Notes under the pieces: model-generated
The model's database searches: none
Seen by the model: only the letters and a program-made list of their open reading frames with translations
Told to the model about the DNA's origin: nothing
Position numbers and translations under genes: made by a program
In this document: one piece after another, positions 1-64,000 of the stretch
Numbering within the stretch: position 1 is the first letter of the stretch
How the letters are laid out: each line of letters begins with the position of its first letter
Assembly (NCBI GenBank): GCA_964387845.1
Contig: CAYLXA010000002.1
Location: 211,584 to 275,583, forward strand
Direction of reading: 5' to 3'
Source: an uncultured bacterium
GTDB lineage: Bacteria > Omnitrophota > Omnitrophia > Omnitrophales > Abzuiibacteriaceae
Length of the DNA stretch: 64,000 bases

Positions 1-197
1 AGTTGCAATCACAAGATCCGAGCGGTCTAGCGCGAGCCCGAGCGCGTCTTCGATTTTCTCAACCGAATCAACGCAGGCAGTTTGACGATTCACCTGAAAA
101 CCAAGGCTGGTCAACTCCTTACCCAAGTACTGCGCATTTGAATTTAGCGTACTTCCCTGCAGCAATTCGGAACCGATGGTCAAAATTTCCGCGGAGT

Positions 198-647
198 TCA
201 TTTGAGCAGAAAATGAGAAGCTAATTGAAGGATAATGTTTGATGCAACACCCGCCGCAAGATCGTCCGTCATAACACCCCATCCTTTCGGCAGTTTTTCT
301 AACTGGCGGATCGGAAACGGCTTTACAATATCAAAAAACCGAAACAAGATAAAACCGCTCACCGCCGTGACCCAACTCACCGGCACCAAGAAAAAAGTAA
401 CCAAAATGCCGCATACTTCGTCGATTACAACCTCGCTCGGATCCATTTTTCCGGTTTTTGTGATAACAAAATTGGAAGCTTTCACACCCAAAAAATATAC
501 CGCTAAAATTAAAACCAATTGAGTTTGCGGGGTTGAGCGATTTAACAAAAAAAGAAGAGCTGCCAAACTTGCCGCAGTACCGGGAAGGAACTTTAATTTA
601 CCGATTCCGAAGAAAGTAGCAAACAATGTCCAAAACTGAGCGTTCAT
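198..647 (-). CDS. pgpA: phosphatidylglycerophosphatase A
   Basis: The 149-aa membrane protein has a PgpA-like N-terminus (FFGIGKLKFLPGTAASL) and sits next to pgsA. Confidence 0.7.
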   Translation of the reverse strand: MNAQFWTLFATFFGIGKLKFLPGTAASLAALLFLLNRSTPQTQLVLILAVYFLGVKASNFVITKTGKMDPSEVVIDEVCGILVTFFLVPVSWVTAVSGFILFRFFDIVKPFPIRQLEKLPKGWGVMTDDLAAGVASNIILQLASHFLLK

Positions 648-650
648 ATG

Positions 651-1199
651 TCAGCGAATGGTTTGCTTTAAAAATAAATACCCGGAAAATAACGTCAGTG
701 CATTTGCAATCAAAAGAGAAGCATGTAAAACGATGTTTAAAACCGGGACGATTCCTGACCAGTTTATCCGGAAAGCCCACACCAATAAAAATGCCAACCC
801 AACGGTTGCAAATTGAACCACGGCCTTTACTTTTCCGGAATATTCAGCTGCCAAAATTTTACCGCGCAATATATTCTGCGTCCGGATCCAAGTCACTGCC
901 GCTTCGCGGATAAAGATCGGGATTACCCACCATATCGAATAAATCTTCAAATATGAAAAACTGAACAGAAGGCCAAGCACCAGAATTTTATCGGCAATTG
1001 GGTCCGCAATTTTTCCGAAATCGGTGATTAATCCTTTTGCGCGTGCCAGATGGCCATCCCACCAATCCGTCAAACATGCCGCCAGAAATATCAGGAATGA
1101 AAATCCAAGAGCTCGCAAATCGTTCGAGCTGGTCAGAATCAAACAGGACAGAACCGCCATGACAATTCTGGCGATGGTCAACATATTGGGCGTAATCAT
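651..1199 (-). CDS. pgsA: CDP-diacylglycerol--glycerol-3-phosphate 3-phosphatidyltransferase
   Basis: It carries the CDP-alcohol phosphatidyltransferase motif (DWWDGHLAR...G...DPIADK) and is a multi-TM protein of 182 aa. Confidence 0.8.
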   Translation of the reverse strand: MITPNMLTIARIVMAVLSCLILTSSNDLRALGFSFLIFLAACLTDWWDGHLARAKGLITDFGKIADPIADKILVLGLLFSFSYLKIYSIWWVIPIFIREAAVTWIRTQNILRGKILAAEYSGKVKAVVQFATVGLAFLLVWAFRINWSGIVPVLNIVLHASLLIANALTLFSGYLFLKQTIR

Positions 1200-2596
1200 G
1201 AAATCAAATCGGCGGTTAAATCGTATTCATTTGCCGCAGCGACCTTGGCTTTTACAAAATCACCGGGTTTGAGATTGAGTTTTTTGGTTTTGCTTGAAGG
1301 GCGTAAATAAACAATGCCATCCACGTCCGGAGCATCCATCTGGCTTCTTCCTTGAAACATGTTCGGATAATCTTGGCTGGCCCCGTCTACCAAAATATCC
1401 AGTTCCCGTCCGATCCATTTTTGATTATTTTCCAGTGAAATTTTCTGCTGAAGTTGCATGGCTTGCTTAAACCGTTCCTGCTTTACTTTTTCCGGAATTT
1501 GATTCTTCATCACACCGGCCGGCGTACCGTCTTCCTGCGAATACTGAAAAACACCCAATCTTTCAAATTTGGTCTCGTGCATAAATTCAAGCAGCTCATT
1601 AAAATCTCGGTCGGTTTCTCCGGGAAACCCGACAATGAATGTGGTCCGGATAGCAACGCCCGGAACTTCCTTCCGGATTTGCTCAACCAAACGCAGCGTC
1701 CGCTCTTTCGTAACACCGCGCTTCATCGCCAAAAGCATCGGATCGCTGATGTGCTGGAGCGGCATGTCCAAATAATTGCACACTTTTGGAAGTTTTGCGA
1801 TCGCTTGAATCATTGATAAATTCACGCAAGACGGATACAAATACAAAACGCGGATCCATTTGATTCCGCGGATCGAATTCAGTTCATTTAATAACTCGGG
1901 TAAGATATATTTTCCAGTCAAATCACGGCCGTAAAAAGAAGTGTCCTGGCCGGTTAAAATCACTTCCTTAGCACCCTCTGCTGCCAATTTTTCAATTTCT
2001 TTTACAATATCCGAAACCGGCCGCGACCGGTGTTTCCCGCGAAATGACGGAATCGAACAGAAAGTACAAATATGATCGCAGCCCTCCGAAATTTTGACAT
2101 AGCGAAAATGCACTGGCGTTAATGCGACACGCGAATTTTCTGCGCTGTAAACATAACCGGGACTACCCAGGGCAATAATTGGTTTGGTGTTGGTGCGGTA
2201 TATTTTTTTTCGCCTTGCCAATTCCGAAAAAACGGATTCAATTTTGTCATACTCTCCCGTCCCCACAAATGCGTCCACTTCCTTGAATTCTTTTTGCAGC
2301 GTTTTTGAATACCGTTGAAAGAGGCAGCCCAAAACAACCAGCCCTTTGATTTGCCCGGCTTTTTTCAACTCGACCAATTCGATAATTTTATCGATCGACT
2401 CCTGCTTTGCCTCTTGAATAAAAGAACAGGTGTTCAAAACGGCAACATCGCAATGAGAAATATCCGAGGTAACGGAAAATCGCGCAGAATCAAGCCTTCC
2501 GAGGGCCAATTCACTGTCTACAAGGGTTTTGGGACACCCAAGCGACAATATACCGACCGAGATAGGTTTTTGGGCTTTTGAGGCAGTTTTTAGCAT
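1196..2596 (-). CDS. rimO: ribosomal protein S12 methylthiotransferase RimO (radical SAM MTTase)
   Basis: It has an N-terminal MTTase domain (ISVGILSLGCPK), a radical SAM CxxxCxxC motif (CDHICTFCSIP) and a C-terminal TRAM-like domain. Confidence 0.75.
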   Translation of the reverse strand: MLKTASKAQKPISVGILSLGCPKTLVDSELALGRLDSARFSVTSDISHCDVAVLNTCSFIQEAKQESIDKIIELVELKKAGQIKGLVVLGCLFQRYSKTLQKEFKEVDAFVGTGEYDKIESVFSELARRKKIYRTNTKPIIALGSPGYVYSAENSRVALTPVHFRYVKISEGCDHICTFCSIPSFRGKHRSRPVSDIVKEIEKLAAEGAKEVILTGQDTSFYGRDLTGKYILPELLNELNSIRGIKWIRVLYLYPSCVNLSMIQAIAKLPKVCNYLDMPLQHISDPMLLAMKRGVTKERTLRLVEQIRKEVPGVAIRTTFIVGFPGETDRDFNELLEFMHETKFERLGVFQYSQEDGTPAGVMKNQIPEKVKQERFKQAMQLQQKISLENNQKWIGRELDILVDGASQDYPNMFQGRSQMDAPDVDGIVYLRPSSKTKKLNLKPGDFVKAKVAAANEYDLTADLIS

Positions 2597-2662
2597 AAAT
2601 CGGCGTTATTGTAGCATATGGGGTCAGCTATTTCGATTGAGATTTGACTAAGCGATAAGAAA

Positions 2663-2736
2663 TGGAGCGGGCGAAGGGAATCGAACCCTCGTCATGGGCT
2701 TGGGAAGCCCAGGTAATGCCATTATACGACGCCCGC
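2663..2736 (-). tRNA. tRNA-Gly (anticodon CCC)
   Basis: The reverse complement reads GCGGGCG...TGGGC-TTCCCAA-GCCCA...GGTTCGATTCC...CGCCCGCTCCA, a cloverleaf with a 7-bp acceptor stem and an encoded CCA. Confidence 0.8.
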
Positions 2737-2826
2737 ATTTTTTAGTGATCAGTGATAAGTTGTAGTAAAGCACAAATTGTTTTTTATCTTTTGTTTATCA
2801 CTTAACACTTATCACTTATAACTGAC

Positions 2827-3741
2827 TTAAAAGTGGCAGATTTTTTTAAATTCTTGATACCGGTTCTCAATTTCGTCTATGGCAAGAGATCTGAGGCGCT
2901 CAAGGCCGAATTGCTCAACCGTAAACGAAGCCACCACACTTCCGTAAGCAACCGCACGCTTCAAAGTCTCAAAATTGAGAACATTTTGCTTTGCCAAATA
3001 TCCCACCATCCCGCCCGCAAAGGTGTCTCCTGCGCCGGTAGGATCAAATACTTCTTCCAACGGAAATGCCGGCAATGCAAAAAAATTGCTTTCGTAGAAC
3101 AAAAGCGCGCCATGCTCGCCTTTTTTAATGACGACAATCGACGGGCCGAACTCCTGAATCATGCGCCCGGCCTTGATGAGACTTGGTTGGCCGGTCAATT
3201 GACGAGCTTCCCCGTCATTGACCACAATCATATCCACGCGCTTGAGGACTTTGAGCAATTCGTTTTTCTTGCTCGCAATCCAAAAATTCATCGTATCGCA
3301 GGCAACCAGCTTGCACTTCGGACGCTTGACCTGATTGAGGACTTCCTGCTGGAGAATCGGATCAATGTTTGCTAAAAATAAGAAATCAGGTTCGACTCCG
3401 TGGTTAAGCTTTGGTTTGAAATCAAGCAAAACGTTCAGTTGCGTATCAAGCGTAATCGCCGTGTTTAGATCCGATTCATATTTCCCTTTCCAACGAAATG
3501 TTTTTCCGGCGGATAAAACTTCAAGGTGATCTAACCCGATTTTACGTTCTTCTAAAATTTTGCGGTATTCGACAGGAAAATCCGCACCCACCACCGCTAC
3601 CAGTTCGGCGGGGACAAAAAAACTGGATGCGTATGAAAAATAAGAAGCCGAGCCGCCGAACACTTCTTGCTTGGCACCGAACGGTGTTTCAACCGAGTCA
3701 ATCGCGACCGTGCCAATGACCATGAGAGGATACTGACTCAT
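2827..3741 (-). CDS. PfkB-family carbohydrate/heptose-type kinase
   Basis: It carries the ribokinase-family signature DPTGAGDTFAGG and an N-terminal GG...SA..F motif, over 304 aa. Confidence 0.65.
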   Translation of the reverse strand: MSQYPLMVIGTVAIDSVETPFGAKQEVFGGSASYFSYASSFFVPAELVAVVGADFPVEYRKILEERKIGLDHLEVLSAGKTFRWKGKYESDLNTAITLDTQLNVLLDFKPKLNHGVEPDFLFLANIDPILQQEVLNQVKRPKCKLVACDTMNFWIASKKNELLKVLKRVDMIVVNDGEARQLTGQPSLIKAGRMIQEFGPSIVVIKKGEHGALLFYESNFFALPAFPLEEVFDPTGAGDTFAGGMVGYLAKQNVLNFETLKRAVAYGSVVASFTVEQFGLERLRSLAIDEIENRYQEFKKICHF

Positions 3742-3742
3742 T

Positions 3743-4375
3743 TTAGGCCATCCTTTGTTTTAATTGCTGAGCAGCCGCTTTCGGGTTTGCATCATTAAAA
3801 ATAGCCCGAACGACCGCAATGCGTTTGGCGCCTGCGCCAACAACTTGTTTTGCATTTAACCGATTGATGCCGCCGATACAGACAAACGGAATTTTAACTC
3901 TTTGACTGACTGTGTGAATTGAACGAAGTCCGATTGGTTGATAGTCCGGCTTTGTCGGGGTACCGAAAATCGGCCCAAAGCCGATGTAATCCGCACCGTT
4001 TTTTTCGGCTCTAACCGCTTGCTCGACGCTATGAGTCGAAATGCCGATTATTTTTTCTTTTCCCGTAATCTTACGCGCCGCCTGAATCGGCAAATCATCC
4101 TGTCCCAAATGCACACCGTCAGCACCTGCCGCCATTGCCAAGTCAATGCGGTCATTGATGATAAAAAGCTTTTTTTGCTTCGCCGTCATCTTCTGAATTT
4201 TAACCGCAAGTCTATACAATTCATTATCCAGTAATGATTTGGAGCGAAGCTGAATAATATCAACACCGCCGCAAAGCGCGTCATTGATTTTTTGCAGAAT
4301 CGCGGAACCGGATTCTTTCAGATCAGTGATTGCGTAAAGCTGAAAATTTTTTAATAATTCCTTTTTCCAGTTCAT
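3743..4375 (-). CDS. thiE: thiamine-phosphate synthase
   Basis: ThiE motifs are present (LYAITD, VHLGQDDLP, GADYIGFGPIFGTPTKPD). The start was moved to the internal Met (MNWKKELL) from the ORF-track extension. Confidence 0.8.
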   Translation of the reverse strand: MNWKKELLKNFQLYAITDLKESGSAILQKINDALCGGVDIIQLRSKSLLDNELYRLAVKIQKMTAKQKKLFIINDRIDLAMAAGADGVHLGQDDLPIQAARKITGKEKIIGISTHSVEQAVRAEKNGADYIGFGPIFGTPTKPDYQPIGLRSIHTVSQRVKIPFVCIGGINRLNAKQVVGAGAKRIAVVRAIFNDANPKAAAQQLKQRMA

Positions 4376-4754
4376 AAATATCAAACCGAAGCGCTTGAAA
4401 GCCGGATACGGCTCGCGGCGCCGCCATTTTTGCGCATTCTTCCAACGTGCGCAAACTTTCTTCAACGCGCTTGAAATTGGCAGCCGCCAGATCGTTCAGG
4501 CGAATGTGGTGCTGATCGGCAATCCGGCTTTTTTTACCGACATCCCGTTTTGAATTCCGGGACTCCAGTAAGTGAAGCGAGCTCACTGCCGGGCTTAACA
4601 AAATACGGCTGACTTGATGGCGGATGCGCTTAATTTTGGCTGTGCTCTTTTTATCATTTAACACAAAACGCGCAAGATCTTCTAAAACACGCAAGCCTTC
4701 CCGCGCCCGGTTAAAATTGGCATCCATTATCCGTTTAATCGAAGTCATGCGCAT
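4323..4754 (-). CDS. hypothetical protein with an internal duplicated motif, overlapping and probably co-translated with thiE
   Basis: The ORF carries a two-fold internal repeat (ANFNRAREGLRVLEDLARF and ANFKRVEESLRTLEECAKM). The start was placed at an internal Met to avoid overlap with the upstream gene. It overlaps the thiE start by 53 nt in another frame. Confidence 0.4.
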   Translation of the reverse strand: MRMTSIKRIMDANFNRAREGLRVLEDLARFVLNDKKSTAKIKRIRHQVSRILLSPAVSSLHLLESRNSKRDVGKKSRIADQHHIRLNDLAAANFKRVEESLRTLEECAKMAAPRAVSGFQALRFDIYELEKGIIKKFSALRNH

Positions 4755-4756
4755 GC

Positions 4757-5233
4757 CTAAAGCTTTGAAATCTTTTTCAAAACGGCAGTCGTCGATCTGC
4801 CCTTCAAAAGGCGAACTCGTTTTACCCGGCCTCCCCATCCCTTTACTTCTTTGGCGCCGACAATTTTGGAAAGAGGCCAATCGCCCCCTTTCACCAAAAC
4901 GTGAGGCTTTACAGCCATAATTAAACGAATGGGCGTCGGATCTGAGAAAACAGAGACTGAACCTACAAAAGCTAGAGATGAAAGAATGAGCGCACGGTCA
5001 CGTTCATTTTGAACCGGACGCGTTTTGCCTTTGATTTTCCGGACCGACAAATCGCTATTGAGACCCACAATCAAATGATCGCCGAATGACTTTGCCTTCT
5101 TGAGATACATCACATGGCCGGCATGCAGGATATCAAAGCAGCCGTTGGTGAACACGATTTTTTTGCCCTGCCGGCGAAGTTTCGCGGCTAAAGATTTTAA
5201 TTGCGGGCGTGATTTAATTTTTAAGTTGTCCAT
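4757..5233 (-). CDS. D-glycero-beta-D-manno-heptose 1-phosphate adenylyltransferase (RfaE domain II-like cytidylyltransferase)
   Basis: It has the cytidylyltransferase-fold motif FTNGCFDILHAGHVMYL over 158 aa and sits next to gmhA. Confidence 0.75.
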   Translation of the reverse strand: MDNLKIKSRPQLKSLAAKLRRQGKKIVFTNGCFDILHAGHVMYLKKAKSFGDHLIVGLNSDLSVRKIKGKTRPVQNERDRALILSSLAFVGSVSVFSDPTPIRLIMAVKPHVLVKGGDWPLSKIVGAKEVKGWGGRVKRVRLLKGRSTTAVLKKISKL

Positions 5234-5242
5234 GAAAACTGC

Positions 5243-5830
5243 TTATTTGGAAAGAACTTCTTCGGCAATTTCAGAAACCGCATGTAAAGCGGTAATGTGC
5301 ATTTCTTGGATGTGCGAGGTTTCGTTAGACGCTGCAGAAAAGTTCAAATCCGTCATTGGCTTGAGCGCGCCGCCTTTTTCTCCGGTAAACGAAACGGTCT
5401 TGAGGCCTATTTGCTGCGCAGCTTTTACGGCTTCAATCACATTTTTTGAGTTTCCGCTCGTTGAAATTGCAATCAAGAGGTCGCCCTTCCGCCCCAAACC
5501 CTCCACCTGCCTTTTAAACACACAATCATAATTATAGTCATTGGCAAGCGCAGTTAAAATTGAAGAGTCAGTTGTCAGCGCAATCGCAGGCAGGCTTTTG
5601 CGCTCTTTTTTGAACCGGGCGATGAACTCGGCTGCGATGTGCTGCGAATCAGCCGCGCTTCCCCCGTTGCCGCAAATCAAGAGTTTACCGCCCTTTTGAA
5701 GTGTTTGAATTATGGCTTCTGCGACTTTTACAAGATCGGCATTCCGGCTTGATTGAAAGGTCTTGCCTGCAATTTCAATGTGGTCGCCCAATATCACTTC
5801 TAATTTTGCCTGGATATCCGCACTCGACAT
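5243..5830 (-). CDS. gmhA: D-sedoheptulose 7-phosphate isomerase (SIS domain)
   Basis: It carries the SIS-domain motif GKLLICGNGGSAADSQH over 195 aa. Confidence 0.8.
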   Translation of the reverse strand: MSSADIQAKLEVILGDHIEIAGKTFQSSRNADLVKVAEAIIQTLQKGGKLLICGNGGSAADSQHIAAEFIARFKKERKSLPAIALTTDSSILTALANDYNYDCVFKRQVEGLGRKGDLLIAISTSGNSKNVIEAVKAAQQIGLKTVSFTGEKGGALKPMTDLNFSAASNETSHIQEMHITALHAVSEIAEEVLSK

Positions 5831-5843
5831 TACGCTTCCTCGA

Positions 5844-6869
5844 TTAACCGAAAAATATTTTTGCCATGTCGTAGTACTCTTTTGGGACTACTTTCAGCTC
5901 GCCGGTTGCTTGAGAGAGCGGCACCGAAACGATCTTCGTTCCGGCTAAGCTCACCATCTGGCCAAACTGCTTCGCCTTGATTAATTCAACCGCCTTAACG
6001 CCAAACCGCGTGCCCAAAACGCGGTCAAAGGCAGTCGGTGTTCCGCCGCGCTGGATGTGGCCCAGTACGGTCACGCGGGTCTCGAATCCCGTGTTTTTTT
6101 CGATCATTTCGGCAAGGGTCTGCCCGATACCACCCAGGCGGACGTGGCCAAATTGATCCTTCTTTTCTTCCAAGGTAACGTCTTTTCCCGCAAGCTTGGC
6201 ACCTTCCGCGACCGCGACAATGCTGAAAGTTTTTCCGCGCGCATGGCGCTTTTTGATCAAACTGCAGACTTCGTTGATATCAACCGGAATTTCAGGGATC
6301 AAAATCACGTCCGCGCCGCCCGCAATACCGGACTCCAAAGCAATCCAACCGGCATGCCGGCCCATGATTTCGACAACAATCACGCGATTATGCGATTCTG
6401 CGGTCGTGTGAAGCCGGTCAATGCACTCGGTCACAATATTGATTGCCGTGTCAAAGCCGAACGTATAGTCCGTTGCGGAAAGATCGTTATCGATGGTTTT
6501 TGGAACACCGACAACCGGTAAGCCGTCCTTGACCAGCTTGCTCGCAACGCCCAGCGTGTCTTCGCCGCCGACTGCAACAAGTGCTGTAAGCTGATTTTTT
6601 TCAAACGTTTTTTTGACTTTCTCGAGGCCGTTTGCATCTTTATACGGATTGGTTCGTGAAGTTCCGAGAATCGTTCCACCCTTCGGCAAAATACCTGACA
6701 CAACCTTTCCATCCACCACCATAAACTCATTTTCCATGACGCCTTTCCAGCCGTACCGAAAACCAAGCACTTGCCAGCCTTCCATGCTGGCTGTTTTTTC
6801 TACAGCGCGAATCACTGAATTAAGGCCGGGGCAATCACCGCCGCCCGTTAAAATACCTATTTTCCCCAT
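5844..6869 (-). CDS. pfkA: 6-phosphofructokinase
   Basis: The N-terminus reads GILTGGGDCPGLNSVIRAV, a PFK family signature, over 341 aa. Confidence 0.85.
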   Translation of the reverse strand: MGKIGILTGGGDCPGLNSVIRAVEKTASMEGWQVLGFRYGWKGVMENEFMVVDGKVVSGILPKGGTILGTSRTNPYKDANGLEKVKKTFEKNQLTALVAVGGEDTLGVASKLVKDGLPVVGVPKTIDNDLSATDYTFGFDTAINIVTECIDRLHTTAESHNRVIVVEIMGRHAGWIALESGIAGGADVILIPEIPVDINEVCSLIKKRHARGKTFSIVAVAEGAKLAGKDVTLEEKKDQFGHVRLGGIGQTLAEMIEKNTGFETRVTVLGHIQRGGTPTAFDRVLGTRFGVKAVELIKAKQFGQMVSLAGTKIVSVPLSQATGELKVVPKEYYDMAKIFFG

Positions 6870-6887
6870 TGCTTCCTCCGTTTGAAT

Positions 6888-7436
6888 TTATGATGCCATC
6901 TGTAAAGGCGATTCTACTATTTTCGAAACATTCATGAAAACGTCAATCAATATTTCATACCCAACGATTTTTAAAATTCTTTCCTTGATTTCGACTTCAA
7001 TAAGCGGCTTTAGCGCCTGCAAATCTGCCGATGAAAGAACGGTTAAATCAATATTAATTTTAAGCACTTGTTGCTCAAAACTCGACGTCGCTTCGCAGCT
7101 CTGCACTGCGTCAAATTTCTTTAAGGCGCGCCTGACAATTTCGTTAATTGCCGAGAAGCGCAACGTGGTCTGCCCGCCATCTCCAAAGACTAAAAACTCG
7201 TCTTCGCTACGCACCTTTTTAACAAGCGATTTTGTTAGCGCAAGCCCTGTGATGATAAAAAAAAGCCCTGCGATTCCGATTTGAAAGCGCTGTCCGCCCG
7301 AGTCATAAAGATCTTGAAGTTTAATCAGCGCATCCTCCATCGGGAGAACTCTGAGCGCCACAATCATCATTAAACTTCCGAATGTCAAAAGAGCGATAAT
7401 ACAAAAAACATCGACAAAAAAATTAAAAACCCTCAT
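6888..7436 (-). CDS. membrane-anchored Asp23/Gls24-like envelope stress protein (tentative)
   Basis: It has N-terminal TM helices, and the C-terminal region resembles the Asp23 fold pattern. The assignment is weak. Confidence 0.35.
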
Positions 7437-8809
7437 CCTGCTGTTTCTTTCTCGGCGTTGTTGGCGGGCGGTGTCAGCATCGTATCAATGAACGTTGTGG
7501 TTACCTTGCCCTGCCGAAAGCGCGGCCTGTTCAAAATCTTCTCAAGCAGCGGGATCGTGGTTTTAATGGGGCCGACAGTCATCTCATGAAGAGCCCGCTG
7601 CATCATTGCAATTGCTTCATTCCGGTCATGGCCGTGAACAATTACCTTTGCAATCATCGAGTCATAAAATGGCGGGACACTGTAACCGGAATAAATATGC
7701 GTATCTACGCGCACATTCGGCCCGCCGGGAATGATAAGTGTGTCGATTTTGCCCGGTGATGGCATAAAATTCTTTTCGGAATCCTCCGCATTAATCCGGC
7801 ATTCAATCGCAGCACCTTTGAACTGAATTTGGTCCTGCTTAAACCGCAGTTTGTGGCCGGCCGCAATCCGGATTTGCTCTTTCACCAAATCGATTCCTGT
7901 AATGAACTCGGTCACAGGATGCTCAACCTGAAGCCGCGTGTTCATCTCCATGAAATAAAAATTTCCGTCGACATCTAACAAAAATTCAACAGTGCCGACA
8001 TTTTCATATTTCACCGCTTTCGCCACTTTAATTGCGGCCTCACCCATTTTTTTGCGTAGTTTTGCGTCAACCGATGTTGACGGCGATTCCTCGAGCAATT
8101 TCTGGTGGCGCCGTTGAATCGAGCAGTCACGCTCACCCAAATGAATAACATTTCCGTGTGCGTCTGCCATGATTTGAATTTCAATGTGCCGCGGCTCCCG
8201 GATATATTTCTCGATATACACTTCGCGGTCTCCGAAAGCAGCCTCGGCTTCGGCTTGTGCAGTTAAAAAAGCATTCACCAACTTGCCGTCATTATGTGCA
8301 ACTTTCATTCCCTTACCGCCGCCGCCGGCTTTTGCCTTGATAATAACGGGATACCCGAACTTTTTAGCGATTTTGAGCGCTTGCTCTTGATCTTCGACAA
8401 CGCCTTTACTGCCTGGCGTCGTAGGAACACCTGCCTTGTCCATTGTGATCCGCGCCATGACTTTATCGCCCATCAAACGAACGCTTTCGGGTTTGGGCCC
8501 GATAAATTTGATCTGGCAGGATTCACAAATTTCTGCAAAGTGCGGATTCTCGGACAGAAATCCATAACCGGGGTGAATGGCTTCGACGTCCGCAATTTCG
8601 GCAGCGCTGATAATCGCGGGAATATTTAAGTAGCTCTCGCTGGAAGGCGCCTCGCCGATGCAAATGGCTTCGTCCGCCATTTTCACGTGGAGCGATTCGC
8701 GGTCGGCTTTCGAATAAACGGCGACGGTTTTGATGCCGAGGTCGCGGCACGCCCGGATGACGCGCACCGCAATTTCACCGCGATTGGCAATTAAAATTTT
8801 GTTAAACAT
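7433..8809 (-). CDS. accC: acetyl-CoA carboxylase biotin carboxylase subunit
   Basis: It shows ATP-grasp biotin carboxylase motifs ([23 protein letters not shown]). The start was placed at an internal Met, since the ORF-track N-terminal extension is unlikely. Confidence 0.9.
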
Positions 8810-8861
8810 TGATGATTGCTCTTTCGAGTTGATTGATTCAAAAGCATGAGGAAGCGGTGGG

Positions 8862-9323
8862 TTATGCTTTTTGAATTTTGAATAAGGGCTGGTCGAACTC
8901 GACGGGTTGGCCGTTTTGGACCAAAATATCAATTACACGCCCGCTAAGCTCCGCCTTGATTTCATTCATCAGCTTCATTGCTTCGATAATGCAGAGAGTG
9001 TCACCCGAGGCGATGTTTTTACCTTTTGTCACATAAGCCTCTTGGTCAGGCGCCGGCGCTGAGTAAAATGTTCCAACCATGGGTGAGCGGACAATCACAA
9101 CCCCAACCTCTTCCTTGGCCGCACCCGCATTCACGGATTTCGGCTCTGCTTTCTCTGCTGACTTGATTACCTGAACTTCTCCGGCCTCCTCGCGCTGGAT
9201 GACAACGCTGCCGCCGGATCCCTTTTTGAGCCGAATCTTAAATCCGTTTTTCTCGATCTCAAGCTCCGTAAGCCCGTATTCCGCCATCAAATTCAGCATT
9301 TCCTTAAGTTCCTTAGGATTCAT
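8862..9323 (-). CDS. accB: acetyl-CoA carboxylase biotin carboxyl carrier protein
   Basis: The biotinyl-lysine motif EAMKLMNEI is present and the gene lies upstream of accC. Confidence 0.85.
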
Positions 9324-9395
9324 TCGCGTATCTCCGTTATCAGCCCCATGTTGAATAATTAAATCATCATCTTTTTGAGATAATCGGTTGATTAA

Positions 9396-9563
9396 TTAGG
9401 AAGGTCTTTCGGCCTCATCGATCAGCATAATAGGAATTCCGTCTTTAATCGGAAATTTCAAGCCGCATTTTGCATTCTGGCAGACGATTTTTTGCCCTTC
9501 CAGTCGGATGGCCTGCTTACAGGCCGGGCAAGCTAAAATATCGAGCAATGATTGATCGATCAT
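9396..9563 (-). CDS. Trm112-like small protein (UPF0434 / YcaR family)
   Basis: This 55-aa ORF is not in the supplied track. It reads MIDQSLLDILACPACKQAIRLEGQKIVCQNAKCGLKFPIKDGIPIMLIDEAERPS, with a CPxC...C..C pattern and a DGIPIML motif. An ATGA start-stop overlap links it to the upstream gene. Confidence 0.7.
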   Translation of the reverse strand: MIDQSLLDILACPACKQAIRLEGQKIVCQNAKCGLKFPIKDGIPIMLIDEAERPS

Positions 9564-10540
9564 GATTGATGAGTTGTTGTGTGACGGATTTTACCGCCAA
9601 ATACGGCATATAGAATACCACAAAGAAGGCCCAATCCATAGAGCAAAATATCATTGGCCAGGGCGAAGGCTGCGGCATGCGCTTTGCTCGTGTATTGGCT
9701 AAGAAAATAGATAAGCGACGCCTCGCGGACACCCAAACCGCCAAGCGAAGGTGCCATGGATGCAATTCCGCTTACGGGAATAACTAGAAATAAAACCAGA
9801 AATGATATGTCCGCCGAGAGACTCTTAAAAATCATATAGCCGATATAAATGGAAATAATCTGGACTGCGATTGAAATCAAAAAACCTGAGAAAAGTGCGG
9901 CGTGTGAATGACGGTATCGCGCAATAGCTTGATAAAGTTCTGATATCTTCTGCTTCCCCATTTCACTGGGAATAAACCGGGTAACAAATTTGAACTTGCG
10001 CGCCAGCGGCTCATTCAATAGAAGTGCGATCACGATCACAAACATAATCGCAATGCAAAAAACGATAATCGGAAGCTGCCAATTGTGAAACTGGACAATA
10101 AAAAACGGCAGAGAAACAAGCGCAACGAACACGAGCGTGGTTAACCCCACCAGGCGATCGACAAAAATTGCGGAAACGGCCCGAATGGTTGACCCGGAGT
10201 CTCTTCCGAGGTAATAGGCTTTCACGAGGTCGCCTCCGAGCGAGGAAGGTAGAAATAAATTAAAGAAAAGCCCCACAAAACTCATGTAAAACACTCGTCC
10301 GGCCGGGACAACAATTTTTTCGGCACGCATAATGATGAAAAGCCTTAAAGCAATCAACGCGTTCAGGCCGACAAAAAGCAGGAAGACAAACGCAAAGAGC
10401 GCCAAATCGATTTGGCGAACGGCCGCAAGCGCGTGCATCCACCGGTCACGCAAAAAATAGATCACGCCGGCCACAAACGCCAGGCTGACCCCTACCCGGA
10501 GGAACTCTTTTAATATTTTTTGACGACTGATTCTGATCAC
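9560..10540 (-). CDS. flippase-like / lysylphosphatidylglycerol-synthase TM-region family membrane protein
   Basis: The 326-aa polytopic membrane protein has a UPF0104-like N-terminus (RQKILKEFLRVGVSLAFV). Confidence 0.55.
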   Translation of the reverse strand: MIRISRQKILKEFLRVGVSLAFVAGVIYFLRDRWMHALAAVRQIDLALFAFVFLLFVGLNALIALRLFIIMRAEKIVVPAGRVFYMSFVGLFFNLFLPSSLGGDLVKAYYLGRDSGSTIRAVSAIFVDRLVGLTTLVFVALVSLPFFIVQFHNWQLPIIVFCIAIMFVIVIALLLNEPLARKFKFVTRFIPSEMGKQKISELYQAIARYRHSHAALFSGFLISIAVQIISIYIGYMIFKSLSADISFLVLFLVIPVSGIASMAPSLGGLGVREASLIYFLSQYTSKAHAAAFALANDILLYGLGLLCGILYAVFGGKIRHTTTHQS

Positions 10541-10558
10541 AGCCCGTTATCTTTAGTT

Positions 10559-10611
10559 AAAAAAAAGAGGTTCACGGCATCCGCGGAATCGGATATTACC
10601 GTGAACCTCTT
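10559..10611 (-). terminator. Rho-independent terminator after the STAS-PilZ gene
   Basis: A perfect 13-bp stem (aagaggttcacgg / ccgtgaacctctt) is followed on the minus strand by a T8 run, immediately 3' of the CDS that ends at 10683. Confidence 0.6.
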
Positions 10612-10682
10612 ACTGGGTGAGAGAGACGTCCGTCTCTTGAAACGTAAGTGAATTTATATCACAACCATATCAGACTGTCAAA

Positions 10683-11417
10683 TCAAACTTGTTTGGAATC
10701 GAGAAATTGAATACCCAGCCCCACCTGGCGCTTCGACAACTCGATTCGCTTAATACAACCTTGAATCTTGACCTCCTCCGGAAAGCTTTCATTGGCCGGA
10801 ACCAAGATAGTTACCTTGTTGCTCTCCAGGTCTGACATCTGTGAAACCTGAAGCGAACTGTCCAAATCCAGATATTCAGCGAACAAGCCGCCTTGGCTGA
10901 TGTTGGTCGCAATCGCTTTAGAGTGAACCTTCTTGCCATCCGCGGTTTCGAATTCGATTTCGATCGGAATCGCCACCCGAATACGTTTACTCCGCCTGCG
11001 CTCCAGGCCGTATTTGTCATGCAGCAAGCCGAGTTCCTTTGGAACACCGGTATCCTTGTCCTTTTCGAACAAGAACGAACCCACTGAATCGGCAATTTCA
11101 GCTTCCGAAATACAGAGTTTGATATTTTTCGGCAGGTAGGTCCCCTTGAAAAACTGGGTGAACCGGTCGTTGGTGCAGAACACCAAACTTTTCTGTGGCC
11201 GGATCAGGCTCGCAATAAGCCGCCTAACGATCAGCTCGTCAAGCTCCTGGACCTTCTGCAGGTTCAGGATCACCCGCTTCAGTTTCTTTTTTTGGATGAC
11301 GTGATCAATTTTATCGATCACCTCCACCGACTGCTCGCCGGTCAGAGTTCCGTACAAGTCGAAGACCTGAACTCTTCCGATCTGTCTTTGCTCAACTTTT
11401 GGCATTAATGTTTTCAT
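10683..11417 (-). CDS. STAS (SpoIIAA-like) domain - PilZ domain fusion protein
   Basis: The N-terminus matches the anti-sigma-antagonist pattern (VFDLYGTLTGEQ...RVILNLQKVQELDELIVRRL). The C-terminus carries PilZ motifs (RRSKRIR ... NISQGGLFAEY). Confidence 0.65.
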   Translation of the reverse strand: MKTLMPKVEQRQIGRVQVFDLYGTLTGEQSVEVIDKIDHVIQKKKLKRVILNLQKVQELDELIVRRLIASLIRPQKSLVFCTNDRFTQFFKGTYLPKNIKLCISEAEIADSVGSFLFEKDKDTGVPKELGLLHDKYGLERRRSKRIRVAIPIEIEFETADGKKVHSKAIATNISQGGLFAEYLDLDSSLQVSQMSDLESNKVTILVPANESFPEEVKIQGCIKRIELSKRQVGLGIQFLDSKQV

Positions 11418-11627
11418 AACACACCTCTCTCTTTCATCTAGAATTAAAACGCTCGATGCCGCCGTATGCGTTCCAACGCTTGAAACTTGGCATGCATCTT
11501 TTCTCCAATATACCCCGTCAAAATCTCATAACCATACACATGCAGCGGAACCGCAAAGCGCCCGCTTTTCTTATGTTTCACTTTTAGCAGCTTATTAAAT
11601 AACCGTTTCATTGAGAGCCCCTTTACT

Positions 11628-12443
11628 TTACTTATCCAGATCCGTCAAAAGCTGTCTGATTTTCTTTTTCGCTTCCGCCGCAATTCCGTAAAATTCGATT
11701 CCAATTCCGACTTGATCGCCGTCTGCCTTGACGTGAATTACCTTGCCCTCGGCTTCAATCGGCATGTCGTCCGGCCCCGCGATTTCCAGTTTCAACAAAC
11801 TCAATTCATAAGGATTGATAATCGCTTTTGACTTCTCCGCGTCTTCCAAGTCGATGTACTCCGCAAACAGACCGCCTTCGCTCATATTTGTCACAATCGC
11901 CCGAAACTGAATCATCTTCCCCTTTTTATCCTTGCAGTAAAAAAACATCGGTAACGCGGTTTTGATTCTGCGAAAAAGCCTTTTGTCCGTCTTGGCATCC
12001 GTTTGCGCCATTTCCCTTCCAAATAGTTTCACAAGCTCCTCTTCTCCGTTAATCACATTCATACTTCGCTTTACCGGATACGCTTTAATCATGCTCATGA
12101 CCTGTTCACTGCCGCGGATCATTCCGCTTCGTTCCCTTTTGATCAAATTCTCCACCACTGCTTTCGCGCCAAGCGAATCCATCGTTTCGAGCGGCCTTAA
12201 ATTAAGAACCAGCGCGGATGCCAGATCGTTTTCGGCCATTGAATCTATTTCTTGCTGAACGCGAACTGCCCAAGGCCCCACCAAATCACCTTTAAGGTCC
12301 ACCAAGTCCAACTTGCCGATTCTCCTTTTTACCACTTGTGGAAATTTAGCTGGCTTCATGCGCTCATACTCCTCGTTGGGTGTCAATAGTACAACAAGCG
12401 TGCCAACTTTATTTGATTTCTTCAGTATCTTTAAAGGATTCAA
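11628..12443 (-). CDS. STAS-like domain - PilZ domain fusion protein (paralog)
   Basis: It has the same architecture as its neighbour: a STAS-like N-terminus (LVDLKGDLVG...LVLNLRPLETMDSLGAKAV) and a PilZ C-terminus (RLFRRIK ... NMSEGGLFAEY). Confidence 0.65.
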   Translation of the reverse strand: MNPLKILKKSNKVGTLVVLLTPNEEYERMKPAKFPQVVKRRIGKLDLVDLKGDLVGPWAVRVQQEIDSMAENDLASALVLNLRPLETMDSLGAKAVVENLIKRERSGMIRGSEQVMSMIKAYPVKRSMNVINGEEELVKLFGREMAQTDAKTDKRLFRRIKTALPMFFYCKDKKGKMIQFRAIVTNMSEGGLFAEYIDLEDAEKSKAIINPYELSLLKLEIAGPDDMPIEAEGKVIHVKADGDQVGIGIEFYGIAAEAKKKIRQLLTDLDK

Positions 12444-12540
12444 AACAAAGGGGTTACAACTTTCTTAAAAATCGGTAGTTTGAAACTAACAATTTAAACT
12501 GTAACAACTTTTTGACAGTTGTCACAAAAAAGAGACAGGA

Positions 12541-13572
12541 TTATGCGAGGTCGATTTGATAGAGTTTCAGTTTGCGGTTTAAATCCTGGCGGGAAATACC
12601 CAGCGCTTTTGCGGCTTGTGTTTGATTGCCTTTTGTGCGAAGGAGCGCTTCTTCGATAACCGTTTTTTCAAAACTGGATACCAGATCGCTTTTCCTTTTC
12701 TTGAGAGATTGATCCTCCGAAATGGAATCGCCGCCCTTTTTCTTCATTGCGGCTTCAATCAAATGGCGCGACAAATCTTTGGCTTCGACTTTCGGCCCCG
12801 AAGCCATGATACAGGCTTTCTCAAGTTCATTCTCAAGTTCTCGGATATTCCCGGGCCAATCATAAGATTGCAAAGCCTTTAAAACTTCCGGCTCCAGCGC
12901 TTTGACGGGTTGGCTATTTTTAGCCGATATCTTTTGGACGATGTGCGTGACCAGTTGCGGGATGTCTTCGCGGCGATCGCGCAAGGCGGGTAAATTGATA
13001 TGCATAACGTTTAATCGATAAAACAAGTCATTTCGAAATTTTCCGGAATCCACCATTTTCTGTAAATCTTGGTTGGTGGCTGCAATAATTCTGACATCCA
13101 CCTGGATCGGTTTTGTGCCGCCGATTTTAAAAAAAACACCTTCCTGCAGAACCCGCAATAATTTCACCTGAAGCGCCGGGCTCATGTCACCGACTTCATC
13201 CAAGAAAAAAGTCCCCTTGTCCGCAATCTCGAAAAGTCCTTTCTTTTCGGCAAGCGCACCAGTGAATGACCCCCGCATGTGGCCAAAAAGCTCGCTTTCC
13301 AAAAGCGCATCCGAGAATGCGGAACAATTGATGATCACAAATTCGTTGTTTTTGCGTTTACTGTGATAATGGATGGCGCGCGCCACCAATTCCTTCCCCG
13401 TTCCGCTTTCGCCCTGAATCAAAACCGTGACGTCATAGGCCGCAATCCGCTGGAGCAAATCACGGACATACTGAATCGACGCGCTCCCGCCCACCAGCCC
13501 GAAATCAGGGCCTGCCGACGCCGCCTTCGGGTTGATGCTACTTTTGGGATTTGTTTTTGCTTTTGAGGTCAT
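12541..13572 (-). CDS. sigma-54-dependent transcriptional activator lacking an N-terminal regulatory domain (AAA+ plus Fis-type HTH)
   Basis: AAA+ motifs are present (GESGTGKE, ESELFGH, a GSFTGA variant of GAFTGA). The C-terminal HTH reads QAAKALGISRQDLNRKL. At 343 aa it has no receiver or GAF domain. Confidence 0.8.
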   Translation of the reverse strand: MTSKAKTNPKSSINPKAASAGPDFGLVGGSASIQYVRDLLQRIAAYDVTVLIQGESGTGKELVARAIHYHSKRKNNEFVIINCSAFSDALLESELFGHMRGSFTGALAEKKGLFEIADKGTFFLDEVGDMSPALQVKLLRVLQEGVFFKIGGTKPIQVDVRIIAATNQDLQKMVDSGKFRNDLFYRLNVMHINLPALRDRREDIPQLVTHIVQKISAKNSQPVKALEPEVLKALQSYDWPGNIRELENELEKACIMASGPKVEAKDLSRHLIEAAMKKKGGDSISEDQSLKKRKSDLVSSFEKTVIEEALLRTKGNQTQAAKALGISRQDLNRKLKLYQIDLA

Positions 13573-14884
13573 TAAATTCCTTCAGTCTCTTTTGAATTTC
13601 GCGCTCATAGCCTTGTTCGGTCGGATGATAGTAAGCTTTATCGCCTTTCCGGTACGCTTGGTCAACCACGTGGCCCGGAAAGTTATGAGCATACTGATAA
13701 CCCTCGCCGCGGCCCATGCGCTTGGCGCCTGAATAACTTTTGTCGCGCAAATGATTCGGAACCTCTTCGGCCGCATCTTCTTTAACATCGCTGGCCGCAT
13801 TTTCAAGCGCCATGTAAGCCGCATTGCTTTTGGGTGCCGAAGCCATATAGGTCACCAGCTGCGCCAAAATGATTCTCGCTTCAGGCATCCCGACAAATTC
13901 AATGGCTTGCAAACCGGCAGAGGCCAAAATCAAGGCCTGCGGATCCGCATTTCCGATGTCTTCAGATGCCAATATGACGATGCGCCGTGCAATGAACCGC
14001 GGATCCTCGCCGGCATAAAGCATTTTCGCAAGCCAATAAACCGCCGAATCCGGGTCCGAGCCGCGCATGCTTTTAATAAAAGCACTTGCCGTATCGTAGT
14101 GATAATCTTCGTCGTGATCATAATACACGATCCGTTTTTGGCAGGATTCCTGTGCAACCGTCCGATCAAAATGAACGGAACCGTCTTGAGCAGGTTCAGT
14201 TGTCAGCACACCGATTTCTAAAGCATTGAGTGCCCTGCGCGCATCGCCTGAAGCATATTTGGCCAGATAATTCAGCGCATCCTCCGTAATTTCAACCCGA
14301 ATTTTTCCAAAACCCCGTTCCGGATCTTGAAGTGCAGATTTCATCACAGAAATCAGCTCGGCTTCAGTGAGCGGCTTGAGCTCGCAGAGAAGTGAGCGCG
14401 AAAGAAGCGGCCCATTAATTGAAAATGAAGGGTTGTGGGTCGTTGCCCCGATCAAAATCAAGTTGCCATTTTCGACATCGGGCATCAAAACGTCCTGCTG
14501 CGCTTTGTTAAAGCGGTGAATTTCATCGACAAACAAAATAGTCCGGCGCTCTGTGTGTTCGCGGTTATATTTTGCTTCCTCAATAACTTTACGTAAATCT
14601 TGAACGGTGGCCGAGACTGCATTCACGTTCCGGAATACGGATTTTGTAACTCTGGAAATCAGATAAGCCAGCGTGGTTTTGCCGCTTCCCGGCGGCCCGA
14701 ATAAAATCAAAGAACTGAGCCGGTCAGAAAGAATGACGCGCCGTAGAAGTTTTCCGTCGCCCAACAGATGGCCTTGACCCACAAACTGTTCGAGCGTTTG
14801 AGGCCTCATACGGACCGCGAGCGGAGAGGTTGACGGTGTTTCGGTGTTGGAAGCAGGGGCAGAATCAGAGAAAAGATCAATCAT
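13538..14884 (-). CDS. rarA: replication-associated recombination protein A (AAA ATPase)
   Basis: It has the Walker A motif LILFGPPGSGKTTLA and the MgsA/RarA C-terminal helical domain, over 448 aa. Confidence 0.85.
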   Translation of the reverse strand: MIDLFSDSAPASNTETPSTSPLAVRMRPQTLEQFVGQGHLLGDGKLLRRVILSDRLSSLILFGPPGSGKTTLAYLISRVTKSVFRNVNAVSATVQDLRKVIEEAKYNREHTERRTILFVDEIHRFNKAQQDVLMPDVENGNLILIGATTHNPSFSINGPLLSRSLLCELKPLTEAELISVMKSALQDPERGFGKIRVEITEDALNYLAKYASGDARRALNALEIGVLTTEPAQDGSVHFDRTVAQESCQKRIVYYDHDEDYHYDTASAFIKSMRGSDPDSAVYWLAKMLYAGEDPRFIARRIVILASEDIGNADPQALILASAGLQAIEFVGMPEARIILAQLVTYMASAPKSNAAYMALENAASDVKEDAAEEVPNHLRDKSYSGAKRMGRGEGYQYAHNFPGHVVDQAYRKGDKAYYHPTEQGYEREIQKRLKEFNDLKSKNKSQK

Positions 14885-14913
14885 ACCTTATTGATCTCAC
14901 GCTAAAGTGAAAA

Positions 14914-15681
14914 CTACCAGTGCAACGCATCGCGGACAGGCCGTGCGAAGCGTCTTGAAAGCGGAATCCGTGTCTGTTTTGAATCGTTCAGGTCAATCGA
15001 GAAATTGCCGCTGGATTGCGGTGAAATCCGGGCAATAAAATCAATGTTCACGACATGCGCCTTGTGAACCTGGAAAAATTTCTTGGGGTCCAATTTCGTC
15101 AGCAATTCTTTCAAGGTCGACTTCACCAAATACATTTGCTGATCCGTTTGATGCGCATAAATATCCGCCAGGTCCGCATGAAAATAAGTGACTTTGCTGA
15201 CATCAAAGAAAATACGCTCTTTACTCTCCGGTTTATAACCGCAAATCCGGTCCAGATGATTGCCTTTGCTTGCGGCCCGGTTTAAAACCTGAAATTGATC
15301 CTTCAAGACTTCCGTTTGGCCCAGCAATGTTTTGGCCCGGTCCATGGCACGTAAAATCCGGTCCTTTTCGTAGGGCTTGAGCACATAATCAACTGCGCTG
15401 AGCTCAAATGCCTTGACGGCATATTCGTCGTAGGCGGTTGCAAAAATCACGACCGGCGGCTTTTCCATTTTTCCGACTTCCGTCGCCACATCAAGCCCGG
15501 TCATCTTCGGCATCCGGATATCCAGGAAAACAATCTGGGGGGACAACTCGCGAATCTTGTCGAGCGCTTCCTTTCCGTCTGACGCCTCACCCACAACGCG
15601 AACATCGTGGCAAGCGCCCAATAAACGCTTCAACCCTTCGCGGGCCAGCGGTTCGTCATCAACGATTAATGTGGTCGGCAT
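14914..15681 (-). CDS. LytR/AlgR-family response regulator (REC + LytTR)
   Basis: A receiver domain (LIVDDEPLAREGL...FLDIRMPKMTGL) is followed by a C-terminal LytTR DNA-binding domain. Confidence 0.85.
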   Translation of the reverse strand: MPTTLIVDDEPLAREGLKRLLGACHDVRVVGEASDGKEALDKIRELSPQIVFLDIRMPKMTGLDVATEVGKMEKPPVVIFATAYDEYAVKAFELSAVDYVLKPYEKDRILRAMDRAKTLLGQTEVLKDQFQVLNRAASKGNHLDRICGYKPESKERIFFDVSKVTYFHADLADIYAHQTDQQMYLVKSTLKELLTKLDPKKFFQVHKAHVVNIDFIARISPQSSGNFSIDLNDSKQTRIPLSRRFARPVRDALHW

Positions 15682-15686
15682 AATGA

Positions 15687-16982
15687 TTACTCCTCTTCCT
15701 CTGATGTTAAAGGTATTTTGAATTGTACTGCAGTTCCCTGTCCGATTGCACTAGAAATTTTTAACTCCGAATCACGCCCAAAATGATACCGCAGCCTCTC
15801 ATTAATGTTCTGAAGGCCGACTCCGGCACCTTCGCCTTCGTGGCTGACTTGCCCTTTCCGGACTTCCTCAAGCCTCTTTTCGTCCATTCCCACGCCGTGA
15901 TCTTTCACTAATATTTCGACATATTTTCCGTTTTCCCAAGCGGAAATAGAAAGAAGCGCGCCCTCTGATATGGGCGCAATCCCATGCTTAATCGCATTTT
16001 CCACAATAGGCTGAATAATCAAAACCGGCAGCTTGGCATTGGCGCCGCGCGGGCCCAGCTTGATGCTTTTCTCAATTTTCAGCCGGTTTTGATACCGGGC
16101 TTGTTCGATTGCTAAATACGCGTCGATATGATTAAGCTCTTCCTCAACCGATACCCAATCGCCTTCCTGTTTCACAATCCGGCGGAAAAAGTTTGAGAGT
16201 TTGATCACAAGTTCACGGGCATGCTCCGCTTTCTCGCGGCTGCAAATCGCTGCAATGGTGTTTAAAGCGTTAAACAAAAAATGCGGGTTGATTTGCGCCT
16301 GCAAAAATTTAAGCTTCATCTGCGGAAGCAGCCGTTCCAAATTTTTCCGGCGCTCATCCTGCACTAAGCCGATGGCCACCGCCATAAAAATATACGCGCT
16401 CATGGCTTCTAATACGACCAGTGAAAACAAAATACCGAGAAGCGCAGCCGCGTGAGTCGCTTGCCAGAGCGGCCAATATAAAATAATGCCCTGCAAAATC
16501 CCGGCAAACCCTGCAGCAAAAAGCGCGCTCCATCTTTTCGGTGTTTCGTTTCGCCGTAGATCGGACAACGCGCCCCCCAAAAGCCCTGCGCTTATTAAAA
16601 TCAGAACATGATGTAAATGAAATTCGCCGAGCATTGCTCGAAATAGAATGCCGACGGCAGCACAAATAACGCCTCCGCGAAAACCTGCTAACAAACCGCA
16701 GGCAACGGTAAACACGAGATAAAGGTCCAGAAAATACCAATCGGACTCGCCGTAGCGCAAATACCCCATTCCAGAGCCGACGATTCCCAAAATTGAAAAA
16801 GCGATGATTAGAAAATAATTATTTCGTGCATTTTGGGATTCGGTGGAATCTGTAGAAAAAAGCGAGCGAAACCATGGAAATCGAACCAGCAAGTAAGAGG
16901 AAAGCACCACGAAAGCGAATTTCTGAAAAATATCGCCGTAAATTTCAAGCCAGGCAATCCGGATCTGTTCTGCGTAAGGCAT
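15687..16982 (-). CDS. LytS/YehU-like sensor histidine kinase
   Basis: A polytopic N-terminus is followed by the His_kinase internal region (LQAQINPHFLFNALNTI) and an HATPase_c domain. Confidence 0.8.
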   Translation of the reverse strand: MPYAEQIRIAWLEIYGDIFQKFAFVVLSSYLLVRFPWFRSLFSTDSTESQNARNNYFLIIAFSILGIVGSGMGYLRYGESDWYFLDLYLVFTVACGLLAGFRGGVICAAVGILFRAMLGEFHLHHVLILISAGLLGGALSDLRRNETPKRWSALFAAGFAGILQGIILYWPLWQATHAAALLGILFSLVVLEAMSAYIFMAVAIGLVQDERRKNLERLLPQMKLKFLQAQINPHFLFNALNTIAAICSREKAEHARELVIKLSNFFRRIVKQEGDWVSVEEELNHIDAYLAIEQARYQNRLKIEKSIKLGPRGANAKLPVLIIQPIVENAIKHGIAPISEGALLSISAWENGKYVEILVKDHGVGMDEKRLEEVRKGQVSHEGEGAGVGLQNINERLRYHFGRDSELKISSAIGQGTAVQFKIPLTSEEEE

Positions 16983-19021
16983 TAATGCAACTTTGCGCTA
17001 AATTGCTTTGATAAAGAATCGACAATTGAAAAATGGAGCGCATTCACCTCTTCATTTTGAAGCGTCCGGTTTCCGGCTTGATAAGTGATCCGGAACGAAA
17101 TGCTTTGCTTTCCTTTTTCGATATTGCCGCCGCGGTAAAGGTCAAAAACATCCACTTGACGAATCATATCTTTCCCCATGGACCGGATAACGCCGATCAA
17201 TTGATTTGATTGAACCTTTCCTTCCACCAGCAGCGATAAATCACGGACAACACTCGGATGTTTATCAAGCTCCTGAAACGCTGCGAGCGGTCGGCCGATC
17301 TTTGCCAGTTGCGATAACGAAATCTCTCCGAAATAAACCGGCTTCTCGATTCCGAGCGGTTCCGATTTTTCCCTGCGGATTGAACCAAATTCACCGATTT
17401 TATTATTTTTCGAAACAATTTTAAAACTTTCGCCTGTAATAAAATAGGGTCTATCTTCCGGAAAAAAATGATCCGCGCCAATCTTAAATAACGATAAGCC
17501 AGATTCAAAAATACCTTTGAGATGAAAAAAACCATACTCTCTCACTTTATTCATCCAGTGAACCGGCGTTTCACCGGCAAACGCGACGGCAAGCGTTCGG
17601 TCTTCGATTGGCAATTCTTTTCCTGAAAACCAATACCGATTTCCAATTTCGAAAATGGCAACGGACGGCACGCCGGTGTTTAAATTATGGCGGATTACTT
17701 GCAGCAAGCTCAAAATAAAATTGGGGCGCATCAGCGTCAGATCTTGATTTCTGGGATTATCAATTCTGACATGATTGGTTGTATCATTATCTATTAGGAC
17801 TGCTAAATCCGGATCTACAACACTGAAGGTCACAACCTCTTGCAACCCTAGACCGGCACAATGATTTCGCACTTTTTCCTGAATTTCAAGCACAGGATCC
17901 GATTTGGATTCCACCATGGAAATTGTAGGAAGCGTTTCCGGAATTTTATCGTAACCATTGATGCGTGCGATTTCTTCGATTAAATCGGCCGGCTGCTCAA
18001 TGTCGCCGCGAAATGCGGGTGCTTCGGTAATGATTTTTTGTCCCTTCTGAACCGCTTTGATTCCGAGACGATTCAAAATGGTTTTGATTTTGCCCACAGA
18101 AATCACAACGCCCAGAACCTCGGGCACTTCGTCTAATTCTAAAATCACTTTCTTCCTTCTGACCGGAGCCGATCCGGATTTCAGAATCAATCCAACCGCG
18201 GCAGGTTTGCAAAAATCAGCGATCATCGACACTGCGCGCTCGCGTGCCCAATCGACGCCCAACGGATCGACGCCACGCTCAAAGCGGTAGGACGAGTCAC
18301 TGGCAAGTTTCAGACGTTTCGATGTTTTTCGGATCGCGGCAGGTGAAAAATAAGCCGACTCAATTAAAATATTCTTTGTCTGATCCGAAACTTCCGACTC
18401 ACGGCCTCCCATCACGCCGCCGATTGCCACCGCTTTCGATTCATCAGCAATCACGCAATCCTCCGGTGTCAATTTGCACATGGCTCCGTTAATTGCCGTC
18501 ATCTGCTCGCCTGCTTTCGCCCGGCGCGCTAAAATAACCGTACCGCTTAATTTTTCAAGATCAAACGCATGAAGCGGCTGTCCGCATTCCAACAAAACAT
18601 AATTCGTGACGTCGACAATAAAATTAATCGAACGCAAACCGCACGTTTCAAGTCGTTCGCGCATGCGGTCCGGTGTGCGAACCTGCGACAATCCTTCCAA
18701 AACGGTTCCCGTGTAACAAGAACACCATTTTTTATCCGGCGTTTGGACGCTAAACGAAGACGCGGTTTTCGTGCGCTTGATTTTCGGGATTTTTGGGATT
18801 TTCAGCGGCTTGTCGTAAAGCGCTGCGATTTCACGGGCCACTCCGATATGCGAAAGCCAATCGGGCCGGTTCGACGTGATTTCGGTTTCGAGGCGGTAAT
18901 CTGAACCAACCTTTTCAATTTTCTTCACTTCAAGGCCGGCCATGGTCAAACGCTCTGCCACTGCTTCGACTGGCGCAGAAACTGCCACGTAATCTTTAAT
19001 CCAATTCCAACTTAGCTTCAT
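16982..19021 (-). CDS. pheT: phenylalanine--tRNA ligase beta subunit
   Basis: It has B3/B4 and FDX-ACB-like regions, and is adjacent to pheS. At 679 aa it is short and lacks the N-terminal tRNA-binding extension. Confidence 0.85.
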   Translation of the reverse strand: MKLSWNWIKDYVAVSAPVEAVAERLTMAGLEVKKIEKVGSDYRLETEITSNRPDWLSHIGVAREIAALYDKPLKIPKIPKIKRTKTASSFSVQTPDKKWCSCYTGTVLEGLSQVRTPDRMRERLETCGLRSINFIVDVTNYVLLECGQPLHAFDLEKLSGTVILARRAKAGEQMTAINGAMCKLTPEDCVIADESKAVAIGGVMGGRESEVSDQTKNILIESAYFSPAAIRKTSKRLKLASDSSYRFERGVDPLGVDWARERAVSMIADFCKPAAVGLILKSGSAPVRRKKVILELDEVPEVLGVVISVGKIKTILNRLGIKAVQKGQKIITEAPAFRGDIEQPADLIEEIARINGYDKIPETLPTISMVESKSDPVLEIQEKVRNHCAGLGLQEVVTFSVVDPDLAVLIDNDTTNHVRIDNPRNQDLTLMRPNFILSLLQVIRHNLNTGVPSVAIFEIGNRYWFSGKELPIEDRTLAVAFAGETPVHWMNKVREYGFFHLKGIFESGLSLFKIGADHFFPEDRPYFITGESFKIVSKNNKIGEFGSIRREKSEPLGIEKPVYFGEISLSQLAKIGRPLAAFQELDKHPSVVRDLSLLVEGKVQSNQLIGVIRSMGKDMIRQVDVFDLYRGGNIEKGKQSISFRITYQAGNRTLQNEEVNALHFSIVDSLSKQFSAKLH

Positions 19022-19033
19022 AATAAGTAGACT

Positions 19034-20011
19034 TTACCTAAACTGTTCAAGAAACCGCAGATCATTTTCATAAAAAAGACGGATATCCTTTATGCCGTGC
19101 CTCAGCATGGCAATGCGTTCAACGCCCAGCCCAAACGCAAATCCTTTTACTCTCTTGGGATCATAACCCACCTGCTCAAATACTTTTGGGTTCACAACGC
19201 CCGCGCCCAGCACTTCCAGCCAGCCTTTCCCCCAATTAACATCAATTTCGACGCTGGGTTCTGTGAACGGAAAATAATGGGGCCTGAATCTGGTTTTAAT
19301 GCCGGAGCCGAATAATTTACGCAGAAAAACATCCAGCACACCTTTCAAATCCGAAAACTTAACATCCTGATCGACCATCAATCCTTCAATTTGATGGAAC
19401 ATGAACGAATGGCTCGCATCCACTTCATCAGGCCGGTACACGCGGCCTGGTGCAATAATTCGAAGCGGCGGTTTGCGGTCTTTCATCACGCGGACCTGAA
19501 CCGTTGAGGTCTGGCTTCTCAAGAGCGCGCCGCTTTCGGTATAAAACGTATCAAAAGCATCGCGCGAGGGATGATTGAGCGGAATGTTGAGGGCTGTAAA
19601 ATTACAAAATTCGGTTTCAATTTCGCGGCCGTCGACAAGTTCAAAGCCGAGCTTGAGAAATAAGTCGCTGATCTCGCGGATGGTTTGCGTAATCGGATGA
19701 AGGCGGCCTTCCGGATAACGAAAGCCCGGAAGTGTTGGATCGATTGTACTTTGACCGGAAGCGGTAGATCCGATTTTCTTTTTACGGGTTTCGAGCGCAG
19801 ATTCGACCGATGATTTCAGCTTGTTAACATTTTGCCCGAACGCAGAACGTTCTTCCGGCGCAAGCGATCCGACTTGCTTTAAAAGCGATGTGACTTCGCC
19901 TTTTTTTCCCAAATAACGGACTCGGAGAGACTCCAGCTCTTTCAAGTCAGAAGCGTGCTCAATGGTTTCGCACGCTTCCTTTTCTAAGGCTTCGAAATTG
20001 GCTGCAGTCAT
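19034..20011 (-). CDS. pheS: phenylalanine--tRNA ligase alpha subunit
   Basis: Class II aaRS catalytic motifs are present, over 325 aa. Confidence 0.9.
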   Translation of the reverse strand: MTAANFEALEKEACETIEHASDLKELESLRVRYLGKKGEVTSLLKQVGSLAPEERSAFGQNVNKLKSSVESALETRKKKIGSTASGQSTIDPTLPGFRYPEGRLHPITQTIREISDLFLKLGFELVDGREIETEFCNFTALNIPLNHPSRDAFDTFYTESGALLRSQTSTVQVRVMKDRKPPLRIIAPGRVYRPDEVDASHSFMFHQIEGLMVDQDVKFSDLKGVLDVFLRKLFGSGIKTRFRPHYFPFTEPSVEIDVNWGKGWLEVLGAGVVNPKVFEQVGYDPKRVKGFAFGLGVERIAMLRHGIKDIRLFYENDLRFLEQFR

Positions 20012-20056
20012 AAGAATGAAGCACGCTGTCCGAATTCAACAGCTGCTCGAGAGCTG

Positions 20057-20410
20057 TTATTTCGCTTTTTTTGCGAGATCGACCAACTGTTTAAAAGAAC
20101 TTGGATCCTGAATGGCCAGTTCGGAAATCGATTTCCGGTCCAGCTGAATCTTGGCTTTTTTCAACAGTGCGATGAATTTCGAATAGGAAATACCCTGTTC
20201 GCGGCATGCGGCATTCAGACGCACAATCCAAAGCGAGCGGTAAACCCGGCGCTTTTTTTTGCGGTCGCGTGTTGCAAACACCATGGCGCGCTGCACGGTT
20301 TCGCGGGCCATCCGGTAAAGTTTGCGGCGGCCTCCCCAAAAGCCTTTTGCGCGCTTAAGAAATTTTTTATGTCGTTTGCGTGATGCGGGTATTCTGGTTG
20401 CTCTTGGCAT
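20057..20410 (-). CDS. rplT: 50S ribosomal protein L20
   Basis: The sequence is L20-like (ARVKRGVNAR-like basic N-terminus, here PRATRIPASRKRHKKFLKRAKGF) over 117 aa. Confidence 0.9.
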   Translation of the reverse strand: MPRATRIPASRKRHKKFLKRAKGFWGGRRKLYRMARETVQRAMVFATRDRKKKRRVYRSLWIVRLNAACREQGISYSKFIALLKKAKIQLDRKSISELAIQDPSSFKQLVDLAKKAK

Positions 20411-20432
20411 AAATCACTTTTTTCCTTTTTAC

Positions 20433-20630
20433 TCAGCCGTACGGCAAAGCTTCTCTAACTTGTTTCGCATTGGTCACATCGACCCCACTCCAACCTCTGA
20501 GCTTGCGTTTAGAACCCGAGGTCTTATCGCCCAGCAAATGGCGGCGCTTGGTTTTCACCATGCGCACTTTCCCGTTCTTGCTGACTTTGAATCTTTTCCG
20601 AACTGCTTTGTTGGTTTTCAATTTTGGCAT
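20433..20630 (-). CDS. rpmI: 50S ribosomal protein L35
   Basis: MPKLKTNKAVRKRFKVSKNGKVR is an L35 signature, over 65 aa. Confidence 0.9.
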   Translation of the reverse strand: MPKLKTNKAVRKRFKVSKNGKVRMVKTKRRHLLGDKTSGSKRKLRGWSGVDVTNAKQVREALPYG

Positions 20631-20651
20631 TTTCCCACTCCGTTCTTAAAT

Positions 20652-21218
20652 TTATTTAACTGCTTTTTCGCCCGAACCCGACTTGGCAGGGCCTGGTTTT
20701 TTGGGCTGCTTTTTGGGCGAAAACATGATCGAAATAATTTTGCCTTCGAGCCCTTCGTTTTTTTCAATTTCGCCGACATCCGAAACATCCTGAACAAACC
20801 GGTCAATGATTCGCTGGCCGAGCTCGGCGTGCATGATTTCACGGCCACGGAACATCATGCTCAGCTTGACTTTGTCGCCGCGCTCCAAAAATCCGATCGC
20901 ACTTCTGAGCTTGGTCTGGTAATCGTGTTCCTCGATCTTTGAAGTCATTTTGACTTCCTTGATATTGATGACATGCTGTTTCTTTTTTGCTTCCTTTTCC
21001 TGCTTTTCGATTGAATAAAGGTACTTTCCAAAATCAATGATGCGGCAGACAGGCGGCTTCGCAGTCGGCGATATCTCAACCAAATCCAGCCCTTCCTCGC
21101 GGGCGCGCTTAACGCCTTCGTCCGGCGCGACAATTCCGATTAATTTGCCGTCGGACCCGATTAAACGAATTTGAGGAACTCGAATACGCTCGTTGATGCG
21201 AATGCTACTGTACCGGAT
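20652..21218 (-). CDS. infC: translation initiation factor IF-3 (probable non-AUG start)
   Basis: The ORF track starts the gene at an internal Met. The IF-3 N-domain (IRINERIRVPQIRLIGSDGKLIGIV) continues upstream in frame. An in-frame ATC codon lies 6 nt after an AGGAGG Shine-Dalgarno, and an ATT codon lies 5 codons further downstream. No in-frame ATG is available. Confidence 0.75.
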   Translation of the reverse strand: MRYSSIRINERIRVPQIRLIGSDGKLIGIVAPDEGVKRAREEGLDLVEISPTAKPPVCRIIDFGKYLYSIEKQEKEAKKKQHVINIKEVKMTSKIEEHDYQTKLRSAIGFLERGDKVKLSMMFRGREIMHAELGQRIIDRFVQDVSDVGEIEKNEGLEGKIISIMFSPKKQPKKPGPAKSGSGEKAVK

Positions 21219-21245
21219 ATGCCACCTCCTGATTTTGAATGCTGA

Positions 21246-23018
21246 TTATTCTAAAGACTTTGTTTCGATTTTGTTTTTCAGAAACTCAACGCACTTAGAC
21301 ACGTCCATCGTACCCAAATCTTTTCTGCCGCGTTCCCGGACGGCCACCTGGCCGGACTCGAGTTCGCGGTCGCCCACCACCAAAATATATGGGACTTTTT
21401 CGACTTCTGCCTGGCGAACTTTATAACTGATTTTCTCCGGCCGCGCGTCCAAATCCGTCCGGATTCCCGATTGCAATAAGACATCAACCACTTTTCGAGC
21501 ACCCGCCTCTTGCTTTTCAGAAATACACGCCACGCGCACTTGAACGGGCGCAAGCCAAACTGGGAATGCAGCGCCAAAATGTTCGACCAAAATACCCATA
21601 AAGCGCTCAACCGAACCGAACACTGCACGATGAACCATCACCGGCCGGTGGAGAGCGCCGTCTTCGCCTGTGTACTCCAAACCAAAGCGTTCCGGCATCT
21701 GGAAATCAAGCTGGATCGTTCCGCACTGCCAAATTCTACCAATGGAATCGGTAACTTCAAAATCTATTTTCGGGCCGTAAAAAGCGCCGCCGCCCGCATG
21801 GACATCAAAGCTGATGTCGTTCTTTTTCAGCGCTTCTTCCAAACCTTTGGTCGCCTTTTCCCATTGATCATCCGTTCCCATGGAATCTTTGGGACGTGTC
21901 GATAAATTGATCGCGATTTTTGAAAATCCGAAGGTTTTATACATGCGCAAAATCAGGGCGATGACTTTTGAAATTTCTTCCTTGATCTGATCGCCGTAGC
22001 AGAAAATATGCGTATCATCAATCGTAAACGCCTTGACGCGGAACAGGCCGTGCAAAACACCGGACAATTCATGCCGGTGCACAAGGCCGAGCTCGGACAG
22101 CCGAAGCGGCAGATCGCGGTATGAGCGCTGGCGCGAACGATAAACAATCGTGGAGCCCGGACAATTCATGGGCTTTAACGCAAAATCCTGGCTCTCGACT
22201 TTTGTGAAATACATGTTTTCTTTGTAATGAGCATAATGGCCGCTTTGCTTCCAAAGCTCGTCTTTCAAAATCATCGGCGTCCGGATTTCCTGATAATGCT
22301 CTTTTTCGTGCTCTTCGCGCCAAAATCGAATCAGCTCGTTATAAACAATAATTCCCTTCGGATGATAAAACGGGATTCCCGGCGATTCTTCATGAAACGT
22401 GAATAAGTCCAGCTCTTTGCCAAGCCGCCTGTGGTCGCGCTTCTTCGCTTCTTCGAGCTGTTTTAAATAATCATCGAGTTCTTTATCGGATGTAAACGCA
22501 ACACCGTAAACACGCTGCAGCATCGGATTGTGTTCATTGCCGCGCCAATAGGCACCCGCCACATTGGTCAACTTAAAACCTTTGATCTCTTTCGTGTTCG
22601 TCACGTGCGGCCCACGGCAAAGATCCATGAATTTCCCGTTTGAAAAAATCGAGACTTTATCGTCCGGAATTCCTTCCACAATTTCGCACTTAAACTTTTC
22701 GCCGCGCTTTTTAAAAAGCTCGATGGCTTCTTTCTTAGATAAGAAGCTCTGTTTAAATTCCTGCTGCTCCCCGATAATCCGAAGACATTCCTTTTCAATT
22801 GCAGCCAAATCGTCATCCGTGAGCGGTTTTTCGACCTGAAAGTCATAATAAAAACCGGTTGCGGTTGCCGGGCCTGTTCCAAGCTTCACATTCGGATACA
22901 AAGCCTGCATGGCTTGCGCCAACACGTGCGCTGCGCTGTGCCGGATCCGATGGAGCCGTTCAGACATATTTTCCGATGAAGAGCCCTTTGGGGCAGAATT
23001 TGCTTGCGATTGCGGCAT
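21246..23018 (-). CDS. thrS: threonine--tRNA ligase (lacking the N-terminal TGS domain)
   Basis: An editing-domain motif (HSAAHVLAQA) sits near the N-terminus, followed by class II catalytic and anticodon-binding domains, over 590 aa. Confidence 0.9.
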   Translation of the reverse strand: MPQSQANSAPKGSSSENMSERLHRIRHSAAHVLAQAMQALYPNVKLGTGPATATGFYYDFQVEKPLTDDDLAAIEKECLRIIGEQQEFKQSFLSKKEAIELFKKRGEKFKCEIVEGIPDDKVSIFSNGKFMDLCRGPHVTNTKEIKGFKLTNVAGAYWRGNEHNPMLQRVYGVAFTSDKELDDYLKQLEEAKKRDHRRLGKELDLFTFHEESPGIPFYHPKGIIVYNELIRFWREEHEKEHYQEIRTPMILKDELWKQSGHYAHYKENMYFTKVESQDFALKPMNCPGSTIVYRSRQRSYRDLPLRLSELGLVHRHELSGVLHGLFRVKAFTIDDTHIFCYGDQIKEEISKVIALILRMYKTFGFSKIAINLSTRPKDSMGTDDQWEKATKGLEEALKKNDISFDVHAGGGAFYGPKIDFEVTDSIGRIWQCGTIQLDFQMPERFGLEYTGEDGALHRPVMVHRAVFGSVERFMGILVEHFGAAFPVWLAPVQVRVACISEKQEAGARKVVDVLLQSGIRTDLDARPEKISYKVRQAEVEKVPYILVVGDRELESGQVAVRERGRKDLGTMDVSKCVEFLKNKIETKSLE

Positions 23019-23114
23019 GGCTTAAAACGTGAGCATGAGTGGAATTGAATGTAACTTCTGATGTTTCATACAGTTCGGTAGTATATCGGGAATCGCCATA
23101 AGCCGCAACAAGTA

Positions 23115-26100
23115 TTACGCCGCCTGTCGAATCGCCTGACGGCCCTGTTCTTCAATATAGAGCGCTTCGATTCTATCAAACATGATCGTAACGACACCCG
23201 TGTAATGGTCAAATTCGAACCCGAGGCTTTTTAAGGGAAAAAGAAGCCGCGCCTGCTCTTCGGGGCTCTTATTTTTAAGGATTTTCGCCAGGGTGCCCGC
23301 CGCGCGAAGAATCGGAATGGTAAGCTCTTGAATGGCTGCTTTACTTCGAACGCTTTCCCAATTGGCAAACGCGACAAAAACATTTGTCAAAGCCGCGAGC
23401 TGACTTTCGGTTTCTGCCATCGCAGCACCATCTGTTGTTTGCGCCAAAGGAACGAACGGCATATCGGAAATCCGCAGATTGCGTGAAAGTGCACCAGCCG
23501 CCTGCGCACGCTCCACCGCATCCGTAATAGCTTTTACAAATTCATTTCGAATTTTCTGGACATGCATTCTCGCTTCTGTATCCGGAGCCGAAAATGCGAT
23601 TCGCAATTCAGAGCGGGACAATTGATCGAGACTCATTAAGAGAGCTTTAGCCAACGCGCCCTTGCCGTCAACCGTCACGGTCGGGATTCCGATTTTTACA
23701 TCCGGCGTAATAAGAGCCTCGATTGCAGCTTCAATGCGGCTTGCAATGATAGCACCTGCGTCGGTCACTTGAACTGCTGCAGGAAGAATGGATGTGCTTG
23801 TGGTTAGGCTATTTAAAGTCGGTTCTACAACTAAACTGAAAAATCGAGAATTTTGTACCGCTAGAATATCAAATACATTATCAGAAACCGTTGTGGCCAC
23901 TATTTTTGAAGCGGCCTCACGCAATTCTGAGCGATTCTCTTCCGCTTTTGCTGCAAGCTCCAGCGCTTCTTCGCTGAATTCCACAGTGTCTTCTTGCGGC
24001 TGTCCGTTCACTTTCACTTGCGCCGGAGACTTTCGCGGCGCAAACTGCTGAATCGGTTTTCGATCAGGATTGATATCCACAACCGGCGGAACCGGCTGAA
24101 CCGCCGCCCGAAGTTCGGATTTCTTAGTTTTTGTCGAATCTGATACGGGCGGAGCAGATTCAGCGGGCGTCGAGTCAGTTTCGCTGCTAATTCCTGCGGT
24201 TTTCTCAGCCTCTGCCCTTACCTTAGCGACCTTCACCCATTCAATGAAATCGAGCATGGGCCTTTCAGGATTTCGTATTTTAAGATCACCTTTTAGCAAT
24301 CCATTAATAATTTTTACCGCCAATCGCTTCATTTGGTCATCAAATTCAGTGCTTTTAATAATAAAGCTCTGATTGCTTTCTGTCATGTTAAGCGCCATTA
24401 GCGCAATGCCCAATAAATCGCGCGTTGCATTCAACGGAAATTGAATGGTTTTCGATAGTTTTGGAAGGCGGTCGTTCAGTTTAACCATGACACCGCTTCT
24501 ATTAAAAATGATGTCGAATTGTCTATCAGTCAGGTTCATGTCCTTTTTCAATTGCTCCGGATTTTCTTTCGTTGAAAAAGCCAGCGCCCAATCAAGGACA
24601 ACTGGTCCGTTATCCGTTTCAATGATATTAGGCAGGCCCAGATCATTGTGAACGACACCGGCCTGATGTGCATAATCGATGATTTGAGCGACTTGGAGCA
24701 ATAAATCTGAAGAGCGAATGGGTTTGGTTCCCGGTTTTTCAAACCGAAGCCAAAGCTGAGGGCGGTTATTTTCCGAGCTCCCAACCACGCCGCTGCGGGC
24801 ACTAAATGGAAACCCTTCTTGCCATCCATTCGGATTAAGAAGTTTGATGAACTCATTTTCTCTGACGAGCAAGCGATGGTGAATTTTTATTTCATTTTCA
24901 AGACGCCTGTTGAAATCGTCCTTTTCATCCTCAGCCACACCATTGTTATAATCCTCCATTCCCGGCAGAACTTCCTTGACTATATTGAGCTCCCCGGTGC
25001 GCTCATTAATTACAAGGGTAATGTGAGATACCTCATGGGGACGTGGCGGACGGCTTCTTTTGATGACTTCAGCGTAATATAACTGCTTGCGAGGCTTGAA
25101 AGAAAAACTCCAGACCATTCGGCTTCTTACCTTAATATCATTTGCATTTCTTACTTTAATAATTTTATTCTCTTCGATATACCGAAGCGGCGTATCGCCG
25201 TCATGATCTTCCCAGATACGTCCGCGTATTGTTTTGCGCGATAATTCAAACACGCGCGCCCGCACGCGCTCTTCAGACTCGGAAACGATAAGCACGCGCC
25301 CGCTCAAAATCAAAGCGTTCACGATGTATGGCGTATGAACCGGAGAATCAGCGTCTATAATCATTCGCTGGCGTTCGTTTCGATCTTTTATAATTTGTTT
25401 GTCGTTCAGCACAACAATGCGATCCTTTTTTGGAATTCCTAACTTGTCGGCTAATTTTGTCATCCAGAAATGTTTCTTTAGCTGATCTTTTGTTAAACCG
25501 AGTTCATTGTCTTTATGCCGAAGCTCGGAGCGGCTGGGTTCGTCGCTATCCCTCCCTGTGCCGGACGGAAGCATATTTGGCCAGAAACGTGGCGTAATGT
25601 GCCAAGCAACCAAAAGCCCGAATCCTGCCGAAAGCGACACTGTCGCAAGAATTGAATAAACCATTTCCGGAATTTGTTGGGCAAGAAGCGGAACATTGAA
25701 GCGCAGTTCGGATTTCTGAGGCGTTAAATTACCGGAGATCACCTCAGCTTGCTTTTCCTCAATGATCGCCGTTGCTCGGCTGGAGGCTTCGATTTGCCGG
25801 TTTTGATCATCAATTAAAGCACTGGCTTCACGCGCCTTTTCCGCCAACTCGCTTGCCGAAGTGCTCTTGGGTAGAAATGATGAGATTTGTTTGAGACGGC
25901 GAAGTTCGACACGTTGAGCAGCCACCCGTTTGGGATTTTGTAGGATGTGTCTACGCTTAGAAGGATCAGAAGCAATCGGAAACTCAAACCGCGGAAGGTC
26001 ATCGACATAAGCAATTAACTTCTCTTTGCCATCAATTATGGCAGTGCGTATTTCTGATCGCTGTGTCAATGTAGCGACATCCGTGACTTGAGAGAAAATA

Positions 26101-27863
26101 GCGTCCAATTTTCTAATTTCACTGCGTGTAAAAGCACGGTGTTGAAGCGCTAAATTATTGGGGTAAAGTGCCTGTGCGACTTTTAATCTCTCGTCCTTCG
26201 ATACCAAGCTTAGAAGCTCCCGGATTTGAGATTGGTCAAACATGGTTTTGCGCGTTCCGAGCATGGATTCTAGATAGATTTTCTCAACACCTTCGACGGA
26301 CGAAAGCCGCGGGCTGATTTCGATATACGAAAAGTTTTCCTTTGCGAAACGTTCCTCCAGGCCCTCCGAGTGAAATCCGCCGCTCACCAGAATCGCAGAC
26401 TGACGGCCGAGTTTTTTTAAAACTGACTTTGCATTTTCAACAAAATGTCTCTCGCGCGAAACCGCGCCTTGATAAAAATCAATTGCGGATTCGAAAATAT
26501 CATCAAGTTCGGCGGAAACTTTTATCGAATCAGGACTCACATCCCGTCTCTCGGCCAGTGTTTTTATTAAAAAACTGGGGCTGAGCGAATCTTTTTGGTA
26601 CATCGCCACCGCCACTTCATTGCGGACGAGCTCGAGCTTGAGCAGCTTTTCGAGCAGGATTGATTTCTGAATCAAATCCACCAGCGATTTTTCCTGATCC
26701 GATTCGATCAGCACTTTAAAAACAGCGGCAACGGCCTTTTCAATTTCATCAAAAAACTGAATGCCGTCAATTTCGCTTTGGAATATCAAGGTCGCCAAAA
26801 CTTTCGACAGTTCGGGAAAATATTCAAACTCAAAACCGTGCGGCGATAATGCTTGATACAAATCCTCCAGAAAAACTCTCGGCAATCTTGCGCCAAGCCC
26901 CTTCACGCCGCTTTCTAACTTCCAATCGTCAAGGCCTGCTTTTAACTCCGCCGGCACATCCAGCGCGTGGACGAGTGATCGCAAGCTGTCCAACTCGCCT
27001 TGCGCTTCGTCTAACTTAATTTTAGACTCCAAATTTTGCGCTTTGAAAAATCGGACCAGCATCGGGTATTCAATTTGAGATTTTGCGTGTGCTATATCCA
27101 TCTCGAGCCTGCTCAATGCAAACCGCTTAATGACGTTCAAAAAGCCGATCAAATCCAGCCGTTCATCGCGCCAGGCCAGCCATGAGCGTAAAAAATCTTT
27201 TAAATCTTTATTGAAATAACGCGATCCTAGGACTTCAATCTGTCCGTGGAGATTTTTTAAATAACGATCAACATTGGTGCGATGCGACGCGACTTTTTGG
27301 AAAGTTTTGAGGTTTTTCGCAAACGCTTCTAAGTTTTCAACGCCTTCCGCATGAATGCTCGGATCGTCCAAATGATCCAGCAAAAATAATTCGGCGCCCG
27401 AAAGGTCCCCGTTCTGCGCCATGTAATCGGCGATTTTTTTGTTGAGATCTTCATCATCGAAGAAACGGAATTGCTCCGGGTCAAGCTCGGATGAAGCTGC
27501 TTCTAAAAGAATTGTTTTGATTCCGTAGGCTCCGGAAATGTGCTCGATAATTTCCTTGGTATGCCGCTGCGCTTCATAGCTTCCGTGCGCATCGCGGATA
27601 TGAATGATCGCGGGCGCTTCGTTACCTGCAGCTATTACCGGCCGGACCGACTCAACGCGGCCGAGCGATTCCGGGATACTGAGATCTAAAATTCTAAAAT
27701 ACGAGGTTTGTGCAGGTTCTGCAAAGTTGGCGATTTGAATGGTGGCCGGTGTTGCAAGCGCGGGGTCAATTGAAGAAGTGGCAAGAACCGTCAGAATAAG
27801 AAAACTTGAAAGCAATCTTACTGTAAACTTATATCTATTATTTCTCAATATTTTATCTGACAT
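23115..27863 (-). CDS. giant membrane protein of unknown function (1582 aa) with TraB/GumN/Tiki-like motifs and a kinase-like segment
   Basis: It is one uninterrupted ORF. It has an N-terminal signal/anchor and an internal TM helix near residue 745. Paired motifs IIHIRDAHGS and ILVSGGFHSEG lie in the N-terminal half. The motif VVHNDLGLPNIIETDNGPVVLDWALAF lies in the cytoplasmic half. Confidence 0.6.
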   Translation of the reverse strand: MSDKILRNNRYKFTVRLLSSFLILTVLATSSIDPALATPATIQIANFAEPAQTSYFRILDLSIPESLGRVESVRPVIAAGNEAPAIIHIRDAHGSYEAQRHTKEIIEHISGAYGIKTILLEAASSELDPEQFRFFDDEDLNKKIADYMAQNGDLSGAELFLLDHLDDPSIHAEGVENLEAFAKNLKTFQKVASHRTNVDRYLKNLHGQIEVLGSRYFNKDLKDFLRSWLAWRDERLDLIGFLNVIKRFALSRLEMDIAHAKSQIEYPMLVRFFKAQNLESKIKLDEAQGELDSLRSLVHALDVPAELKAGLDDWKLESGVKGLGARLPRVFLEDLYQALSPHGFEFEYFPELSKVLATLIFQSEIDGIQFFDEIEKAVAAVFKVLIESDQEKSLVDLIQKSILLEKLLKLELVRNEVAVAMYQKDSLSPSFLIKTLAERRDVSPDSIKVSAELDDIFESAIDFYQGAVSRERHFVENAKSVLKKLGRQSAILVSGGFHSEGLEERFAKENFSYIEISPRLSSVEGVEKIYLESMLGTRKTMFDQSQIRELLSLVSKDERLKVAQALYPNNLALQHRAFTRSEIRKLDAIFSQVTDVATLTQRSEIRTAIIDGKEKLIAYVDDLPRFEFPIASDPSKRRHILQNPKRVAAQRVELRRLKQISSFLPKSTSASELAEKAREASALIDDQNRQIEASSRATAIIEEKQAEVISGNLTPQKSELRFNVPLLAQQIPEMVYSILATVSLSAGFGLLVAWHITPRFWPNMLPSGTGRDSDEPSRSELRHKDNELGLTKDQLKKHFWMTKLADKLGIPKKDRIVVLNDKQIIKDRNERQRMIIDADSPVHTPYIVNALILSGRVLIVSESEERVRARVFELSRKTIRGRIWEDHDGDTPLRYIEENKIIKVRNANDIKVRSRMVWSFSFKPRKQLYYAEVIKRSRPPRPHEVSHITLVINERTGELNIVKEVLPGMEDYNNGVAEDEKDDFNRRLENEIKIHHRLLVRENEFIKLLNPNGWQEGFPFSARSGVVGSSENNRPQLWLRFEKPGTKPIRSSDLLLQVAQIIDYAHQAGVVHNDLGLPNIIETDNGPVVLDWALAFSTKENPEQLKKDMNLTDRQFDIIFNRSGVMVKLNDRLPKLSKTIQFPLNATRDLLGIALMALNMTESNQSFIIKSTEFDDQMKRLAVKIINGLLKGDLKIRNPERPMLDFIEWVKVAKVRAEAEKTAGISSETDSTPAESAPPVSDSTKTKKSELRAAVQPVPPVVDINPDRKPIQQFAPRKSPAQVKVNGQPQEDTVEFSEEALELAAKAEENRSELREAASKIVATTVSDNVFDILAVQNSRFFSLVVEPTLNSLTTSTSILPAAVQVTDAGAIIASRIEAAIEALITPDVKIGIPTVTVDGKGALAKALLMSLDQLSRSELRIAFSAPDTEARMHVQKIRNEFVKAITDAVERAQAAGALSRNLRISDMPFVPLAQTTDGAAMAETESQLAALTNVFVAFANWESVRSKAAIQELTIPILRAAGTLAKILKNKSPEEQARLLFPLKSLGFEFDHYTGVVTIMFDRIEALYIEEQGRQAIRQAA

Positions 27864-28241
27864 AAAATATAGTTTTTTAACGTCTTAAATAACTAAAACA
27901 AAGAATCCTCCCTTCTCTGAAAAATTTTTGGGATTGAACTGATAATAAATTATGCCAGATTAGTGAAAGCAATACAAGGGTGTATTGATTTGCTAACCTG
28001 TTGTTTTATATGGACTTACAGAAATTTCTTCTGTGGAGGTACTTTTAAACTGCAAAATAAGTCAAAATTTACTTAGATTTTGAACTTTTTTTGCTGTTTG
28101 CTTTTGCCTTTAAACGCTTAATTCTAGCGCGCCGGCGGGCTCTTTTTTTTCGTTTTTTTGCATCGCGTGTCATGTTTTCTTCCTTCCTTAATTAATAAAT
28201 ACTGCGATGCGGTGCGCGGCATCCTTGCCCGCGACAGCATC

Positions 28242-28280
28242 GTATTTTTGCATCGGCAAAAATGCGCGCTAGAGGACTCG
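28242..28280. repeat. direct repeat copy 1 (duplicate of tRNA-Val 3' end plus downstream hairpin)
   Basis: The 39 nt gtatttttgcatcggcaaaaatgcgcgctagaggactcg are identical to 28425-28463. Confidence 0.8.
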
Positions 28281-28424
28281 GCGCCTTCCGCTCGCAACCC
28301 TCGCTCCAGGTCGGCCACCCGCTCCTCAAATCTGACGCTCAGCTTACTTCGCGTCATGAGGAGCTCCCTTCGAGTCCTCATCTTGCAGTGCCGTAGAGAG
28401 CTTTCCTTAAACTCTCACGGCACA

Positions 28425-28463
28425 GTATTTTTGCATCGGCAAAAATGCGCGCTAGAGGACTCG
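28425..28463. repeat. direct repeat copy 2 (covers the 3' 18 nt of tRNA-Val and 21 nt downstream)
   Basis: It is a perfect 39-nt match to 28242-28280 and includes the palindrome tttttgc-cgat-gcaaaaa. Confidence 0.8.
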
Positions 28464-28519
28464 AACCTCTGACCCCCACCATGTCAAGGTGATGCTCTAA
28501 CCAACTGAGCTAAGCGCGC
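28446..28519 (-). tRNA. tRNA-Val (anticodon GAC)
   Basis: The reverse complement reads GCGCGCTTAGCTCAGTTGGTTAGAGCATCACCTTGACATGGTGGGGGTCAGAGGTTCGAGTCCTCTAGCGCGCA. CCA is not encoded. Confidence 0.8.
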
Positions 28520-28819
28520 ATAACTCCTTATATACGTGTTAACTTCTTTAATTTAATATACTTACAGAATAATTTATTTATTTTCATGTGACTCCTAGAA
28601 CTCCTGAAATACCCCAAAATATCTCAATCCTTATCAGAGTTTTATCAGAGTGACTATAGCCAAAAATAATTCACCGCTGACTCTCACCTTATAAAGAACG
28701 TGCTCCACCTTAGCACTTCGTGATTTGGAAGCAAGTCGAGAAGGGATTTTATTAGAAAGGAGTCAGATTAGCAAGTTCTAATTGCGGGATTTTAAGCTGT
28801 CGGATTGCTCGTTTGCAAG

Positions 28820-29050
28820 CTAAAGCTTCCTTGCGACGTGAGGCCTTCTTGCTGATATGCAGTTCTGCGCCAGCCAGGAATTGATTCTATCTCCGTGATA
28901 TCGGACAGCTCGGCCAAGCTTCAAATGAGGTATCAATTTTCGGCTGGTTAATTTCCGGACATGGCTTTTTGAGATATTTAATAAAATAGCAAGCTCACCA
29001 GCAGTTAAAAGGTGTATCGGCCGGCCGTCGCTGTTCTCTTGGTTTTCCAT
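28820..29050 (-). CDS. excisionase/AlpA-like helix-turn-helix DNA-binding protein
   Basis: LLTAGELAILLNISKSHVRKLTSRKLIPHLKLGRAVRY matches the excisionase-family HTH pattern. The start was placed at the internal Met (MENQEN). Confidence 0.55.
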   Translation of the reverse strand: MENQENSDGRPIHLLTAGELAILLNISKSHVRKLTSRKLIPHLKLGRAVRYHGDRINSWLAQNCISARRPHVARKL

Positions 29051-29121
29051 CTGATCCTGGCCTAACCTCCTTTCATAATTTGTCAATCGAACCAGCACGT
29101 GCCATAACTGGAGAGGCTTCC

Positions 29122-29853
29122 TTATTGCCTCGTCAGTGACAAATAGGACTCCATATTGCCAATCCCTTTCCAGACTCCCTCAATTCGAATCGCCACAGTC
29201 GGGACCATTCTGTAAAGCCAAGTAATAAAATCACCGAGCCTGTCGGGTTCATGCTTGTAGATTTTTAGATACTTATAGATCATGAAAGGAATTTCCTTCG
29301 GCAAAAAGTAGACTCCAGCGCTCACCAAAGACGATTTGGGCGCACGGGGCTTTTCGTCAAAACTTGTAACAATATGATCCTCGTTCATTTCAATGACGCC
29401 ATACTTCTTTGCTTGTTCAAGTACTTTTACATCATAGGCGGCTAACACCGGTCTCGGCATATGATGCAGAGCTTGCAAGATAAAATGATTCAGAGGGTAA
29501 TCAAAATAATTATCGCTTGCCAAGACCAAATATTCCGAACCTCTCACTCTGGAGTCGCAGACTGCATAATAAAGGTCTAAAACTGCGCCGTTTCTTTCGT
29601 CATTGGAATTTATCCCATTATTCAATATATGAATTGGAAATGCGTACTTTTGAAATGACTTCCAATACACAAACTGCTCATAAAACCGGTTGTTCGTCAC
29701 AATCAAAACAGAATCCGGTCTTGTCTTGGCGACATTTTCCATCAAATGGTCCAGCAGGCACTTACCACCGATATCAAGCAATGCTTTAGGCTTACCGAGA
29801 GTTAAGGGATAAAGCCTTGTCCCGAATCCTCCCGCGAGAATAATCGTGTTCAA
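29122..29853 (-). CDS. sugar-phosphate nucleotidyltransferase (NTP_transferase family)
   Basis: ILAGGFGTRLYPLTLGKPKALL is a nucleotidyltransferase signature, over 243 aa. Confidence 0.7.
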   Translation of the reverse strand: MNTIILAGGFGTRLYPLTLGKPKALLDIGGKCLLDHLMENVAKTRPDSVLIVTNNRFYEQFVYWKSFQKYAFPIHILNNGINSNDERNGAVLDLYYAVCDSRVRGSEYLVLASDNYFDYPLNHFILQALHHMPRPVLAAYDVKVLEQAKKYGVIEMNEDHIVTSFDEKPRAPKSSLVSAGVYFLPKEIPFMIYKYLKIYKHEPDRLGDFITWLYRMVPTVAIRIEGVWKGIGNMESYLSLTRQ

Positions 29854-30104
29854 TTCCGCACCTCTGCACTCGGGATTTTCAGCACAAAGACTGATTTGAT
29901 TTGGACAAATCCGCGTAAACCCGGCACAAGACCTACCGGCGGATTGGTAAGCCGAACAAGGATTCGTGATACATATTTTGTCCGGTAGATTTTCACGATT
30001 GTTTCTTCAACCTTGGCGTCCTTTTCGGAGATTTCACCGTCGAAATTTCCCCGTACTGAATTAAACGTTACTCTAGCCCTGTCACCTACTTTTACATGGT
30101 TCAA
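29850..30104 (-). pseudogene. possible C-terminal fragment of an RND membrane-fusion (HlyD-family) protein
   Basis: This 84-aa ORF resembles an MFP C-terminal beta-domain (VRLTNPPVGLVPGLRGFVQIKS...LKIPSAEV) and has no N-terminal part. Confidence 0.3.
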
Positions 30105-30339
30105 CTTCTCTTCTGTGATAAATGCCTCAAAATAGAACTCCTTGGGCTTTTTTCGAGAGTCACACTTTCTGCTACTGATTCAAATTTAATACTAAGTTCT
30201 TAAATGATGCAATTCCTTTCCGCAATTTTCTTGGGGTTATCTACTCACAAGAGATGAAAATCTCGCCACGCTAGATATTTTTTAGACAAAGCCTTGCAAA
30301 AGTTTTATAAAAAACCGAGACCTTTATCTGTCAAAAGGA

Positions 30340-30722
30340 CTAACTCGACCTATGAATCAGTCCTTTAGATAAAAGAAACTCGAACACCTTATCGTGATCA
30401 AAGGGCTTATCAAAGAAGGCGTCGGCCCCTTTCGTGAGCATGGCATATTTGAGAGTTGTATCCGCCGATATGGCGCAGACAATAACGTCTGGCCTTTTGG
30501 ATTTGAATATGCCCAATAGCTCAGTTCCATGCAATTTATCGCTTTCGTCCAAATGACCATCCAAGAAAACAACATGTGGATTGAATTTATCGAAGAGCTG
30601 AATGACGTATTCAGAAGTAGCCGCTTCTTCAATTTGAAAATGCGTTCCGGAAATATCTCGGTAGAATCCCTGACCTCATCATATCCTCCTCGATCAAGAG
30701 TCGTTTTTTCTTGTGGGATCAT
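30340..30722 (-). pseudogene. CheY-like response regulator receiver, disrupted by two frameshifts
   Basis: Three successive frames read MIPQEKTT / LLIEEDMMRSGIL / RDISGTHFQIEEAATSEYVIQLFDKFNPHVVFLDGHLDESDKLHGTELLGIFKSKRPDVIVCAISADTTLKYAMLTKGADAFFDKPFD. Joined, they reconstitute a complete REC domain. Confidence 0.55.
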
Positions 30723-30941
30723 TTGCTTAAACTGTGCGAATCTTGATCAGTTTGACAAATCATGTTTTAGAATTCCGGGGTTGTTCGATCCGTCTTCCCT
30801 ACAAAATTGTAAAGAAAGTGGCCATTTTTGTATTGTCCTTCACTGTTAACTTTCAAAATTTAAATGTTTCCTCCTTATTTTTTAGTTATGATGCCTTTGG
30901 CATGATTCCTGCAGTTAAACCTGCCTGAGAGGTTAAAAAAG

Positions 30942-31487
30942 ATGAAACTATCATTTAAAATTGCAGCTGCCTTGGGGTTGTTGCTTGGATTAATCAGCAC
31001 TTTCTATGTGCAAAATGGATTTTGCAATGATTCAGTCATCCCAGGCAAATATTTTGGGCACAAGTTGGCAGGAGATCAATATCTTCAATCCGAGAAATTT
31101 AATTCTGCAGTTTCAGAATATGAAAACGCTCTCCGAGTCAATCCAAAATCGACGGCAACTTACTTTAATCTTGCAATCGCCAGCTATTTAAACGGAGATT
31201 TAAGAGGAGCTGTTTCAGCGCTTGAAAAACTGCTTAAACTTGATCCCGCTGATGTTGAAGCTCATTACAACTTGGGATGTCTGAAGTTAATTTTGCAAGA
31301 TTTGAATGGCTCTAAGGCTTCGTTTGAAAAAGCAAAACTGTGTCGCGGCCAAAACCCCGCATTTTCTCCACTCGTGAGCCAAGGCCTTGAGTTTCTGGAT
31401 GAGTTTACGAAACTCGATCCAGCCACCCAAGACCTTAACCTATTTTTCCTTCAAGCATCACTTCCCGCACAAACCCTTGTTTCGTAA
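30942..31487 (+). CDS. secreted TPR-repeat protein
   Basis: It has a signal peptide and TPR-like repeats (AVSEYENALRVNPKSTATYFNLAIASYLNGDLRGAVSALEKLLKLDP). It is the only supported plus-strand gene. Confidence 0.55.
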   Translation: MKLSFKIAAALGLLLGLISTFYVQNGFCNDSVIPGKYFGHKLAGDQYLQSEKFNSAVSEYENALRVNPKSTATYFNLAIASYLNGDLRGAVSALEKLLKLDPADVEAHYNLGCLKLILQDLNGSKASFEKAKLCRGQNPAFSPLVSQGLEFLDEFTKLDPATQDLNLFFLQASLPAQTLVS

Positions 31488-31493
31488 ACCGCA

Positions 31494-31889
31494 TTATCGC
31501 GTAAACGCCACAATATCTTTTGTGCCGGAAACACGGCTTGCTGGTTTATACTCTGACATTGACGGATGAGTTTCAGCCAAACTTTGCCGGTTTTCATCGC
31601 CTCTTTTTAAAAAAGCGACGACATCCTTGGTTCCGCGGGCTGACTCCGGGGCATTGGACTCAAACCTCATGCGTGAAGGCTCAAGTGTAGGCTTCGGTGC
31701 CTTCTGAAGTGCAAGATACTCGTGATATTTGTTCCATGCCACAATCGGCTTCGTTCCAGAGTATTCTTTCTGGAAATCAGCCAATGTTCTCATCGGCATC
31801 TGCTCGCCTGATATTTCTGCCGTTAAAATAGGCGTTGTACTCAAAATAAACGCGACTGTTAAAGCTATAATCAAATATCTGTTTTTCAT
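31494..31889 (-). CDS. secreted protein, paralog family A (GTKD[IV]VAF repeats)
   Basis: After a signal peptide comes the block ADFQKEYSGTKPIVAWNKYHEYLALQKAPKPTLEPSRMR, and then two GTKDxVAF(T/L)(R/K) repeats. It is a paralog of 45444-45851. Confidence 0.5.
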   Translation of the reverse strand: MKNRYLIIALTVAFILSTTPILTAEISGEQMPMRTLADFQKEYSGTKPIVAWNKYHEYLALQKAPKPTLEPSRMRFESNAPESARGTKDVVAFLKRGDENRQSLAETHPSMSEYKPASRVSGTKDIVAFTR

Positions 31890-31962
31890 GGTAGTGCTCC
31901 TTTCCGCTATTGAAACACGTTGAAGGACAAAAAGTTCCTTCAAAGAAACGAGTGGGTGGAAA

Positions 31963-32346
31963 TCAAATGCGAAGCACGAGATTTTTGATGAAGAGTTTTG
32001 GAGCTGATAAAGAAAATATCTGAGGAGGGGAAGTAGTTTTTAAATCCTGCTCTTGAAAAAATCCGCGAGAGACCTGCTCGGCTTCAATGCTCGCTTGATG
32101 CTGAAGTATCGGTGTTTTCATTTCGATACCGTTGCCGATCTTTAGCGCAAAAAGGGGCAGCATGCTCATGAGGCCATACTCGCTGCATTTACCCATCGGA
32201 CAATTAGGCATTCGATCGCAGCAATCATGCGATTTGGAAAATCGCAGGTGATCGCCCATTTGCGCGGCAGCGCATGGACAAAGATGAATCGCTGCGAAGC
32301 TAAAAATCACAAGCATTAAGATTAGAAAAGTTCTCTTATTTCGCAT
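31963..32346 (-). CDS. small secreted Cys/His/Met-rich protein (putative metal-binding)
   Basis: The signal peptide is followed by HLCPCAAAQMGDH...HDCCDRMPNCPMGKCSEYGLMSM. Confidence 0.45.
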   Translation of the reverse strand: MRNKRTFLILMLVIFSFAAIHLCPCAAAQMGDHLRFSKSHDCCDRMPNCPMGKCSEYGLMSMLPLFALKIGNGIEMKTPILQHQASIEAEQVSRGFFQEQDLKTTSPPQIFSLSAPKLFIKNLVLRI

Positions 32347-32478
32347 TTTGATTTCTCTGTAATAATTATAACACCTAAAGAACGCGGCTTCTAATTCTCA
32401 TCGCCACTAATACTTTACGGACTTTGGCTTAAAAATTTGAATTTTTCATGCCACTTTTACCTTATTTTCACACTACTT

Positions 32479-33879
32479 TTACCTGGCCAAGGGTACTGTT
32501 TCTTGATCCAGAGCAACTTTTGCTTGCCAACCGAATCGGTTCTTAATTTCAGAGGCAAGATGTTCTGCGCCAAGCGGTTCTCCGTGGACAATATAAACGG
32601 AACCAGGCGGTTTTTTAAATCCTGAAAGCCATTTCAAGATTTCCTCTTTGTCCGCATGAGCAGAGATACCTTGGAGAATCTCGACTTTCGCACAAACCTG
32701 AACCTCCGCGCCATGAATCCGAATTCTTTTGGCGCCTTCTTGCAACGACCTACCGCGAGTTCCGGCTGCCTGGAAGCCAGCCAAAAGAACCGTAGTCTTT
32801 GGGTCAGGAAGTCTTAATTTTAAATGATGAAGAATACGGCCGCCGGTTGCCATGCCGCTTGCGGAAATAATGATCATGGGGCCTGAAAGATCATTAAGCT
32901 TCCTTGATTCCTGAGGCGTGCGTACGAGATGGTATTGCTTGCAGCACAAAGGACATTTGTGCTCATCCATTAATGTTTTCATGTCCAAATCGTGATCTTC
33001 GGGATGTCTGCAATAAATATCTGAAACGTTAATAGCCATAGGGCTGTCGACATAAACTGGAAGTTCCGGAATTTGTTTTGCTTCTTCAAATTGACGAATC
33101 ATCCAGATCAGTTCCTGCGCTCTTCCCACAGCAAACGCGGGTATGAGAAGAACGCCTCCTTTTTGCGCTGTCTCATTGATCACGCGCACAAATTCATTTT
33201 CTGGATCAGGTGGATGAATCCGGTTGCCGTAAGTGGATTCGACTAACAAAATATCCGCTTCCGGAACAAATTCCGGATCACAAATCATCGGCTGATTCCA
33301 GCGACCCAGATCGCCTGAGAAAACGAGCTTTATAGGGCTCCCTTCTCCGATTTGCAACTCCACAATCGCAGAACCCAGAATGTGACCCGCGCGCCAAAAT
33401 GAGCCCGCGATGCCTTTTGCAATTTGAAATGGTTTGTGGTATTCAACCGACCGAAGATATCCAAGCGCTTTTTCGGCGTCTTCTGTCGTGTAAAGAGGAA
33501 GAGCCGGTTTATGCTTGGAGCAACCGTGGCGATTTGCAAATTCCGCCTCTTCCTCTTGCAAATGAGCCGCGTCAAGAAGCATGACATTAAGAAGATCCTT
33601 TGTGCCCGATGTGCAAAATATCTTTCCACGGAATCCTTCACGTACGAGTAAAGGCAAATAGCCCGAATGATCAATGTGTGCATGACTCAAAGCAATCGCA
33701 TCCAAATCGGAGGGATTAAACGGCGGCTTCGCCCAATTCCGCAAGCGGAGTTGCTTCAAACCTTGAAAGAGGCCCGCATCAAGCAAAATCTGCGAACGAC
33801 CCATCCGGATCAAATATTTGGAACCCGTCACAGTTCCGGCACCCCCAAAAAATGATAAGGTTGGAGAAGATTTATCCAT
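32479..33879 (-). CDS. MBL-fold metallo-hydrolase of the beta-CASP (RNA-metabolising) family
   Basis: HAHIDHSG is the MBL motif 2, and beta-CASP and C-terminal RMMBL-like regions follow. The start was set at the internal Met (MDKSS) to remove a likely artifactual extension. Confidence 0.7.
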   Translation of the reverse strand: MDKSSPTLSFFGGAGTVTGSKYLIRMGRSQILLDAGLFQGLKQLRLRNWAKPPFNPSDLDAIALSHAHIDHSGYLPLLVREGFRGKIFCTSGTKDLLNVMLLDAAHLQEEEAEFANRHGCSKHKPALPLYTTEDAEKALGYLRSVEYHKPFQIAKGIAGSFWRAGHILGSAIVELQIGEGSPIKLVFSGDLGRWNQPMICDPEFVPEADILLVESTYGNRIHPPDPENEFVRVINETAQKGGVLLIPAFAVGRAQELIWMIRQFEEAKQIPELPVYVDSPMAINVSDIYCRHPEDHDLDMKTLMDEHKCPLCCKQYHLVRTPQESRKLNDLSGPMIIISASGMATGGRILHHLKLRLPDPKTTVLLAGFQAAGTRGRSLQEGAKRIRIHGAEVQVCAKVEILQGISAHADKEEILKWLSGFKKPPGSVYIVHGEPLGAEHLASEIKNRFGWQAKVALDQETVPLAR

Positions 33880-34696
33880 GCTTTGTCGCCCTTGAAACAT
33901 AACACGAAGGATCCGCCTCAAACTTTTGCGCACAGCCTTGAGAACAAAAGAAATAGATTTTGTTCTTGTGTATTTTTTTAACAACCGCCGTTTTGAGAAG
34001 AATCCACATCCCACAAACAGGGTCGAGTTTCATGCCAGGTTTCGGATGATGCATCACACCCAAAGCGCTCTTGCCATTAAAATGGGACGGTTTCTTGAAA
34101 TGTTCCTTTTGATAAACGTTGATTAATCGTTTAATCAAATTTCCCGGTTCTTTTGAGTAAACAACACGGGCGCCGGTTTCCTTCTTGCAAGCAGCCAGAA
34201 TATCCCTTGCGATGTTGCTGATTCCGCCCGTTCCAGTGAGCACACCGATTAATTTTCCTTCATCGTAAGCGATCGCAAGCTCACCCAAAGTTCCGCTCCG
34301 GCCGCCAATGATCACGACGATATCCGAGCTGCGGATATTCACAACTTCGCGCCCCATAAGACCGCTTCCGGTATAAATCAGGATGTCGTGAAACTCGGTT
34401 GGGGAATGATACTTATTCACATGCTCGTCAAGACTAAGAGCAGGGGAAATTCCGACAACGATTCCATCTTCTTGCTTTGCCCCGCAAGCTGAAGCAAGTG
34501 GAAGGCCGGGACATGCTCCTGTAATGAGCACGCAGCCATTCTTCGCAATCGCTTCTCCTAAAAGGTGAGCTTTCTCAAGATGGAATTTCTTGATTTTCCC
34601 TGTAGCGCCGCCCATCACACCGATTTTCACTCGCATTCCGGCAATAGAAGGCGCGCTTGTCTTCCTATCGTTATGCATTATCCTTTTAATTCCCAT
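33872..34696 (-). CDS. LOG/TIGR00725-family Rossmann protein fused to a C-terminal YHS metal-binding domain
   Basis: The LOG-like part reads GVMGGATG...IGGRSGTLGEL. The C-terminal part reads DPVCGMWILLKTAVVKKIHKNKIYFFCSQGCAQKF, which fits the YHS pattern. Confidence 0.6.
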   Translation of the reverse strand: MGIKRIMHNDRKTSAPSIAGMRVKIGVMGGATGKIKKFHLEKAHLLGEAIAKNGCVLITGACPGLPLASACGAKQEDGIVVGISPALSLDEHVNKYHSPTEFHDILIYTGSGLMGREVVNIRSSDIVVIIGGRSGTLGELAIAYDEGKLIGVLTGTGGISNIARDILAACKKETGARVVYSKEPGNLIKRLINVYQKEHFKKPSHFNGKSALGVMHHPKPGMKLDPVCGMWILLKTAVVKKIHKNKIYFFCSQGCAQKFEADPSCYVSRATKHG

Positions 34697-34992
34697 TAAC
34701 TCTTCACTTTTTTCTCTAGCTCAGGTTCACGTTTTAACATTTTGTCAATGTATCGCTCCGTGTTTTTTTTCATAGCTTCCTTACACCTCTCAACGAGCGG
34801 GCAACAAACGCCATAGCGCTTCCCGTCAACAACGACAAAATCTTTCCCGTTCACGGGGTTGCCGCTCACAGGACAGTATTTGTTCCCAACCTCAACAACT
34901 TGAGTTGGTGTAGCCGGAGTTGCAGGGTCCGCATACAGATAAACGTTTCCAAACAGTATCGCAACCAACATCAAAAAAATTATTATTTTCAT
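34696..34992 (-). CDS. secreted YHS-like Cys-rich protein
   Basis: A signal peptide is followed by NKYCPVSGNPVNGKDFVVVDGKRYGVCCPLVERC. It resembles 48521-48949. Confidence 0.45.
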   Translation of the reverse strand: MKIIIFLMLVAILFGNVYLYADPATPATPTQVVEVGNKYCPVSGNPVNGKDFVVVDGKRYGVCCPLVERCKEAMKKNTERYIDKMLKREPELEKKVKS

Positions 34993-35005
34993 GACGGCGC
35001 CTCCT

Positions 35006-35206
35006 TTATTTTTTTAATTCGAGATAATTTTTGCCGTTTTCTTGCTTCATCACCACATGACCTTCACGACAGAGCCAGCCTACTGCCATCAAACCTACTT
35101 CTTTTCCTATTGAAACTTTTTGAAGAACATGTTCAAGCTCCAAAGCACCGTGTTCATCGAGCATTTTCCAAATTTCACCGGCTGTGATTCCGATTTCTGT
35201 GATCAT
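35006..35206 (-). CDS. small winged-helix-like protein, paralog family B
   Basis: The 66-aa sequence is MITEIGITAGEIWKMLDEHGALE...LMAVGWLCREGHVV. It belongs to the same family as 44026-44343 and 56918-57139. Confidence 0.55.
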   Translation of the reverse strand: MITEIGITAGEIWKMLDEHGALELEHVLQKVSIGKEVGLMAVGWLCREGHVVMKQENGKNYLELKK

Positions 35207-35214
35207 GTTCTCAC

Positions 35215-35601
35215 TTAACCACCTTCACAATACTTCCTGTGATCGTCCTTTCTCAAAAGCCGCTCATCCCAAAGCCAAATGAGCGCCAGAAAACCAAGCG
35301 ACCAACCGCCGATTTGAGATGGCACTTGATGAAAAATGGCGGCAACTACGAAACTGCTTACCAAAAGAATAAGTAAAGTCGGCAAGAGATTTCGATGGCA
35401 CAAAAACGACATGAAGCTTCTCAAGAGAAAAACGGATAGAGAAACCAGCATCACGATTCGCAATATCTTTTCGCTTGCCATCCAACCGAGTCCAATTGCG
35501 CTAAGCGAAGCGACTAAAAAAGGCAGCGCAAAGAAGCACAACCCGGCGCACATCAGACTCAAGGGACTTGCAAAGTTACATTTTTTCATCGATGCGCTCA
35601 A
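35215..35601 (-). CDS. small Cys-containing membrane protein (MerT-like, tentative)
   Basis: It has three or four TM helices, an MCAGLC motif in TM1 and a C-terminal KYCEGG. Confidence 0.35.
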   Translation of the reverse strand: MSASMKKCNFASPLSLMCAGLCFFALPFLVASLSAIGLGWMASEKILRIVMLVSLSVFLLRSFMSFLCHRNLLPTLLILLVSSFVVAAIFHQVPSQIGGWSLGFLALIWLWDERLLRKDDHRKYCEGG

Positions 35602-35631
35602 ATGTTATAAATTACCGGGTGCGAGAAATGT

Positions 35632-36615
35632 TTACGTTGCCAAAATCGGTAACAGTTTCAAACGAAATGGGTTTAACAACTTCTTCTCTGTAAACGCTTG
35701 CCGAAAGGGCGTCATCACAAGCTGCCCTTTTATTTTTCCGACAGCAACTTTCGTTTTCCCATGAATCATCTGCTCCGCAGCAAAAGCTCCCAATTCGGTT
35801 GCGAGAATTCTGTCCTGCGCTGTCGGTGATCCGCCCCGCTGCAGATGCCCCAAAACAACAACCCGATACTCATTGCCGCTCATTCTCTTAAGTTTTTCAG
35901 CGACTTGAAATGCGCCTCCCTCTTTCTCCCCTTCCGCAATAACAAGGATGCTGCTTGTTTTTCCTTTTTTCCTTGATAAACACAGCCGGCCACACACTTC
36001 CTTCAGCACAGTTTTGATTTCCGGCGTCAACACCTCTTCGGCTCCGCCCGCAATTCCCACATCGAGCGCAATAAACCCTGCTTCTCGGCCCATGACCTCA
36101 ACGAGAAAAAAACGTTCGTGTGACTCTGCCGTGTCACGAATCTTATCAATCGCATCCAAAGCAGTGTTGACTGCTGTGTCGTAGCCAATTGTCGAATCTG
36201 TTCCATACAAATCGTTATCGATGGTCCCCGGAATTCCAATGATTTTGCCTTTCCATATTTTAGAAAGATCAAGTGCTCCGCGATACGTTCCATTTCCACC
36301 AATCACAAGCAGACCGTCAATTTCCCTTTGCTCTAAATTAAATTTTGCTTGTTTTAAACCCTTGAGTGTTTCAAACTCTTTGCAACGCGAAGTTTTGATA
36401 ATTGTTCCACCTCTTTGAATAATATTAGAAACCGAACGAGAGCCAAGTTCGATAAACTCATTCTTAATTAACCCCTGATAACCTCTTAAAACACCGCAGA
36501 CGTTAAGACCTGAGTGGGTTGCAATACGTACGACAGCCCGTATGGCTGCGTTCATTCCGGGCGCGTCTCCGCCGCTTGTGAGCACTGCTATTCTTTTAAG
36601 CTTTTCTTTTGGCAT
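35632..36615 (-). CDS. 6-phosphofructokinase (second copy)
   Basis: IAVLTSGGDAPGMNAAIRAV is a PFK signature, over 327 aa. Confidence 0.8.
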   Translation of the reverse strand: MPKEKLKRIAVLTSGGDAPGMNAAIRAVVRIATHSGLNVCGVLRGYQGLIKNEFIELGSRSVSNIIQRGGTIIKTSRCKEFETLKGLKQAKFNLEQREIDGLLVIGGNGTYRGALDLSKIWKGKIIGIPGTIDNDLYGTDSTIGYDTAVNTALDAIDKIRDTAESHERFFLVEVMGREAGFIALDVGIAGGAEEVLTPEIKTVLKEVCGRLCLSRKKGKTSSILVIAEGEKEGGAFQVAEKLKRMSGNEYRVVVLGHLQRGGSPTAQDRILATELGAFAAEQMIHGKTKVAVGKIKGQLVMTPFRQAFTEKKLLNPFRLKLLPILAT

Positions 36616-36641
36616 AATCTGACGCTCTCAATCAATCGAAT

Positions 36642-36863
36642 TCACCGAAGCATTGGGCACATGCTCTTCCAGTGCAGTAACGGGCAACCATAAAACAGAA
36701 AAAACAAAGCGACGCCTAGAAGCAAAACGACCGTCCAAAGCAGAACATGCTTGTTTCGTCTTTGAATGTTGCCCACAACACTTCGGAAAAGTGATTGCAG
36801 TGCGAGCCGAAGTTCTAGGTTTGCCTCCTCTATGCTCTCACCCAAATTTCTCTGATTCTCCAT
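36642..36863 (-). CDS. small membrane protein, hypothetical
   Basis: The 73-aa ORF has one TM helix and is tightly packed within an operon. Confidence 0.25.
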   Translation of the reverse strand: MENQRNLGESIEEANLELRLALQSLFRSVVGNIQRRNKHVLLWTVVLLLGVALFFLFYGCPLLHWKSMCPMLR

Positions 36864-36888
36864 GACGCACCTCCCATTTTAACTTATC

Positions 36889-37248
36889 TCACTTGCTTTG
36901 AAGCTTAGTAGCCTGTATGCGATGCCATTTAACAAACTCCGAATAAGACCTCTTCAACTTTTCAGCGGCTTTGATCACCGCATCACAATGTTTTTCCATT
37001 TCTTCAATACGGCCAGTCCAATGAATTTTTTCATTCGTTCCATAGGTAAAGCGATACTCTTTTTTCATTTTGAGGTGGCTCGCGATTTCAATATCCAGCT
37101 GGGCAATCTTCTCCTCATAAGAAATCGCCTGTTCAAGGTGATCTGCTACTAAGCGACCTTGCTCTGCTTCTGCCTGCAAAGGGTAAACCCACAGCAAATT
37201 TAGAATAATAAAAACATTTATTGTTTTTGTAAGATTTTTTCTTTGCAT
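36889..37248 (-). CDS. periplasmic protein, paralog family C
   Basis: It has a signal peptide and the motifs AISYEEKIAQLD...MKKEY...EKHCDAVIKAAEKL...WHRIQATKL. It is a paralog of 47639-48049. Confidence 0.45.
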   Translation of the reverse strand: MQRKNLTKTINVFIILNLLWVYPLQAEAEQGRLVADHLEQAISYEEKIAQLDIEIASHLKMKKEYRFTYGTNEKIHWTGRIEEMEKHCDAVIKAAEKLKRSYSEFVKWHRIQATKLQSK

Positions 37249-37312
37249 CTTTGCCTCCAGCCGTTCAGACCAATTTATATTTCTGCTCCGATACATTATA
37301 AATTTACAACAT

Positions 37313-37651
37313 TCATACATGATGACATGAGCATTCCTTGCCATTGCATTTGCAGGGTTTTGGTGCGTGTTCGATAAGACTTGACTTCAAATTCTCTGCA
37401 ACGGTTTCGGTGCCCTTTAAAGATTCTGCGAGCACGGAAAGGCTTGTCGCTTGAGTCCCAAGTTTTCTGCCCGTATTTTGGATGTGTTCAAGTAATGCAA
37501 GCTTCGCGCACTCATCGCACGTTGGAAGCTGTCCCAAAGCTTCTTCAAAGCGTTGGGCTGCTTTGACTATATTCTCAAGCGCGGAGCGCAATTCATGCAA
37601 ACCTATCCGCTTCCAAATTTGTTCTGACGATGAGAAAAGATCTTCTGACAT
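37313..37651 (-). CDS. cytoplasmic protein with a C-terminal Cys/His cluster
   Basis: The 112-aa protein ends in PKPCKCNGKECSCHHV. Confidence 0.4.
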   Translation of the reverse strand: MSEDLFSSSEQIWKRIGLHELRSALENIVKAAQRFEEALGQLPTCDECAKLALLEHIQNTGRKLGTQATSLSVLAESLKGTETVAENLKSSLIEHAPKPCKCNGKECSCHHV

Positions 37652-37948
37652 TTAAAACACCTCCATCACACAATTGACTGTCCCAAAAGGATTTGGAACG
37701 CATTCCTCCGGAAGTTGATCGCTCTGCCAGACTCCGTCCGCAAGAAACCGGTATTCATACCGGCCGGGAGTGAGCTCAATGGTTACTTTCCATGTCCCAT
37801 CTTCTTCTTTTTTGAGCGGATTTTTTGTCAGATCCCAATTGTTGAATGTGCCCGCAATTTGAACTTGTTTTGCTTCAGGGGCGTAGAATTCAAATGATGT
37901 TTTTCTCTTCCGAGCTTTTCTTTCTTTGCTTACGTTTTTTGTTTCCAT
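37652..37948 (-). CDS. stand-alone CBM48 / AMPK-beta glycogen-binding-like domain protein
   Basis: FEFYAPEAKQVQIAGTFNNWD...GTWKVTIELTPGRYEYRFLADGVW matches the E-set/CBM48 pattern. Confidence 0.5.
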   Translation of the reverse strand: METKNVSKERKARKRKTSFEFYAPEAKQVQIAGTFNNWDLTKNPLKKEEDGTWKVTIELTPGRYEYRFLADGVWQSDQLPEECVPNPFGTVNCVMEVF

Positions 37949-37974
37949 TTTCGACCTCCTCGTTTTGTGAAATC

Positions 37975-40900
37975 TTAACTTACAATCCAAGCTGCTTTTC
38001 CTTCCTTCATTTCAAATTTCCATTTCCAAATAGCATAGACCACGGGATAAACCAAGAGTTCCAAGATGAACGACGTGAAAAGTCCTCCGATCATGGGAGT
38101 TGCGATCCGCTTCATCACGTCAGAACCTGCGCCGCTCGCCCACATGATGGGAATGAGGCCCATAAAAGCAGCCATCACTGTCATCATTTTTGGCCGGACA
38201 CGTTTTACAGCGCCATGAATAATTGCTTCTTCCAAATCTTCCTCTGTTTTCATTTTTCCTTTTTCAATGGCATCATGATAAGAAAGATCTAGAAAGAGAA
38301 GCATGAAGACACCCGTCTCCGCGTCCAGACCCATTAAAGCAATCATGCCGACCCAAACGGCGATTGAAACATTGTAGCCCAAAATCCAAAGCAGCCACAC
38401 GGCGCCAATTAAAGAAAATGGAACCGCGAGAAGCACAATGCCTGTTTTGACCGCGGATCGCGTATTCATATAAAGAAGAATACAAATCAAGAAGAGGGTG
38501 AGCGGAAGCACGACTTTTAAGCGCTCTTTCACACGGATCATATTTTCATATTGACCGCTCCAGAGAAGCGCATAACCTGGCTGAAGTTTAAGCTCCTTGG
38601 CCACAATCTTTTTTGCTTCTTCAACGTAAGTTCCAATGTCCCGTCCGGCCATATCCACATAAACATAACCAGCCAGAAGGCCGTTTTCATTTCGGATCAT
38701 CGCAGGACCTGTCACCATGCGAATATCTGCAAGCTGCGTGATGGGAATGTGCTGACCTGCCATCGTTGGAACAAGCACGCGTTTTAATTTCTCAATGTCG
38801 TCTCTCAGTTCTCGGGGATAACGAACATTCACAGGATAACGTTCTCTGCCTTCAATGGTCGTCGTAATGTTTTCACCACCAATGGCGGACATAATCACCA
38901 TCTGAACGTCAGCGATTGAAAGACCATAGCGGGCAATCTCATCACGTTTTATATCGAAATCAATAAAATAACCACCTGCCACACGTTCAGCGTAAATACT
39001 TCGAGTGCCCGGAACATCTTTTAAAATCATCTCAAGATGAGTCCCTATTTTTTCAATTTCATTAATGTCTGATCCTAAGACTTTAATTCCGATCGGCGTC
39101 CTGACACCTGTTGTCAACATATCAATCCTGTTTTTAATGGGCATTGTCCACGCGTTCGTAGTTCCGGGAAGCTTAAGCGCTTGATCCATTTCATTAATGA
39201 GATCTTCATGGGAAATCCGTTCCGGCCAAATATATTCAAATGGCCATTTGAACCATTCGGGCATCCATTTGGAATACCAACGGGTCTTCTTTCGCCATTC
39301 ACCGTGTGGTTTCAGCGTCACCACCGTTTCCCCCATGGAAAATGGAGCTGGATCTGTCGAACTCTCGATACGGCCAGATTTTCCGAAAACGCGCTCAACT
39401 TCTGGGAACGATTTTAGAATCTGATCTTGTTTCTTAAGAAGCTTCTGCGCGCTTGCCACAGAAATGCCAGGCAATGTCGTCGGCATATAAAGAAGAGAGC
39501 CTTCCCATAAAGGCGGCATGAATTCAGATCCTAAACGCAAATAGATTGGAATCGTCGTCAACACAAGGAAAAGTGCTGTCACAATCGTCGTCTTGCGATG
39601 TTTTAGAACGAAACGACAAACGGGTTCATAGATCCTGAAAAGAACTTTGCTGACGGGATGTTTTTCTTCCGGATAATAAGTCCCGACCGCAACCGTCGTG
39701 GCAATTTTGGAAGCCCATTTTGATTTAAATTTAAAAGGTTCCATTCTGGTAAAAAGCATTCGCAGAGCTGGATCTAACGTAATGGCCAAGATAGCGGCAA
39801 CCGCCATCGCCAAATTCTTTGCCCAAGCAAGCGGTTTAAAAAGACGGCCTTCTTGATCAACCAAGGTGAAAATGGGCATGAAAGAAACGGCTATTACAAG
39901 AAGCGAGAAAAAAACAGCAGGGCCAACTTCTTTTAAAGCTTGAAGCCGGATCGCATGATAATCGCCTTTTCGCCCACCCTCGATCCATTGTTCCAGTCGC
40001 TTGTACGCATTTTCGACTTCCACAATAGCACCGTCTACCAAGACGCCGATGGAAATCGCTATTCCTGAAAGTGACATAATGTTCGAGGTTAAATTCATCC
40101 GGTGAAGAAAAATAAAAGAAAGCAAAACTGAAATTGGAATGGTGACAATTGGAATAACCGCGGATGGGAAATGCCAGAGAAATATCAGAATGACGATGCT
40201 GACAATGATCATTTCCTCAAACAGTTGGTGTTTTAAAGTATCGATGGCATGTTCGATTAATTCAGAGCGGTCATAGGTCACGACCAGTTCAACGCCGACA
40301 GGAAGAGAAGGCCCCAAATCTTTGATCTTTGCTTTGACACGGTTAATCACGTTGAGCGCATTTTCTCCAGAGCGCATGATAACGGTGCCTGTGACCGTAT
40401 CGCCTTGGCCATCAAGATCAGCGAGACCGCGCCGGATTTCAGGCCCAAGCGAAACCGTCCCGATGTGCTTCACTAAGACGGGCGTTCCTTTGGAATCCAC
40501 CGCGACCACAATTTGTTCAAAATCCTCAACTGATTTTCCGTAACCGCGCCCTCTCACCATATATTCCGCGCCCGAAAATTCAATTAATCGCCCGCCCACT
40601 TCTTGATTTCCGCTGCGAATGGCTTCCACCACTTTCGTCAGCGGAATGTTATAGGCGAGGAGTTTGTTGGGATCTACGGTTATTTGATATTGCTTGACGA
40701 AACCGCCGAGTGTTGCGACTTCCGCTACACCGGAAACACTTTGAAGGTGGTAACGAAGATACCAATCTTGAAAGGATCTTAATTCTTGTAGATTGTGCTT
40801 GCCGGTTTTATCAACCAATGCGTATTGAAAAACCCACCCGACACCAGTCGCGTCAGGGCCAAGTTCAGTTTGGACGCCTTGCGGAAGGCGCGGGATGATT

Positions 40901-41295
40901 TTGCTTAAATATTCAAGTGTGCGGCTTCTCGCCCAATATAGATCCGTACCGTCCTTAAAAATGACGTACACATAGGAAAACCCAAAATCTGAAAATCCCC
41001 GAATGGCTTTGACATTTGGCGCACCCAACATCGAAGTGACAATGGGGTAAGTCACTTGGTCTTCAATAATGTCCGGGCTTCTGTCCCATCTTGAATAAAT
41101 AATGACTTGCGTATCAGAAAGATCAGGAATCGCATCGAGTGGAATACTTTTAATCGACCACACAGCTGCGGCAATCGCAACAGCAGTGAGAATAAAAATA
41201 AGGAATTTGTTATGCGCTGAGAATTCGATGATTTTTTCGACAAAACCGCCCTGCCTCAGCTTGTGCGATTGAAGCCCTTCTTTTTCATCCGCCAT
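37975..41295 (-). CDS. heavy-metal efflux RND permease, CusA/CzcA family
   Basis: The 1106-aa protein has 12 TM helices and large periplasmic loops, with an HME-RND family N-terminus. Confidence 0.9.
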   Translation of the reverse strand: MADEKEGLQSHKLRQGGFVEKIIEFSAHNKFLIFILTAVAIAAAVWSIKSIPLDAIPDLSDTQVIIYSRWDRSPDIIEDQVTYPIVTSMLGAPNVKAIRGFSDFGFSYVYVIFKDGTDLYWARSRTLEYLSKIIPRLPQGVQTELGPDATGVGWVFQYALVDKTGKHNLQELRSFQDWYLRYHLQSVSGVAEVATLGGFVKQYQITVDPNKLLAYNIPLTKVVEAIRSGNQEVGGRLIEFSGAEYMVRGRGYGKSVEDFEQIVVAVDSKGTPVLVKHIGTVSLGPEIRRGLADLDGQGDTVTGTVIMRSGENALNVINRVKAKIKDLGPSLPVGVELVVTYDRSELIEHAIDTLKHQLFEEMIIVSIVILIFLWHFPSAVIPIVTIPISVLLSFIFLHRMNLTSNIMSLSGIAISIGVLVDGAIVEVENAYKRLEQWIEGGRKGDYHAIRLQALKEVGPAVFFSLLVIAVSFMPIFTLVDQEGRLFKPLAWAKNLAMAVAAILAITLDPALRMLFTRMEPFKFKSKWASKIATTVAVGTYYPEEKHPVSKVLFRIYEPVCRFVLKHRKTTIVTALFLVLTTIPIYLRLGSEFMPPLWEGSLLYMPTTLPGISVASAQKLLKKQDQILKSFPEVERVFGKSGRIESSTDPAPFSMGETVVTLKPHGEWRKKTRWYSKWMPEWFKWPFEYIWPERISHEDLINEMDQALKLPGTTNAWTMPIKNRIDMLTTGVRTPIGIKVLGSDINEIEKIGTHLEMILKDVPGTRSIYAERVAGGYFIDFDIKRDEIARYGLSIADVQMVIMSAIGGENITTTIEGRERYPVNVRYPRELRDDIEKLKRVLVPTMAGQHIPITQLADIRMVTGPAMIRNENGLLAGYVYVDMAGRDIGTYVEEAKKIVAKELKLQPGYALLWSGQYENMIRVKERLKVVLPLTLFLICILLYMNTRSAVKTGIVLLAVPFSLIGAVWLLWILGYNVSIAVWVGMIALMGLDAETGVFMLLFLDLSYHDAIEKGKMKTEEDLEEAIIHGAVKRVRPKMMTVMAAFMGLIPIMWASGAGSDVMKRIATPMIGGLFTSFILELLVYPVVYAIWKWKFEMKEGKAAWIVS

Positions 41296-42562
41296 GTTGA
41301 TGCCCTCCGCCTCCGCCCATTCCCTGAAGCGCCGCTTTTAAACGGCTTTCCGAGTCAATCAGAAAATTGCCGCTTGTCACAACGATCTCACCTTCCTCAA
41401 GCCCGCTTTTGACTTGATAACCATTTTCCGTTTTGACTCCCAAGCTTACTTCGCGGGGCTCAAAGACACCTCCTTCTTTCATCACGAAAACAACGTTTTT
41501 CTCGCCCGTTGAAAATACCGCTTCCGTGGGAACCGTCACGCTTTCTCCCAAATTAATTTTGAGCATCGCGTTCGCGTACATTTCCGGTTTGAGCAAACCT
41601 TCCGGATTCTCAAGAATCGCCCGAACGCGCACAGACCGCGTCATGGGATCGAGAACAGAATCAATCGAACGGATAACTCCTTGAACCTTTTTATCCGGAA
41701 CAGACGGAATTTCAATTTCAAGCGTATCGCCAACTTTCACAAGGGGGATTTCATATTCATAAATCGGCGCATAAAGCCACACGCGGCCCCCCACATCGGA
41801 ATAAAGAAGAGAGCGATCCGGTTTTCCCAAAGTTTCTATTTCGCCGACAAGATCGCTGCTTAATCCGAGAAGTCGCAGCTTAATTTTGGCGGAATCGACA
41901 AGCTTCGCGGCTTGTTCTTTAATTTCCGGAACTGCGTTTTCGGCTTTTTTGAGAGCGCTAATCGCTTGTAAATACTCTTCTTGTGCTTGATAAAGCTCAG
42001 GGTCATAAGCAATGCGGCCTACGGTGCGTATCGTTTTTTCAATAACCATTTTTTTCACCGGCGCCGTCTCAATTCCGATTGCCTGTTGTTTGTCATGCGA
42101 TACAGTCACTTTGGCGTAGCCCTCGGGCGCCATTTGTTTAATCAGGATTCCTAAATCTTCACCGCAGTGAGGGCATTTGCCCGTTTTCGCAATTTCTTCC
42201 GTTATGGCAAACATGCACTTGCCCATTTTGCATTTATGAAGAAGGCAAATCTCTCCGGGTTTCATATTCATTAACTCTTTTATGGTTAATTCTTTAACAG
42301 CATCTGCGCCAGTGGGCGTAGCTTGTTGATGAGCTTCGTGAGAAGATTGTTCGCTGGTCTCTTCTTTTTTCACGAGCGACATATTGCAGATTGGGCAGCT
42401 GCCCGGGCGGTCGGACGTGTAAGTCGGATGCATGGGACAGTAATAAAGAGCCTTTTTTGATGATACTTTTTGACCCGCACCTTGGATAATTCCAGATTGG
42501 TAAGCCCAAATTCCTCCAAAGACGACAATAAAGATTAAAGCAATTGGAATAATTCTTTTCAT
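41285..42562 (-). CDS. RND efflux periplasmic adaptor (CusB-like) with N-terminal CPMHP-type metal-binding module
   Basis: The N-terminus reads YYCPMHPTYTSDRPGSCPICNMSL, with a second KCPHCGEDL motif, ahead of the HlyD-like barrel and lipoyl regions. Confidence 0.8.
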   Translation of the reverse strand: MKRIIPIALIFIVVFGGIWAYQSGIIQGAGQKVSSKKALYYCPMHPTYTSDRPGSCPICNMSLVKKEETSEQSSHEAHQQATPTGADAVKELTIKELMNMKPGEICLLHKCKMGKCMFAITEEIAKTGKCPHCGEDLGILIKQMAPEGYAKVTVSHDKQQAIGIETAPVKKMVIEKTIRTVGRIAYDPELYQAQEEYLQAISALKKAENAVPEIKEQAAKLVDSAKIKLRLLGLSSDLVGEIETLGKPDRSLLYSDVGGRVWLYAPIYEYEIPLVKVGDTLEIEIPSVPDKKVQGVIRSIDSVLDPMTRSVRVRAILENPEGLLKPEMYANAMLKINLGESVTVPTEAVFSTGEKNVVFVMKEGGVFEPREVSLGVKTENGYQVKSGLEEGEIVVTSGNFLIDSESRLKAALQGMGGGGGHQHGG

Positions 42563-43935
42563 TTTTTCTCCTCGCTCTGAATTAAATCAATACCCGTAGC
42601 GCGTACTAAATCCGCAAAACTACTGACTGCTTCCGTATAAAAACGAATCTGCGTGAGTTTTGCGTTCAAATAAACGCGCTCACTGTCTAATAGATTCAAA
42701 AAATCCATTTTGCCAGCCTCATATCCTGCTTGATCGGCAGAGAGAGCAAGCTTGGCTTGAGGGATGACAGCGGTTTCATAAAGGTCTGAAATGTCGCTTG
42801 CTGCTTTGTATCTGTGATAAGCGTCTTTGACTTCATAAAAGGTTGTGTTCTTAGCTTCCAGGAGTTTCGCTTGACTTGCTTCAAACATCTTTTGTGCTTC
42901 CTGAATTTCAGGAATAATCCGGTTCTGCCAAATAGGAAGGTTAAACCGTATGGGAAACATCCAGCTATCCTTGCCGTCGTCAGGATCCTCGGTCATTCCG
43001 GAACCGACCTGCGTGTATTCAAATCCGATATTGATATCCGGAATATTGGCAAGCTTGGCAAGCGTCTTCGCCTGTCCGCTTCGCGCCACCATGGCTTCCA
43101 TTTCTTTGATTTCTTGGCGATTTCGAACCGCCAAATTTACAAGCTCTACCAAAGATTGTTTTAAAACCGGCTTTTCGGGAGTGTTCGGAGAACCTAACGA
43201 AAGCATCGGATCACGGTCTAAAAGAGCATTGATCATTGCAGTGGTCGTTTCCCGTTCCCGTTTGAGCATAAATAATTTCTCCAATGTCATTGAGACTTCG
43301 GCTTGAGCTTTCGCCACATCGCGCTGAGCGCCTGACAGATTGGAATAGCGCGCCTCGGCCACGCTTTCAAATTTCTTGAGAAGCTCCTTGACCTCCTCAA
43401 TGGTTTGAAGCGATTGATCGACATAATAAAGTTCGCTGTAAAGCTTAGTGAGTTGATTGATCACATCGCGCTGCACGGCAAGATACTTTTGATATTTTGC
43501 ACGTGCCTCTTCATTTGCCATTTTTCCTTTCTTAACCAGCTTCAAGGGAAAGGGCATCTCCTGCGAAACCATAACCCTGTTTTCTTGAGGCCCGACTCGC
43601 GTCTCGACCATTTCCCCCATCAGGTCAAAACCTGCCATCGGATCCGGAAGCGCAGAATCGATCCAAATTCTTTTTTTGGCGGCAAGCCATTCGGCATGAG
43701 CGGCCACAATTCCGGGATTTTTTTCTCTGGCCATTTTGATCAAATCAGGCAGAAGTAAAACCAATTCCGCCGGTGCTTTTTCTGTCGGAGGAATCTCTGG
43801 CGCTTGAGTTTCTTGGGCATGGGTGGCTGCGGCGAAGTTCATCGCTAAGATGAAGAACAGAAAGTATTTAAAAAAAATCCGCCTCGATCTTTTCTCACAA
43901 CCCGCTTTTTTTAGATTAACCATAAATGATTCCAC
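42559..43935 (-). CDS. TolC-family outer-membrane efflux protein
   Basis: It has a signal peptide and two OEP repeats, and it overlaps the adaptor start. Confidence 0.8.
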   Translation of the reverse strand: MESFMVNLKKAGCEKRSRRIFFKYFLFFILAMNFAAATHAQETQAPEIPPTEKAPAELVLLLPDLIKMAREKNPGIVAAHAEWLAAKKRIWIDSALPDPMAGFDLMGEMVETRVGPQENRVMVSQEMPFPLKLVKKGKMANEEARAKYQKYLAVQRDVINQLTKLYSELYYVDQSLQTIEEVKELLKKFESVAEARYSNLSGAQRDVAKAQAEVSMTLEKLFMLKRERETTTAMINALLDRDPMLSLGSPNTPEKPVLKQSLVELVNLAVRNRQEIKEMEAMVARSGQAKTLAKLANIPDINIGFEYTQVGSGMTEDPDDGKDSWMFPIRFNLPIWQNRIIPEIQEAQKMFEASQAKLLEAKNTTFYEVKDAYHRYKAASDISDLYETAVIPQAKLALSADQAGYEAGKMDFLNLLDSERVYLNAKLTQIRFYTEAVSSFADLVRATGIDLIQSEEKK

Positions 43936-44025
43936 ACCTTAATCCTAACGAACAAGAAAAAGCATCGTACCAAAGAATAAAAGCATAATTAACGTGAGGA
44001 TGTTAAAGAATCCAGTCCTGTGGAT

Positions 44026-44343
44026 TCACTCTTTGCTCCTCTCACTGAGCATGACAAACAATTTCCCATTCGTCCTTAGCATCAGCACATGTCCTTCCCG
44101 GCAGAGCCATCCCAAAGCCATAAGAGTAATTACCCGATTCTGTGACAGGCGGCTTGTCAGCAATGAAAACTCAAGCGGGTCTTCCTCATCCAGGACAGTC
44201 CAGATTTCACCGGCAGCAATACCGATCTTTGTAATTGTGGAAGTATCTGAAAAAATCCTTACGTTCATTTCTTGAAGAACGCTTGACAATTCTGATTTTG
44301 TGGCAACAAAAGTTTCCGTTATCATATTCGCCTCCTGAAGCAA
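44026..44343 (-). CDS. small winged-helix-like protein, paralog family B (start uncertain)
   Basis: ITKIGIAAGEIWTVLDEEDPLEF...LMALGWLCREGHVL places it in family B. It has a longer N-terminus, and the start could be M7 or M26. Confidence 0.5.
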   Translation of the reverse strand: MLQEANMITETFVATKSELSSVLQEMNVRIFSDTSTITKIGIAAGEIWTVLDEEDPLEFSLLTSRLSQNRVITLMALGWLCREGHVLMLRTNGKLFVMLSERSKE

Positions 44344-44805
44344 TTACGCTTCCATGCCGGCCATGTTCATTTGTTTCATCGATTCCTGAAGTTTGGCGTG
44401 CAGCTGTGCTAAGTATTTCTCGGTTTGTTCGGACGTCAGTTCTTTTCTCACTTCGAGAATGTGTGCGGCGACTCCTTTTTCCAAGGAAATCTGTAGCGCG
44501 CCAATTTCCTCAACCTTTTGATCAATCGTCTTCGCATTCGCTTTTGGGTCCCCCAACATTCGCAGTAGTTCAAAACGCCCTTGGCATACTTTCATGCAAA
44601 TTTGATCCGCCGATTTCTGGAAGGTGGAATCCAATTTCTTCAAAGTTTCCGTCTGCTTCGCACTCAGTCCCAAGTTGGAATACCCTTCCCCTTGAGAGCG
44701 ATAACCCATCGGGCACATGGTCATGTTGCACATTTTTTGACTTGCCCAAAATCCAAAAAGCGTCACCATGGCAATCAACACTGCAAAGAAAAGCAGTCTC
44801 CTCAT
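44344..44805 (-). CDS. periplasmic LTXXQ-motif (CpxP/Spy/ZraP-like) heavy-metal sensor/chaperone
   Basis: A signal peptide is followed by a Met/Cys cluster (CNMTMCPMGY) and two LTxxQ-type motifs (LSAKQTETL, LTSEQTEKY). An ATGA overlap links it to the anti-sigma gene. Confidence 0.6.
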   Translation of the reverse strand: MRRLLFFAVLIAMVTLFGFWASQKMCNMTMCPMGYRSQGEGYSNLGLSAKQTETLKKLDSTFQKSADQICMKVCQGRFELLRMLGDPKANAKTIDQKVEEIGALQISLEKGVAAHILEVRKELTSEQTEKYLAQLHAKLQESMKQMNMAGMEA

Positions 44806-45299
44806 GACAAATTCCTTTCTTCGATCATAGTTAAATACGTTCCAGCGATCGAAGGAGATGGAATTCCTTTGTATTCTTGAAATCCGGAAAGGGTCTGAAT
44901 GGCTGAAGCAGGCCTTTGATTGAGACTCCAAATTTGGCCGCCGGAAGCCGAAAACCATCCGCCTGCGCTTCCAATAAGAAAAGCGATTGAAAGCACGGCA
45001 AACGCTTGAGATAAATTTGGAATTGGAATCGTCCATTCAAGATTCTTGAGGAGCTTTGAAAACCATGGCTCCTTGGAACGCGCGTAAACCTTACGCCAGA
45101 AAGCAGCATCAAAATCAGGGGAAGGCTCAATTGTTGCAATTGAAGTCCGGAGAACGTTCTGAAGCGTTTTTGCGACTTCAAATTCCTTTTGACAGGAAAA
45201 ACAAGCCTTTACATGCAATTCAAAGTCCCTTCCAACGGACTCTCGCAAGTTTCCATCCAGCCACCGTTCCATATTTTCTTGAATCAATTGACATTTCAT
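44802..45299 (-). CDS. zf-HC2 anti-sigma factor (membrane-spanning)
   Basis: The N-terminal zinc-finger motif reads HVKACFSCQKEF, with a single TM helix and a periplasmic tail. It lies immediately downstream of the ECF sigma region. Confidence 0.6.
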   Translation of the reverse strand: MKCQLIQENMERWLDGNLRESVGRDFELHVKACFSCQKEFEVAKTLQNVLRTSIATIEPSPDFDAAFWRKVYARSKEPWFSKLLKNLEWTIPIPNLSQAFAVLSIAFLIGSAGGWFSASGGQIWSLNQRPASAIQTLSGFQEYKGIPSPSIAGTYLTMIEERNLS

Positions 45300-45443
45300 T
45301 TTTTTATTCCTCTTATCAGTTCAACGCATGAAAGAACTGTCTCCCCCAAACTTTTTTCAAAAAATTCACGGTTGACCTTCCAAAAACAAAGACCCTGAAT
45401 CATTTCGTCAACCAATTCAAGGCCTTTTCCTTTTTGATTTCAA

Positions 45444-45851
45444 TTACCGCCTCGGCCTTGTGAAAGCAACGACTGCTTTCGTGCCGGGCGCCGGATTGGG
45501 ATTCAAAAAGGGGCGGCTTTTATCCACGTATTTTTCAAGTCCCTCGCTATTCCAGTTGCGGGATCTGGTAAATTTAACAATATCCTTGGTACCGCTAATC
45601 CCCTCAAACGGCGGTGCGGGTTCTATTCGCATGCGGGACGGCTCCAAGGTGGGCTTTGGCATTTTTTGAAGTGCGAGGTAATCATGATACTTCATCCATG
45701 CCACAACGGGTTTTGTCCCGTAGTATTCTTTCTGAAAATCTGCGAACGTCTTTGTGGGGGTTTGCTCGACTGCTGAATCAAGTGCGTAAGCGGATACAGC
45801 CAATATCCCCAAACTGATTAAAAAGCTTGAGTATTTTATAAGGTGTTTCAT
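45444..45851 (-). CDS. secreted protein, paralog family A (GTKD[IV]VAF repeats)
   Basis: The block FADFQKEYYGTKPVVAWMKYHDYLALQKMPKPTLEPSRMR is followed by GTKDIVKFTR and GTKAVVAFTR repeats. Confidence 0.5.
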   Translation of the reverse strand: MKHLIKYSSFLISLGILAVSAYALDSAVEQTPTKTFADFQKEYYGTKPVVAWMKYHDYLALQKMPKPTLEPSRMRIEPAPPFEGISGTKDIVKFTRSRNWNSEGLEKYVDKSRPFLNPNPAPGTKAVVAFTRPRR

Positions 45852-45930
45852 CTTCCCCTCCTCCTCGTTTTATGTTCCTACTTAGTAAACGCTTGAGGAG
45901 AGAAAAACCCCCTTACTTTTTTAGGATTAA

Positions 45931-46551
45931 TCAGGATAGGTATTTTGCCAGTCTTTTCCTTAACTCGCCCTTAGCGTGGTAAATCCGTCTTTCAACTGCT
46001 TTTGTGGTGATCCCCAAAATTTGAGCAATTTCTCCATAAGGTAGTTCTTCAAACTGATAAAGGAGGAGCGGCGATCTTATATGCTCTGGCAATTGATAAA
46101 TTTCATTTTGAAGGAGCGCTTTAAGCTCATCGCGATCAAGAGCTTCTTTCGGAGAAGGCGATCTTAAGTTGGGCAAGTTCTCAAGAAAAGTTTGCTCATC
46201 ACCGCTTTCCTTCTGGATTTTCTGATCCAGCGAGATCGGAAAGAATTTCCTTCTGCGAATTAAATCGAGCGACGCGTTGACCGTGATGCGATAAAGAAGG
46301 GTGTAGAACTTGGCGCGCGGATCGTAACGGATTTTCTTCTCGTAGATCCGAATAAAAACTTCCTGAGCGATATCTTCGGCGCTTTGTGCTTCTTTCAAAA
46401 ACCGGAAAGCCAGGTTAATTACTTTCTTTTTATATTTTTCAAAAATACTCTCAAACGCAGACTCTTTTCCTTGAAGAAAGTCATTGATGAGAAGCCAGTC
46501 TTCATCAGCATGTTGAGTGGGCAGCGCATTCTGTATCGGTGTCTGCATCAT
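45931..46551 (-). CDS. ECF-subfamily RNA polymerase sigma-70 factor
   Basis: It has region 2 (DIAQEVFIRIYEK) and the region 4 HTH (LPYGEIAQILGITTKAVERRIYHAKGELRK). Confidence 0.85.
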   Translation of the reverse strand: MMQTPIQNALPTQHADEDWLLINDFLQGKESAFESIFEKYKKKVINLAFRFLKEAQSAEDIAQEVFIRIYEKKIRYDPRAKFYTLLYRITVNASLDLIRRRKFFPISLDQKIQKESGDEQTFLENLPNLRSPSPKEALDRDELKALLQNEIYQLPEHIRSPLLLYQFEELPYGEIAQILGITTKAVERRIYHAKGELRKRLAKYLS

Positions 46552-46557
46552 ATCTCA

Positions 46558-46956
46558 TTATAATTTGTTACTAATCTCACAATCAAATGGCGATTTATCA
46601 GAGCGCCAGACCGCAATCATCAGTTCTTTTGTTGATCCAATAAAACCGCCATACTTTTGATTATACAAATCTATGATTTCACCCTCCCGGTGCCCTTGCT
46701 TAAAGAGCGAAATTAGATACGCTTTTCTTTCCAAAGCGCCTCCGGGTTCATGACACGGACATTCGGCAACCGTGAGAGAACAGTTCATTGGGCAAATGCA
46801 GCGAAACTTCTTCCCGATTTTTTCAACCAGCATGTTTTCATCGTGTTTTTTACCTTCATAAACCGCAAATGAAATCATCATAATAAGCGTTCCCACCCCG
46901 ACGCCGATGCCAAGTGCATTTCTTAGATGATCAAATTTCTTCGCTTTTTTATTCAA
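46558..46956 (-). CDS. CcmH/NrfF-like membrane-anchored Cys-motif protein
   Basis: A TM anchor is followed by FRCICPMNCSLTVAECPCH and a ...RYG..-like tail (YNQKYGGFI) that resembles the CcmH fold pattern. Confidence 0.4.
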   Translation of the reverse strand: MNKKAKKFDHLRNALGIGVGVGTLIMMISFAVYEGKKHDENMLVEKIGKKFRCICPMNCSLTVAECPCHEPGGALERKAYLISLFKQGHREGEIIDLYNQKYGGFIGSTKELMIAVWRSDKSPFDCEISNKL

Positions 46957-46989
46957 CCTGATAGCCTTTGGTTTCGTGCACTATTTGCT

Positions 46990-47619
46990 TTATTCATGAC
47001 CGTGATCGTGGGAATGCTCATGAGAAGGTTCGACTGATTCATGCGTCATGCTTTTCAAACCAACACCCACGCCCTTTGAAAAAACCATCCTTCCGCCCAA
47101 ATCGGCTCCTTGAGTTAAAACCAAAGCTAAAAACGCGAGACCTATTAAGAAAAACGTTCTGCCTTTGGATGGAATATTTGCTTTTGAGAAAAAAACCCAT
47201 ATGCAAAGCACAAGGCCTAAAGCCAGCACCGCAAATCCAAAATATTGGTGTGCCATCATCATTTTATGCACCTGTTCGTCATGCTGGACAGTTCCCGCGG
47301 CTTGAAGCCCTGTCCAGACGGCAAGCGCGGCACTTAAAGTTCCGAAATAAAGCTCCCATCTCGCGGCAGCGAAGAGTTCTTCTTTACGAAAGATACTGCC
47401 CAAAAAATAAAAGGCGGTTGACGTTAAAAGAAGAGCGATCGGAAAATGGACAAAAAGCGGGTGGAAATTAATAAGCTCTTGAGCGCCTTTGAGTCCCCAT
47501 TCCACTCCGACTGGAACGTTGGATGCGTGCTCATGACCTTCATGCGCTACCAATATAGGTGGCAAGAAAACCGAGAATAAAACCACAACCAAAATGATTC
47601 CCAACATAAGCTTCTTCAT
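46990..47619 (-). CDS. 4-TM membrane protein with His-rich termini (DUF2231-like, tentative)
   Basis: The N-terminus reads HEGHEHAS, the TM core carries an HPLFVHFPIALL motif, and the C-terminus reads HEHSHDHGHE. Confidence 0.45.
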   Translation of the reverse strand: MKKLMLGIILVVVLFSVFLPPILVAHEGHEHASNVPVGVEWGLKGAQELINFHPLFVHFPIALLLTSTAFYFLGSIFRKEELFAAARWELYFGTLSAALAVWTGLQAAGTVQHDEQVHKMMMAHQYFGFAVLALGLVLCIWVFFSKANIPSKGRTFFLIGLAFLALVLTQGADLGGRMVFSKGVGVGLKSMTHESVEPSHEHSHDHGHE

Positions 47620-47638
47620 ATTTCACCCCTTTTTTTAG

Positions 47639-48049
47639 TCATTCTTGATGTTCCATAGCGCCGGGTTCTTCAAGTTCCGCCGCTCGCATCCGATGCCATT
47701 GGGAAAATGCGAGGAGCCGCTCGCGTAAACCTTGAGCAGCTGCTAAGATGGCATCGCAATGCTCTTCAAACTTCTGAATCTTAATCTCTGAAAACAGCTC
47801 CGGCCGCTGCGGATTCGCTGCGTATTCATTCTGGTAATCTTTTTTCATTTGCTGGTGTTCTGTGATTAATTTGTCTTGCTCGGCAATTTTCTCTTCATAA
47901 TCTTGAGCAAGCTTTGAATGATAGGAAATCGCTTCTGCTATGGCCGATTTTGAATTTTGATCCGAATCACTTTCAGCTGATGCGAAACCAATTACTGCCA
48001 TTCCAAAAAGCATGATTCCAATGAATGATACTTGAAATTTAACGTTCAT
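47639..48049 (-). CDS. periplasmic protein, paralog family C
   Basis: AISYHSKLAQDYEEKIAEQD...MKKDY...EEHCDAILAAAQGL...WHRMRAAEL marks it as a paralog of 36889-37248. Confidence 0.45.
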   Translation of the reverse strand: MNVKFQVSFIGIMLFGMAVIGFASAESDSDQNSKSAIAEAISYHSKLAQDYEEKIAEQDKLITEHQQMKKDYQNEYAANPQRPELFSEIKIQKFEEHCDAILAAAQGLRERLLAFSQWHRMRAAELEEPGAMEHQE

Positions 48050-48137
48050 TTATCATTTCTCCTACTTGATAGGAAAGTAACGCTAGAGGCCGGAGTGGAC
48101 GGTTGATCCACTCCGGCTCTGGCTGTTTTCCGCTCAA

Positions 48138-48494
48138 TTAGTGCTTATGGCCTGACATACCGTGTATGTCGTGACCTGCGCCTTGAGTTTCTTCTTTTAT
48201 TTCCTCTTTTGTTTCTTGAATCACTTCTTCCCTTGCCGCAAACTTTTCGAGATTCATCCCGCATTTCGGGCATTTCCCTGGTTGATCTTGCTTGACCTCG
48301 GGATGCATCGGACAGGTGTAAACCATCTTTTCTCCCATGGTTCCGTCATGTTCGTGTGACTTTTCATCGCCGCTGTGTTGATGCGTGGCTTCCTCTTTTC
48401 CTTGATGCGAATCATGCATCTCATGCTGCGCCCACACGTTACCTCCAAAACCCAAAACAACCGCTAAAAGCAGCATACAAAATCTGATTTTCAT
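48138..48494 (-). CDS. His-rich periplasmic protein with CPMHP-type heavy-metal-binding module
   Basis: A signal peptide is followed by an H/E-rich stretch, then YTCPMHPEVKQDQPGKCPKCGMNL, then a C-terminal GHDIHGMSGHKH. Confidence 0.6.
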   Translation of the reverse strand: MKIRFCMLLLAVVLGFGGNVWAQHEMHDSHQGKEEATHQHSGDEKSHEHDGTMGEKMVYTCPMHPEVKQDQPGKCPKCGMNLEKFAAREEVIQETKEEIKEETQGAGHDIHGMSGHKH

Positions 48495-48520
48495 TTTTTC
48501 TCCTTTTGACGTTGAAATTG

Positions 48521-48949
48521 TTAAACTTTTCGTGTTTTTAAGTAGCGTTTGTAGTTTTCTTTTGATTCAAAATAAAGCACCTCCTGTTTTGCTGAATTTG
48601 GTTTTTTGACAATGAAAGCGCTTGCCTTATCCACTTCAACACCTGAATAAGGATCGCGCGCGTAACGAACTGATCTGTTATTTTGAATAGACCCCACACA
48701 GCCTTGGCAGCAACCATAATAAGTTTTGCCTTCAGCCACGACCGGAATTTGTTCTGTCCCAAAGTATTTGTTATTGACCATGCAAACAAGGTTATTTTTC
48801 AGTTGTGCTTTGCCTACATCCAGCATATTCTGTGATAAAGCTGACCATGCAAAAACGCCAATCCCAGTGATCGTAAGAAAGATGACCGTAAAACCAACTG
48901 GCCTGAAAATCCTTTTTTTAATTGCCCCGAACAGGTCGCGACTTTCCAT
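48521..48949 (-). CDS. membrane-anchored YHS-like Cys-rich protein
   Basis: A TM anchor is followed by LVCMVNNKYFGTEQIPVVAEGKTYYGCCQGC. Confidence 0.45.
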   Translation of the reverse strand: MESRDLFGAIKKRIFRPVGFTVIFLTITGIGVFAWSALSQNMLDVGKAQLKNNLVCMVNNKYFGTEQIPVVAEGKTYYGCCQGCVGSIQNNRSVRYARDPYSGVEVDKASAFIVKKPNSAKQEVLYFESKENYKRYLKTRKV

Positions 48950-48975
48950 TTGAAATTTCCTCCTCCATGCATCAG

Positions 48976-49089
48976 TTACATGTTTGCGTGTTCTGCGGGA
49001 GACATGTTATGGCCTGTAGAACTGCTTTGACATCCTGCCACAGTCGCAATCATGAGCGTGATTAAAAAGATCGATAGTAATGTTTTCAT
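48976..49089 (-). CDS. 37-aa lipoprotein with His/Met-rich tail (not in ORF track)
   Basis: A GGAGGAGAG Shine-Dalgarno is followed by ATG and the sequence MKTLLSIFLITLMIATVAGCQSSSTGHNMSPAEHANM. The lipobox is VAGC, and the gene lies immediately upstream of the multicopper oxidase. Confidence 0.4.
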   Translation of the reverse strand: MKTLLSIFLITLMIATVAGCQSSSTGHNMSPAEHANM

Positions 49090-49103
49090 TTTCTCTCCTC
49101 CAA

Positions 49104-50543
49104 TTACATTTTCATGTTTTTGTGATCTTCTGGTTGATCAGAAGACATTGCATTTGCTGCCGAGTCTTTCGGCAACGATTCCGCCTGAAGAGTCATTCCG
49201 CAAATTGAGCAAGAGCCCGGGGTTTTCTGATGCACTTCTGGATGCATCGGACAGGTGTAGATTTGGTTCTCCGACTCAAAAATATTCACATCCCCAGGAA
49301 CTCTTTCCGACACGGTTCCGGACGGATTTTTGTACCATCCAAAATCGCCAGGCAGCTTTACTTGTTTTGTGTATGCTTCAGCTGTCTTAAAATCGGGGAT
49401 ATCTTCATGGACTTTCAGGACTGTGAACATGCCACCCATTCCAATCGCCCCAAAAGGCCCATCTCCTGCCATCATGGGAAGCGTATTTTCAGGACCTTTC
49501 ATGTGTTTGACGTGTTCGAGATGCTCATACATCCCTTTTTCACCCATCGCCATGTAACCAGGAACGAGGGCTTTAATTTTTTCTTCAACGCCTTTTTGGT
49601 CAACTCCAAGCACATTCGGAATATCATGTCCCATCGCATTCATGGGGTGATGCCGAAGGTGACAATGAAGCGCCCAGTCCCCGGGGATCGCGATGAATTC
49701 ATAATCGCGGGTTTGACCGGGGCCAATAGCCACAGTGGTTTCAGGCCACTGGGCAGATTCTGGGATATCTCCTCCGTCAGTAGCGACCGTTTTAAACGTG
49801 TGGCCATGCATGTGGATGGCATGAAAATCCTGTCCCACATGTCCAATGCGAACGCGCACCCGTTCACCGGGTCTGGCGAGAAGCGGAGCCGTGCCGGGAA
49901 ATGCGCGGCTGTTAAACGTAAAGATATTGAAATCCGTCATGACGTTGGGATCCGGACGAGAAGTTCCGGGTGCAACAAACCATTCATTGAGGAAGATCGC
50001 GTAGTCTCTGTCGATTTTTGGGCTTCTTGTTCTGGGATGAATGATGAAAAAGCCCATTGTCCCAAGACCGATTTGCACCATCTCATCACCGTGAGAGTGG
50101 TACATCTGGGTGCCGTGTTGAACGAGCGTAAATTCGTAGGCAAATGTCTCGCCCGGCATGATGGGTTTTTGTGTCAATCCCTGAACACCATCCATGCCGC
50201 TCGGAAGAATAACGCCGTGCCAGTGAACGGCTGTAGGTTCAGGCAATTTGTTGGTCACAAGAATCCGGACTTTATCACCTTCAACTGCTTCGATCGTGGG
50301 CCCCGGGGTTTGTCCGTTATAGCCCCATGCTTTGATCTTCATACCAGGAGCCATCTCCCATTCAATTTCCTCTACCGTGAGGTGGAATTCCTTCACACCG
50401 TCCACCATTTTCCAAGGAAGGGTTGAACCATTCAGTGTAACGACAGGCGTGTAAGGTAATTCTTCTGCGCTAGCCAATTTGCTGAATGCAAATCCTACAA
50501 TAACAATCACAAATATGTGTTTAATGATCTCGTTTACTTTCAT
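49104..50543 (-). CDS. multicopper oxidase with a C-terminal CPMHP-type metal-binding module
   Basis: Copper-site motifs are present (HWHG, HCHLRHHPMNAMG). The C-terminus reads IYTCPMHPEVHQKTPGSCSICGMTL. Confidence 0.85.
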   Translation of the reverse strand: MKVNEIIKHIFVIVIVGFAFSKLASAEELPYTPVVTLNGSTLPWKMVDGVKEFHLTVEEIEWEMAPGMKIKAWGYNGQTPGPTIEAVEGDKVRILVTNKLPEPTAVHWHGVILPSGMDGVQGLTQKPIMPGETFAYEFTLVQHGTQMYHSHGDEMVQIGLGTMGFFIIHPRTRSPKIDRDYAIFLNEWFVAPGTSRPDPNVMTDFNIFTFNSRAFPGTAPLLARPGERVRVRIGHVGQDFHAIHMHGHTFKTVATDGGDIPESAQWPETTVAIGPGQTRDYEFIAIPGDWALHCHLRHHPMNAMGHDIPNVLGVDQKGVEEKIKALVPGYMAMGEKGMYEHLEHVKHMKGPENTLPMMAGDGPFGAIGMGGMFTVLKVHEDIPDFKTAEAYTKQVKLPGDFGWYKNPSGTVSERVPGDVNIFESENQIYTCPMHPEVHQKTPGSCSICGMTLQAESLPKDSAANAMSSDQPEDHKNMKM

Positions 50544-50544
50544 T

Positions 50545-51975
50545 TTAGCGATGACCTCCATGATGCGTTTCTTTGACAGGTTCAGATGGCGGGGTGGAAA
50601 GAATCTCTTCAGGTTTACTTATTTCGTCTCCCGGAAGTCTCCCACCAACAGCGCGCTCAAGCTCCGTATGCGCAATCCAATAATTCTTCAAAGCTTCGAT
50701 GTATGCTCGCTCAGCTTCAATTTCATCTTTCTTACTTTCAAGAAGCCGAAAGACTCCTTGAAGCATGAAGTTATAGTGTAGCTGAAACGCTTCGACGAGC
50801 TCTTGTCTAATCGGAATGGTTTGATCGCGGTAGCGCTCCGCAATTTGCCGGTAGGCAAACATTTTTTCACGTGTCTTTCTAACGTCGGAAAGAACGTCAA
50901 CCTCAAAAGCGGATGCTTTAAACTCGCCTAGACGTAATTCGGATTTCGCACGGGAGCTGGCTGCTTGCTGCCAATCAAAAAGAGGAATGGGAAACCACCA
51001 CATGGGGCCGGCCACTCTGTCCCCATCCGGTTCTCGTTCGGTATTAAATCCAATTTCACCCTCGGGGATAATTCCAAGTCTTGTTGCGAGAAGTGCTCTT
51101 CTTAAGACTTCGATTTCTTGACGAACCGCTGCGTAATCGAGCCTTTCTTTTAGCGCAAGCTCTTCAAGATCTTCAAGCGGCGGATCGGATTTTGGAAGTT
51201 CAGGAAGGACGCGGGTCACTTGCCACACTCCGGCCAAATTCCCGCGCAAACCTAAGAGTCGATTGAGTGGCTCGCGTGCAACTTTCGCCTCATATTCACT
51301 TTGCATGAGTTCAATCATTGCTTGTTCGTGAAAGGATTTTTGAATTCCAATTTCAATGGTATTGATATTTCCGGCGGCAAATAAGCGCTCTGCCATTTCT
51401 CTGGCTGCGTCAGATGCTTCCGTGATCGACTTTCTTAAAAGTTTCACTCGCTCCGCCGCAAGTAATTCATAGTAAGCCGTCTTGATTTCAGCGACGACAC
51501 TAATCACTGCATCGCTTGTTCTAAGCTTTGCTTCTTCAAATTCGGCGGCGGCAACACGCCTGCGAACTGGCATCAGAATCACGCTCATGACGTCTTGGAC
51601 AAAGGCAAGTTCAACATTGGTTTTGCCGTCTCCTTCAGGTGCTCTTGCGTGACCTTCAAACCTTGGATTCTTAAAAAGCGTGGCTTGAAGAAGATCAGCT
51701 TTTACTATTCCAAGTTCCTGATACACACCCTGAAGCGTCGGGTTATGCATGAGCCCGATTCTCAAGGCAGAATCGAGCGTTAATTCTTCTTGAAGCATAG
51801 GCTCAATGGCTTTCTTAATTTCAATGTCTTCCGGTTGATTGGATTGAGTAAGCGAAAATCCGGTTTTGGGATTGGTTGCTTTCTCAATGTGATTGAGATC
51901 GTTTTTGCCAAAAGAAGCGCATCCGGCTAAAAAGAATGTTGTAAAAAAAAGTAAGGAAATAGTTTTTGCTCTCAT
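50545..51975 (-). CDS. NodT-family outer-membrane efflux lipoprotein
   Basis: It has the lipobox FLAGC and two OEP repeats, over 476 aa. Confidence 0.8.
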   Translation of the reverse strand: MRAKTISLLFFTTFFLAGCASFGKNDLNHIEKATNPKTGFSLTQSNQPEDIEIKKAIEPMLQEELTLDSALRIGLMHNPTLQGVYQELGIVKADLLQATLFKNPRFEGHARAPEGDGKTNVELAFVQDVMSVILMPVRRRVAAAEFEEAKLRTSDAVISVVAEIKTAYYELLAAERVKLLRKSITEASDAAREMAERLFAAGNINTIEIGIQKSFHEQAMIELMQSEYEAKVAREPLNRLLGLRGNLAGVWQVTRVLPELPKSDPPLEDLEELALKERLDYAAVRQEIEVLRRALLATRLGIIPEGEIGFNTEREPDGDRVAGPMWWFPIPLFDWQQAASSRAKSELRLGEFKASAFEVDVLSDVRKTREKMFAYRQIAERYRDQTIPIRQELVEAFQLHYNFMLQGVFRLLESKKDEIEAERAYIEALKNYWIAHTELERAVGGRLPGDEISKPEEILSTPPSEPVKETHHGGHR

Positions 51976-52054
51976 AAATTTTTTAGTGTTGAAATAATAA
52001 CCGAAAAAAGTTTAAGACAGACTGATTGCGTTCAGGATTGCGGAAAAGTGAGGA

Positions 52055-52495
52055 TCAAATCCGTAAGACGGAAATGCTGATGAAAAGAGGAATGGGAGAA
52101 AAACGAGAACCCGGAGGACCGGTTCCGCTAAGCGTTGGTAGTTTTGTGTGAGGTGAAGAAATGTTAATTACAAAAGTCGCATCTTGCAAAAACTTGCTTG
52201 TGACTTTTTCGGACGAACTGAGCGAAGATAGATATTGAAGAGAGTTTTGATTGACTAAATTGCAAATAATTTGAGGATGGGAGCATTTTTCATGACTGTG
52301 CGGCGTTCCTGATTCATTTCCATGCCGGTGACAATCGTCATCTTGCCCGCCATTTCTTGCGGTGCCATGTTCATGGGAATCGGTTTGAGCAATCGCGTTG
52401 CAGCAACAGAACGAAACTGCGATCGGGGTAATGAAGGAAAGTAAAATCACTACCACAAAAACCTTTTGCGACAGATTCCGTTTCATCCGATTCAT
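52055..52495 (-). CDS. secreted His/Cys-rich protein, hypothetical
   Basis: A signal peptide is followed by CCCNAIAQTDSHEHG...DDDCHRHGNESGTPHSHEKCSHP. Confidence 0.35.
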   Translation of the reverse strand: MNRMKRNLSQKVFVVVILLSFITPIAVSFCCCNAIAQTDSHEHGTARNGGQDDDCHRHGNESGTPHSHEKCSHPQIICNLVNQNSLQYLSSLSSSEKVTSKFLQDATFVINISSPHTKLPTLSGTGPPGSRFSPIPLFISISVLRI

Positions 52496-52571
52496 GGCGT
52501 TAATTTACTCCTTGATACTTGAAAAAGCAAGTGATTTTCACATCCGAAACACTTTCGATTTAAAAAGCGCA

Positions 52572-52904
52572 TTACGCACCAATCACAAAGCGATGGATCA
52601 AGTAGCTAAGCGCGAGGCATCCCAATCCGAGAATCAGCGAAACTCCAAAATTAAGGTGCCACCACCGGTTTAAGAAAAAAGGCAGGAAGAAAGCAAGTGA
52701 TAAAGGAACAGCAGCCACAATTGAAATCGCAAGCTGGTTGATCTTTTCCATATCACGAAATTCAGCGTATGTCCAAATAATTGTCAGAATCGAAACCAGA
52801 GGGACGGCCACCAAAAAACCAGCCAAACGCGGATTGCGCCCGGTAAGCCATGAGGCAAACGCGATCACAAAAGCGGAAATCAAGATTTTCAGAAAGAACA
52901 ACAT
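52572..52904 (-). CDS. small 4-TM membrane protein, hypothetical
   Basis: The 110-aa ORF is uniformly hydrophobic. Confidence 0.35.
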   Translation of the reverse strand: MLFFLKILISAFVIAFASWLTGRNPRLAGFLVAVPLVSILTIIWTYAEFRDMEKINQLAISIVAAVPLSLAFFLPFFLNRWWHLNFGVSLILGLGCLALSYLIHRFVIGA

Positions 52905-52940
52905 TAATCAATCTCCTTTCCCCAGAATAAGAATTGTTTT

Positions 52941-54833
52941 TTATCGCAACAGCCGTAAACCGTTTACTACTGCCAAAATTTCAGAGGATTCATGGATAAA
53001 GACAGCAAGAGCAACAGTCATTACTCCCATTAAAGCTGATGGAACAAGAACCGCAAGAAGCGCTAAAGAGAAAACAATATTTTGAAAGCTTATTTTTCGC
53101 GCTTTTTTTCCGAGTCTGATTGCAAAAGTAAGTTTTTCCAAATCGTCGGCCATGAGGGCTACGTCAGCCGCTTCAATGGCAGCATCCGTTCCCGCGGTTC
53201 CCATCGCTATACCAACTGTTGCTTTTGCCAAAGCGGGAGCGTCATTAACGCCATCTCCAACCATCGCCACGTTCACGTACGCTTCTTTAAGCTCTTCAAT
53301 GGCTTTGATTTTATCTTCCGGTTTTAAATCGGCTTTGACTTCATCGATTCGGAGCTCATCGGCAATAGCTTTTGCGGTAAGCTGATTATCCCCCGTCAGC
53401 ATAGCTATTTTGATTCCCATTTCTCTTAGCTCATTGACCGCTTTTTTCGATTCGAGTCGTATCTGATCACGAATCGCAATAAGACCGACAAGATTTTCTT
53501 TCATTCCGACAAGAATGACCGTATTTCCTTGATTTCTTAATCTTTGAATGTCGGCAATTTCTGCAACGTCAATTCCTAATTCCTTAAAGAGTTCTACTTT
53601 ACCAATATAAACCGTTCGGCCTTGAACATTTGCTTTTACGCCTGAACCCACAAGAGCACTAAAATCACTTGCTTCAAGATAAGTCACTTTCGATTCAATT
53701 GCTTTTTGAACGATGGCTTCCGCCAATGGATGCTCTGAAAATCGCTCAATACTATAAGCAAGTTCAAGCACTCTTTTTTCAGACGTTCTAAAAGACACGA
53801 TTTCCGTTACCTCAGGTTTTCCTTTGGTAAGCGTTCCAGTTTTGTCGAAAGCAATGGCTTTGACTTTGCCTAAATTCTCAAGGTGCATACCACCCTTGAT
53901 TAAAACACCGGATTTCCCCGCTTTTCCGATTCCAGCTGCAATGGCAACTGGTGTGGACATAATGAGCGCACATGGAGCAGCAGCAACCAGTAGAACAACG
54001 GCTCGAACAGCCCATGAAGCGAAGGGCAATCCGAATAGAAACGGAACAATTAATAAAACGAGCGATGCCACAAGTACTAAAGGCGTGTAGAACTTGCCAA
54101 AGCGGTCAATGAAAAGTTGCGCTTTTCCTTTTTGTTCCTGAGCTTCCTCAACTAAATGAACAATTTTAGAAAGCGTATTGTTTTCAAAAGTCGCCGTTAC
54201 TTTAATTTCAAGCACACCTGTTTGATTCATCGTTGCCGCAAAAACTTTCATTCCTTCTTTTTTTTCAACCGGCATGGATTCACCTGTAACGGCTGCTTCA
54301 TTGAGGCTTGAGCTGCCTCTGACGATGAGGCCATCGGTTGGAAGAGATTCCCCCGGACGGACGATAAAAATGTCATCTAATTTTAAGTCTTGGGCGGAGA
54401 TAATTGTTTCTTCGCCATTTCTTAAAACGCGGGCTTCTTTGGGAGCTAAATCAAGAAGCTTACGAATCGAAGCTCTCGTCTTGGCAAACGTATATTCTTC
54501 GAGCCCTTCCGCTGCGCCGTAGAGAAAAACGAGAAAAGCGGCTTCATCCCACATGCCCAAAATGACGGAACCGACCGTTGCCGCCATCATCAGGATTTCA
54601 ATCCCGATTTCTCGTTCTTTGATTAATTCTTCAAGGCCTTCGCGAATCCAATGATAACCGCCGATAAAGATCGCGGCAATGTAAAGGAGGATTTCAATAA
54701 GAGGTGGCGTGAACCGAAGATGCGCTGAAGCGAAGGATAGAGTCGTCAAGCCACCGGCAATAAGGGCATTTCGCATGACCGGATGCGAATACCATTTTCC
54801 ATCAAATGCTTCTTTATGATCATTGCCCGGCAT
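52941..54833 (-). CDS. heavy-metal translocating P-type ATPase, P1B-4-like (no N-terminal metal-binding domain)
   Basis: DKTGTLT and GDGVNDAPAL are present. The TM metal site reads APC, and an HESSEI motif lies in the last TM. At 630 aa it has no HMA domain. Confidence 0.85.
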   Translation of the reverse strand: MPGNDHKEAFDGKWYSHPVMRNALIAGGLTTLSFASAHLRFTPPLIEILLYIAAIFIGGYHWIREGLEELIKEREIGIEILMMAATVGSVILGMWDEAAFLVFLYGAAEGLEEYTFAKTRASIRKLLDLAPKEARVLRNGEETIISAQDLKLDDIFIVRPGESLPTDGLIVRGSSSLNEAAVTGESMPVEKKEGMKVFAATMNQTGVLEIKVTATFENNTLSKIVHLVEEAQEQKGKAQLFIDRFGKFYTPLVLVASLVLLIVPFLFGLPFASWAVRAVVLLVAAAPCALIMSTPVAIAAGIGKAGKSGVLIKGGMHLENLGKVKAIAFDKTGTLTKGKPEVTEIVSFRTSEKRVLELAYSIERFSEHPLAEAIVQKAIESKVTYLEASDFSALVGSGVKANVQGRTVYIGKVELFKELGIDVAEIADIQRLRNQGNTVILVGMKENLVGLIAIRDQIRLESKKAVNELREMGIKIAMLTGDNQLTAKAIADELRIDEVKADLKPEDKIKAIEELKEAYVNVAMVGDGVNDAPALAKATVGIAMGTAGTDAAIEAADVALMADDLEKLTFAIRLGKKARKISFQNIVFSLALLAVLVPSALMGVMTVALAVFIHESSEILAVVNGLRLLR

Positions 54834-54840
54834 GTGTGCT

Positions 54841-55239
54841 TCATACCCTCATTTTTTTCACCGCTTCATCCATCATATCGAAAAGTAAGTCTTCCACTTC
54901 TTCGGCCACGCGCTTAAGACTAGGTTTGCCAAATTGCTCAATCAATACGGTTGGCCGAATGGTCGCCAGTTTTACTTTGGTGCCTTCTTGATAAACGGAA
55001 ATGCGACATGGTAACGCGGTGGAAATAGCCATATCGCCTTCCAAAACCTTTTTGGCCTGATCGGGATTACACACCTCGTAAATCCGGCATTCGTTGGAGA
55101 AAGAAACTCCTTTTTTCTCTAACGTTTCTTTCAGATTATGAATCGCCAATATTCCAAATTTTCGATTCTTGACGGCTTCTTCCAGGTCTTTACCCACTTG
55201 ATCGATTGTTTTTTGATCTGTTTCAACAATTTTTAACAT
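54841..55239 (-). CDS. DUF302-domain protein
   Basis: The 132-aa ORF has the overall DUF302 pattern and sits between the DsbA-like genes and the ATPase. Confidence 0.5.
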   Translation of the reverse strand: MLKIVETDQKTIDQVGKDLEEAVKNRKFGILAIHNLKETLEKKGVSFSNECRIYEVCNPDQAKKVLEGDMAISTALPCRISVYQEGTKVKLATIRPTVLIEQFGKPSLKRVAEEVEDLLFDMMDEAVKKMRV

Positions 55240-55258
55240 AACGATCCTCCTTCGTAAT

Positions 55259-56293
55259 CTACTCTTTGCCTAGTTTCTGATCTACCATTTGTTTTAACGC
55301 GGGATAGGGCTGAGCGCCCGAAAACAAGGTTCCGTTGATAAAGGTAGTCGGCGTTCCGCGCGCACCAACCGATTGCGCATAAGCTATATCGTCATCGATT
55401 TGTTTGTCAAGCTGTGGGTCTTTCATGCAGGCATCAAACGCGTCCATTTTAAGACCGGCGGTCTCCGCATATTTTCGGATACTGGCATCGTCCAGCGCCT
55501 TCTGATTGGCAAAGAATTGATCCCTCAATTCCCAAAATTTCCCTTGCTTTTGTGCGCAAATTCCGGCGCGTGCCGTGGGTTTTGCATGAGTGTGGAAAGG
55601 AAGTGGATTGTTTCTAAAAACATGTTTCACGTCGTTGGGATATTCTTTGACGAGTTGATCCAAAGTGTCCTTAAACCGTCCGCAAAACGGGCATTCGAAA
55701 TCAGAAAATTCAACGACCGTTACTTTTGCATTCTCCGGGCCGCGAAAAGGAGATCCTGCCACATTGATTTCTACTTTAGGTTCCTCTAAAAATATTTGGA
55801 CGGGGTGTTTTTGCTTGATTTCATCCAGAATTTTGGTTTTTTCTTTGGCTGTTTTTGCCTGGACAAGCATTTGGCGGATTTGTTCTTTTACCTCAGCCAA
55901 AGGCTTCCCCTGAAATTGAGCTTGGTTGGCATCGTAATAGACTTCAATGGCGTCATCACTGACGACAGAAACAGAGGTATTGCTTAGTTCTTTCTTAAAA
56001 TCCTCAACCGATTTCTTTTGGTCTTTAGCTCCCAGTTCGATCAATTTGTTTTGAATCATATCATCCAAACGGCGTTTCTTAATCGTGTAAATTTGAGACG
56101 CCATCGGCATCAAATCATTTTTAGCAGCTTCATCTAATTCAAACATGGTAATTTTTTGCCCATTTATTTCTGCCGCAATCGGTTGCTCGTCTTTCTTGGC
56201 TAACAGATTACTCACGCTTAACACCATGAATAATATTGAGAAATATGTGAACACTATTATTTTTTTCATATCAATTCCTCCGTTTAGTTTCAT
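55259..56293 (-). CDS. DsbA-family thiol:disulfide oxidoreductase with N-terminal extension
   Basis: The thioredoxin-fold CxxC motif reads VVEFSDFECPFCGRF, and a signal/anchor is present. Confidence 0.7.
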   Translation of the reverse strand: MKLNGGIDMKKIIVFTYFSILFMVLSVSNLLAKKDEQPIAAEINGQKITMFELDEAAKNDLMPMASQIYTIKKRRLDDMIQNKLIELGAKDQKKSVEDFKKELSNTSVSVVSDDAIEVYYDANQAQFQGKPLAEVKEQIRQMLVQAKTAKEKTKILDEIKQKHPVQIFLEEPKVEINVAGSPFRGPENAKVTVVEFSDFECPFCGRFKDTLDQLVKEYPNDVKHVFRNNPLPFHTHAKPTARAGICAQKQGKFWELRDQFFANQKALDDASIRKYAETAGLKMDAFDACMKDPQLDKQIDDDIAYAQSVGARGTPTTFINGTLFSGAQPYPALKQMVDQKLGKE

Positions 56294-56909
56294 TTAATTT
56301 CCTTTGAATCACAGACAATCCATCTTGAGAAAGTTGGTTTGAGCCTACTAACCGCTCACCGTTAATAAAGAAAGTTGGCGTTGAATGCACCTGAAGCCCC
56401 GCCCCCATTTGCTTATCACGCTCAATGGCTGTATTAACCGTAGAATCCGAAAGGCAAGCAGCAAATTGGTCGAGATCCACACCGATCTCTTTGGCAGACT
56501 TAAAGAAAAGCGTTGTGGCGTTTGCATCCTTAGACCATTTTTCTTGATTGTCAAATAACCAATCATGGAATTCCCAAAATTTATTTTGCTTTAGGGCACA
56601 TTCGCTCGCTCTGGCAGCGTCAAAAGCCATGGCGTGCATTTGAAGCGGAAAGTGGTGAAACTGCAGCTGAATCAAACCAGGGAACTGATTAAAAAGCGCT
56701 TTAAGCGGCGATTGACTCTTAGCACATGAAGGGCACTGAAAATCGCTGAACTCGATGATGGTAATAGGCGCATTCTTAGAACCTTTGATTTTACCCGGAA
56801 TATTGGCCTCTGAATCTCTTTTAACATTTCGCGCAATCGTGACACCAATCACGAGGACGCTTAGCAAAATTGCTGATACAACTAGTCTTTTGAGTTTTGT
56901 TTCGCGCAT
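56271..56909 (-). CDS. DsbA-family thiol:disulfide oxidoreductase
   Basis: IIEFSDFQCPSCAKS carries the CxxC motif, and a signal anchor is present. Confidence 0.7.
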   Translation of the reverse strand: MRETKLKRLVVSAILLSVLVIGVTIARNVKRDSEANIPGKIKGSKNAPITIIEFSDFQCPSCAKSQSPLKALFNQFPGLIQLQFHHFPLQMHAMAFDAARASECALKQNKFWEFHDWLFDNQEKWSKDANATTLFFKSAKEIGVDLDQFAACLSDSTVNTAIERDKQMGAGLQVHSTPTFFINGERLVGSNQLSQDGLSVIQRKLNETKRRN

Positions 56910-56917
56910 CGATGAAC

Positions 56918-57139
56918 CTATTCTGAAAATTCTTTCTTGTTTGATCTTAGTTCAACAAACGTTTTTCCATTTTGCTGGCTAATCACCACATGACCTTCCC
57001 GGCAAAACCAGCCGAGAGCCATTAACGTCAATTCTTCGCTATAGGGTGTTTGCTTGACTAATTTTGAGAATTCCAGACACCCTTTTTCATCTAAAAGCTT
57101 CCAAATATCACCTGCCGCAAAACCGATTTCAGTAATCAT
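56918..57139 (-). CDS. small winged-helix-like protein, paralog family B
   Basis: MITEIGFAAGDIWKLLDEKGCLEF...LMALGWFCREGHVV places it in family B. Its start overlaps the stop of the upstream RND gene. Confidence 0.55.
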   Translation of the reverse strand: MITEIGFAAGDIWKLLDEKGCLEFSKLVKQTPYSEELTLMALGWFCREGHVVISQQNGKTFVELRSNKKEFSE

Positions 57140-60100
57140 TTTGTTTTTTCTTTCTCGAATGCAAGATAAAGCACGGGCAAAACAACGAGAGTGAGAAGCG
57201 TTGATGAAATCAGCCCTCCGATAACAACTGTGGCGAGCGGCATTTGGACTTCAGCGCCCGTTCCATGGGCAAAGGCCATCGGAAAGAAGCCAAGACTTGC
57301 CACGAGGGCCGTCATCAAAACCGGCCTAAGGCGAGTATGAGCACCTTTAATGACTGCCTCTTTGAGTCCCATGCCTTCCTTGCGCAATTGATTGATGTAA
57401 GAGACCATGACGACACCGTTCAACATCGCAACACCAAAAAGAGCGATAAAACCAACCCCCGCTGAAATGCTGAAGTGGATCTGACGGATGAAAAGCGCCA
57501 GAACTCCGCCTGTGATTGCCATCGGAATGCCCGTAAAAACGAGTACCGCTTGTTTGACCGAATTAAACGTCGTAAATAGAAGAATGAAGATTAAGAAAAG
57601 ACAAATTGGAATCACAATCATAAGTCTTTCGCGGGCCGCTTCCAGATTTTCAAATTGTCCGCCCCACACAAGTGAATAACCCGGAGGAAGTTTGACTTGT
57701 TTTTCAATCGCTTTCTGAGCTTCTGCCACAAAACTGCCAATGTCTCTTCCTCTCACGTTTGCTTCGATGGCAACTCTCCTTCTTGCGTGCTCATGGCTAA
57801 TTTGAGCAGGTCCTTCTTCGATAGCGATTTTTTTGGCTAGCTGTGCTAAGGGAATTTTTTGTCCAGAAGGGCTTGTGATGAGAATGTTGCCGATGGCTTC
57901 CGGACTGTTTCGGTACTCTTCCGGGTATCGTAAAACAAGATCAAAACGCTTGATTCCCTCAAAAACTTCACCAGCTGATTTGCCGCCTACCGCAACTTCA
58001 ATTACTTCAAGCACGTCCGCAACGTCGATTCCATAACGGGCAATTTTACTGCGATCCACTTCAATTTGAAGCATGGGAAGTCCTGAAATTTGTTCCGCTT
58101 TCGCATCCCTCGCACCGCGTATTTGAGAAATGACCCTTACAATCTCATCTCCTTTTCTTTTAAGTTCGTCGAGGTCATCACCAAAGAGTTTAATCGCAAT
58201 ATCCGAGCGAACACCGGAGATTAATTCATTGACCCTGAGTTCAATGGGCTGTGAAAACCCAAAAACCATACCGGGAATGAGCGAAACCTTTTTTGCCATT
58301 TCTTCAACGAGCTTTTCTTTGTTTTTGACTTTTCCTTTCATCATGATGTAAGTGTCTGTCACGTTAGGGCCCATGGGATCAGTCGCCACTTCGGCAGTTC
58401 CTGTACGGCTGAAACTGGTCAAGACTGCGGGAAACTCAAGTGTGGCTTTTTCTAAAAGGCCTGCCAGTTTGGTTGATTCTGTGAGAGAAATGCCGGTCGG
58501 TTTAATTGATTGAATTGACAGAGATTCTTCATCAAGCCGAGGGATGAATTCGGAACCGAGAAATGGAAAAAGCGAAAAGCTAATCACGACTAAGACAAGA
58601 ACCCGAAATATCACTTTCTTAGGGTGTGCAATTGCCCAATCGAGCGTGGGTTTATAGCGTTCATGGATAAAACGTAAAATCTTATTTTCTTTTTCCTCCA
58701 CGTGCCGGCCAAGAAAAAAAGAACAAAGAACGGGAATGAGTGTTACCGTAAAAATGAGAGAGCCAATCAGCGCCATCACCACCGTTAAAGCCATTGGCTT
58801 AAACATTTTGCCTTCGATGCCTTCCAAGGTCAGAATCGGTAGATAAACGACCGTGATAATAAAAACAGCAAAGAAAACAGGACGCGCGACTTCTTTGGCA
58901 GCTTCATAGATTTCTTCCGGATATTCTTTAGACGTAATGGGGACTTCTTCCGTCTTCTTTCTTTCAGAAAGTCTCCGAATGATATTTTCAACCATCACGA
59001 CAGCGCCATCGACGATCAAACCAAAATCAATGGCGCCAAGACTCATGAGATTCCCGGAAGTCTTGGTTGCCACCATACCGGTCATGGCGAAGAGCATGGA
59101 AAGCGGAATAGCGGAAGCTACAATCAGCCCTGCTCTTAAATTGCCAAGCAAGACGAGCAAAACGACGATAACTAAAATACCTCCTTCAAAGAGGTTTTTC
59201 TGCACGGTATGGATGGTTTTATTGACAAGATCTGTTCGGTTATAAACGGTCTCAATCTTGGCGCCTTCTGGAAGTGATTTCCGGATTTCATCAAGCCTTT
59301 GGTGGACATTTTCTGAAACGACACGGCTATTCTCGCCTTTCAGCATGATGGCAGTTCCCAAAACAACTTCTTTTCCGTCTCGCGTGGCGGATCCTGTTCT
59401 AAGGGCGGGACCTATTTTAACTTCGGCAACGTCCTTCACATAAACAGGAACGTTTTCTTTCTCTCGGATGGAAATATTGCGAATGTCATCCATCGTTTGG
59501 ACGAAACCGACACCTCTCACCAAATATTGTTCCTCTTTGTGCTCAATGTAAGCGCCGCCCGCATTGGCGTTGTTTTGAGCGAGCGTTTCAAACAATTCCC
59601 GAAGACTGATGCCGTAGGATGCCAATTTATTCGGATCGGGAATGACTTGAAATTGTTTTTCAAAACCGCCGATGGAATTGACTTCGGTAACGCCCGGCGT
59701 CGTCCGAAGCTGCGGCTTGATGATCCAATCCTGAATGGTAGCGAGTTCAATCGGGTCATATTTTTCACCTTCAACGGTATAAAGATAAATTTCTCCAAGG
59801 CCAGTTGCGATGGGGCCCATGGTGGGAGTTCCGAGGCCTTCTGGGATTTCCTCCTTAGCGGCTTGCAGCCGTTCCAAAACAAGCTGGCGGGCAAAATAAA
59901 TGTCCACATGATCTTTAAAAACAATCGTCACTTGAGAGAGACCGTATCTTGAAAGAGAGCGAACTTCTTCAACATCTGGAAGCCCGCCCATGGCCGTTTC
60001 AATTGGATAAGTAACAAGTTTTTCAACTTCGACAGGGGCAAGCGCGGGAACCGATGTGTTAATCTGCACTTGTACATTTGTCACGTCAGGCACTGCATCA

Positions 60101-60207
60101 ATGGGAAGTTTTTGGATAGACCAAATTCCAAGGCCCATTAAGATGGAGCTTAAAATGACGATCAAAATCCTTTGTCTGAGTGCAAAATGAATGATTTGCT
60201 CAATCAT
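57136..60207 (-). CDS. heavy-metal efflux RND permease, CzcA/CusA family (second system)
   Basis: The 1023-aa protein has the HME-RND architecture. Confidence 0.9.
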   Translation of the reverse strand: MIEQIIHFALRQRILIVILSSILMGLGIWSIQKLPIDAVPDVTNVQVQINTSVPALAPVEVEKLVTYPIETAMGGLPDVEEVRSLSRYGLSQVTIVFKDHVDIYFARQLVLERLQAAKEEIPEGLGTPTMGPIATGLGEIYLYTVEGEKYDPIELATIQDWIIKPQLRTTPGVTEVNSIGGFEKQFQVIPDPNKLASYGISLRELFETLAQNNANAGGAYIEHKEEQYLVRGVGFVQTMDDIRNISIREKENVPVYVKDVAEVKIGPALRTGSATRDGKEVVLGTAIMLKGENSRVVSENVHQRLDEIRKSLPEGAKIETVYNRTDLVNKTIHTVQKNLFEGGILVIVVLLVLLGNLRAGLIVASAIPLSMLFAMTGMVATKTSGNLMSLGAIDFGLIVDGAVVMVENIIRRLSERKKTEEVPITSKEYPEEIYEAAKEVARPVFFAVFIITVVYLPILTLEGIEGKMFKPMALTVVMALIGSLIFTVTLIPVLCSFFLGRHVEEKENKILRFIHERYKPTLDWAIAHPKKVIFRVLVLVVISFSLFPFLGSEFIPRLDEESLSIQSIKPTGISLTESTKLAGLLEKATLEFPAVLTSFSRTGTAEVATDPMGPNVTDTYIMMKGKVKNKEKLVEEMAKKVSLIPGMVFGFSQPIELRVNELISGVRSDIAIKLFGDDLDELKRKGDEIVRVISQIRGARDAKAEQISGLPMLQIEVDRSKIARYGIDVADVLEVIEVAVGGKSAGEVFEGIKRFDLVLRYPEEYRNSPEAIGNILITSPSGQKIPLAQLAKKIAIEEGPAQISHEHARRRVAIEANVRGRDIGSFVAEAQKAIEKQVKLPPGYSLVWGGQFENLEAARERLMIVIPICLFLIFILLFTTFNSVKQAVLVFTGIPMAITGGVLALFIRQIHFSISAGVGFIALFGVAMLNGVVMVSYINQLRKEGMGLKEAVIKGAHTRLRPVLMTALVASLGFFPMAFAHGTGAEVQMPLATVVIGGLISSTLLTLVVLPVLYLAFEKEKTK

Positions 60208-61142
60208 TAGTGTGCGTGTCCTTCTTCAAGTTCGCCTTTTAAAAGTTCAGCTTTGAGATAGAAGCTGCCGTTTTCCACAACCTGCTCGCCTTCATTAAGT
60301 CCCATAATTATTTGCACTACGTCTTCCGAAGTACGCCCTGTCTTTATTTCTTTCACTATAAATTCTCCCTTTTCATCTGGTTTTGGGACAAAAACGACAT
60401 TCGTTCCTTTTACTTCTTGAACCGCTTCAAGAGGAAGCAGCAAAACATCGTCAGAAATCGGCGCCAATATTTTTCCCGTGACGAACATTCCAAATTTAAG
60501 CAGGTGTTCTTCATTTTTGATATTGACCCGGATTTTAATAGCGCGTGTTTCGGTATCCACAGAAGGAGAGATAAAAACAAGCTCTCCTTCAAATTGTTTG
60601 TCGGGGTAAGCCACGGATTCCACGACGACTTTCTGGCCGAGTTTTAATCCTGCAAGGTCTTTCTCATAGACGTTAAAACTTGCGCGCAAAACATCTGGAT
60701 TTGCAATTGTCATGATGGAAGTGAGGGAATCGACCGAATCGCCGGGCTTGACGTATTGCGCGAGCACAATGCCGTGGCTGGGAGATTCGATTTGGCGGGT
60801 TTCGCCCGTCTTTGTTTGAATGACACAAATGGGCGTTCCTTTCTCAACCACGTCTCCGATGTTACAGAGATGCGACTGGAAAACCCCGTTCTCGGAAGAC
60901 GTCACGTGTGAAACGTTTTCGGTTTCTGCAGCAATTTCACCAACTACTTTGAGCGATGAAAAAAGCGGCTTTTTTTCGACAGTCACAAGCTTGAGATCGA
61001 TCATTTTCTGAGATTCTTCCTTTAGATGAACCGTTCCTTCTTCTTCGTGATGCTCACCTTCTTGTTTATCATGAGATTTCGTGCAGCCACCACATCCAGA
61101 AAGCATTGAAATCATGAAGCACAGTAAAATTAACCTAATCAT
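60207..61142 (-). CDS. RND efflux periplasmic adaptor lipoprotein
   Basis: The lipobox is LSGCGGC. HlyD-like beta-barrel and lipoyl domains follow, over 311 aa. Confidence 0.8.
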   Translation of the reverse strand: MIRLILLCFMISMLSGCGGCTKSHDKQEGEHHEEEGTVHLKEESQKMIDLKLVTVEKKPLFSSLKVVGEIAAETENVSHVTSSENGVFQSHLCNIGDVVEKGTPICVIQTKTGETRQIESPSHGIVLAQYVKPGDSVDSLTSIMTIANPDVLRASFNVYEKDLAGLKLGQKVVVESVAYPDKQFEGELVFISPSVDTETRAIKIRVNIKNEEHLLKFGMFVTGKILAPISDDVLLLPLEAVQEVKGTNVVFVPKPDEKGEFIVKEIKTGRTSEDVVQIIMGLNEGEQVVENGSFYLKAELLKGELEEGHAH

Positions 61143-62416
61143 CGCTTGACCCCTTCCGGAATGGGTGTCGCCTGAATCACACGCTCAAGTTCGGCCACCC
61201 TTTCTTTGTAGTTTCTCAGTGCATTGAAATACGCAAGACGCGTTTCTTTGATCGTTTTGATGTTTTCAAGAAAAGTGAGAAATGGAATTTCACCACCCTC
61301 ATAACGAAGTGTCACTTGACGCAAAAGTTCGTTGGCTTCATCGAGTGCTCTTTTTTGGAGCGCAACTTGTTTATCAGCAAGTTCCGCTTCAAGAAATGCT
61401 TCATACACCTCAAGACCGACTCTGCGCTTTAAAGCTTCCAGAATGATTTGCTGTTTTTCTTTTTCTGCTTTTGCTTCTTTGACTTCTCCCAAATTAAAAC
61501 CCCAAAGAGGGTAAGACGCTTTTAGTAGAATGGCTGTATCGTTTTCATAATCTTCCGTAGTTCGTTCAACGCCGATTCCCATTTTGGGCAAGATGACTTT
61601 TAAAAGAGCTGACCACTGGCTTTTCTTTCGAGATTTTAATCTTGTAGTTTCATTTCGGATATCCGCTCTATTTTCGAGGGCCTGCTCCATGATCTGGGCA
61701 TATTGCAATTGAAGCGTTTCATAGCCAAGGGAATCGCTTAACTCAAGCGGAGAATCGACGGAACGACCTAACGCAAGATTCAGCTCTCCTCTCGATACTT
61801 TTAAATTTTTCTCTGCAACGAGCAAGTCGTTTTCTGAACGCGATACCTCAATTCTTGCCCGAATGACCTCACTTTGAAGAGCGCTTCCTGATTGAAAGCG
61901 TGTTTCTACCCGAGTAAAGAATTGCCGTGTGGCATTTAAGTTTTCTCTCGCGATTTCAAGCGCTTTTTCATCCGTCAGAATACGTGCATAAAAACTAGTG
62001 ACCTCTTGACGAACGCGTGCCCAAACGAGTTCAAGACTGCCTTTTGCAATCTTGACATTGTCCCATCCAATCCGGCCTCTTAAAAATCGTGTGCCCAAAG
62101 GGTCAAGCGGCTGCTCTAATGCCACCGCGTCAATTTTTGGATCTCGGCCTGATTTTTCCTCAGTGGTTTGTCTTTTGTATCCTCCCACATCGATGGAAAA
62201 CTCCGGGTCAGGCAGTGCTTCTGCCTGAATCCACCTACCTGTGGCCGCCGAAATTTCTTTTCGTGCCTCAAGCATTTGAGGATTCTGCTCATAAGCTAGT
62301 TTGAGCGCTTGGCCGAGAGAAATAGCCTGCCCTTGGTTTTCTGCTGCAGAAAGAAAACATGCATTAAAAAGTAGCATAAAATATAAGAATAAAATCAGTT
62401 TTTTCATAGCTTTCAC
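61139..62416 (-). CDS. TolC-family outer-membrane efflux protein
   Basis: It has a signal peptide and two OEP repeats, over 425 aa. Confidence 0.8.
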   Translation of the reverse strand: MKAMKKLILFLYFMLLFNACFLSAAENQGQAISLGQALKLAYEQNPQMLEARKEISAATGRWIQAEALPDPEFSIDVGGYKRQTTEEKSGRDPKIDAVALEQPLDPLGTRFLRGRIGWDNVKIAKGSLELVWARVRQEVTSFYARILTDEKALEIARENLNATRQFFTRVETRFQSGSALQSEVIRARIEVSRSENDLLVAEKNLKVSRGELNLALGRSVDSPLELSDSLGYETLQLQYAQIMEQALENRADIRNETTRLKSRKKSQWSALLKVILPKMGIGVERTTEDYENDTAILLKASYPLWGFNLGEVKEAKAEKEKQQIILEALKRRVGLEVYEAFLEAELADKQVALQKRALDEANELLRQVTLRYEGGEIPFLTFLENIKTIKETRLAYFNALRNYKERVAELERVIQATPIPEGVKR

Positions 62417-62478
62417 ATGTAAAAATATATTGAATTAAATGGACGGCGAAACTACGGGCAGACGAATGGCGTCTGAAA

Positions 62479-62769
62479 TTAGAGGGCTATCGGAGGATGA
62501 AAAATCAATCCTGTGGGAGGATTGAGAACGGTTTCTGCGGTTTCGTGGGAAACAATAGTTGCCGGAAGTAAGCCGGAAAAACTGATTAAATTTTGAGAGC
62601 CGACCCATTGGTGATGGCATGAATGACAAATGAAACAGGGATGATTTTCATCCTGGCAAGATGTCGTTGTACATTCATCTTTGTAGGCAAACGCGGGCTC
62701 AATGATTGTGCAATTAATCATCCCCACCAGCGCGATCACACCAAATGCAAACAATGCAAACTTTTTCAT
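62479..62769 (-). CDS. small secreted Cys/His-rich protein (putative metal-binding)
   Basis: The signal peptide is followed by CTTTSCQDENHPCFICHSCHHQW. The start was set at the internal Met (MKKFALF). Confidence 0.4.
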   Translation of the reverse strand: MKKFALFAFGVIALVGMINCTIIEPAFAYKDECTTTSCQDENHPCFICHSCHHQWVGSQNLISFSGLLPATIVSHETAETVLNPPTGLIFHPPIAL

Positions 62770-63188
62770 ATTTTTCCTTAGCCGAAGTTTAGCACCTGTC
62801 TTTTCTGATTGCAAACACAAATTTACTTTCAATTTACTTTCCTTTCGAGTGCCCTACGAGCACCTTAAATGAAGCCCTGATTTTCCAAAAGGAATCTTTT
62901 GAATAGCTCTGGTTTTCTTAAGTCTTTCGATTTATTGCCTTATTGCCTTATTGCCGATATAAATCGAATCGCGAGATCGCAGGGCGTACGCATCTAAATT
63001 TCTTCGACTCTTTATCTGAAAACGATGCAATGAGGGAAAAAATGATTGCTTTAGGAACCTCATTTTTGAGCCACTGTTTTTGTATGTGTTTGTATTTACA
63101 AGAGTTTAAGATATGTAGGCTCTGGAGATCGACACATCTATTGCTGTATCCCCCCATTCATTGAGGTACAATTTCCACTTCTTGTACT

Positions 63189-63920
63189 TCACTTATTTTT
63201 TTTGAAATTATATTTCAACTTCTGAATCTCAGCTTGATTACGACTTGGTAGCAAGTGGGTGTAAATCTCGGTCGTCCGTATGCTGGCATGTCCCAGAAAT
63301 TCTTGAACTACTTTCAAAGGAACGCCTTGAGCCACAAGCTCTGACGCAAAGGTATGCCGAAGCATATGGAAGGTAATATGATTCAACCCTGCAGATTTCC
63401 GTAACTTACCAAATTCCCTATTGAAATTATTCACAAATGCTTTGCCATTGCTCAAACCGAAAACATATTTGCCTGTACGTTTCAATTTGCCAAGGGTCTC
63501 ACGGCAAATTTTATTCATGGGAATAAATCTGTTTTTTTGACTTTTTGTATGAAACTCCTCTTGATTGACGATATCTATTTGATTTCGGTCAAAATCGATA
63601 TCCTTCCAACGTAAGTGTTGAAGTTCTGCTCGTCTAAGACCTGTTGAAATAGTAATTGCAATGATGGCCTTCCACCGGCTATTCGCCGCTTTCATGAGAG
63701 TTTTTATTTCATCACGCGATAAAGACTGAACTTTTTTTTCTGGTTCATGCAATCTTTTGAGCATATTCTTTCCAGCGGGGTCCTTTAGCGGGTTAGCCGG
63801 CAACTTTCTAAGCTGCACCGCCCTCGTCAACATTGCGCAGAAAATCGTGAGTTCTCGATTTAAACAGCTAGGACTAACCTTTTTAATTCTCATACTTTTA
63901 TAGCTTTCCAACAAGCTCAA
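63189..63920 (-). CDS. tyrosine-type site-specific recombinase/integrase (short N-terminus; TTG start in track)
   Basis: The catalytic region reads HMLRHTFASELVAQGVPLKVVQEFLGHASIRTTEIYTH. It has only about 50 aa before the catalytic domain and an in-frame stop just upstream, so it may be truncated. Confidence 0.75.
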   Translation of the reverse strand: MSLLESYKSMRIKKVSPSCLNRELTIFCAMLTRAVQLRKLPANPLKDPAGKNMLKRLHEPEKKVQSLSRDEIKTLMKAANSRWKAIIAITISTGLRRAELQHLRWKDIDFDRNQIDIVNQEEFHTKSQKNRFIPMNKICRETLGKLKRTGKYVFGLSNGKAFVNNFNREFGKLRKSAGLNHITFHMLRHTFASELVAQGVPLKVVQEFLGHASIRTTEIYTHLLPSRNQAEIQKLKYNFKKNK

Positions 63921-64000
63921 AGATATCTGATTTAATTGATTGATGTTTGACCTTCCCCAATTTAGTGGACAGTTTGTTTAGACAGGGTCGCCTGCCTTTC

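Follow-up and report, generated by a model that had tools for sequence, protein, structure and literature searches.

A sensor-less sigma-54 activator and its predicted STAS-PilZ target genes in Omnitrophota

How is a sigma-54 enhancer-binding protein (EBP) with no sensory domain of its own connected to two nearby genes whose products each join a STAS domain to a PilZ domain? The question arises in a 64-kb stretch of DNA from an uncultured Omnitrophota bacterium (hereafter the window), in whose ORF list three minus-strand ORFs were recovered at the positions where the original prediction had placed an EBP and two STAS-PilZ paralogs on one strand. Few bacterial signalling modules are as common as the STAS partner switch and the PilZ receptor, and the cells of Omnitrophota, an uncultured phylum, are very small, may depend on hosts and signal in ways that are little known. 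The original prediction had read the three genes as one unit and had proposed that a c-di-GMP-sensing STAS-PilZ protein controls the EBP in trans. Judged from sequence comparison, the best-supported link that involves the EBP appears to point the opposite way, from the EBP to transcription of the upstream paralog (parA), a 55-aa small ORF (sORF) and the downstream paralog (parB).

Both paralogs proved to be fusions of an N-terminal STAS domain to a C-terminal PilZ domain, as had been predicted, on the combined evidence of Pfam searches, AlphaFold (AF2) models compared with Foldseek and intact sequence motifs. HMM searches matched STAS and PilZ in the paralogs and Sigma54_activat in the EBP, with parA scoring 35.4 bits for PilZ (cut-off 22.5) and 20.1 bits for STAS, which is under the cut-off of 22.6, and parB scoring 23.6 bits for STAS and 23.9 bits for PilZ against the same cut-offs. 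The Pfam scores of the STAS domains are marginal and their NCBIfam scores lie far under cut-off; across the family, PilZ was matched in 27 of 27 members and STAS in 26 of them (best STAS E-value 1.4e-7). The models (pLDDT 86.3 for parA and 82.6 for parB) placed both N-terminal domains with SpoIIAA and RsbV at TM-scores of 0.77-0.81 and rmsd values of 2.1-2.5 (parA: SpoIIAA 0.81, RsbV 0.80; parB: SpoIIAA 0.77), the closest structural matches being the partner-switch STAS proteins SpoIIAA, RsbV, RsfB and RsbS. The C-terminal domains matched c-di-GMP-bound PilZ structures, and the Foldseek matches comprised YcgR, MotI, BcsA, Alg44, MapZ and MrkH, with the PilZ domain of YcgR at an E-value of 3e-7 for parA and those of MotI, BcsA and MrkH among the matches for parB. 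The RxxxR and D/NxSxGG motifs are present as RLFRR and NMSEGG in parA and as RRSKR (within RRRSKR) and NISQGG in parB. RxxxR is kept in all aligned family members, as is [D/N]xSxxG except for Ala in place of Ser in two parB orthologues (L024 and L025), and we infer that both proteins can bind c-di-GMP. Neither an N-terminal domain with some other fold nor disabled PilZ motifs, two outcomes that would have spoken against the original prediction, was seen.

The two paralogs share 25% identity over their full length (E-value 4e-27) and differ at the STAS phospho-site. parA carries a conserved D-S-L-G motif whose Ser, S62, falls at the Ser58 position of SpoIIAA, where helix 2 begins; D-S/T-L-G is strictly kept in 11 of 11 parA proteins of the type found in the window and is confined to this type. 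parB has Glu at that position, and its orthologues have Glu, Pro, Ala, Tyr or Gln, never Ser or Thr. parA is apparently an old duplicate that has kept a putatively phosphorylatable serine of the SpoIIAA type, and parB would be the ancestral copy, retained throughout the sampled Omnitrophota and probably acting without the EBP. The family as a whole is small, with 252 matches among 1.84 billion representatives, and is confined to Omnitrophota as far as taxon names are available. Phrase searches of the literature found no paper describing a STAS-PilZ fusion, and STAS goes unmentioned in a PilZ domain review preprint. Such a fusion, conserved as it is across the sampled Omnitrophota, would tie c-di-GMP levels directly to partner-switch outputs.

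The EBP likewise has the predicted architecture of AAA+ and HTH modules only. Pfam assigned Sigma54_activat (E-value 1.2e-70), AAA_lid_14 and HTH_8 (9e-15, residues 300-337), with the AAA+ domain beginning at residue 27 and with neither an N-terminal sensor or regulatory domain nor any other domain detected, so that a sigma-54-interacting AAA+ domain, a lid and an HTH of the Fis type make up the protein; a database copy, P0297, is 100% identical. Walker A (GESGTGKE), Walker B (FFLDE) and the GSFTGA loop variant noted earlier can all be read in the sequence, and the protein shows the features of the sensor-less bEBP class: Walker A, a Walker B DE, a GAFTGA-type loop, a C-terminal HTH and no N-terminal domain. 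No NCBIfam equivalog score of the EBP reaches its cut-off. Assignment as a PspF equivalog was rejected on scores below the cut-offs of the pspF models (TIGR02974, 285 bits as a partial match against 443.55; NF008622, 230 against 529) and on the absence of pspA nearby. As for direct, FleQ-like binding of c-di-GMP by the EBP, its sequence lacks the LFRS arginine typical of FleQ, and the remaining FleQ residues do not discriminate.

The gene arrangement (Table 1) departs from the original prediction in several respects. The predicted length of parB stands (identical cluster member P0001), but the 271 aa given for parA do not: that ORF starts at a TTG inside the promoter region, and the real start is the ATG at 12359, because the database copy of the protein (P0121) has 243 aa and homologues align from there. 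The paralogs had been called adjacent, but the sORF lies in the gap, separated by 16 nt from parA and by 26 nt from parB. Nor does one three-gene unit of EBP and paralogs seem the best reading; the start of the EBP gene overlaps the stop of rarA by 35 nt and 181 bp of regulatory DNA separates it from parA, so rarA-EBP is more plausibly one unit, with a promoter and parA-sORF-parB-terminator after it. In the loci examined, EBP orthologues abut or overlap the upstream gene and are followed by 100-400 bp before parA. Some read-through from rarA-EBP into parA may occur. The predicted terminator was upheld, with a long stem followed by U8; its region (111 nt) folds at -37 kcal/mol (z = -5.0), and 0 of 200 shuffles folded as well.

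Table 1. Coordinates of genes and signals at the locus, numbered from the first position of the window
Feature	Coordinates	Strand	Basis
Receiver-less sigma-54 enhancer-binding protein (EBP), 343 aa	12541..13572	-	Pfam, orthologue alignment
Candidate EBP operator (UAS)	12499..12527	-	Palindrome TGTAACA-N4-TGTTACA, conserved
Sigma-54-type promoter TGGCAC-GCTTG-TTGTA	12390..12405	-	Window scan, conserved position
parA, STAS-PilZ, 243 aa	11628..12359	-	Pfam, AF2, Foldseek, homologue alignment
sORF, 55 aa, between parA and parB	11444..11611	-	HMM conservation, codon changes
parB, STAS-PilZ, 244 aa	10683..11417	-	Pfam, AF2, Foldseek, synteny
Intrinsic terminator, 3' of parB	10559..10611	-	Stem GAGGUUCACGG...CCGUGAACCUC then U8

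The sORF has no Pfam match and carries the motif LTGYIxxxMHxxF/LxxL followed by a region rich in R and K. An HMM built from 6 copies found it in 14 of 39 loci, each copy ending at or overlapping the start of parB, and it also occurs after parA in L042 and in L047, giving at least 16 loci in all. Comparison with the close relative L047 revealed 23 synonymous and 7 non-synonymous codon changes.

The DNA between the EBP gene and parA contains a candidate operator and a candidate promoter. The operator core, TGTCAAAAAGTTGTTACA at 12500-12517, is flanked by TGTGACAAC, with a further half-site, GTTGTAAC, at 12453-12460, and is centred ~105 bp upstream of the -24 box. It is the sole match to the palindrome in the 64-kb window (expected 1.05), and across loci the palindrome was found in 10 of 10 EBP-parA intergenic regions, with 16 matches in 2.6 kb vs 6 in the 476 kb of other sequence; L046, L047, L049, L051, L052, L055, L056 and L057 carry it as well. 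The palindrome is absent from loci that lack the EBP, and from the region after the EBP gene in loci that lack parA. A scan had flagged it as the terminator of the EBP gene, which was rejected on its AT-rich stem, the lack of a U-tract and its conservation across diverged loci. The promoter, 30 nt ahead of the ATG of parA with the RBS GAGGAG in between, has a canonical -24 element with GT instead of GC at -12; it is the only match with at most 1 mismatch to TGGCAC-N5-TTGCW in the window (expected 0.45). Loose GG-N10-GC scoring over all loci was too noisy and was replaced by direct reading of the EBP-parA intergenic regions, in which a TGGCAY-N5-TTGTA-like box occupies the same position in 11 loci, their EBPs keeping GAFTGA or GSFTGA where that part was covered. 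The canonical -12 GC is missing in 9 of these 11 promoters, mostly in favour of GT, and no rpoN gene was seen within the window. The EBP is the putative palindrome-binding protein, and the parA promoter is predicted to depend on sigma-54.

A survey of ~75 Omnitrophota loci separates parA from parB. The conserved neighbourhood of EBP and STAS-PilZ that had been expected holds for parA of the window type, which the EBP precedes wherever the upstream flank is covered (~17 distinct loci, the parA proteins being as little as 38% identical), and fails for parB, which keeps its position in ~60 loci without an EBP. With or without an EBP, almost all sufficiently complete loci have parB flanked by rarA and LPG_synthase_TM, and the place of parB ahead of LPG_synthase_TM and accB-accC is fixed in most loci extending far enough downstream. 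A second type of parA, like parB, also occurs without an adjacent EBP. The reverse expectation, that an EBP implies a STAS-PilZ neighbour, failed in three of the four EBP orthologues sampled from the EBP side, and the EBP is located after rarA in genomes without an adjacent parA too. Because three orthologues have no parA beside them, this gene-order evidence requires the EBP to act on further targets or to have a function unconnected with parA.

In one monophyletic subclade of 7 loci (two possibly from the same genome), the EBP loop has become GSFAGA, GSFVGA or GSFVGS, and DH, NH or KD stands in place of the Walker B DE. In these loci the -24/-12 box is replaced by a sigma-70-like TTGAAW-N17-TAnnnT element and the palindrome is retained. 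Since the subclade is monophyletic, this covariation of promoter and EBP counts as a single evolutionary event and is suggestive rather than statistical. It nonetheless offers a compact case of a regulator and a promoter changing together, and the loss of the GAFTGA Thr and the Walker B Glu alongside a sigma-70-like promoter parallels TyrR and HupR, which are EBP relatives that act with sigma-70.

On balance it seems probable that the EBP drives parA-sORF-parB through the conserved operator and sigma-54-type promoter, and that the products are c-di-GMP receptors. The sensor-less EBP would be made together with rarA and would bind TGTAACA-N4-TGTTACA immediately beyond its own gene and, from ~105 bp upstream, would activate the promoter for parA, the 55-aa gene and parB, up to the terminator, parA having presumably become its local target gene. 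c-di-GMP would be bound by the PilZ barrel and the RxxxR linker of parA and parB, and this binding would probably re-position the N-terminal STAS domain, the signal being passed on by protein-protein contact with whatever partner the STAS domain may have. Against this reading stand the possible binding of the palindrome by another regulator, the possible read-through from rarA-EBP into parA, the deviant -12 element together with the lack of rpoN in the window, and the three EBP orthologues without an adjacent parA.

If the gene order were simply inherited, with no regulatory link, the palindrome would belong to another factor, the TGGCAY box would be non-functional and the targets of the EBP would all be distant. 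That the EBP follows rarA in many genomes whether or not parA is there fits this view, as does the non-canonical -12 element, and a single site per 64 kb is insignificant alone at the expectations given above for promoter and palindrome. We nevertheless consider it very unlikely, given that palindrome and promoter box are positionally conserved where parA is only 38-65% identical and the surrounding intergenic sequence has diverged, that the palindrome strictly co-occurs with the EBP-parA pair and that the promoter type changes along with the catalytic and sigma-54-contact residues of the EBP. A classical partner switch unrelated to the EBP protein, in which the STAS domain captures an unlinked SpoIIAB/RsbW-like kinase or another partner, is in keeping with the closest folds (SpoIIAA, RsbV, RsfB and RsbS), with the alignment of the parA Ser with SpoIIAA Ser58 and with the fixed place of parB before LPG_synthase_TM and accB-accC. 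Its trigger would be c-di-GMP binding and/or Ser phosphorylation, its output the release of an alternative sigma factor or a nearby membrane or lipid process (LPG_synthase_TM, accBC), and the EBP would merely set the expression of an extra copy. No HATPase_c_2 kinase or PP2C phosphatase was found among the annotated genes of the inspected loci, however, parB has no phosphorylatable residue and gene order beside housekeeping genes need not imply a common function, which leaves this alternative rather improbable.

In the control route of the original prediction, a STAS-PilZ protein, mainly parA, would supply the input that the sensor-less EBP lacks, and we now hold this to be unlikely, if worth keeping in mind. 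Mechanistically, the STAS domain might bind the AAA+ domain and block or permit ATPase activity and oligomerisation as set by c-di-GMP, and perhaps by Ser phosphorylation, a trans control resembling PspA/PspF or HrpV/HrpS and an arrangement to which we give a similarly low chance. Several observations speak for it: the EBP has no sensory domain, it stands upstream of window-type parA in every flank-covering locus down to 38% identity, only window-type parA keeps D-S/T-L-G (11/11) with parB never having Ser or Thr, and the pair persists where the EBP has lost its ATPase and sigma-54 contact residues. PspF, moreover, switches on the operon from which its inhibitor, PspA, is made. On the other side, three of four EBP orthologues sampled from the EBP side have no adjacent parA, parB and the second parA type are found without an adjacent EBP, and a regulator-target relation fully explains the adjacency of EBP and parA; to our knowledge, the partners of STAS domains are kinases, anti-sigma factors, transporters and ABC ATPases and not bEBPs. 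Combined with EBP-driven parA, an input module would amount to a feedback loop, which is compatible with the regulator-target reading and does not exclude it. There is thus a small chance that parA acts as a c-di-GMP-gated, possibly phosphorylation-gated STAS adaptor on the AAA+ ring of the EBP that drives it. If such feedback were true, it would represent a new way to control sensor-less sigma-54 activators. It would then be the first known instance of c-di-GMP acting in trans on a sigma-54 activator by way of a PilZ protein, and no earlier STAS partner switch would have had a bEBP, instead of an anti-sigma factor, as its target.

Known systems resemble parts of the locus. In PspF-PspA (phage-shock response of E. 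coli) and HrpS-HrpV (Pseudomonas syringae), the EBP is inhibited by a protein that binds it and is encoded by a neighbouring or regulon gene; as here, the EBP consists of AAA+ and HTH only, and next to it a sigma-54 promoter and an upstream activator site, both predicted in our case, serve a neighbouring gene. Unlike in PspF-PspA, the predicted targets here are STAS-PilZ genes rather than pspA, and the -12 element has GT in place of GC. The fold of SpoIIAA, RsbV and RsbS is shared (TM-score 0.77-0.81), as is the DSxG serine in parA, whereas the STAS domain is here fused to a C-terminal PilZ domain and a cognate kinase or phosphatase was not found in the inspected neighbourhoods of the STAS-PilZ genes. 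YcgR, MotI/DgrA, PlzA, MrkH and MapZ have the same PilZ beta-barrel, with RxxxR in a flexible linker before the barrel and [D/N]xSxxG on it, and in known two-domain PilZ receptors c-di-GMP clamps the N-terminal domain against the barrel; the N-terminal partner here is STAS, not YcgR-N/PilZN. FleQ and VpsR also link c-di-GMP signalling to an NtrC-family regulator, but there the nucleotide binds the regulator itself, whereas the only recognisable c-di-GMP receptors at this locus are the separate PilZ proteins.

Rfam searches pointed to c-di-GMP in a way that does not rest on the PilZ assignment. No riboswitch was detected in the locus region or elsewhere in the 64-kb window, and among related loci L038 (50.3 bits) and L046 (49.8 bits; gathering score 35) each have a c-di-GMP-I riboswitch immediately 3' of parA, with a sub-threshold match of a GGC variant in L055.

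Between 7 and 19 kb of the window every gene lies on the minus strand, in the order pheT, a LytS/LytTR pair, rarA (MgsA), a gene for a sigma-54 enhancer-binding protein (EBP), the STAS-PilZ gene parA, a 55-aa open reading frame (sORF), a second STAS-PilZ gene (parB), a terminator, a membrane-protein gene (LPG_synthase_TM), accB and accC. Database protein matches were labelled Candidatus Omnitrophica/Omnitrophota, and a single contig of 275,583 bp encodes proteins identical to the EBP and to both STAS-PilZ products. Pfam matched the EBP to Sigma54_activat (1.2e-70), AAA_lid_14 and HTH_8, with no domain N-terminal of residue 27, and the protein carries the motifs GESGTGKE, GSFTGA and FFLDE, in agreement with the original prediction of a receiver-less activator built from AAA+ and HTH modules with a GSFTGA loop. 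It fell below every NCBIfam equivalog cut-off, PspF included. The suggestion that EBP, parA and parB form one unit stood as regards strand but not spacing, as the EBP gene overlaps rarA by 35 nt and is followed by a 181-bp gap before parA; in relatives it likewise overlaps or abuts its upstream gene. The LytS-type histidine kinase and LytTR response regulator genes between pheT and rarA were limited to the window and its closest relatives among the comparison loci from other Omnitrophota sequences (L001, L047, L049 and L050), pheT directly preceding rarA in most Omnitrophota loci.

Pfam thresholds were passed narrowly by parB for both STAS (23.6 bits) and PilZ (23.9 bits); parA passed that for PilZ (35.4 bits), with STAS under threshold (20.1 bits). 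However, STAS was matched in 26 of 27 parA relatives, and the N-domains of confident AlphaFold models of both paralogs (alignments of 26-27 sequences; pLDDT 82.6 and 86.3) superposed on SpoIIAA, RsbV, RsfB and RsbS (TM 0.77-0.81, rmsd 2.1-2.5 Å), which settled the STAS assignment. The C-domain models resembled the c-di-GMP-bound PilZ domains of YcgR, MotI, BcsA, Alg44, MapZ and MrkH. RxxxR and [D/N]xSxxG motifs were present in both paralogs and retained family-wide, Ala replacing Ser in two parB orthologues. The anticipated STAS and PilZ domains were both recovered. RxxxR falls in the low-confidence inter-domain linker of the models, the location it also has in two-domain PilZ receptors. On the evidence of their PilZ motifs and folds, both proteins are predicted to bind c-di-GMP. 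The paralogs share 25% identity over their full length (E 4e-27). Their lengths had been given as 244 and 271 aa, of which only the former was correct; the 271-aa frame starts at a TTG, whereas the database protein and all homologues begin at ATG 12359 (243 aa), and the 28 extra codons are promoter DNA. The family is small: a search of 1.84 billion representatives gave 252 matches with E ≤ 1e-3, those beyond ~1e-6 being mostly single-domain STAS or PilZ proteins. We found no description of a STAS-PilZ fusion in the literature, and database names were restricted to 'PilZ domain-containing', 'STAS domain-containing', 'anti-anti-sigma regulatory factor' or hypothetical.

Loci for comparison came from three sources: species-representative genomes (38), metagenomes (29) and exact-protein look-ups (8). 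A pheT-rarA-X-LPG_synthase_TM-accB-accC backbone was conserved in the sampled Omnitrophota, X containing a parB orthologue in nearly all loci of sufficient extent, except in L042, whose sORF is followed by a gene of 1365 aa, and in three loci reached from the EBP side. In a neighbour-joining tree, parB and parA fell into separate clades, the latter comprising two types. Type 1, to which the window belongs (38-65% identity; L001, L003-5, L038-42, L046, L047, L049, L051, L052/53 and L055-57), was preceded by a sensor-less EBP wherever the upstream flank was available; type 2 (22-33% identity) directly followed rarA without an EBP. Short EBPs of 52-66% identity numbered about 45, and three of four sampled from this side (L043-L045) followed rarA with no STAS-PilZ gene nearby, the fourth (L046) showing the full arrangement. 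Therefore, the expected co-occurrence holds in one direction: type-1 parA comes with the EBP, whereas the EBP can stand without parA, and parB occurs irrespective of either. Genes encoding MshEN domains, another type of c-di-GMP receptor, were found between rarA and EBP in three loci, tightly packed against EBP, as a stand-alone MshEN plus an MshEN-T2SSE ATPase or, in L041, the ATPase alone.

One or two copies of the palindrome TGTAACA-N4-TGTTACA, a candidate EBP operator, occurred near the EBP stop codon in all EBP-parA intergenic regions. Allowing ≤3 mismatches, 16 matches lay within the 2.6 kb of these regions versus 6 in the remaining 476 kb of locus sequence; the palindrome recurred in later-fetched loci and was absent downstream of EBPs without parA. 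About 90-200 bp downstream of it, eleven loci carried TGGCAY-N5-TTGTA or a close variant, a putative sigma-54 promoter of the -24/-12 type; its -24 element is canonical, its -12 element relaxed, most copies having GT for GC. The window has just this one such site in its 64 kb, 30 nt upstream of the parA ATG; the ribosome-binding site GAGGAG lies between the two. In three loci, the parA 5' UTR after this box contains a conserved two-hairpin structure, with six base pairs kept through changes on both sides; it matched no Rfam family and no such leader occurs in the window. Three loci have a 6S RNA gene in the pheT-rarA interval, with no match in the window; in L042 a perfect palindrome copy lies just upstream of the TTGCTT-N17-TATAAT promoter preceding it, and L043 has a weaker palindrome ahead of rarA.

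Positions of features in the window and in comparison loci (L handles)
Feature	Locus	Position	Strand	Detail
LytS/LytTR genes	window	14914-16982	-	
EBP	window	12541-13572	-	343 aa
parA	window	11628-12359	-	
sORF	window	11444-11611	-	55 aa
parB	window	10683-11417	-	
Palindrome	window	12500-12517		TGTCAAAAAGTTGTTACA
Palindrome	L042	3045-3062		perfect copy
Promoter box	window	12390-12405		TGGCAC-GCTTG-TTGTA
Promoter box	L047			TGGCAT-GATAG-TTGTA
Promoter box	L051			TGGCAC-GTTAA-TTGTA
Promoter box	L042			TGGCAT-TAGTA-TTGTA
Promoter box	L038			TGGCAT-GGCAC-TTGTA
Promoter box	L046			TGGCAC-GATCA-TTGTC
Promoter box	L055			TGGCAT-ATTAC-TTGTT
Promoter box	L001			TGGCAT-ATCAA-TTGAT
Promoter box	L049			TGGCAC-GCTAT-TTGGA
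Promoter box	L041			TGGCAC-GAAAG-TTTCA
Promoter box	L056			TGGCAC-GACAA-ATGCA
Two-hairpin leader	L038; L046; L055	575-690; 5268-5372; 3395-3500		
c-di-GMP-I aptamer	L038; L046; L055	1446-1542; 6118-6226; 4247-4367		
MshEN insertion	L041; L044; L046	3067-4776; 1877-3998; 1846-3987		
6S RNA	L042; L041; L014	3105-3290; 1497-1674; 2861-2985		
DUF1844 gene	L039; L040	7612-7980; 4430-4873		
Insertion at parA start	L003	about 4160-4290		inverted repeats CCCAACCACCTGTTTT...AAAACAGGTGGTGGG; duplicated ATGATCCCA

The EBP is degenerate in one subclade (L003, L004, L005, L039, L040, L052 and L057; L039 and L052 are possibly one genome). Its loop reads GSFAGA, GSFVGA or GSFVGS, without the GAFTGA threonine, and Walker B has changed from DE to DH, NH or KD, with loss of the glutamate. 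At the parA promoter, a sigma-70-type TTGAAW-N17-TAnnnT replaces the TGGCAY box at the same distance to the start codon, whilst both palindrome and HTH domain persist. Loss of the sigma-54 contact and of ATPase chemistry together with a promoter switch would be expected if the EBP controls the parA promoter; the subclade is monophyletic in the tree and thus represents a single evolutionary event, not repeated covariation. Within it, L005 has a TGGCAC relic further upstream, and L003 carries an insertion of ~125 bp at the parA start, with terminal inverted repeats and a duplicated sequence, that looks like a MITE.

Reading function from sequence, as in every functional statement on this locus, we lean towards a model in which the EBP, made together with rarA, would bind the palindrome and turn on the sigma-54-type promoter of parA-sORF-parB, the parA and parB products acting as c-di-GMP receptors with output through their STAS domains. 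We hold the transcriptional part with greater confidence than the whole. The parts are of known kinds, newly combined in a little-studied phylum. Control of the EBP in trans by the STAS-PilZ proteins, a feedback that would resemble PspA/PspF, is compatible with an EBP-driven operon but seems unlikely, given that EBP orthologues exist without an adjacent parA and that parB does not depend on the EBP.

Somewhat less likely still would be a classical partner switch in which the partners are encoded elsewhere. At the position of SpoIIAA Ser58, profile alignment places a Ser or Thr within D-S/T-L-G in type-1 parA (11/11), whereas Ser/Thr was never found there in parB; judged by this residue, phosphorylation by a kinase is still conceivable for parA but not for parB. 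Among the genes annotated in the inspected loci there was no RsbW/SpoIIAB-type kinase or PP2C phosphatase. Inherited adjacency as the only relation between these genes we regard as improbable.

Separate evidence for a link of the locus to c-di-GMP comes from putative riboswitches. Loci of the L038/L046/L055 lineage have a c-di-GMP-I riboswitch (RF01051) directly downstream of parA, followed by a 78-aa ORF, the sORF and parB; scores were 50.3 and 49.8 bits in L038 and L046 (gathering score 35), and the L055 match was to the GGC variant and, at 44.8 bits, fell short of the gathering score of 59 for that variant. The window contained no c-di-GMP-I riboswitch.

The paralogs had been described as directly adjacent, but the conserved sORF intervenes, encoding LTGYIxxxMHxxLRRL and then an R/K-rich tail, and matching no Pfam family. 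An HMM built from six copies detected it in 14 of 39 loci, its end always at or overlapping the parB start, and it was additionally present in L042 and L047. Because its codons differ from those of L047 at 23 synonymous versus 7 non-synonymous positions, it is a real gene. Translational coupling to parB is the usual arrangement; in L042 the sORF follows parA, with no parB present. The terminator proposed after parB was confirmed (z -5.0, U8 tail), and alone occupies the 143-bp gap to LPG_synthase_TM; DUF1844, Trm112p and DHquinase_II genes are lacking from the window. L039 and L040 have a DUF1844 gene in this interval and Trm112p and DHquinase_II genes ahead of accB; in most other loci the interval spans 0.5-1 kb and could house a DUF1844-like gene.

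Follow-up and report, generated by a model that had tools for sequence, protein, structure and literature searches.

Does this gene encode a single membrane protein that passes a signal inwards, or a chain that is cut into several products? No genomic trait of Omnitrophota is more puzzling than their long and giant multi-enzyme open reading frames, and the available text of the studies describes proteins of at least 30,000 aa (West-Roberts et al. 2023, 10.1101/2023.11.21.568195) and at least 10,000 aa (a 2026 preprint, 10.64898/2026.06.07.730766). As far as the available text of these two studies and of Seymour et al. 2023 (PMC10066038) goes, their authors already suspected post-translational cleavage and proposed C39 or subtilisin-like domains as the proteases, the cleavage points being stated as unknown, and searching that text by term turned up neither an N-terminal head of TIKI type nor a punctuation motif nor an -AA/-SA end. 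Because the cleavage points are unknown, structure prediction and functional dissection are blocked.

Results and Discussion

One open reading frame, several modules

The window, that is the whole 64,000-nucleotide stretch analysed, carries at 23115..27863 on the minus strand an uninterrupted reading frame from ATG to stop that encodes 1582 aa (~175 kDa). An earlier note on this DNA had described this frame, placed it between thrS and tRNA-Val and quoted four peptides from it; its observation was confirmed overall, with matching neighbours and all four peptides in the translation. These are IIHIRDAHGS (aa 86-95) and ILVSGGFHSEGLEERFAKENFSYIEI (aa 490-515), the paired motifs of the head domain described below, the hydrophobic segment VYSILATVSLSAGFGLLVAW (aa 734-753, Kyte-Doolittle peak 1.86) and the kinase-like segment VVHNDLGLPNIIETDNGPVVLDWALAF. 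The start codon is backed by conservation of MSDK...RYKF in the related proteins P0002 and P0003. Upstream lies tRNA-Val(GAC) (28445-28520); downstream come thrS (21246-23018), rplT, pheS and pheT in this order, and all are minus-strand genes. The Rfam scan of the region matched the tRNA only, and promoter and terminator scans at the locus gave no signal above background. The parts of the gene are:

27746..27863, minus strand: N-terminal Sec-type signal peptide or signal anchor, aa 1-39 (hydropathy peak and sequence)
26154..27745, minus strand: head domain, aa 40-570 (TIKI/TraB/EreA/ChaN-superfamily alpha/beta core)
25715..26126, minus strand: two RSEIR motifs (580, 602) and a 110-aa module (607-716), aa 580-716
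25515..25714, minus strand: KSELR (717), single TM helix (734-753) and RSELR (778), aa 717-783
24123..25517, minus strand: cargo module, aa 783-1247 (alpha/beta subdomain and putative atypical kinase domain)
23919..24122, minus strand: KSELR (1248), Pro/Lys-rich disordered linker and RSELR (1311), aa 1248-1315
23118..23918, minus strand: conserved tail module, aa 1316-1582 (alpha/beta, pLDDT 73-91 from aa ~1368)

It is very improbable that adjacent genes were fused here through sequencing, assembly or gene-calling error. The sequence is MAG-derived and one related locus contains a scaffold gap, but the 4,749-nt frame is open throughout with zero internal stops, there is no break in GC content or skew along it, and the full-length layout recurs in the positional ortholog P0003 (33% identical to the query) on three independent contigs. 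The N-terminal head and the C-terminal -AA/-SA end also recur in thousands of relatives.

The N-terminal signal or anchor reported earlier is borne out by a basic n-region (net charge +4), an S/T-rich hydrophobic core at aa 14-32 and a following ALA|TP. By inspection, nearly all complete members of the family have such a segment ahead of the head (85/158 members were flagged under a strict hydropathy threshold), and in many it ends in a recurrent TN..W[SGA]xP. Hydropathy and charge, used here in place of a dedicated topology predictor, fit an outside region, a single TM helix and a cytoplasmic kinase. The module at aa 607-716, common to the query and P0002 only, is predicted to be extracytoplasmic, and the TM helix forms a 56-aa mini-module with one motif on each side. 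The predicted model falls below pLDDT 50 over aa 1226-1296. The tail ends in ...GRQAIRQAA, and in 13/158 family members the tail stops within 1 residue of the C-terminus; assignments of its aa 1425-1556 to TetR_C_43 (20 bits, cut-off 27) and to bile-acid-receptor ligand-binding domains (E >= 0.07) were rejected, the Pfam scans of homologs supporting neither.

The head resembles the TIKI superfamily in fold and active-site residues

The earlier proposal of a TraB/GumN/Tiki-like module stands as regards fold and catalytic residues and found no match among curated profiles. The query did not match the Pfam profiles TraB_PrgY_gumN, Cofac_haem_bdg and Erythro_esteras even at E <= 10, nor did P0002-P0005 at E <= 0.01; Pfam and NCBIfam searches of the whole protein gave nothing related to the head. 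A PDB profile search with a 21-sequence head alignment found no relative, and a Foldseek search of the head against the PDB was non-significant. One PDB match, to MKI67-interacting protein (E = 0.0055), was a low-complexity helical match and was discarded.

The predicted structure of the head has the common TIKI core, a central parallel beta-sheet with flanking helices (strands at aa 85-91, 117-120, 171-174, 489-495 and 512-518). This fold is common to the superfamily of TIKI, TraB-PrgY, GumN, ChaN, the erythromycin esterases (EreA-D, Bcr135/136), the MARTX effector RRSP and the type III effector HopBA1. The head differs from these in that its core is split by a ~260-residue all-helical insertion (aa ~180-445) and in that the examined heads are always N-terminal and fused to long variable polypeptides. 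Invariant residues are H93, Q99, E121, E176, R470, G495, G496, H498, P518 and Y530, and H93, E121, E176, R470 and H498 are unchanged in 158/158 heads. They comprise the 2-His/2-Glu set of the superfamily (two GxxH-type motifs plus Glu) together with the Arg that is essential in RRSP, and the H-to-E and R-to-H spacings are 28 and 28 in the head against 28 and 29 in RRSP. Compared with the E-x-H of RRSP, the first acidic residue (position 91) is variable in the heads (D/N/T/S) whereas E176 and Q99 are invariant; we infer, without superposition, that E176 is the counterpart of the superfamily's second Glu. The centre of the head is a conserved and intact 2-His/2-Glu/Arg site, predicted to be that of a hydrolase.

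The head defines a large family with interchangeable cargo

The earlier note had named no described protein with this out-to-in arrangement. A profile search with the head retrieved at least 9,875 cluster representatives, yet the head has no Pfam or NCBIfam model. It was N-terminal in all of the best 150 of the 9,875 matches and occurred exactly once per protein. Listed members are 554-7,670 aa long, and the six titled loci (of ten) are all from Omnitrophota or Omnitrophica MAGs, as are the named proteins. The head-cargo-tail family is very large, undescribed and so far specific to Omnitrophota. The plan seen in the query is a signal-like N-terminus, a hydrolase-type head, variable cargo that here consists of a TM segment and an atypical kinase whose catalytic core is intact, a conserved -AA tail and a short motif between modules. 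Other head-bearing proteins carry unrelated enzymes or nothing recognisable, and short members (~1,000 aa) have no partner domain recognisable in Pfam. The C-terminus is AA or SA in 115/158 members, and 64/158 have no TM-like segment behind the head. In phylum and in the tiling of unrelated enzymes (kinases, phosphorylase, ROK, receiver, HAD) with scattered TM helices, the family resembles the long Omnitrophota proteins as the available text presents them; it is the length that differs, the query having only 1,582 aa against at least 10,000-30,000 aa.

This gene has diverged far faster than those around it (33% identity to the positional ortholog, against 69-91% for the neighbouring genes), and this fits an exported or interaction-facing role.

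A kinase as cargo

The cargo module begins with a small alpha/beta subdomain of low confidence (~783-872), followed by an atypical eukaryotic-type protein kinase domain (~960-1240) with a predicted bilobal fold. The kinase-like segment with an HxDxxxxN loop that had been noticed earlier is thus supported by fold and by catalytic residues: K (NIVKEV, beta3), E (RENEF, alphaC), HND, N (LPN) and D (LDW), which align with the canonical HRDLKPDN and YDF of P0005 and are kept across the P0002-P0005 modules. HND stands where HRD is expected and DWA where DFG is expected. The Pkinase profile check was divided, the query scoring 14.8 bits, below the gathering cut-off of 31.7, and the corresponding modules scoring above it, with 44.8 bits in P0002 and 36.9 bits in P0005. 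Given that no GxGxxG-like glycine-rich loop precedes the beta3 Lys in the query, the domain could be a pseudokinase; judged by its residues, it may be either this or an atypical kinase. It differs from bacterial Ser/Thr kinases (PknB, YabT) and atypical kinases (Bud32, RIO) in scoring under every curated cut-off and in being delimited by motifs, not joined directly to a sensor.

The earlier note had coupled a Tiki-like ectodomain to a kinase-like domain. Read as a receptor-type Ser/Thr kinase, the ectodomain would sense or process an extracellular ligand and signal through the single TM helix to the cytoplasmic kinase. The predicted order (signal peptide, head, TM, kinase), both folds, the conserved catalytic residues and the retention of the layout in P0003 agree with this model, but the pairing itself does not hold up, and we consider the model unlikely. 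Receptor kinases keep a specific sensor-kinase pair, and here a kinase accompanies the head in just 7/158 relatives (counted by jackhmmer, as a regular expression for the kinase loop was too strict and matched nothing), the others having unrelated cargo or none. In the query, ~165 residues and three conserved motifs lie between head and TM helix, and one more motif lies between TM helix and kinase; in P0002 and P0004 the kinase is displaced downstream by ~700 and ~400 residues, respectively, with other modules in front. The kinase module is also the least conserved part between the positional orthologs (25% identity). The kinase would then be one interchangeable cargo and not the output of a sensor.

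A short peptide motif punctuates head-bearing proteins

The sequence [RK]SE[LI]R occurs seven times in the query (aa 580, 602, 717, 778, 1248, 1311 and 1417) against 0.017 copies expected (Poisson P = 7e-17), and 20,000 shuffled versions of the query contained at most two copies. This repetition does not appear in the earlier note. In the family 353 copies were found against 3.2 expected, and among the 5-mers outside the head the motif variants occupy the top ranks. In the control set, 33 copies fell in head-bearing ORFs and 0 elsewhere once a scaffold gap had been resolved in locus L004, where a seemingly head-less ORF with the motif was really the continuation of a head-bearing gene across the gap. 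The motif codons differ among copies (Ser is AGT or TCN), and therefore selection acts on the peptide; an origin at the DNA or RNA level was ruled out by the differing codons and by the Rfam result.

The motif is thus under protein-level selection, confined to head-bearing genes, and it lies in disordered linkers outside recognised domains. None of the copies fell inside the 10 Pfam envelopes checked, the median spacing is 233 aa, and in P0031 the motif stands between ROK and the receiver domain, 11 aa from the one and 10 aa from the other. Copies 1248 and 1311 of the query sit where pLDDT is below 50 and are kept in P0002 and P0003 despite flanks at 15-30% identity; copies 717 and 778 are positionally conserved in the same two proteins.

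A second motif class, [GA]xSLG, is mutually exclusive with the first (81 proteins versus 23, with 1 mixed). The class follows the nearest head neighbour in 106/108 cases. No head column separated the classes at 75% purity, so that the correlation between class and head may reflect shared ancestry only; the best partial discriminators, at positions 149, 124, 468 and 133, are only suggestive.

Signals downstream of motifs are compatible with cleavage

Canonical twin-arginine signal peptides begin 3-25 aa past the motif at 8/530 sites compared with 16/10,600 controls (odds ratio 10, P = 9e-6). Behind motifs, hydrophobic segments occur in 9.4% of cases against 4.3% in controls, and ahead of motifs they are rare (6/530). 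Ser and Ala are enriched just before the motif, resembling the natural C-termini.

These patterns, from which processing is inferred, suggest that the gene belongs to a head-cargo-tail family whose members are made as polyproteins and processed at the motifs, a reading to which we assign a probability of about one half. The query would be made as one chain and cut at the R/K-S-E-L/I-R motifs into several products: the head as an exported hydrolase, some small pieces in the periplasm, a membrane segment, perhaps still joined to the cytoplasmic kinase as its anchor, and the tail module. The prime candidate for the processing role would be the head, because the TIKI superfamily includes sequence-specific endopeptidases (Tiki, RRSP), because the head is always present once and at the N-terminus, and because related heads go with the same motif type. 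As the only protease, the head meets a real topology problem: given its signal peptide it should be outside, and the conserved motifs 778, 1248 and 1311 are predicted to be cytoplasmic. If both 717 and 778 were cut, the kinase would lose the TM helix, an apparent waste.

The same facts lend some weight to a less probable alternative, an intact multidomain membrane protein held as one chain by the TM helix, in which the uncut motifs are docking sites for partners, pause points in translation or folding, or sites of Ser modification. Motifs 717 and 778 flank the TM helix, so that cuts there would free the kinase from the membrane; motif density per 1,000 aa is equal on both sides of the membrane (2.2 outside and 2.0 inside, in crudely predicted segments across the family); and in 9 members the motif lies just 3-9 residues before the C-terminus, where separating modules is pointless. 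The available text of the 2026 preprint (10.64898/2026.06.07.730766) reads long Omnitrophota proteins as membrane-anchored cytoplasmic arrays. Docking or pausing, however, leaves unexplained why Tat and other signals lie downstream and not upstream of motifs, why small residues precede the motif as they do natural C-termini, and why the motif strictly co-occurs with a hydrolase head. In addition, the Tat pathway could hardly carry out a folded chain of several thousand residues by way of an internal signal.

Among known systems, polyprotein processing in this family would be closest to MARTX toxins and viral polyproteins, which likewise combine a built-in hydrolase with unrelated modules and mark the module boundaries by short conserved sites within flexible linkers, the type of site varying by lineage. 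It would differ from them in its candidate protease, which has a TIKI-like fold instead of that of a caspase-like CPD or a chymotrypsin-like 3C protease, and which stands at the extreme N-terminus behind a signal peptide. Neither RTX repeats nor a cysteine protease domain (Peptidase_C80) appear among the Pfam matches of the query, another difference from MARTX. The protein could be a secreted MARTX-like multi-effector of a predatory or parasitic cell, exported as an entire chain, with the head autoprocessing in or on the target, where the kinase and other enzymes then act. The signal peptide, the members without a TM-like segment, the fold shared with RRSP and HopBA1 and the very fast evolution are in line with this, as is the proposal, in the available text on the phylum, that Omnitrophota are predators or parasites with giant surface proteins. 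We nonetheless regard it as improbable, slightly more so than the receptor kinase, given that helix 734-753 is strongly hydrophobic and should act as a stop-transfer segment, that internal Tat and Sec signals are easier to understand within the producing cell, that the MARTX hallmarks are missing and that the window shows housekeeping genes around this one and no secretion system next to it.

Extending polyprotein processing to the phylum is more tentative. Across thousands of Omnitrophota genes, a signal-peptide-led TIKI-like protease head would precede arbitrary enzyme cargo, and the head or a partner would cut at RSE[LV]R or [GA]xSLG; the freed proteins would be sorted to cytoplasm, membrane or periplasm, each keeping an Ala/Ser C-terminus that resembles the natural -AA end. 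If true, the phylum's long and giant proteins would have the cleavage code that they have lacked so far; polyprotein expression would be a general strategy of the cell, which is rare in bacteria, and the TIKI superfamily would gain a new activity. The conserved N-terminal head, the five-residue punctuation code in two lineage-specific versions and the -AA/-SA terminus make the question testable. For the query gene, the analysis replaces the appealing but unsupported model of a Tiki-sensor kinase.

It also counts against the polyprotein reading that the distant members P0019-P0024 and the giant protein at L013 have few or no motifs. Within the query, RSELR at 1417 is query-specific and lies within a beta-strand of the tail, and is probably an incidental copy.

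The query gene and its surroundings

The query gene lies alone among housekeeping genes in the following arrangement:

23115..27863, minus strand: query ORF, 1,582 codons in one open frame
upstream of the query gene: tRNA-Val(GAC)
downstream of the query gene, same strand: thrS, rplT, pheS, pheT

The single ORF reported in the earlier note, the four peptides quoted from it and its two neighbours, tRNA-Val(GAC) on one side and thrS on the other, were all recovered, and no break in composition was seen across the gene. The start codon is backed by the N-terminus MSDK..(R/K)YK(F/Y), which is kept in the two closest relatives. Two strongly hydrophobic segments were found by hydropathy, at aa 14-32 and aa 734-753, the first lying between a basic n-region (net +4) and ALA|TP. 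The signal-peptide-like N-termini of the family (query aa 1-39, window 27746-27863) show more conservation than is usual for signal peptides, with an S/T/N-rich core and a frequent ending ...TN..W(S/G/A)(A/M/L)P that may reflect dedicated targeting or recognition. Between tRNA-Val and the start of the query gene, a gap of ~580 bp (27864-28444) holds an 85-aa ORF (28124-28381, minus strand) with no Pfam match, a candidate gene or promoter/leader region.

The query as a member of a head-cargo-tail family

A first homology search returned 24 relatives of 1,074-2,622 aa, which mainly have the N-terminal ~530 residues (the head) in common with the query and differ downstream. When a head profile was run against 1.84 billion cluster representatives, 9,875 proteins were matched, 6,864 of them at E <= 1e-30; in all of the best 150 of these 9,875 matches the head started within about the first 100 residues, and the lengths of those 150 ranged from 554 to 7,670 aa. 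Each of these carries exactly one head. At the other end, the C-terminus of the query and of 12 relatives coincides with the end of a tail module of 160-270 residues. Most of the cargo in between matches nothing recognisable; the recognisable part is diverse and includes glycogen phosphorylase, APH, ROK, receiver domain, alanine dehydrogenase and HAD hydrolase. All six titled loci among the ten compared, and all named proteins, belong to Candidatus Omnitrophota/Omnitrophica. That the query has this architecture and belongs to this family is close to certain.

The earlier note had proposed a Tiki-like outer region coupled to a kinase-like inner region, and both fold guesses were judged right. 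In the profile searches no curated profile recognised the outer region, and the inner region (aa ~1045-1118) gave only sub-threshold kinase matches: RIO1, APH and Pkinase at 15-17 bits and Bud32 at E = 1.4e-5, also counted below threshold. The sensor-kinase reading was unsupported, given that kinase modules occur in only 7 of 158 head-bearing proteins; since the family carries diverse cargo, the query is an instance of the head-cargo-tail architecture and not a dedicated sensor kinase. The huge, uncharacterised, motif-punctuated family with a TIKI-like hydrolase head is a larger finding than the one first reported.

Tandem same-strand pairs of head-bearing genes were seen in two Omnitrophota MAG loci, L002 (5437-9195 and 9808-16159) and L006 (226-5130 and 9883-11571), and genomes therefore carry multiple paralogs, sometimes adjacent. 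In a further locus, L013, a multi-enzyme ORF of >5,725 aa (1-7876; N-terminus beyond the locus) with PEPCK, enoyl-CoA hydratase, AMP-binding and other domains is the immediate upstream neighbour of a head-bearing gene (the distant member P0021).

Fold and active site of the head

The closest structural relatives of the head are TIKI/EreA/TraB enzymes, and the top Foldseek match, Bcr135, was non-significant (E = 0.37).

Structural comparison of the head (value for each relative)
EreA-like Bcr135/136 (2rad, 2qgm): 10.3, 9.5
HopBA1: 9.4
EreC: 9.2
TraB-family protein: 9.0
ChaN: 8.6
RRSP: 8.1

According to the structural study of RRSP (PMC6254334), the active site of the TIKI superfamily consists of two His, two Glu and an essential Arg. 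H93, E121, E176, R470 and H498 were invariant in 158/158 family heads examined, as were Q99, G495, G496, P518 and Y530, and the H-to-E and R-to-H spacings (28 and 28) resemble those of RRSP (28 and 29). Because of these invariant residues and RRSP-like spacings, the head is apparently an active, though divergent, TIKI-superfamily hydrolase.

Punctuation by a pentapeptide motif

Outside the head, the top 5-mer ranks were taken by variants of one motif (RSELR, RSEVR, RAEVR, RSEAR and others). The query contains seven copies of [RK]SE[LI]R against 0.017 expected, and the 158 family members contain 353 copies of RSE[LIVMA]R against 3.2 expected, at a median spacing of 233 aa. Codons vary among copies, with both Ser codon families used, so it is the peptide that is under selection; the flanks show mild preferences only (S/A/P before; S/A/T then acidic residues after). 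None of ten Pfam envelopes contained a copy and several were closely flanked by copies, as in P0031, where the motif stands between a ROK and a receiver domain, 11 and 10 aa away from them. Homology blocks that the query has in common with other proteins likewise start and stop at motifs. The segment that holds copies 1248 and 1311 is modelled at pLDDT < 50. Copy 1417 is probably incidental, being query-specific and inside a tail beta-strand.

In a second lineage [GAS][AQSGT]SLG takes the place of the RSE-type motif: 81 proteins had at least two copies of the first class and none of the second, 23 showed the reverse and one had both. Distant family members had few or no motifs, a point against the processing reading below. 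The giant ORF of L013 ends ...ASALSLGTAA, a class-B-like SLG plus terminal AA. Of the 40 motif copies counted across the window and ten Omnitrophota loci, every one fell in a head-bearing gene and none in the other ORFs (about 33,800 aa); a lone apparent exception was the same gene continued past a scaffold gap.

Putative processing at the motifs

Most economically, the motifs are read as processing sites of a polyprotein, a reading to which we give a probability of roughly 0.55 on sequence patterns. Canonical Tat signal peptides began 3-25 residues past 8 of 530 motifs compared with 16 of 10,600 controls, ten times commoner, and from general knowledge of the Tat pathway we infer that an internal Tat signal in a folded chain several thousand residues long could be of use only if that chain were cut. 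Hydrophobic segments followed motifs in 9.4% of cases (controls 4.3%) and almost never preceded them (6/530). Ala/Ser is enriched just before the motif, resembling the natural C-termini, which are -AA (66) or -SA (49) in 115 of the 158 proteins and recall ssrA-type or C-terminal-protease recognition ends. These ends (in the query aa 1574-1582, window 23118-23144) are preceded by an amphipathic helix, and in nine members a terminal motif is followed by 3-9 small residues, e.g. ...HRSELRVKQAA.

The TIKI superfamily includes sequence-specific endopeptidases (Tiki, RRSP). Given this membership, the invariant active site, the presence of the head wherever the motif is, and the agreement of motif class with that of the nearest head neighbour in 106/108 cases, the head is a candidate protease for the motifs. 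This remains tentative and somewhat doubtful: export is expected for the head, yet conserved sites are predicted to be cytoplasmic, and the motif is equally dense on the two predicted sides of the membrane. No head residue cleanly separated the two motif classes. The best discriminating positions (query numbering) were 468, 124, 149 and 133; at position 468, two residues ahead of the invariant R470, RSExR-class heads have K/R and SLG-class heads mostly E, a possible specificity determinant confounded by phylogeny.

Relation to known systems

In three studies (10.1101/2023.11.21.568195; 10.64898/2026.06.07.730766; PMC10066038), long or giant Omnitrophota proteins are described as multi-enzyme tilings with suspected cleavage at points stated to be unknown, C39 or subtilisin-like domains being the suggested proteases. 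Nothing relevant was found linking Omnitrophota with polyprotein, TraB, Tiki or erythromycin esterase, and the head family, motif code and -AA/-SA end appear undescribed within the searchable literature. The closest mechanistic analogues are MARTX toxins and viral polyproteins, and we rate the family as a putative variant of autoprocessing modular precursors and of long Omnitrophota proteins.

Divergence and synteny

The positional ortholog P0003 sits in the matching genomic slot, in the order NTP-transferase, gene, thrS, infC, rpmI, rplT, pheS, pheT, LytS/LytTR pair. Between the two genomes the neighbours share 69-91% identity, whereas the query gene reaches 33% overall (46% in the head, 25% in the kinase module and 32% in the tail). 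Motif copies 602, 717, 778, 1248 and 1311 are nevertheless positionally kept in P0003 and in P0002, another homolog, with flanks only 15-30% identical. This preservation of punctuation despite rapid divergence shows purifying selection on the motifs themselves and is in keeping with an exported or interaction-facing product.

After pheT (window 14914-16982, minus strand; 18967-20827 in locus L011) come a LytS-type sensor histidine kinase, 82% identical between the genomes, and, in L011, a LytTR response regulator where the window holds a 255-aa ORF; the pair is syntenic with the query gene but probably unrelated. CagX/TrbI-like genes (type IV secretion or conjugation) lie ~6 kb upstream of the large gene in the positional-ortholog genome (L011 267-2186).

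Follow-up and report, generated by a model that had tools for sequence, protein, structure and literature searches.

An exact 39-bp duplication of the 3′ end of a tRNA-Val(GAC) gene probably represents the two junctions of a 183-bp gene-less insertion between this tRNA and a small basic ORF in the genomic window analyzed here, a 64,000-nt stretch from an Omnitrophota MAG. The insert appears to belong to a family located behind Omnitrophota tRNA genes, at tRNA-Val(GAC) in three lineages and at tRNA-Pro(TGG) in one. We favor, with a probability of roughly 55%, the interpretation that it is a CIME-like, non-autonomous mini integrative element with a functional fold, acting either as RNA or as folded DNA. 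CIMEs are elements in which attL and attR are kept and the genes for integration and transfer are lost, and their tandem accretion has also been described (PMC5704250). The geometry of the repeat, its constant boundary, the match of the tRNA fragment to the adjacent tRNA, the empty sites in relatives, the mosaicism of the inserts and the integrase traffic at tRNA-Val together argue for site-specific insertion at the T-loop. Since the insert carries no genes, a CIME-like element is the closest known kind.

The repeat at the tRNA-Val locus

Read in the sense of the tRNA, which is the minus strand of the window, the locus consists of genes for an NTP-transferase and an HTH_17 protein, tRNA-Val, the repeat region, a 34-aa ORF, a 1582-aa protein and ThrRS. 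In the related locus L001 and other relatives, ThrRS is followed by an IF3-L35-L20-PheST cluster, and the window contains ORFs of the size of PheS and PheT. Relatives of the ThrRS assign the window to Candidatus Omnitrophota. The tRNA gene is intact (28446–28519, minus strand; 68.6 bits with the Rfam tRNA model; 28445–28520 according to ARAGORN), and its sequence is identical in the window, L001, L004 and L092.

Repeat copy A (28425–28463, minus) comprises 18 nt of the tRNA 3′ end (T-loop C to discriminator A) and 21 nt of its flank. Copy B (28242–28280, minus), which is attR-like, comprises the same 18-nt tRNA 3′ fragment with 21 nt of flank. In the tRNA sense, the 18-nt part reads cgagtcctctagcgcgca, running from the third T-loop base to the discriminator, and the flank part reads tttttgccgatgcaaaaatac. 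A repeat search gave the exact 39-bp core with a start-to-start spacing of 183 bp, and a longer match of 47 nt with 94% identity (28234–28280 and 28417–28463). Within the 64 kb, exactly two matches to the 18-mer TGCGCGCTAGAGGACTCG are present, also with 3 mismatches allowed, compared to 0.05 expected from shuffled sequences (two matches were reached in 0 of 100 shuffles); no third copy is present within the window.

The flank includes palindrome A, tttttgc-cgat-gcaaaaa (28428–28445, minus), whose second copy lies at 28245–28262. The segment between the repeat copies is 144 bp long, has a GC content of 55–60% compared to ~45% in the surroundings, and contains an inverted T-arm fragment, cgagtcctc, at 28371–28379. 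In the tRNA sense, this inverted copy reads gaggactcgaa, the complement of an 11-nt stretch across T-loop and T-stem, ttcgagtcctc. A preliminary description of the window had reported the duplication with its 183-bp spacing, the palindromic flank and the inverted fragment, and all three were reproduced, the palindrome in both repeat copies.

The Lys/Arg-rich 34-aa ORF (MTRDAKKRKKRARRRARIKRLKAKANSKKSSKSK; 28069–28173, minus) lies on the host side of the insertion and has orthologues in L001 (9692–9823), L004 (3229–3327), L085 (908–1018) and L091 (96–200). Across the loci, it encodes 32–43 aa and begins with M[ST]RD[AW]K; it is missing in L092. As its start lies only 21–66 nt from tRNA-Val in empty sites, it is probably co-transcribed with the tRNA. 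A Pfam search gave no significant match for it, and exact-protein look-ups of this ORF and of the 1582-aa protein returned no record. The 1582-aa protein (23115–27863, minus) contains no Pfam domain and is only 33% identical to its L001 counterpart, even though the adjacent ThrRS is 91% identical. Its homologues elsewhere range from ~1070 to ~2570 aa, some with kinase or phosphorylase domains, and a conserved motif, ctggcataatttattatcagtt, is located upstream of it. An 85-aa ORF across the repeat (28124–28381), the only one that reaches into the bracketed segment, was rejected as a coding sequence; it is not conserved, and the L092 sequence has in-frame stops and an 8-nt indel.

Occupied and empty sites in related genomes

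The preliminary description had proposed a comparison with related genomes for the empty or occupied configuration of the site, and the closest relative found, L001 (ThrRS 91% identical), shows it empty: the gene order is the same, the tRNA is identical, and the site is uninterrupted, with 66 nt between the tRNA and the small ORF. The site is also empty in the more distant L091, where 28 nt separate the tRNA from the ORF. In L004 (ThrRS 72%), an insert of ~110 bp is present at tRNA-Val, with the identical sequence in the L087 and L093 assemblies. Its first 61 nt, consisting of the palindrome and a hairpin, are 95% identical to the window (58/61 by blastn), and the remainder is a deleted version of the window's right part, from which the folded module described below and part of the attR core are gone. 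The insert of L092 (ThrRS 77%) is ~166 bp long. Its left part, a 14-bp AT-rich hairpin, is unrelated to that of the window, and its right 110 nt are homologous to the window's and terminate in the same 18-nt tRNA fragment. A further insert of ~300 bp lies behind tRNA-Pro(TGG) in L009.

The insert is thus present in the window, L092 and L004, and absent from L001, L091 and the L085 lineage; the contigs with homologues of the 1582-aa protein in L089, L090 and L109 break at the tRNA or lack it, and are uninformative on the state of the site. On a ThrRS tree, this distribution is patchy, with L092 closer to the window than L004. The left arms are mosaic, because that of the window closely resembles the arm of the distant L004 and is unrelated to that of the closer L092. 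The pattern of the insert is therefore patchy and mosaic and not that of a fixed ancestral duplication; such a duplication in all relatives, named earlier as the scenario that would overturn the mobile-element interpretation, was not found. In the three intact members (window, L092 and L009), the tRNA-identical block begins at the same T-loop base, the C of TTCGAGT/TTCGAAT. The fragment matches the local tRNA in each case, which is Val in the window and L092 and Pro in L009.

Other relatives carry integrase genes at this tRNA. In L086, which derives from the same metagenome as L085, the intact tRNA-Val is followed directly by a gene for a 362-aa tyrosine integrase. L085 contains a 46-nt 3′ tRNA fragment, with an HTH_17 ORF before it and the small ORF after it. 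As an arm motif is common to both, L086 and L085 are the two ends of one element whose crossover lies at the anticodon loop. Because integrase-bearing elements are present there in relatives, tRNA-Val is a real integration hot spot. Directly 5′ of its tRNA-Val, L086 also has a gene for a 654-aa tyrosine-recombinase-like protein (L086:615–2579; PF00589, 1.4e-21) and thus carries recombinase genes on both sides of the tRNA, with the 654-aa gene on the 5′ side and the integrase gene on the 3′ side.

The 5′ side of tRNA-Val in the window is occupied by a metal-resistance island of ~35 kb (28520–63948, minus). Its cargo includes two RND efflux systems, a multicopper oxidase, a P-type ATPase, an ECF sigma factor, and MerC-like and DsbA-like genes. 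The tyrosine integrase of the island (63189–63948, minus, with its ORF at 63189–63920; PF00589, 6.6e-37) is missing ~98 N-terminal codons and shares 42% identity with the integrase of L086. Window positions 58123–63948 recur with 100% identity in a Logan contig, L119, which contains a full 350-aa integrase gene; window bases 63949–64000 differ from the contig. In L119 (1–1174), 30 nt of the tRNA-Val 5′ half, up to ...catggtg, and then element DNA with the arm-type motif CTGATAAAACTCTGATAAG come before the integrase gene. This 19-mer also lies just upstream of tRNA-Val in the window (28630–28648, minus), with the same sequence in L001, and it adjoins the integrase start in L119, such that both ends of the island carry it. 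An excisionase-type HTH_17 gene (28820–29098, minus; PF12728, 7.6e-11) is located at the tRNA-proximal end of the island and is kept in L001; BLASTP gave no alignment of its product with that of the excisionase-like ORF of L085.

Given the displaced tRNA 5′ half in L119 and the motif at both ends, the island is itself an element integrated in tRNA-Val; its crossover lies at the anticodon loop, and it occupies the upstream side of the regenerated tRNA. Such an upstream placement is a rarer arrangement that has been documented (bioRxiv 10.1101/2020.11.02.365908). The island is independent of the small insert, since L001 has island-type arms and no insert, and L004 and L092 have inserts with other 5′ neighbors. 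The small insert has its attL-side junction at the intact tRNA-Val, which also forms the downstream junction of the island. The preliminary description had set a recombinase-bearing island apart on the 5′ side; the island is there, but it is not unrelated to the site, as it is integrated in the same tRNA via a different repeat, the tRNA 5′ half.

The independent Logan contigs L002, L003, L091, L093 and L119 begin inside tRNA-Val, 24–36 nt before the ...catggtg junction, which fits a de Bruijn branch from a second tRNA 5′ half at island junctions. The region 5′ of tRNA-Val in L001 (1–8951) contains CagX- and TrbI-type type IV secretion genes, together with the same NTP-transferase, HTH_17 gene and arm motif as the window, and this suggests an ICE-like relative of the window island.

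The folded module and the origin of the insert

The right part of the insert contains a three-way-junction module (28263–28385, minus), predicted by folding and matched by a covariance model in L092 and L009. In helix P1, residues 28371–28379 (gaggactcg) pair with 28272–28280 (cgagtcctc); these two strands are the inverted T-loop/T-stem copy and the beginning of the tRNA fragment. A long hairpin, P2, has a compensatory change at its base and an apex that is unrelated between the window and L092, P3 is a second hairpin, and the 3′ tail (28263–28271) is the acceptor 3′ strand. The right parts of the window and L092 inserts fold into the same three-way junction. A first covariance model built from these two sequences, with L009 left out, identified a third full-length member in L009 (34.6 bits, E ~1e-7), located between tRNA-Pro(TGG), ~150 nt away, and thrS, which lies downstream. 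The L009 module ends in 13 nt of the T-loop-to-acceptor strand of tRNA-Pro, cgaatcctgctac, and the last 5 nt of the tRNA are absent from the fragment. Its inverted copy reads gaggaTtcg, compared to gaggaCtcg, such that a C-G pair of P1 has changed to U-A along with the T-loop of the neighboring tRNA. The MFE fold of L009 itself is the same junction (−59.9 kcal/mol, z −6.5).

In an alignment of only three full sequences, which was fitted to the model, 23 of 23 pairs are formed in all members and 11 of them have changes on both sides. None of 500 shuffles reaches this covariation, and slid controls are 36–43% paired. Judged from only three full sequences, the module fold appears to be under selection. 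In each of the three members, folding is better for the tRNA-sense strand than for its antisense, which may be taken as weak support for an RNA on the tRNA strand. Rfam (15) searches with permissive thresholds, T-box and aaRS leaders included, matched only tRNA in the window, L092 and L009 loci. Two covariance models, R1 and R2, gave no further copies of the module, either in the window (searched with filters off) or in additional loci amounting to 245 kb from Omnitrophota and 1.18 Mb of others. The L109 contig opens (1–25) with the 3′ end of a module, agggcgccgatccctctagcgccca, whose tRNA 3′ fragment is a variant; this end lies ~1.5 kb from the cluster of the large protein and thrS and may belong to a fourth member cut by assembly. 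Assignment of the module as a T-box or thrS leader was rejected, as no such Rfam match was obtained and the tRNA that it mimics is specific for Val or Pro instead of Thr.

The left arm of the insert consists of palindrome A and a hairpin with an AAGGA loop, HP1 (28388–28423, minus), and is also strongly folded (MFE −26.6 kcal/mol, z −5.5). In L004, the palindrome reads gttttgc-tgat-gcaaaac, with a compensatory T-A to G-C change compared to the window. The left arms of all inserts have low z-scores (−5.5, −6.4 and −3.8), whereas the flanks of empty sites are unstructured (about +1.45 and +0.81). HP1 was rejected as an intrinsic terminator; it has no U-run, and a terminator scan found none there. 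A diverged homologue with the same AAGGA loop, HP1′, follows repeat copy B (28206–28241, minus), and the two hairpins align in register with 5 compensatory pairs. The unit of 18 nt, palindrome and hairpin is thereby found twice in the window, once at the tRNA and once, diverged, after the module, and this doubling explains why the repeat runs 21–29 nt past the tRNA. For comparison, the repeat is 19 nt in L092 and 21 nt, shifted toward the flank, in L004. The double unit suggests two successive layers of insertion, and successive insertions at the same site, as in tandem accretion, are the simplest reading.

We infer that the insert most likely arrived by site-specific recombination of the tyrosine-integrase type, with a crossover in or beside the T-loop. 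Such recombination would regenerate the tRNA at attL and leave the original 3′ fragment at attR, and, lacking its own recombinase, the element would need an integrase provided in trans. The conserved junction would then be the attR-side arm (120 nt), in which the closing helix pairs the inverted T-loop/T-stem copy with the att core. The fold may act within an RNA made together with the tRNA, or in a DNA strand that folds while recombination takes place. The duplication had been described earlier as the footprint of an integrase-mediated insertion. What supports this description is the attL/attR-like geometry, with a direct repeat of the tRNA 3′ part and an intact tRNA at one junction, a boundary at a canonical sublocation (the T-loop), the empty site in L001 and L091, and the integrase traffic at tRNA-Val; against it, the bracketed 144-bp segment contains no recombinase. 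The only integrase in the window is the truncated one of the island, and none lies inside the insert.

An autonomous element with the arms of the insert was not found among viral contigs, phages, plasmids, genomes or metagenomes (the last two searched with one pattern each). In viral contigs, a hairpin 20-mer and a module 23-mer each gave 0 matches, a 20-mer of the tRNA 3′ end matched only an unrelated jumbo-phage tRNA array, and two degenerate module patterns gave chance matches inside coding DNA only. Phage and plasmid collections contained no blastn match to the insert, species-representative genome contigs contained none to a 31-mer of the repeat, and the insert arms did not match the element ends of L086/L085 or L119. 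Several observations speak against a mobile element. The attP arms of ordinary integrase systems are protein-binding duplexes, in which no compensatory changes are expected. Host-lineage-specific flank variants are present in both copies in the window and in L004, which a pure attP/attB exchange does not predict. Additionally, the L009 fragment is incomplete at its 3′ end, and the deletion in L004 indicates that not every copy is maintained.

An unlikely alternative, second to the favored interpretation, is that the module is a structured ncRNA or leader of the host, inherited vertically in the tRNA-to-thrS region and lost from the lineages that lack it. The neighboring tRNA 3′ copy would then be needed for function, for example in shared 3′ processing or T-arm pairing. 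The strong covariation in P1–P3, the better folding of the tRNA-sense strand in all three members and the inverted T-loop copy that follows the local tRNA are in line with a host RNA. So is the tight spacing in the window and L092, which leaves no space for a promoter of the module's own, such that it would be co-transcribed with the tRNA and, in the window, with the intact small ORF. Every member lies upstream of a thrS-infC-rpmI-rplT-pheST cluster, a placement that could reflect either vertical inheritance or sampling bias, as all members were found in loci chosen around thrS. However, a host RNA is difficult to reconcile with its absence from the closest relative and two other lineages, its decay in L004, and left arms whose mosaicism is at odds with the host tree. 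The tRNA block starts at the canonical T-loop crossover and equals the host tRNA 3′ end, as an attR would, two terminator-like hairpins separate the tRNA from the module in L009, and no Rfam family matched.

It is doubtful that the inserts constitute a new type of miniature gene-less mobile unit that targets tRNA T-loops, in which the fold itself, in DNA or RNA, would be the substrate or guide of recombination and the closing helix would rebuild the T-arm duplex of the tRNA and be retuned as the element passes from tRNA-Val to tRNA-Pro.

That the insert is a functionless scar, left by a large integrase-bearing island at tRNA-Val that lost all but its two ends, is less likely than a host RNA. 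The gene-less state recurs in four genomes with a constant module start position, 11 pairs covary, the hairpins of the window's two units are kept by compensatory change, and there is no similarity to the ends of integrase elements at tRNA-Val. These features outweigh a repeat geometry that would fit a scar, the use of the site as a hot spot by large elements, the visible decay of the L004 copy, and the frequent presence, at island tRNAs, of partial tRNAs left by degenerate elements (bioRxiv 10.1101/2020.12.28.424599). The insert does not fit a plain remnant, as it is gene-less in every member, gave no autonomous parent in the collections searched and shows covariation throughout the arm; nor is it random remnant DNA. 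Of the remnant and the miniature element that the preliminary description had considered, the miniature element fits better. The bracketed DNA is not an arbitrary leftover, as it belongs to a conserved, gene-less, folded family that is also found behind tRNA-Pro.

A local duplication that involved no mobile element but arose through slippage during replication or through unequal exchange, together with filler DNA, would accommodate the host-lineage-specific flank variants of the two copies (T and C in the window; in L004, G and T). We nevertheless regard it as very improbable, as the 144 bp between the copies differ in GC content from their surroundings and are not duplicated host DNA, being homologous to inserts elsewhere, including one behind another tRNA. 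Least credible of all is an artefact of MAG assembly, a chimeric path through strain variants at the repeated tRNA: many contigs of other assemblies do break inside tRNA-Val and the exact arrangement of the window is found in one assembly only, but homologous inserts with a matching arrangement occur in independent assemblies (L004, L087 and L093, which are identical, and, separately, L092 and L009).

Comparison with known systems

A MITE or IS-derived miniature element, which would carry terminal inverted repeats and a fixed short target-site duplication and occur in multiple dispersed copies, was rejected: the repeat is 13–39 nt of tRNA sequence, and neither the 64-kb window nor 245 kb of related loci contains another copy. 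In integron attC sites and in the attP(+) hairpin of CTX-phi, inverted repeats fold the crossover into a stem, and structure is conserved over sequence. The inverted repeats of the insert, ~90 nt apart, might fold in a comparable way; in all three members, the inverted T-loop copy and the repeat core are predicted to form P1, in a strand that may be DNA or RNA. Single-strand recombination of the insert might be imagined from this likeness. In contrast to these systems, the sequences contain no GTTRRRY R-box, integron integrase or dif/XerCD context. Small RNAs of the 3′ETS-leuZ type derive from the trailer of a tRNA transcript; they are short, unstructured and not flanked by tRNA-fragment repeats. 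The insert, if it acts as RNA, would likewise be a tRNA-trailer ncRNA, but one that is structured and flanked by such repeats.

Integration sites within tRNA genes have been classed by sublocation as anticodon loop, T-loop and 3′ end (bioRxiv 10.1101/2020.11.02.365908). Mycobacteriophage Ms6 crosses over in the T-loop with a 26-bp attP core and can be retargeted by small changes in attP (PMC1762012). The insert block similarly extends from the T-loop to the tRNA 3′ end, and the family similarly uses different tRNAs through small changes of the T-loop core. It differs from the Ms6-type class in that no integrase accompanies the insert and that the identity block of the window continues 21 nt past the tRNA. 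In tycheposon islands, partial tRNA copies mark older integrations displaced by newer ones (bioRxiv 10.1101/2020.12.28.424599). Such remnants are heterogeneous debris, whereas the fold of the insert is conserved across genomes.

The closest likeness is to CIMEs. As in these elements, the insert is flanked by repeats of a tRNA 3′ end, so that attL and attR are kept, it is devoid of recombinase and transfer genes, and it lies at a site used by integrases; the tandem layering in the window resembles accretion. However, the insert measures only 110–300 bp, compared to kilobases with residual genes in known CIMEs. No parent ICE or IME with matching arms was found, and an arm formed by a covarying three-way junction has not been described for CIMEs. 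A structured module that tracks its tRNA is unexpected, but it is known from three to four sequences. The use of one tRNA-Val from both sides by different elements provides a compact example of island build-up at a single gene. If the favored interpretation of a CIME-like mini element is correct, the module would count as a candidate motif of structured RNA or DNA that Rfam lacks, and tRNA hot spots in an uncultured phylum would also carry tiny non-autonomous passengers that consist of att arms only and are selected for their fold, thereby extending the CIME concept down to ~100–300 bp.
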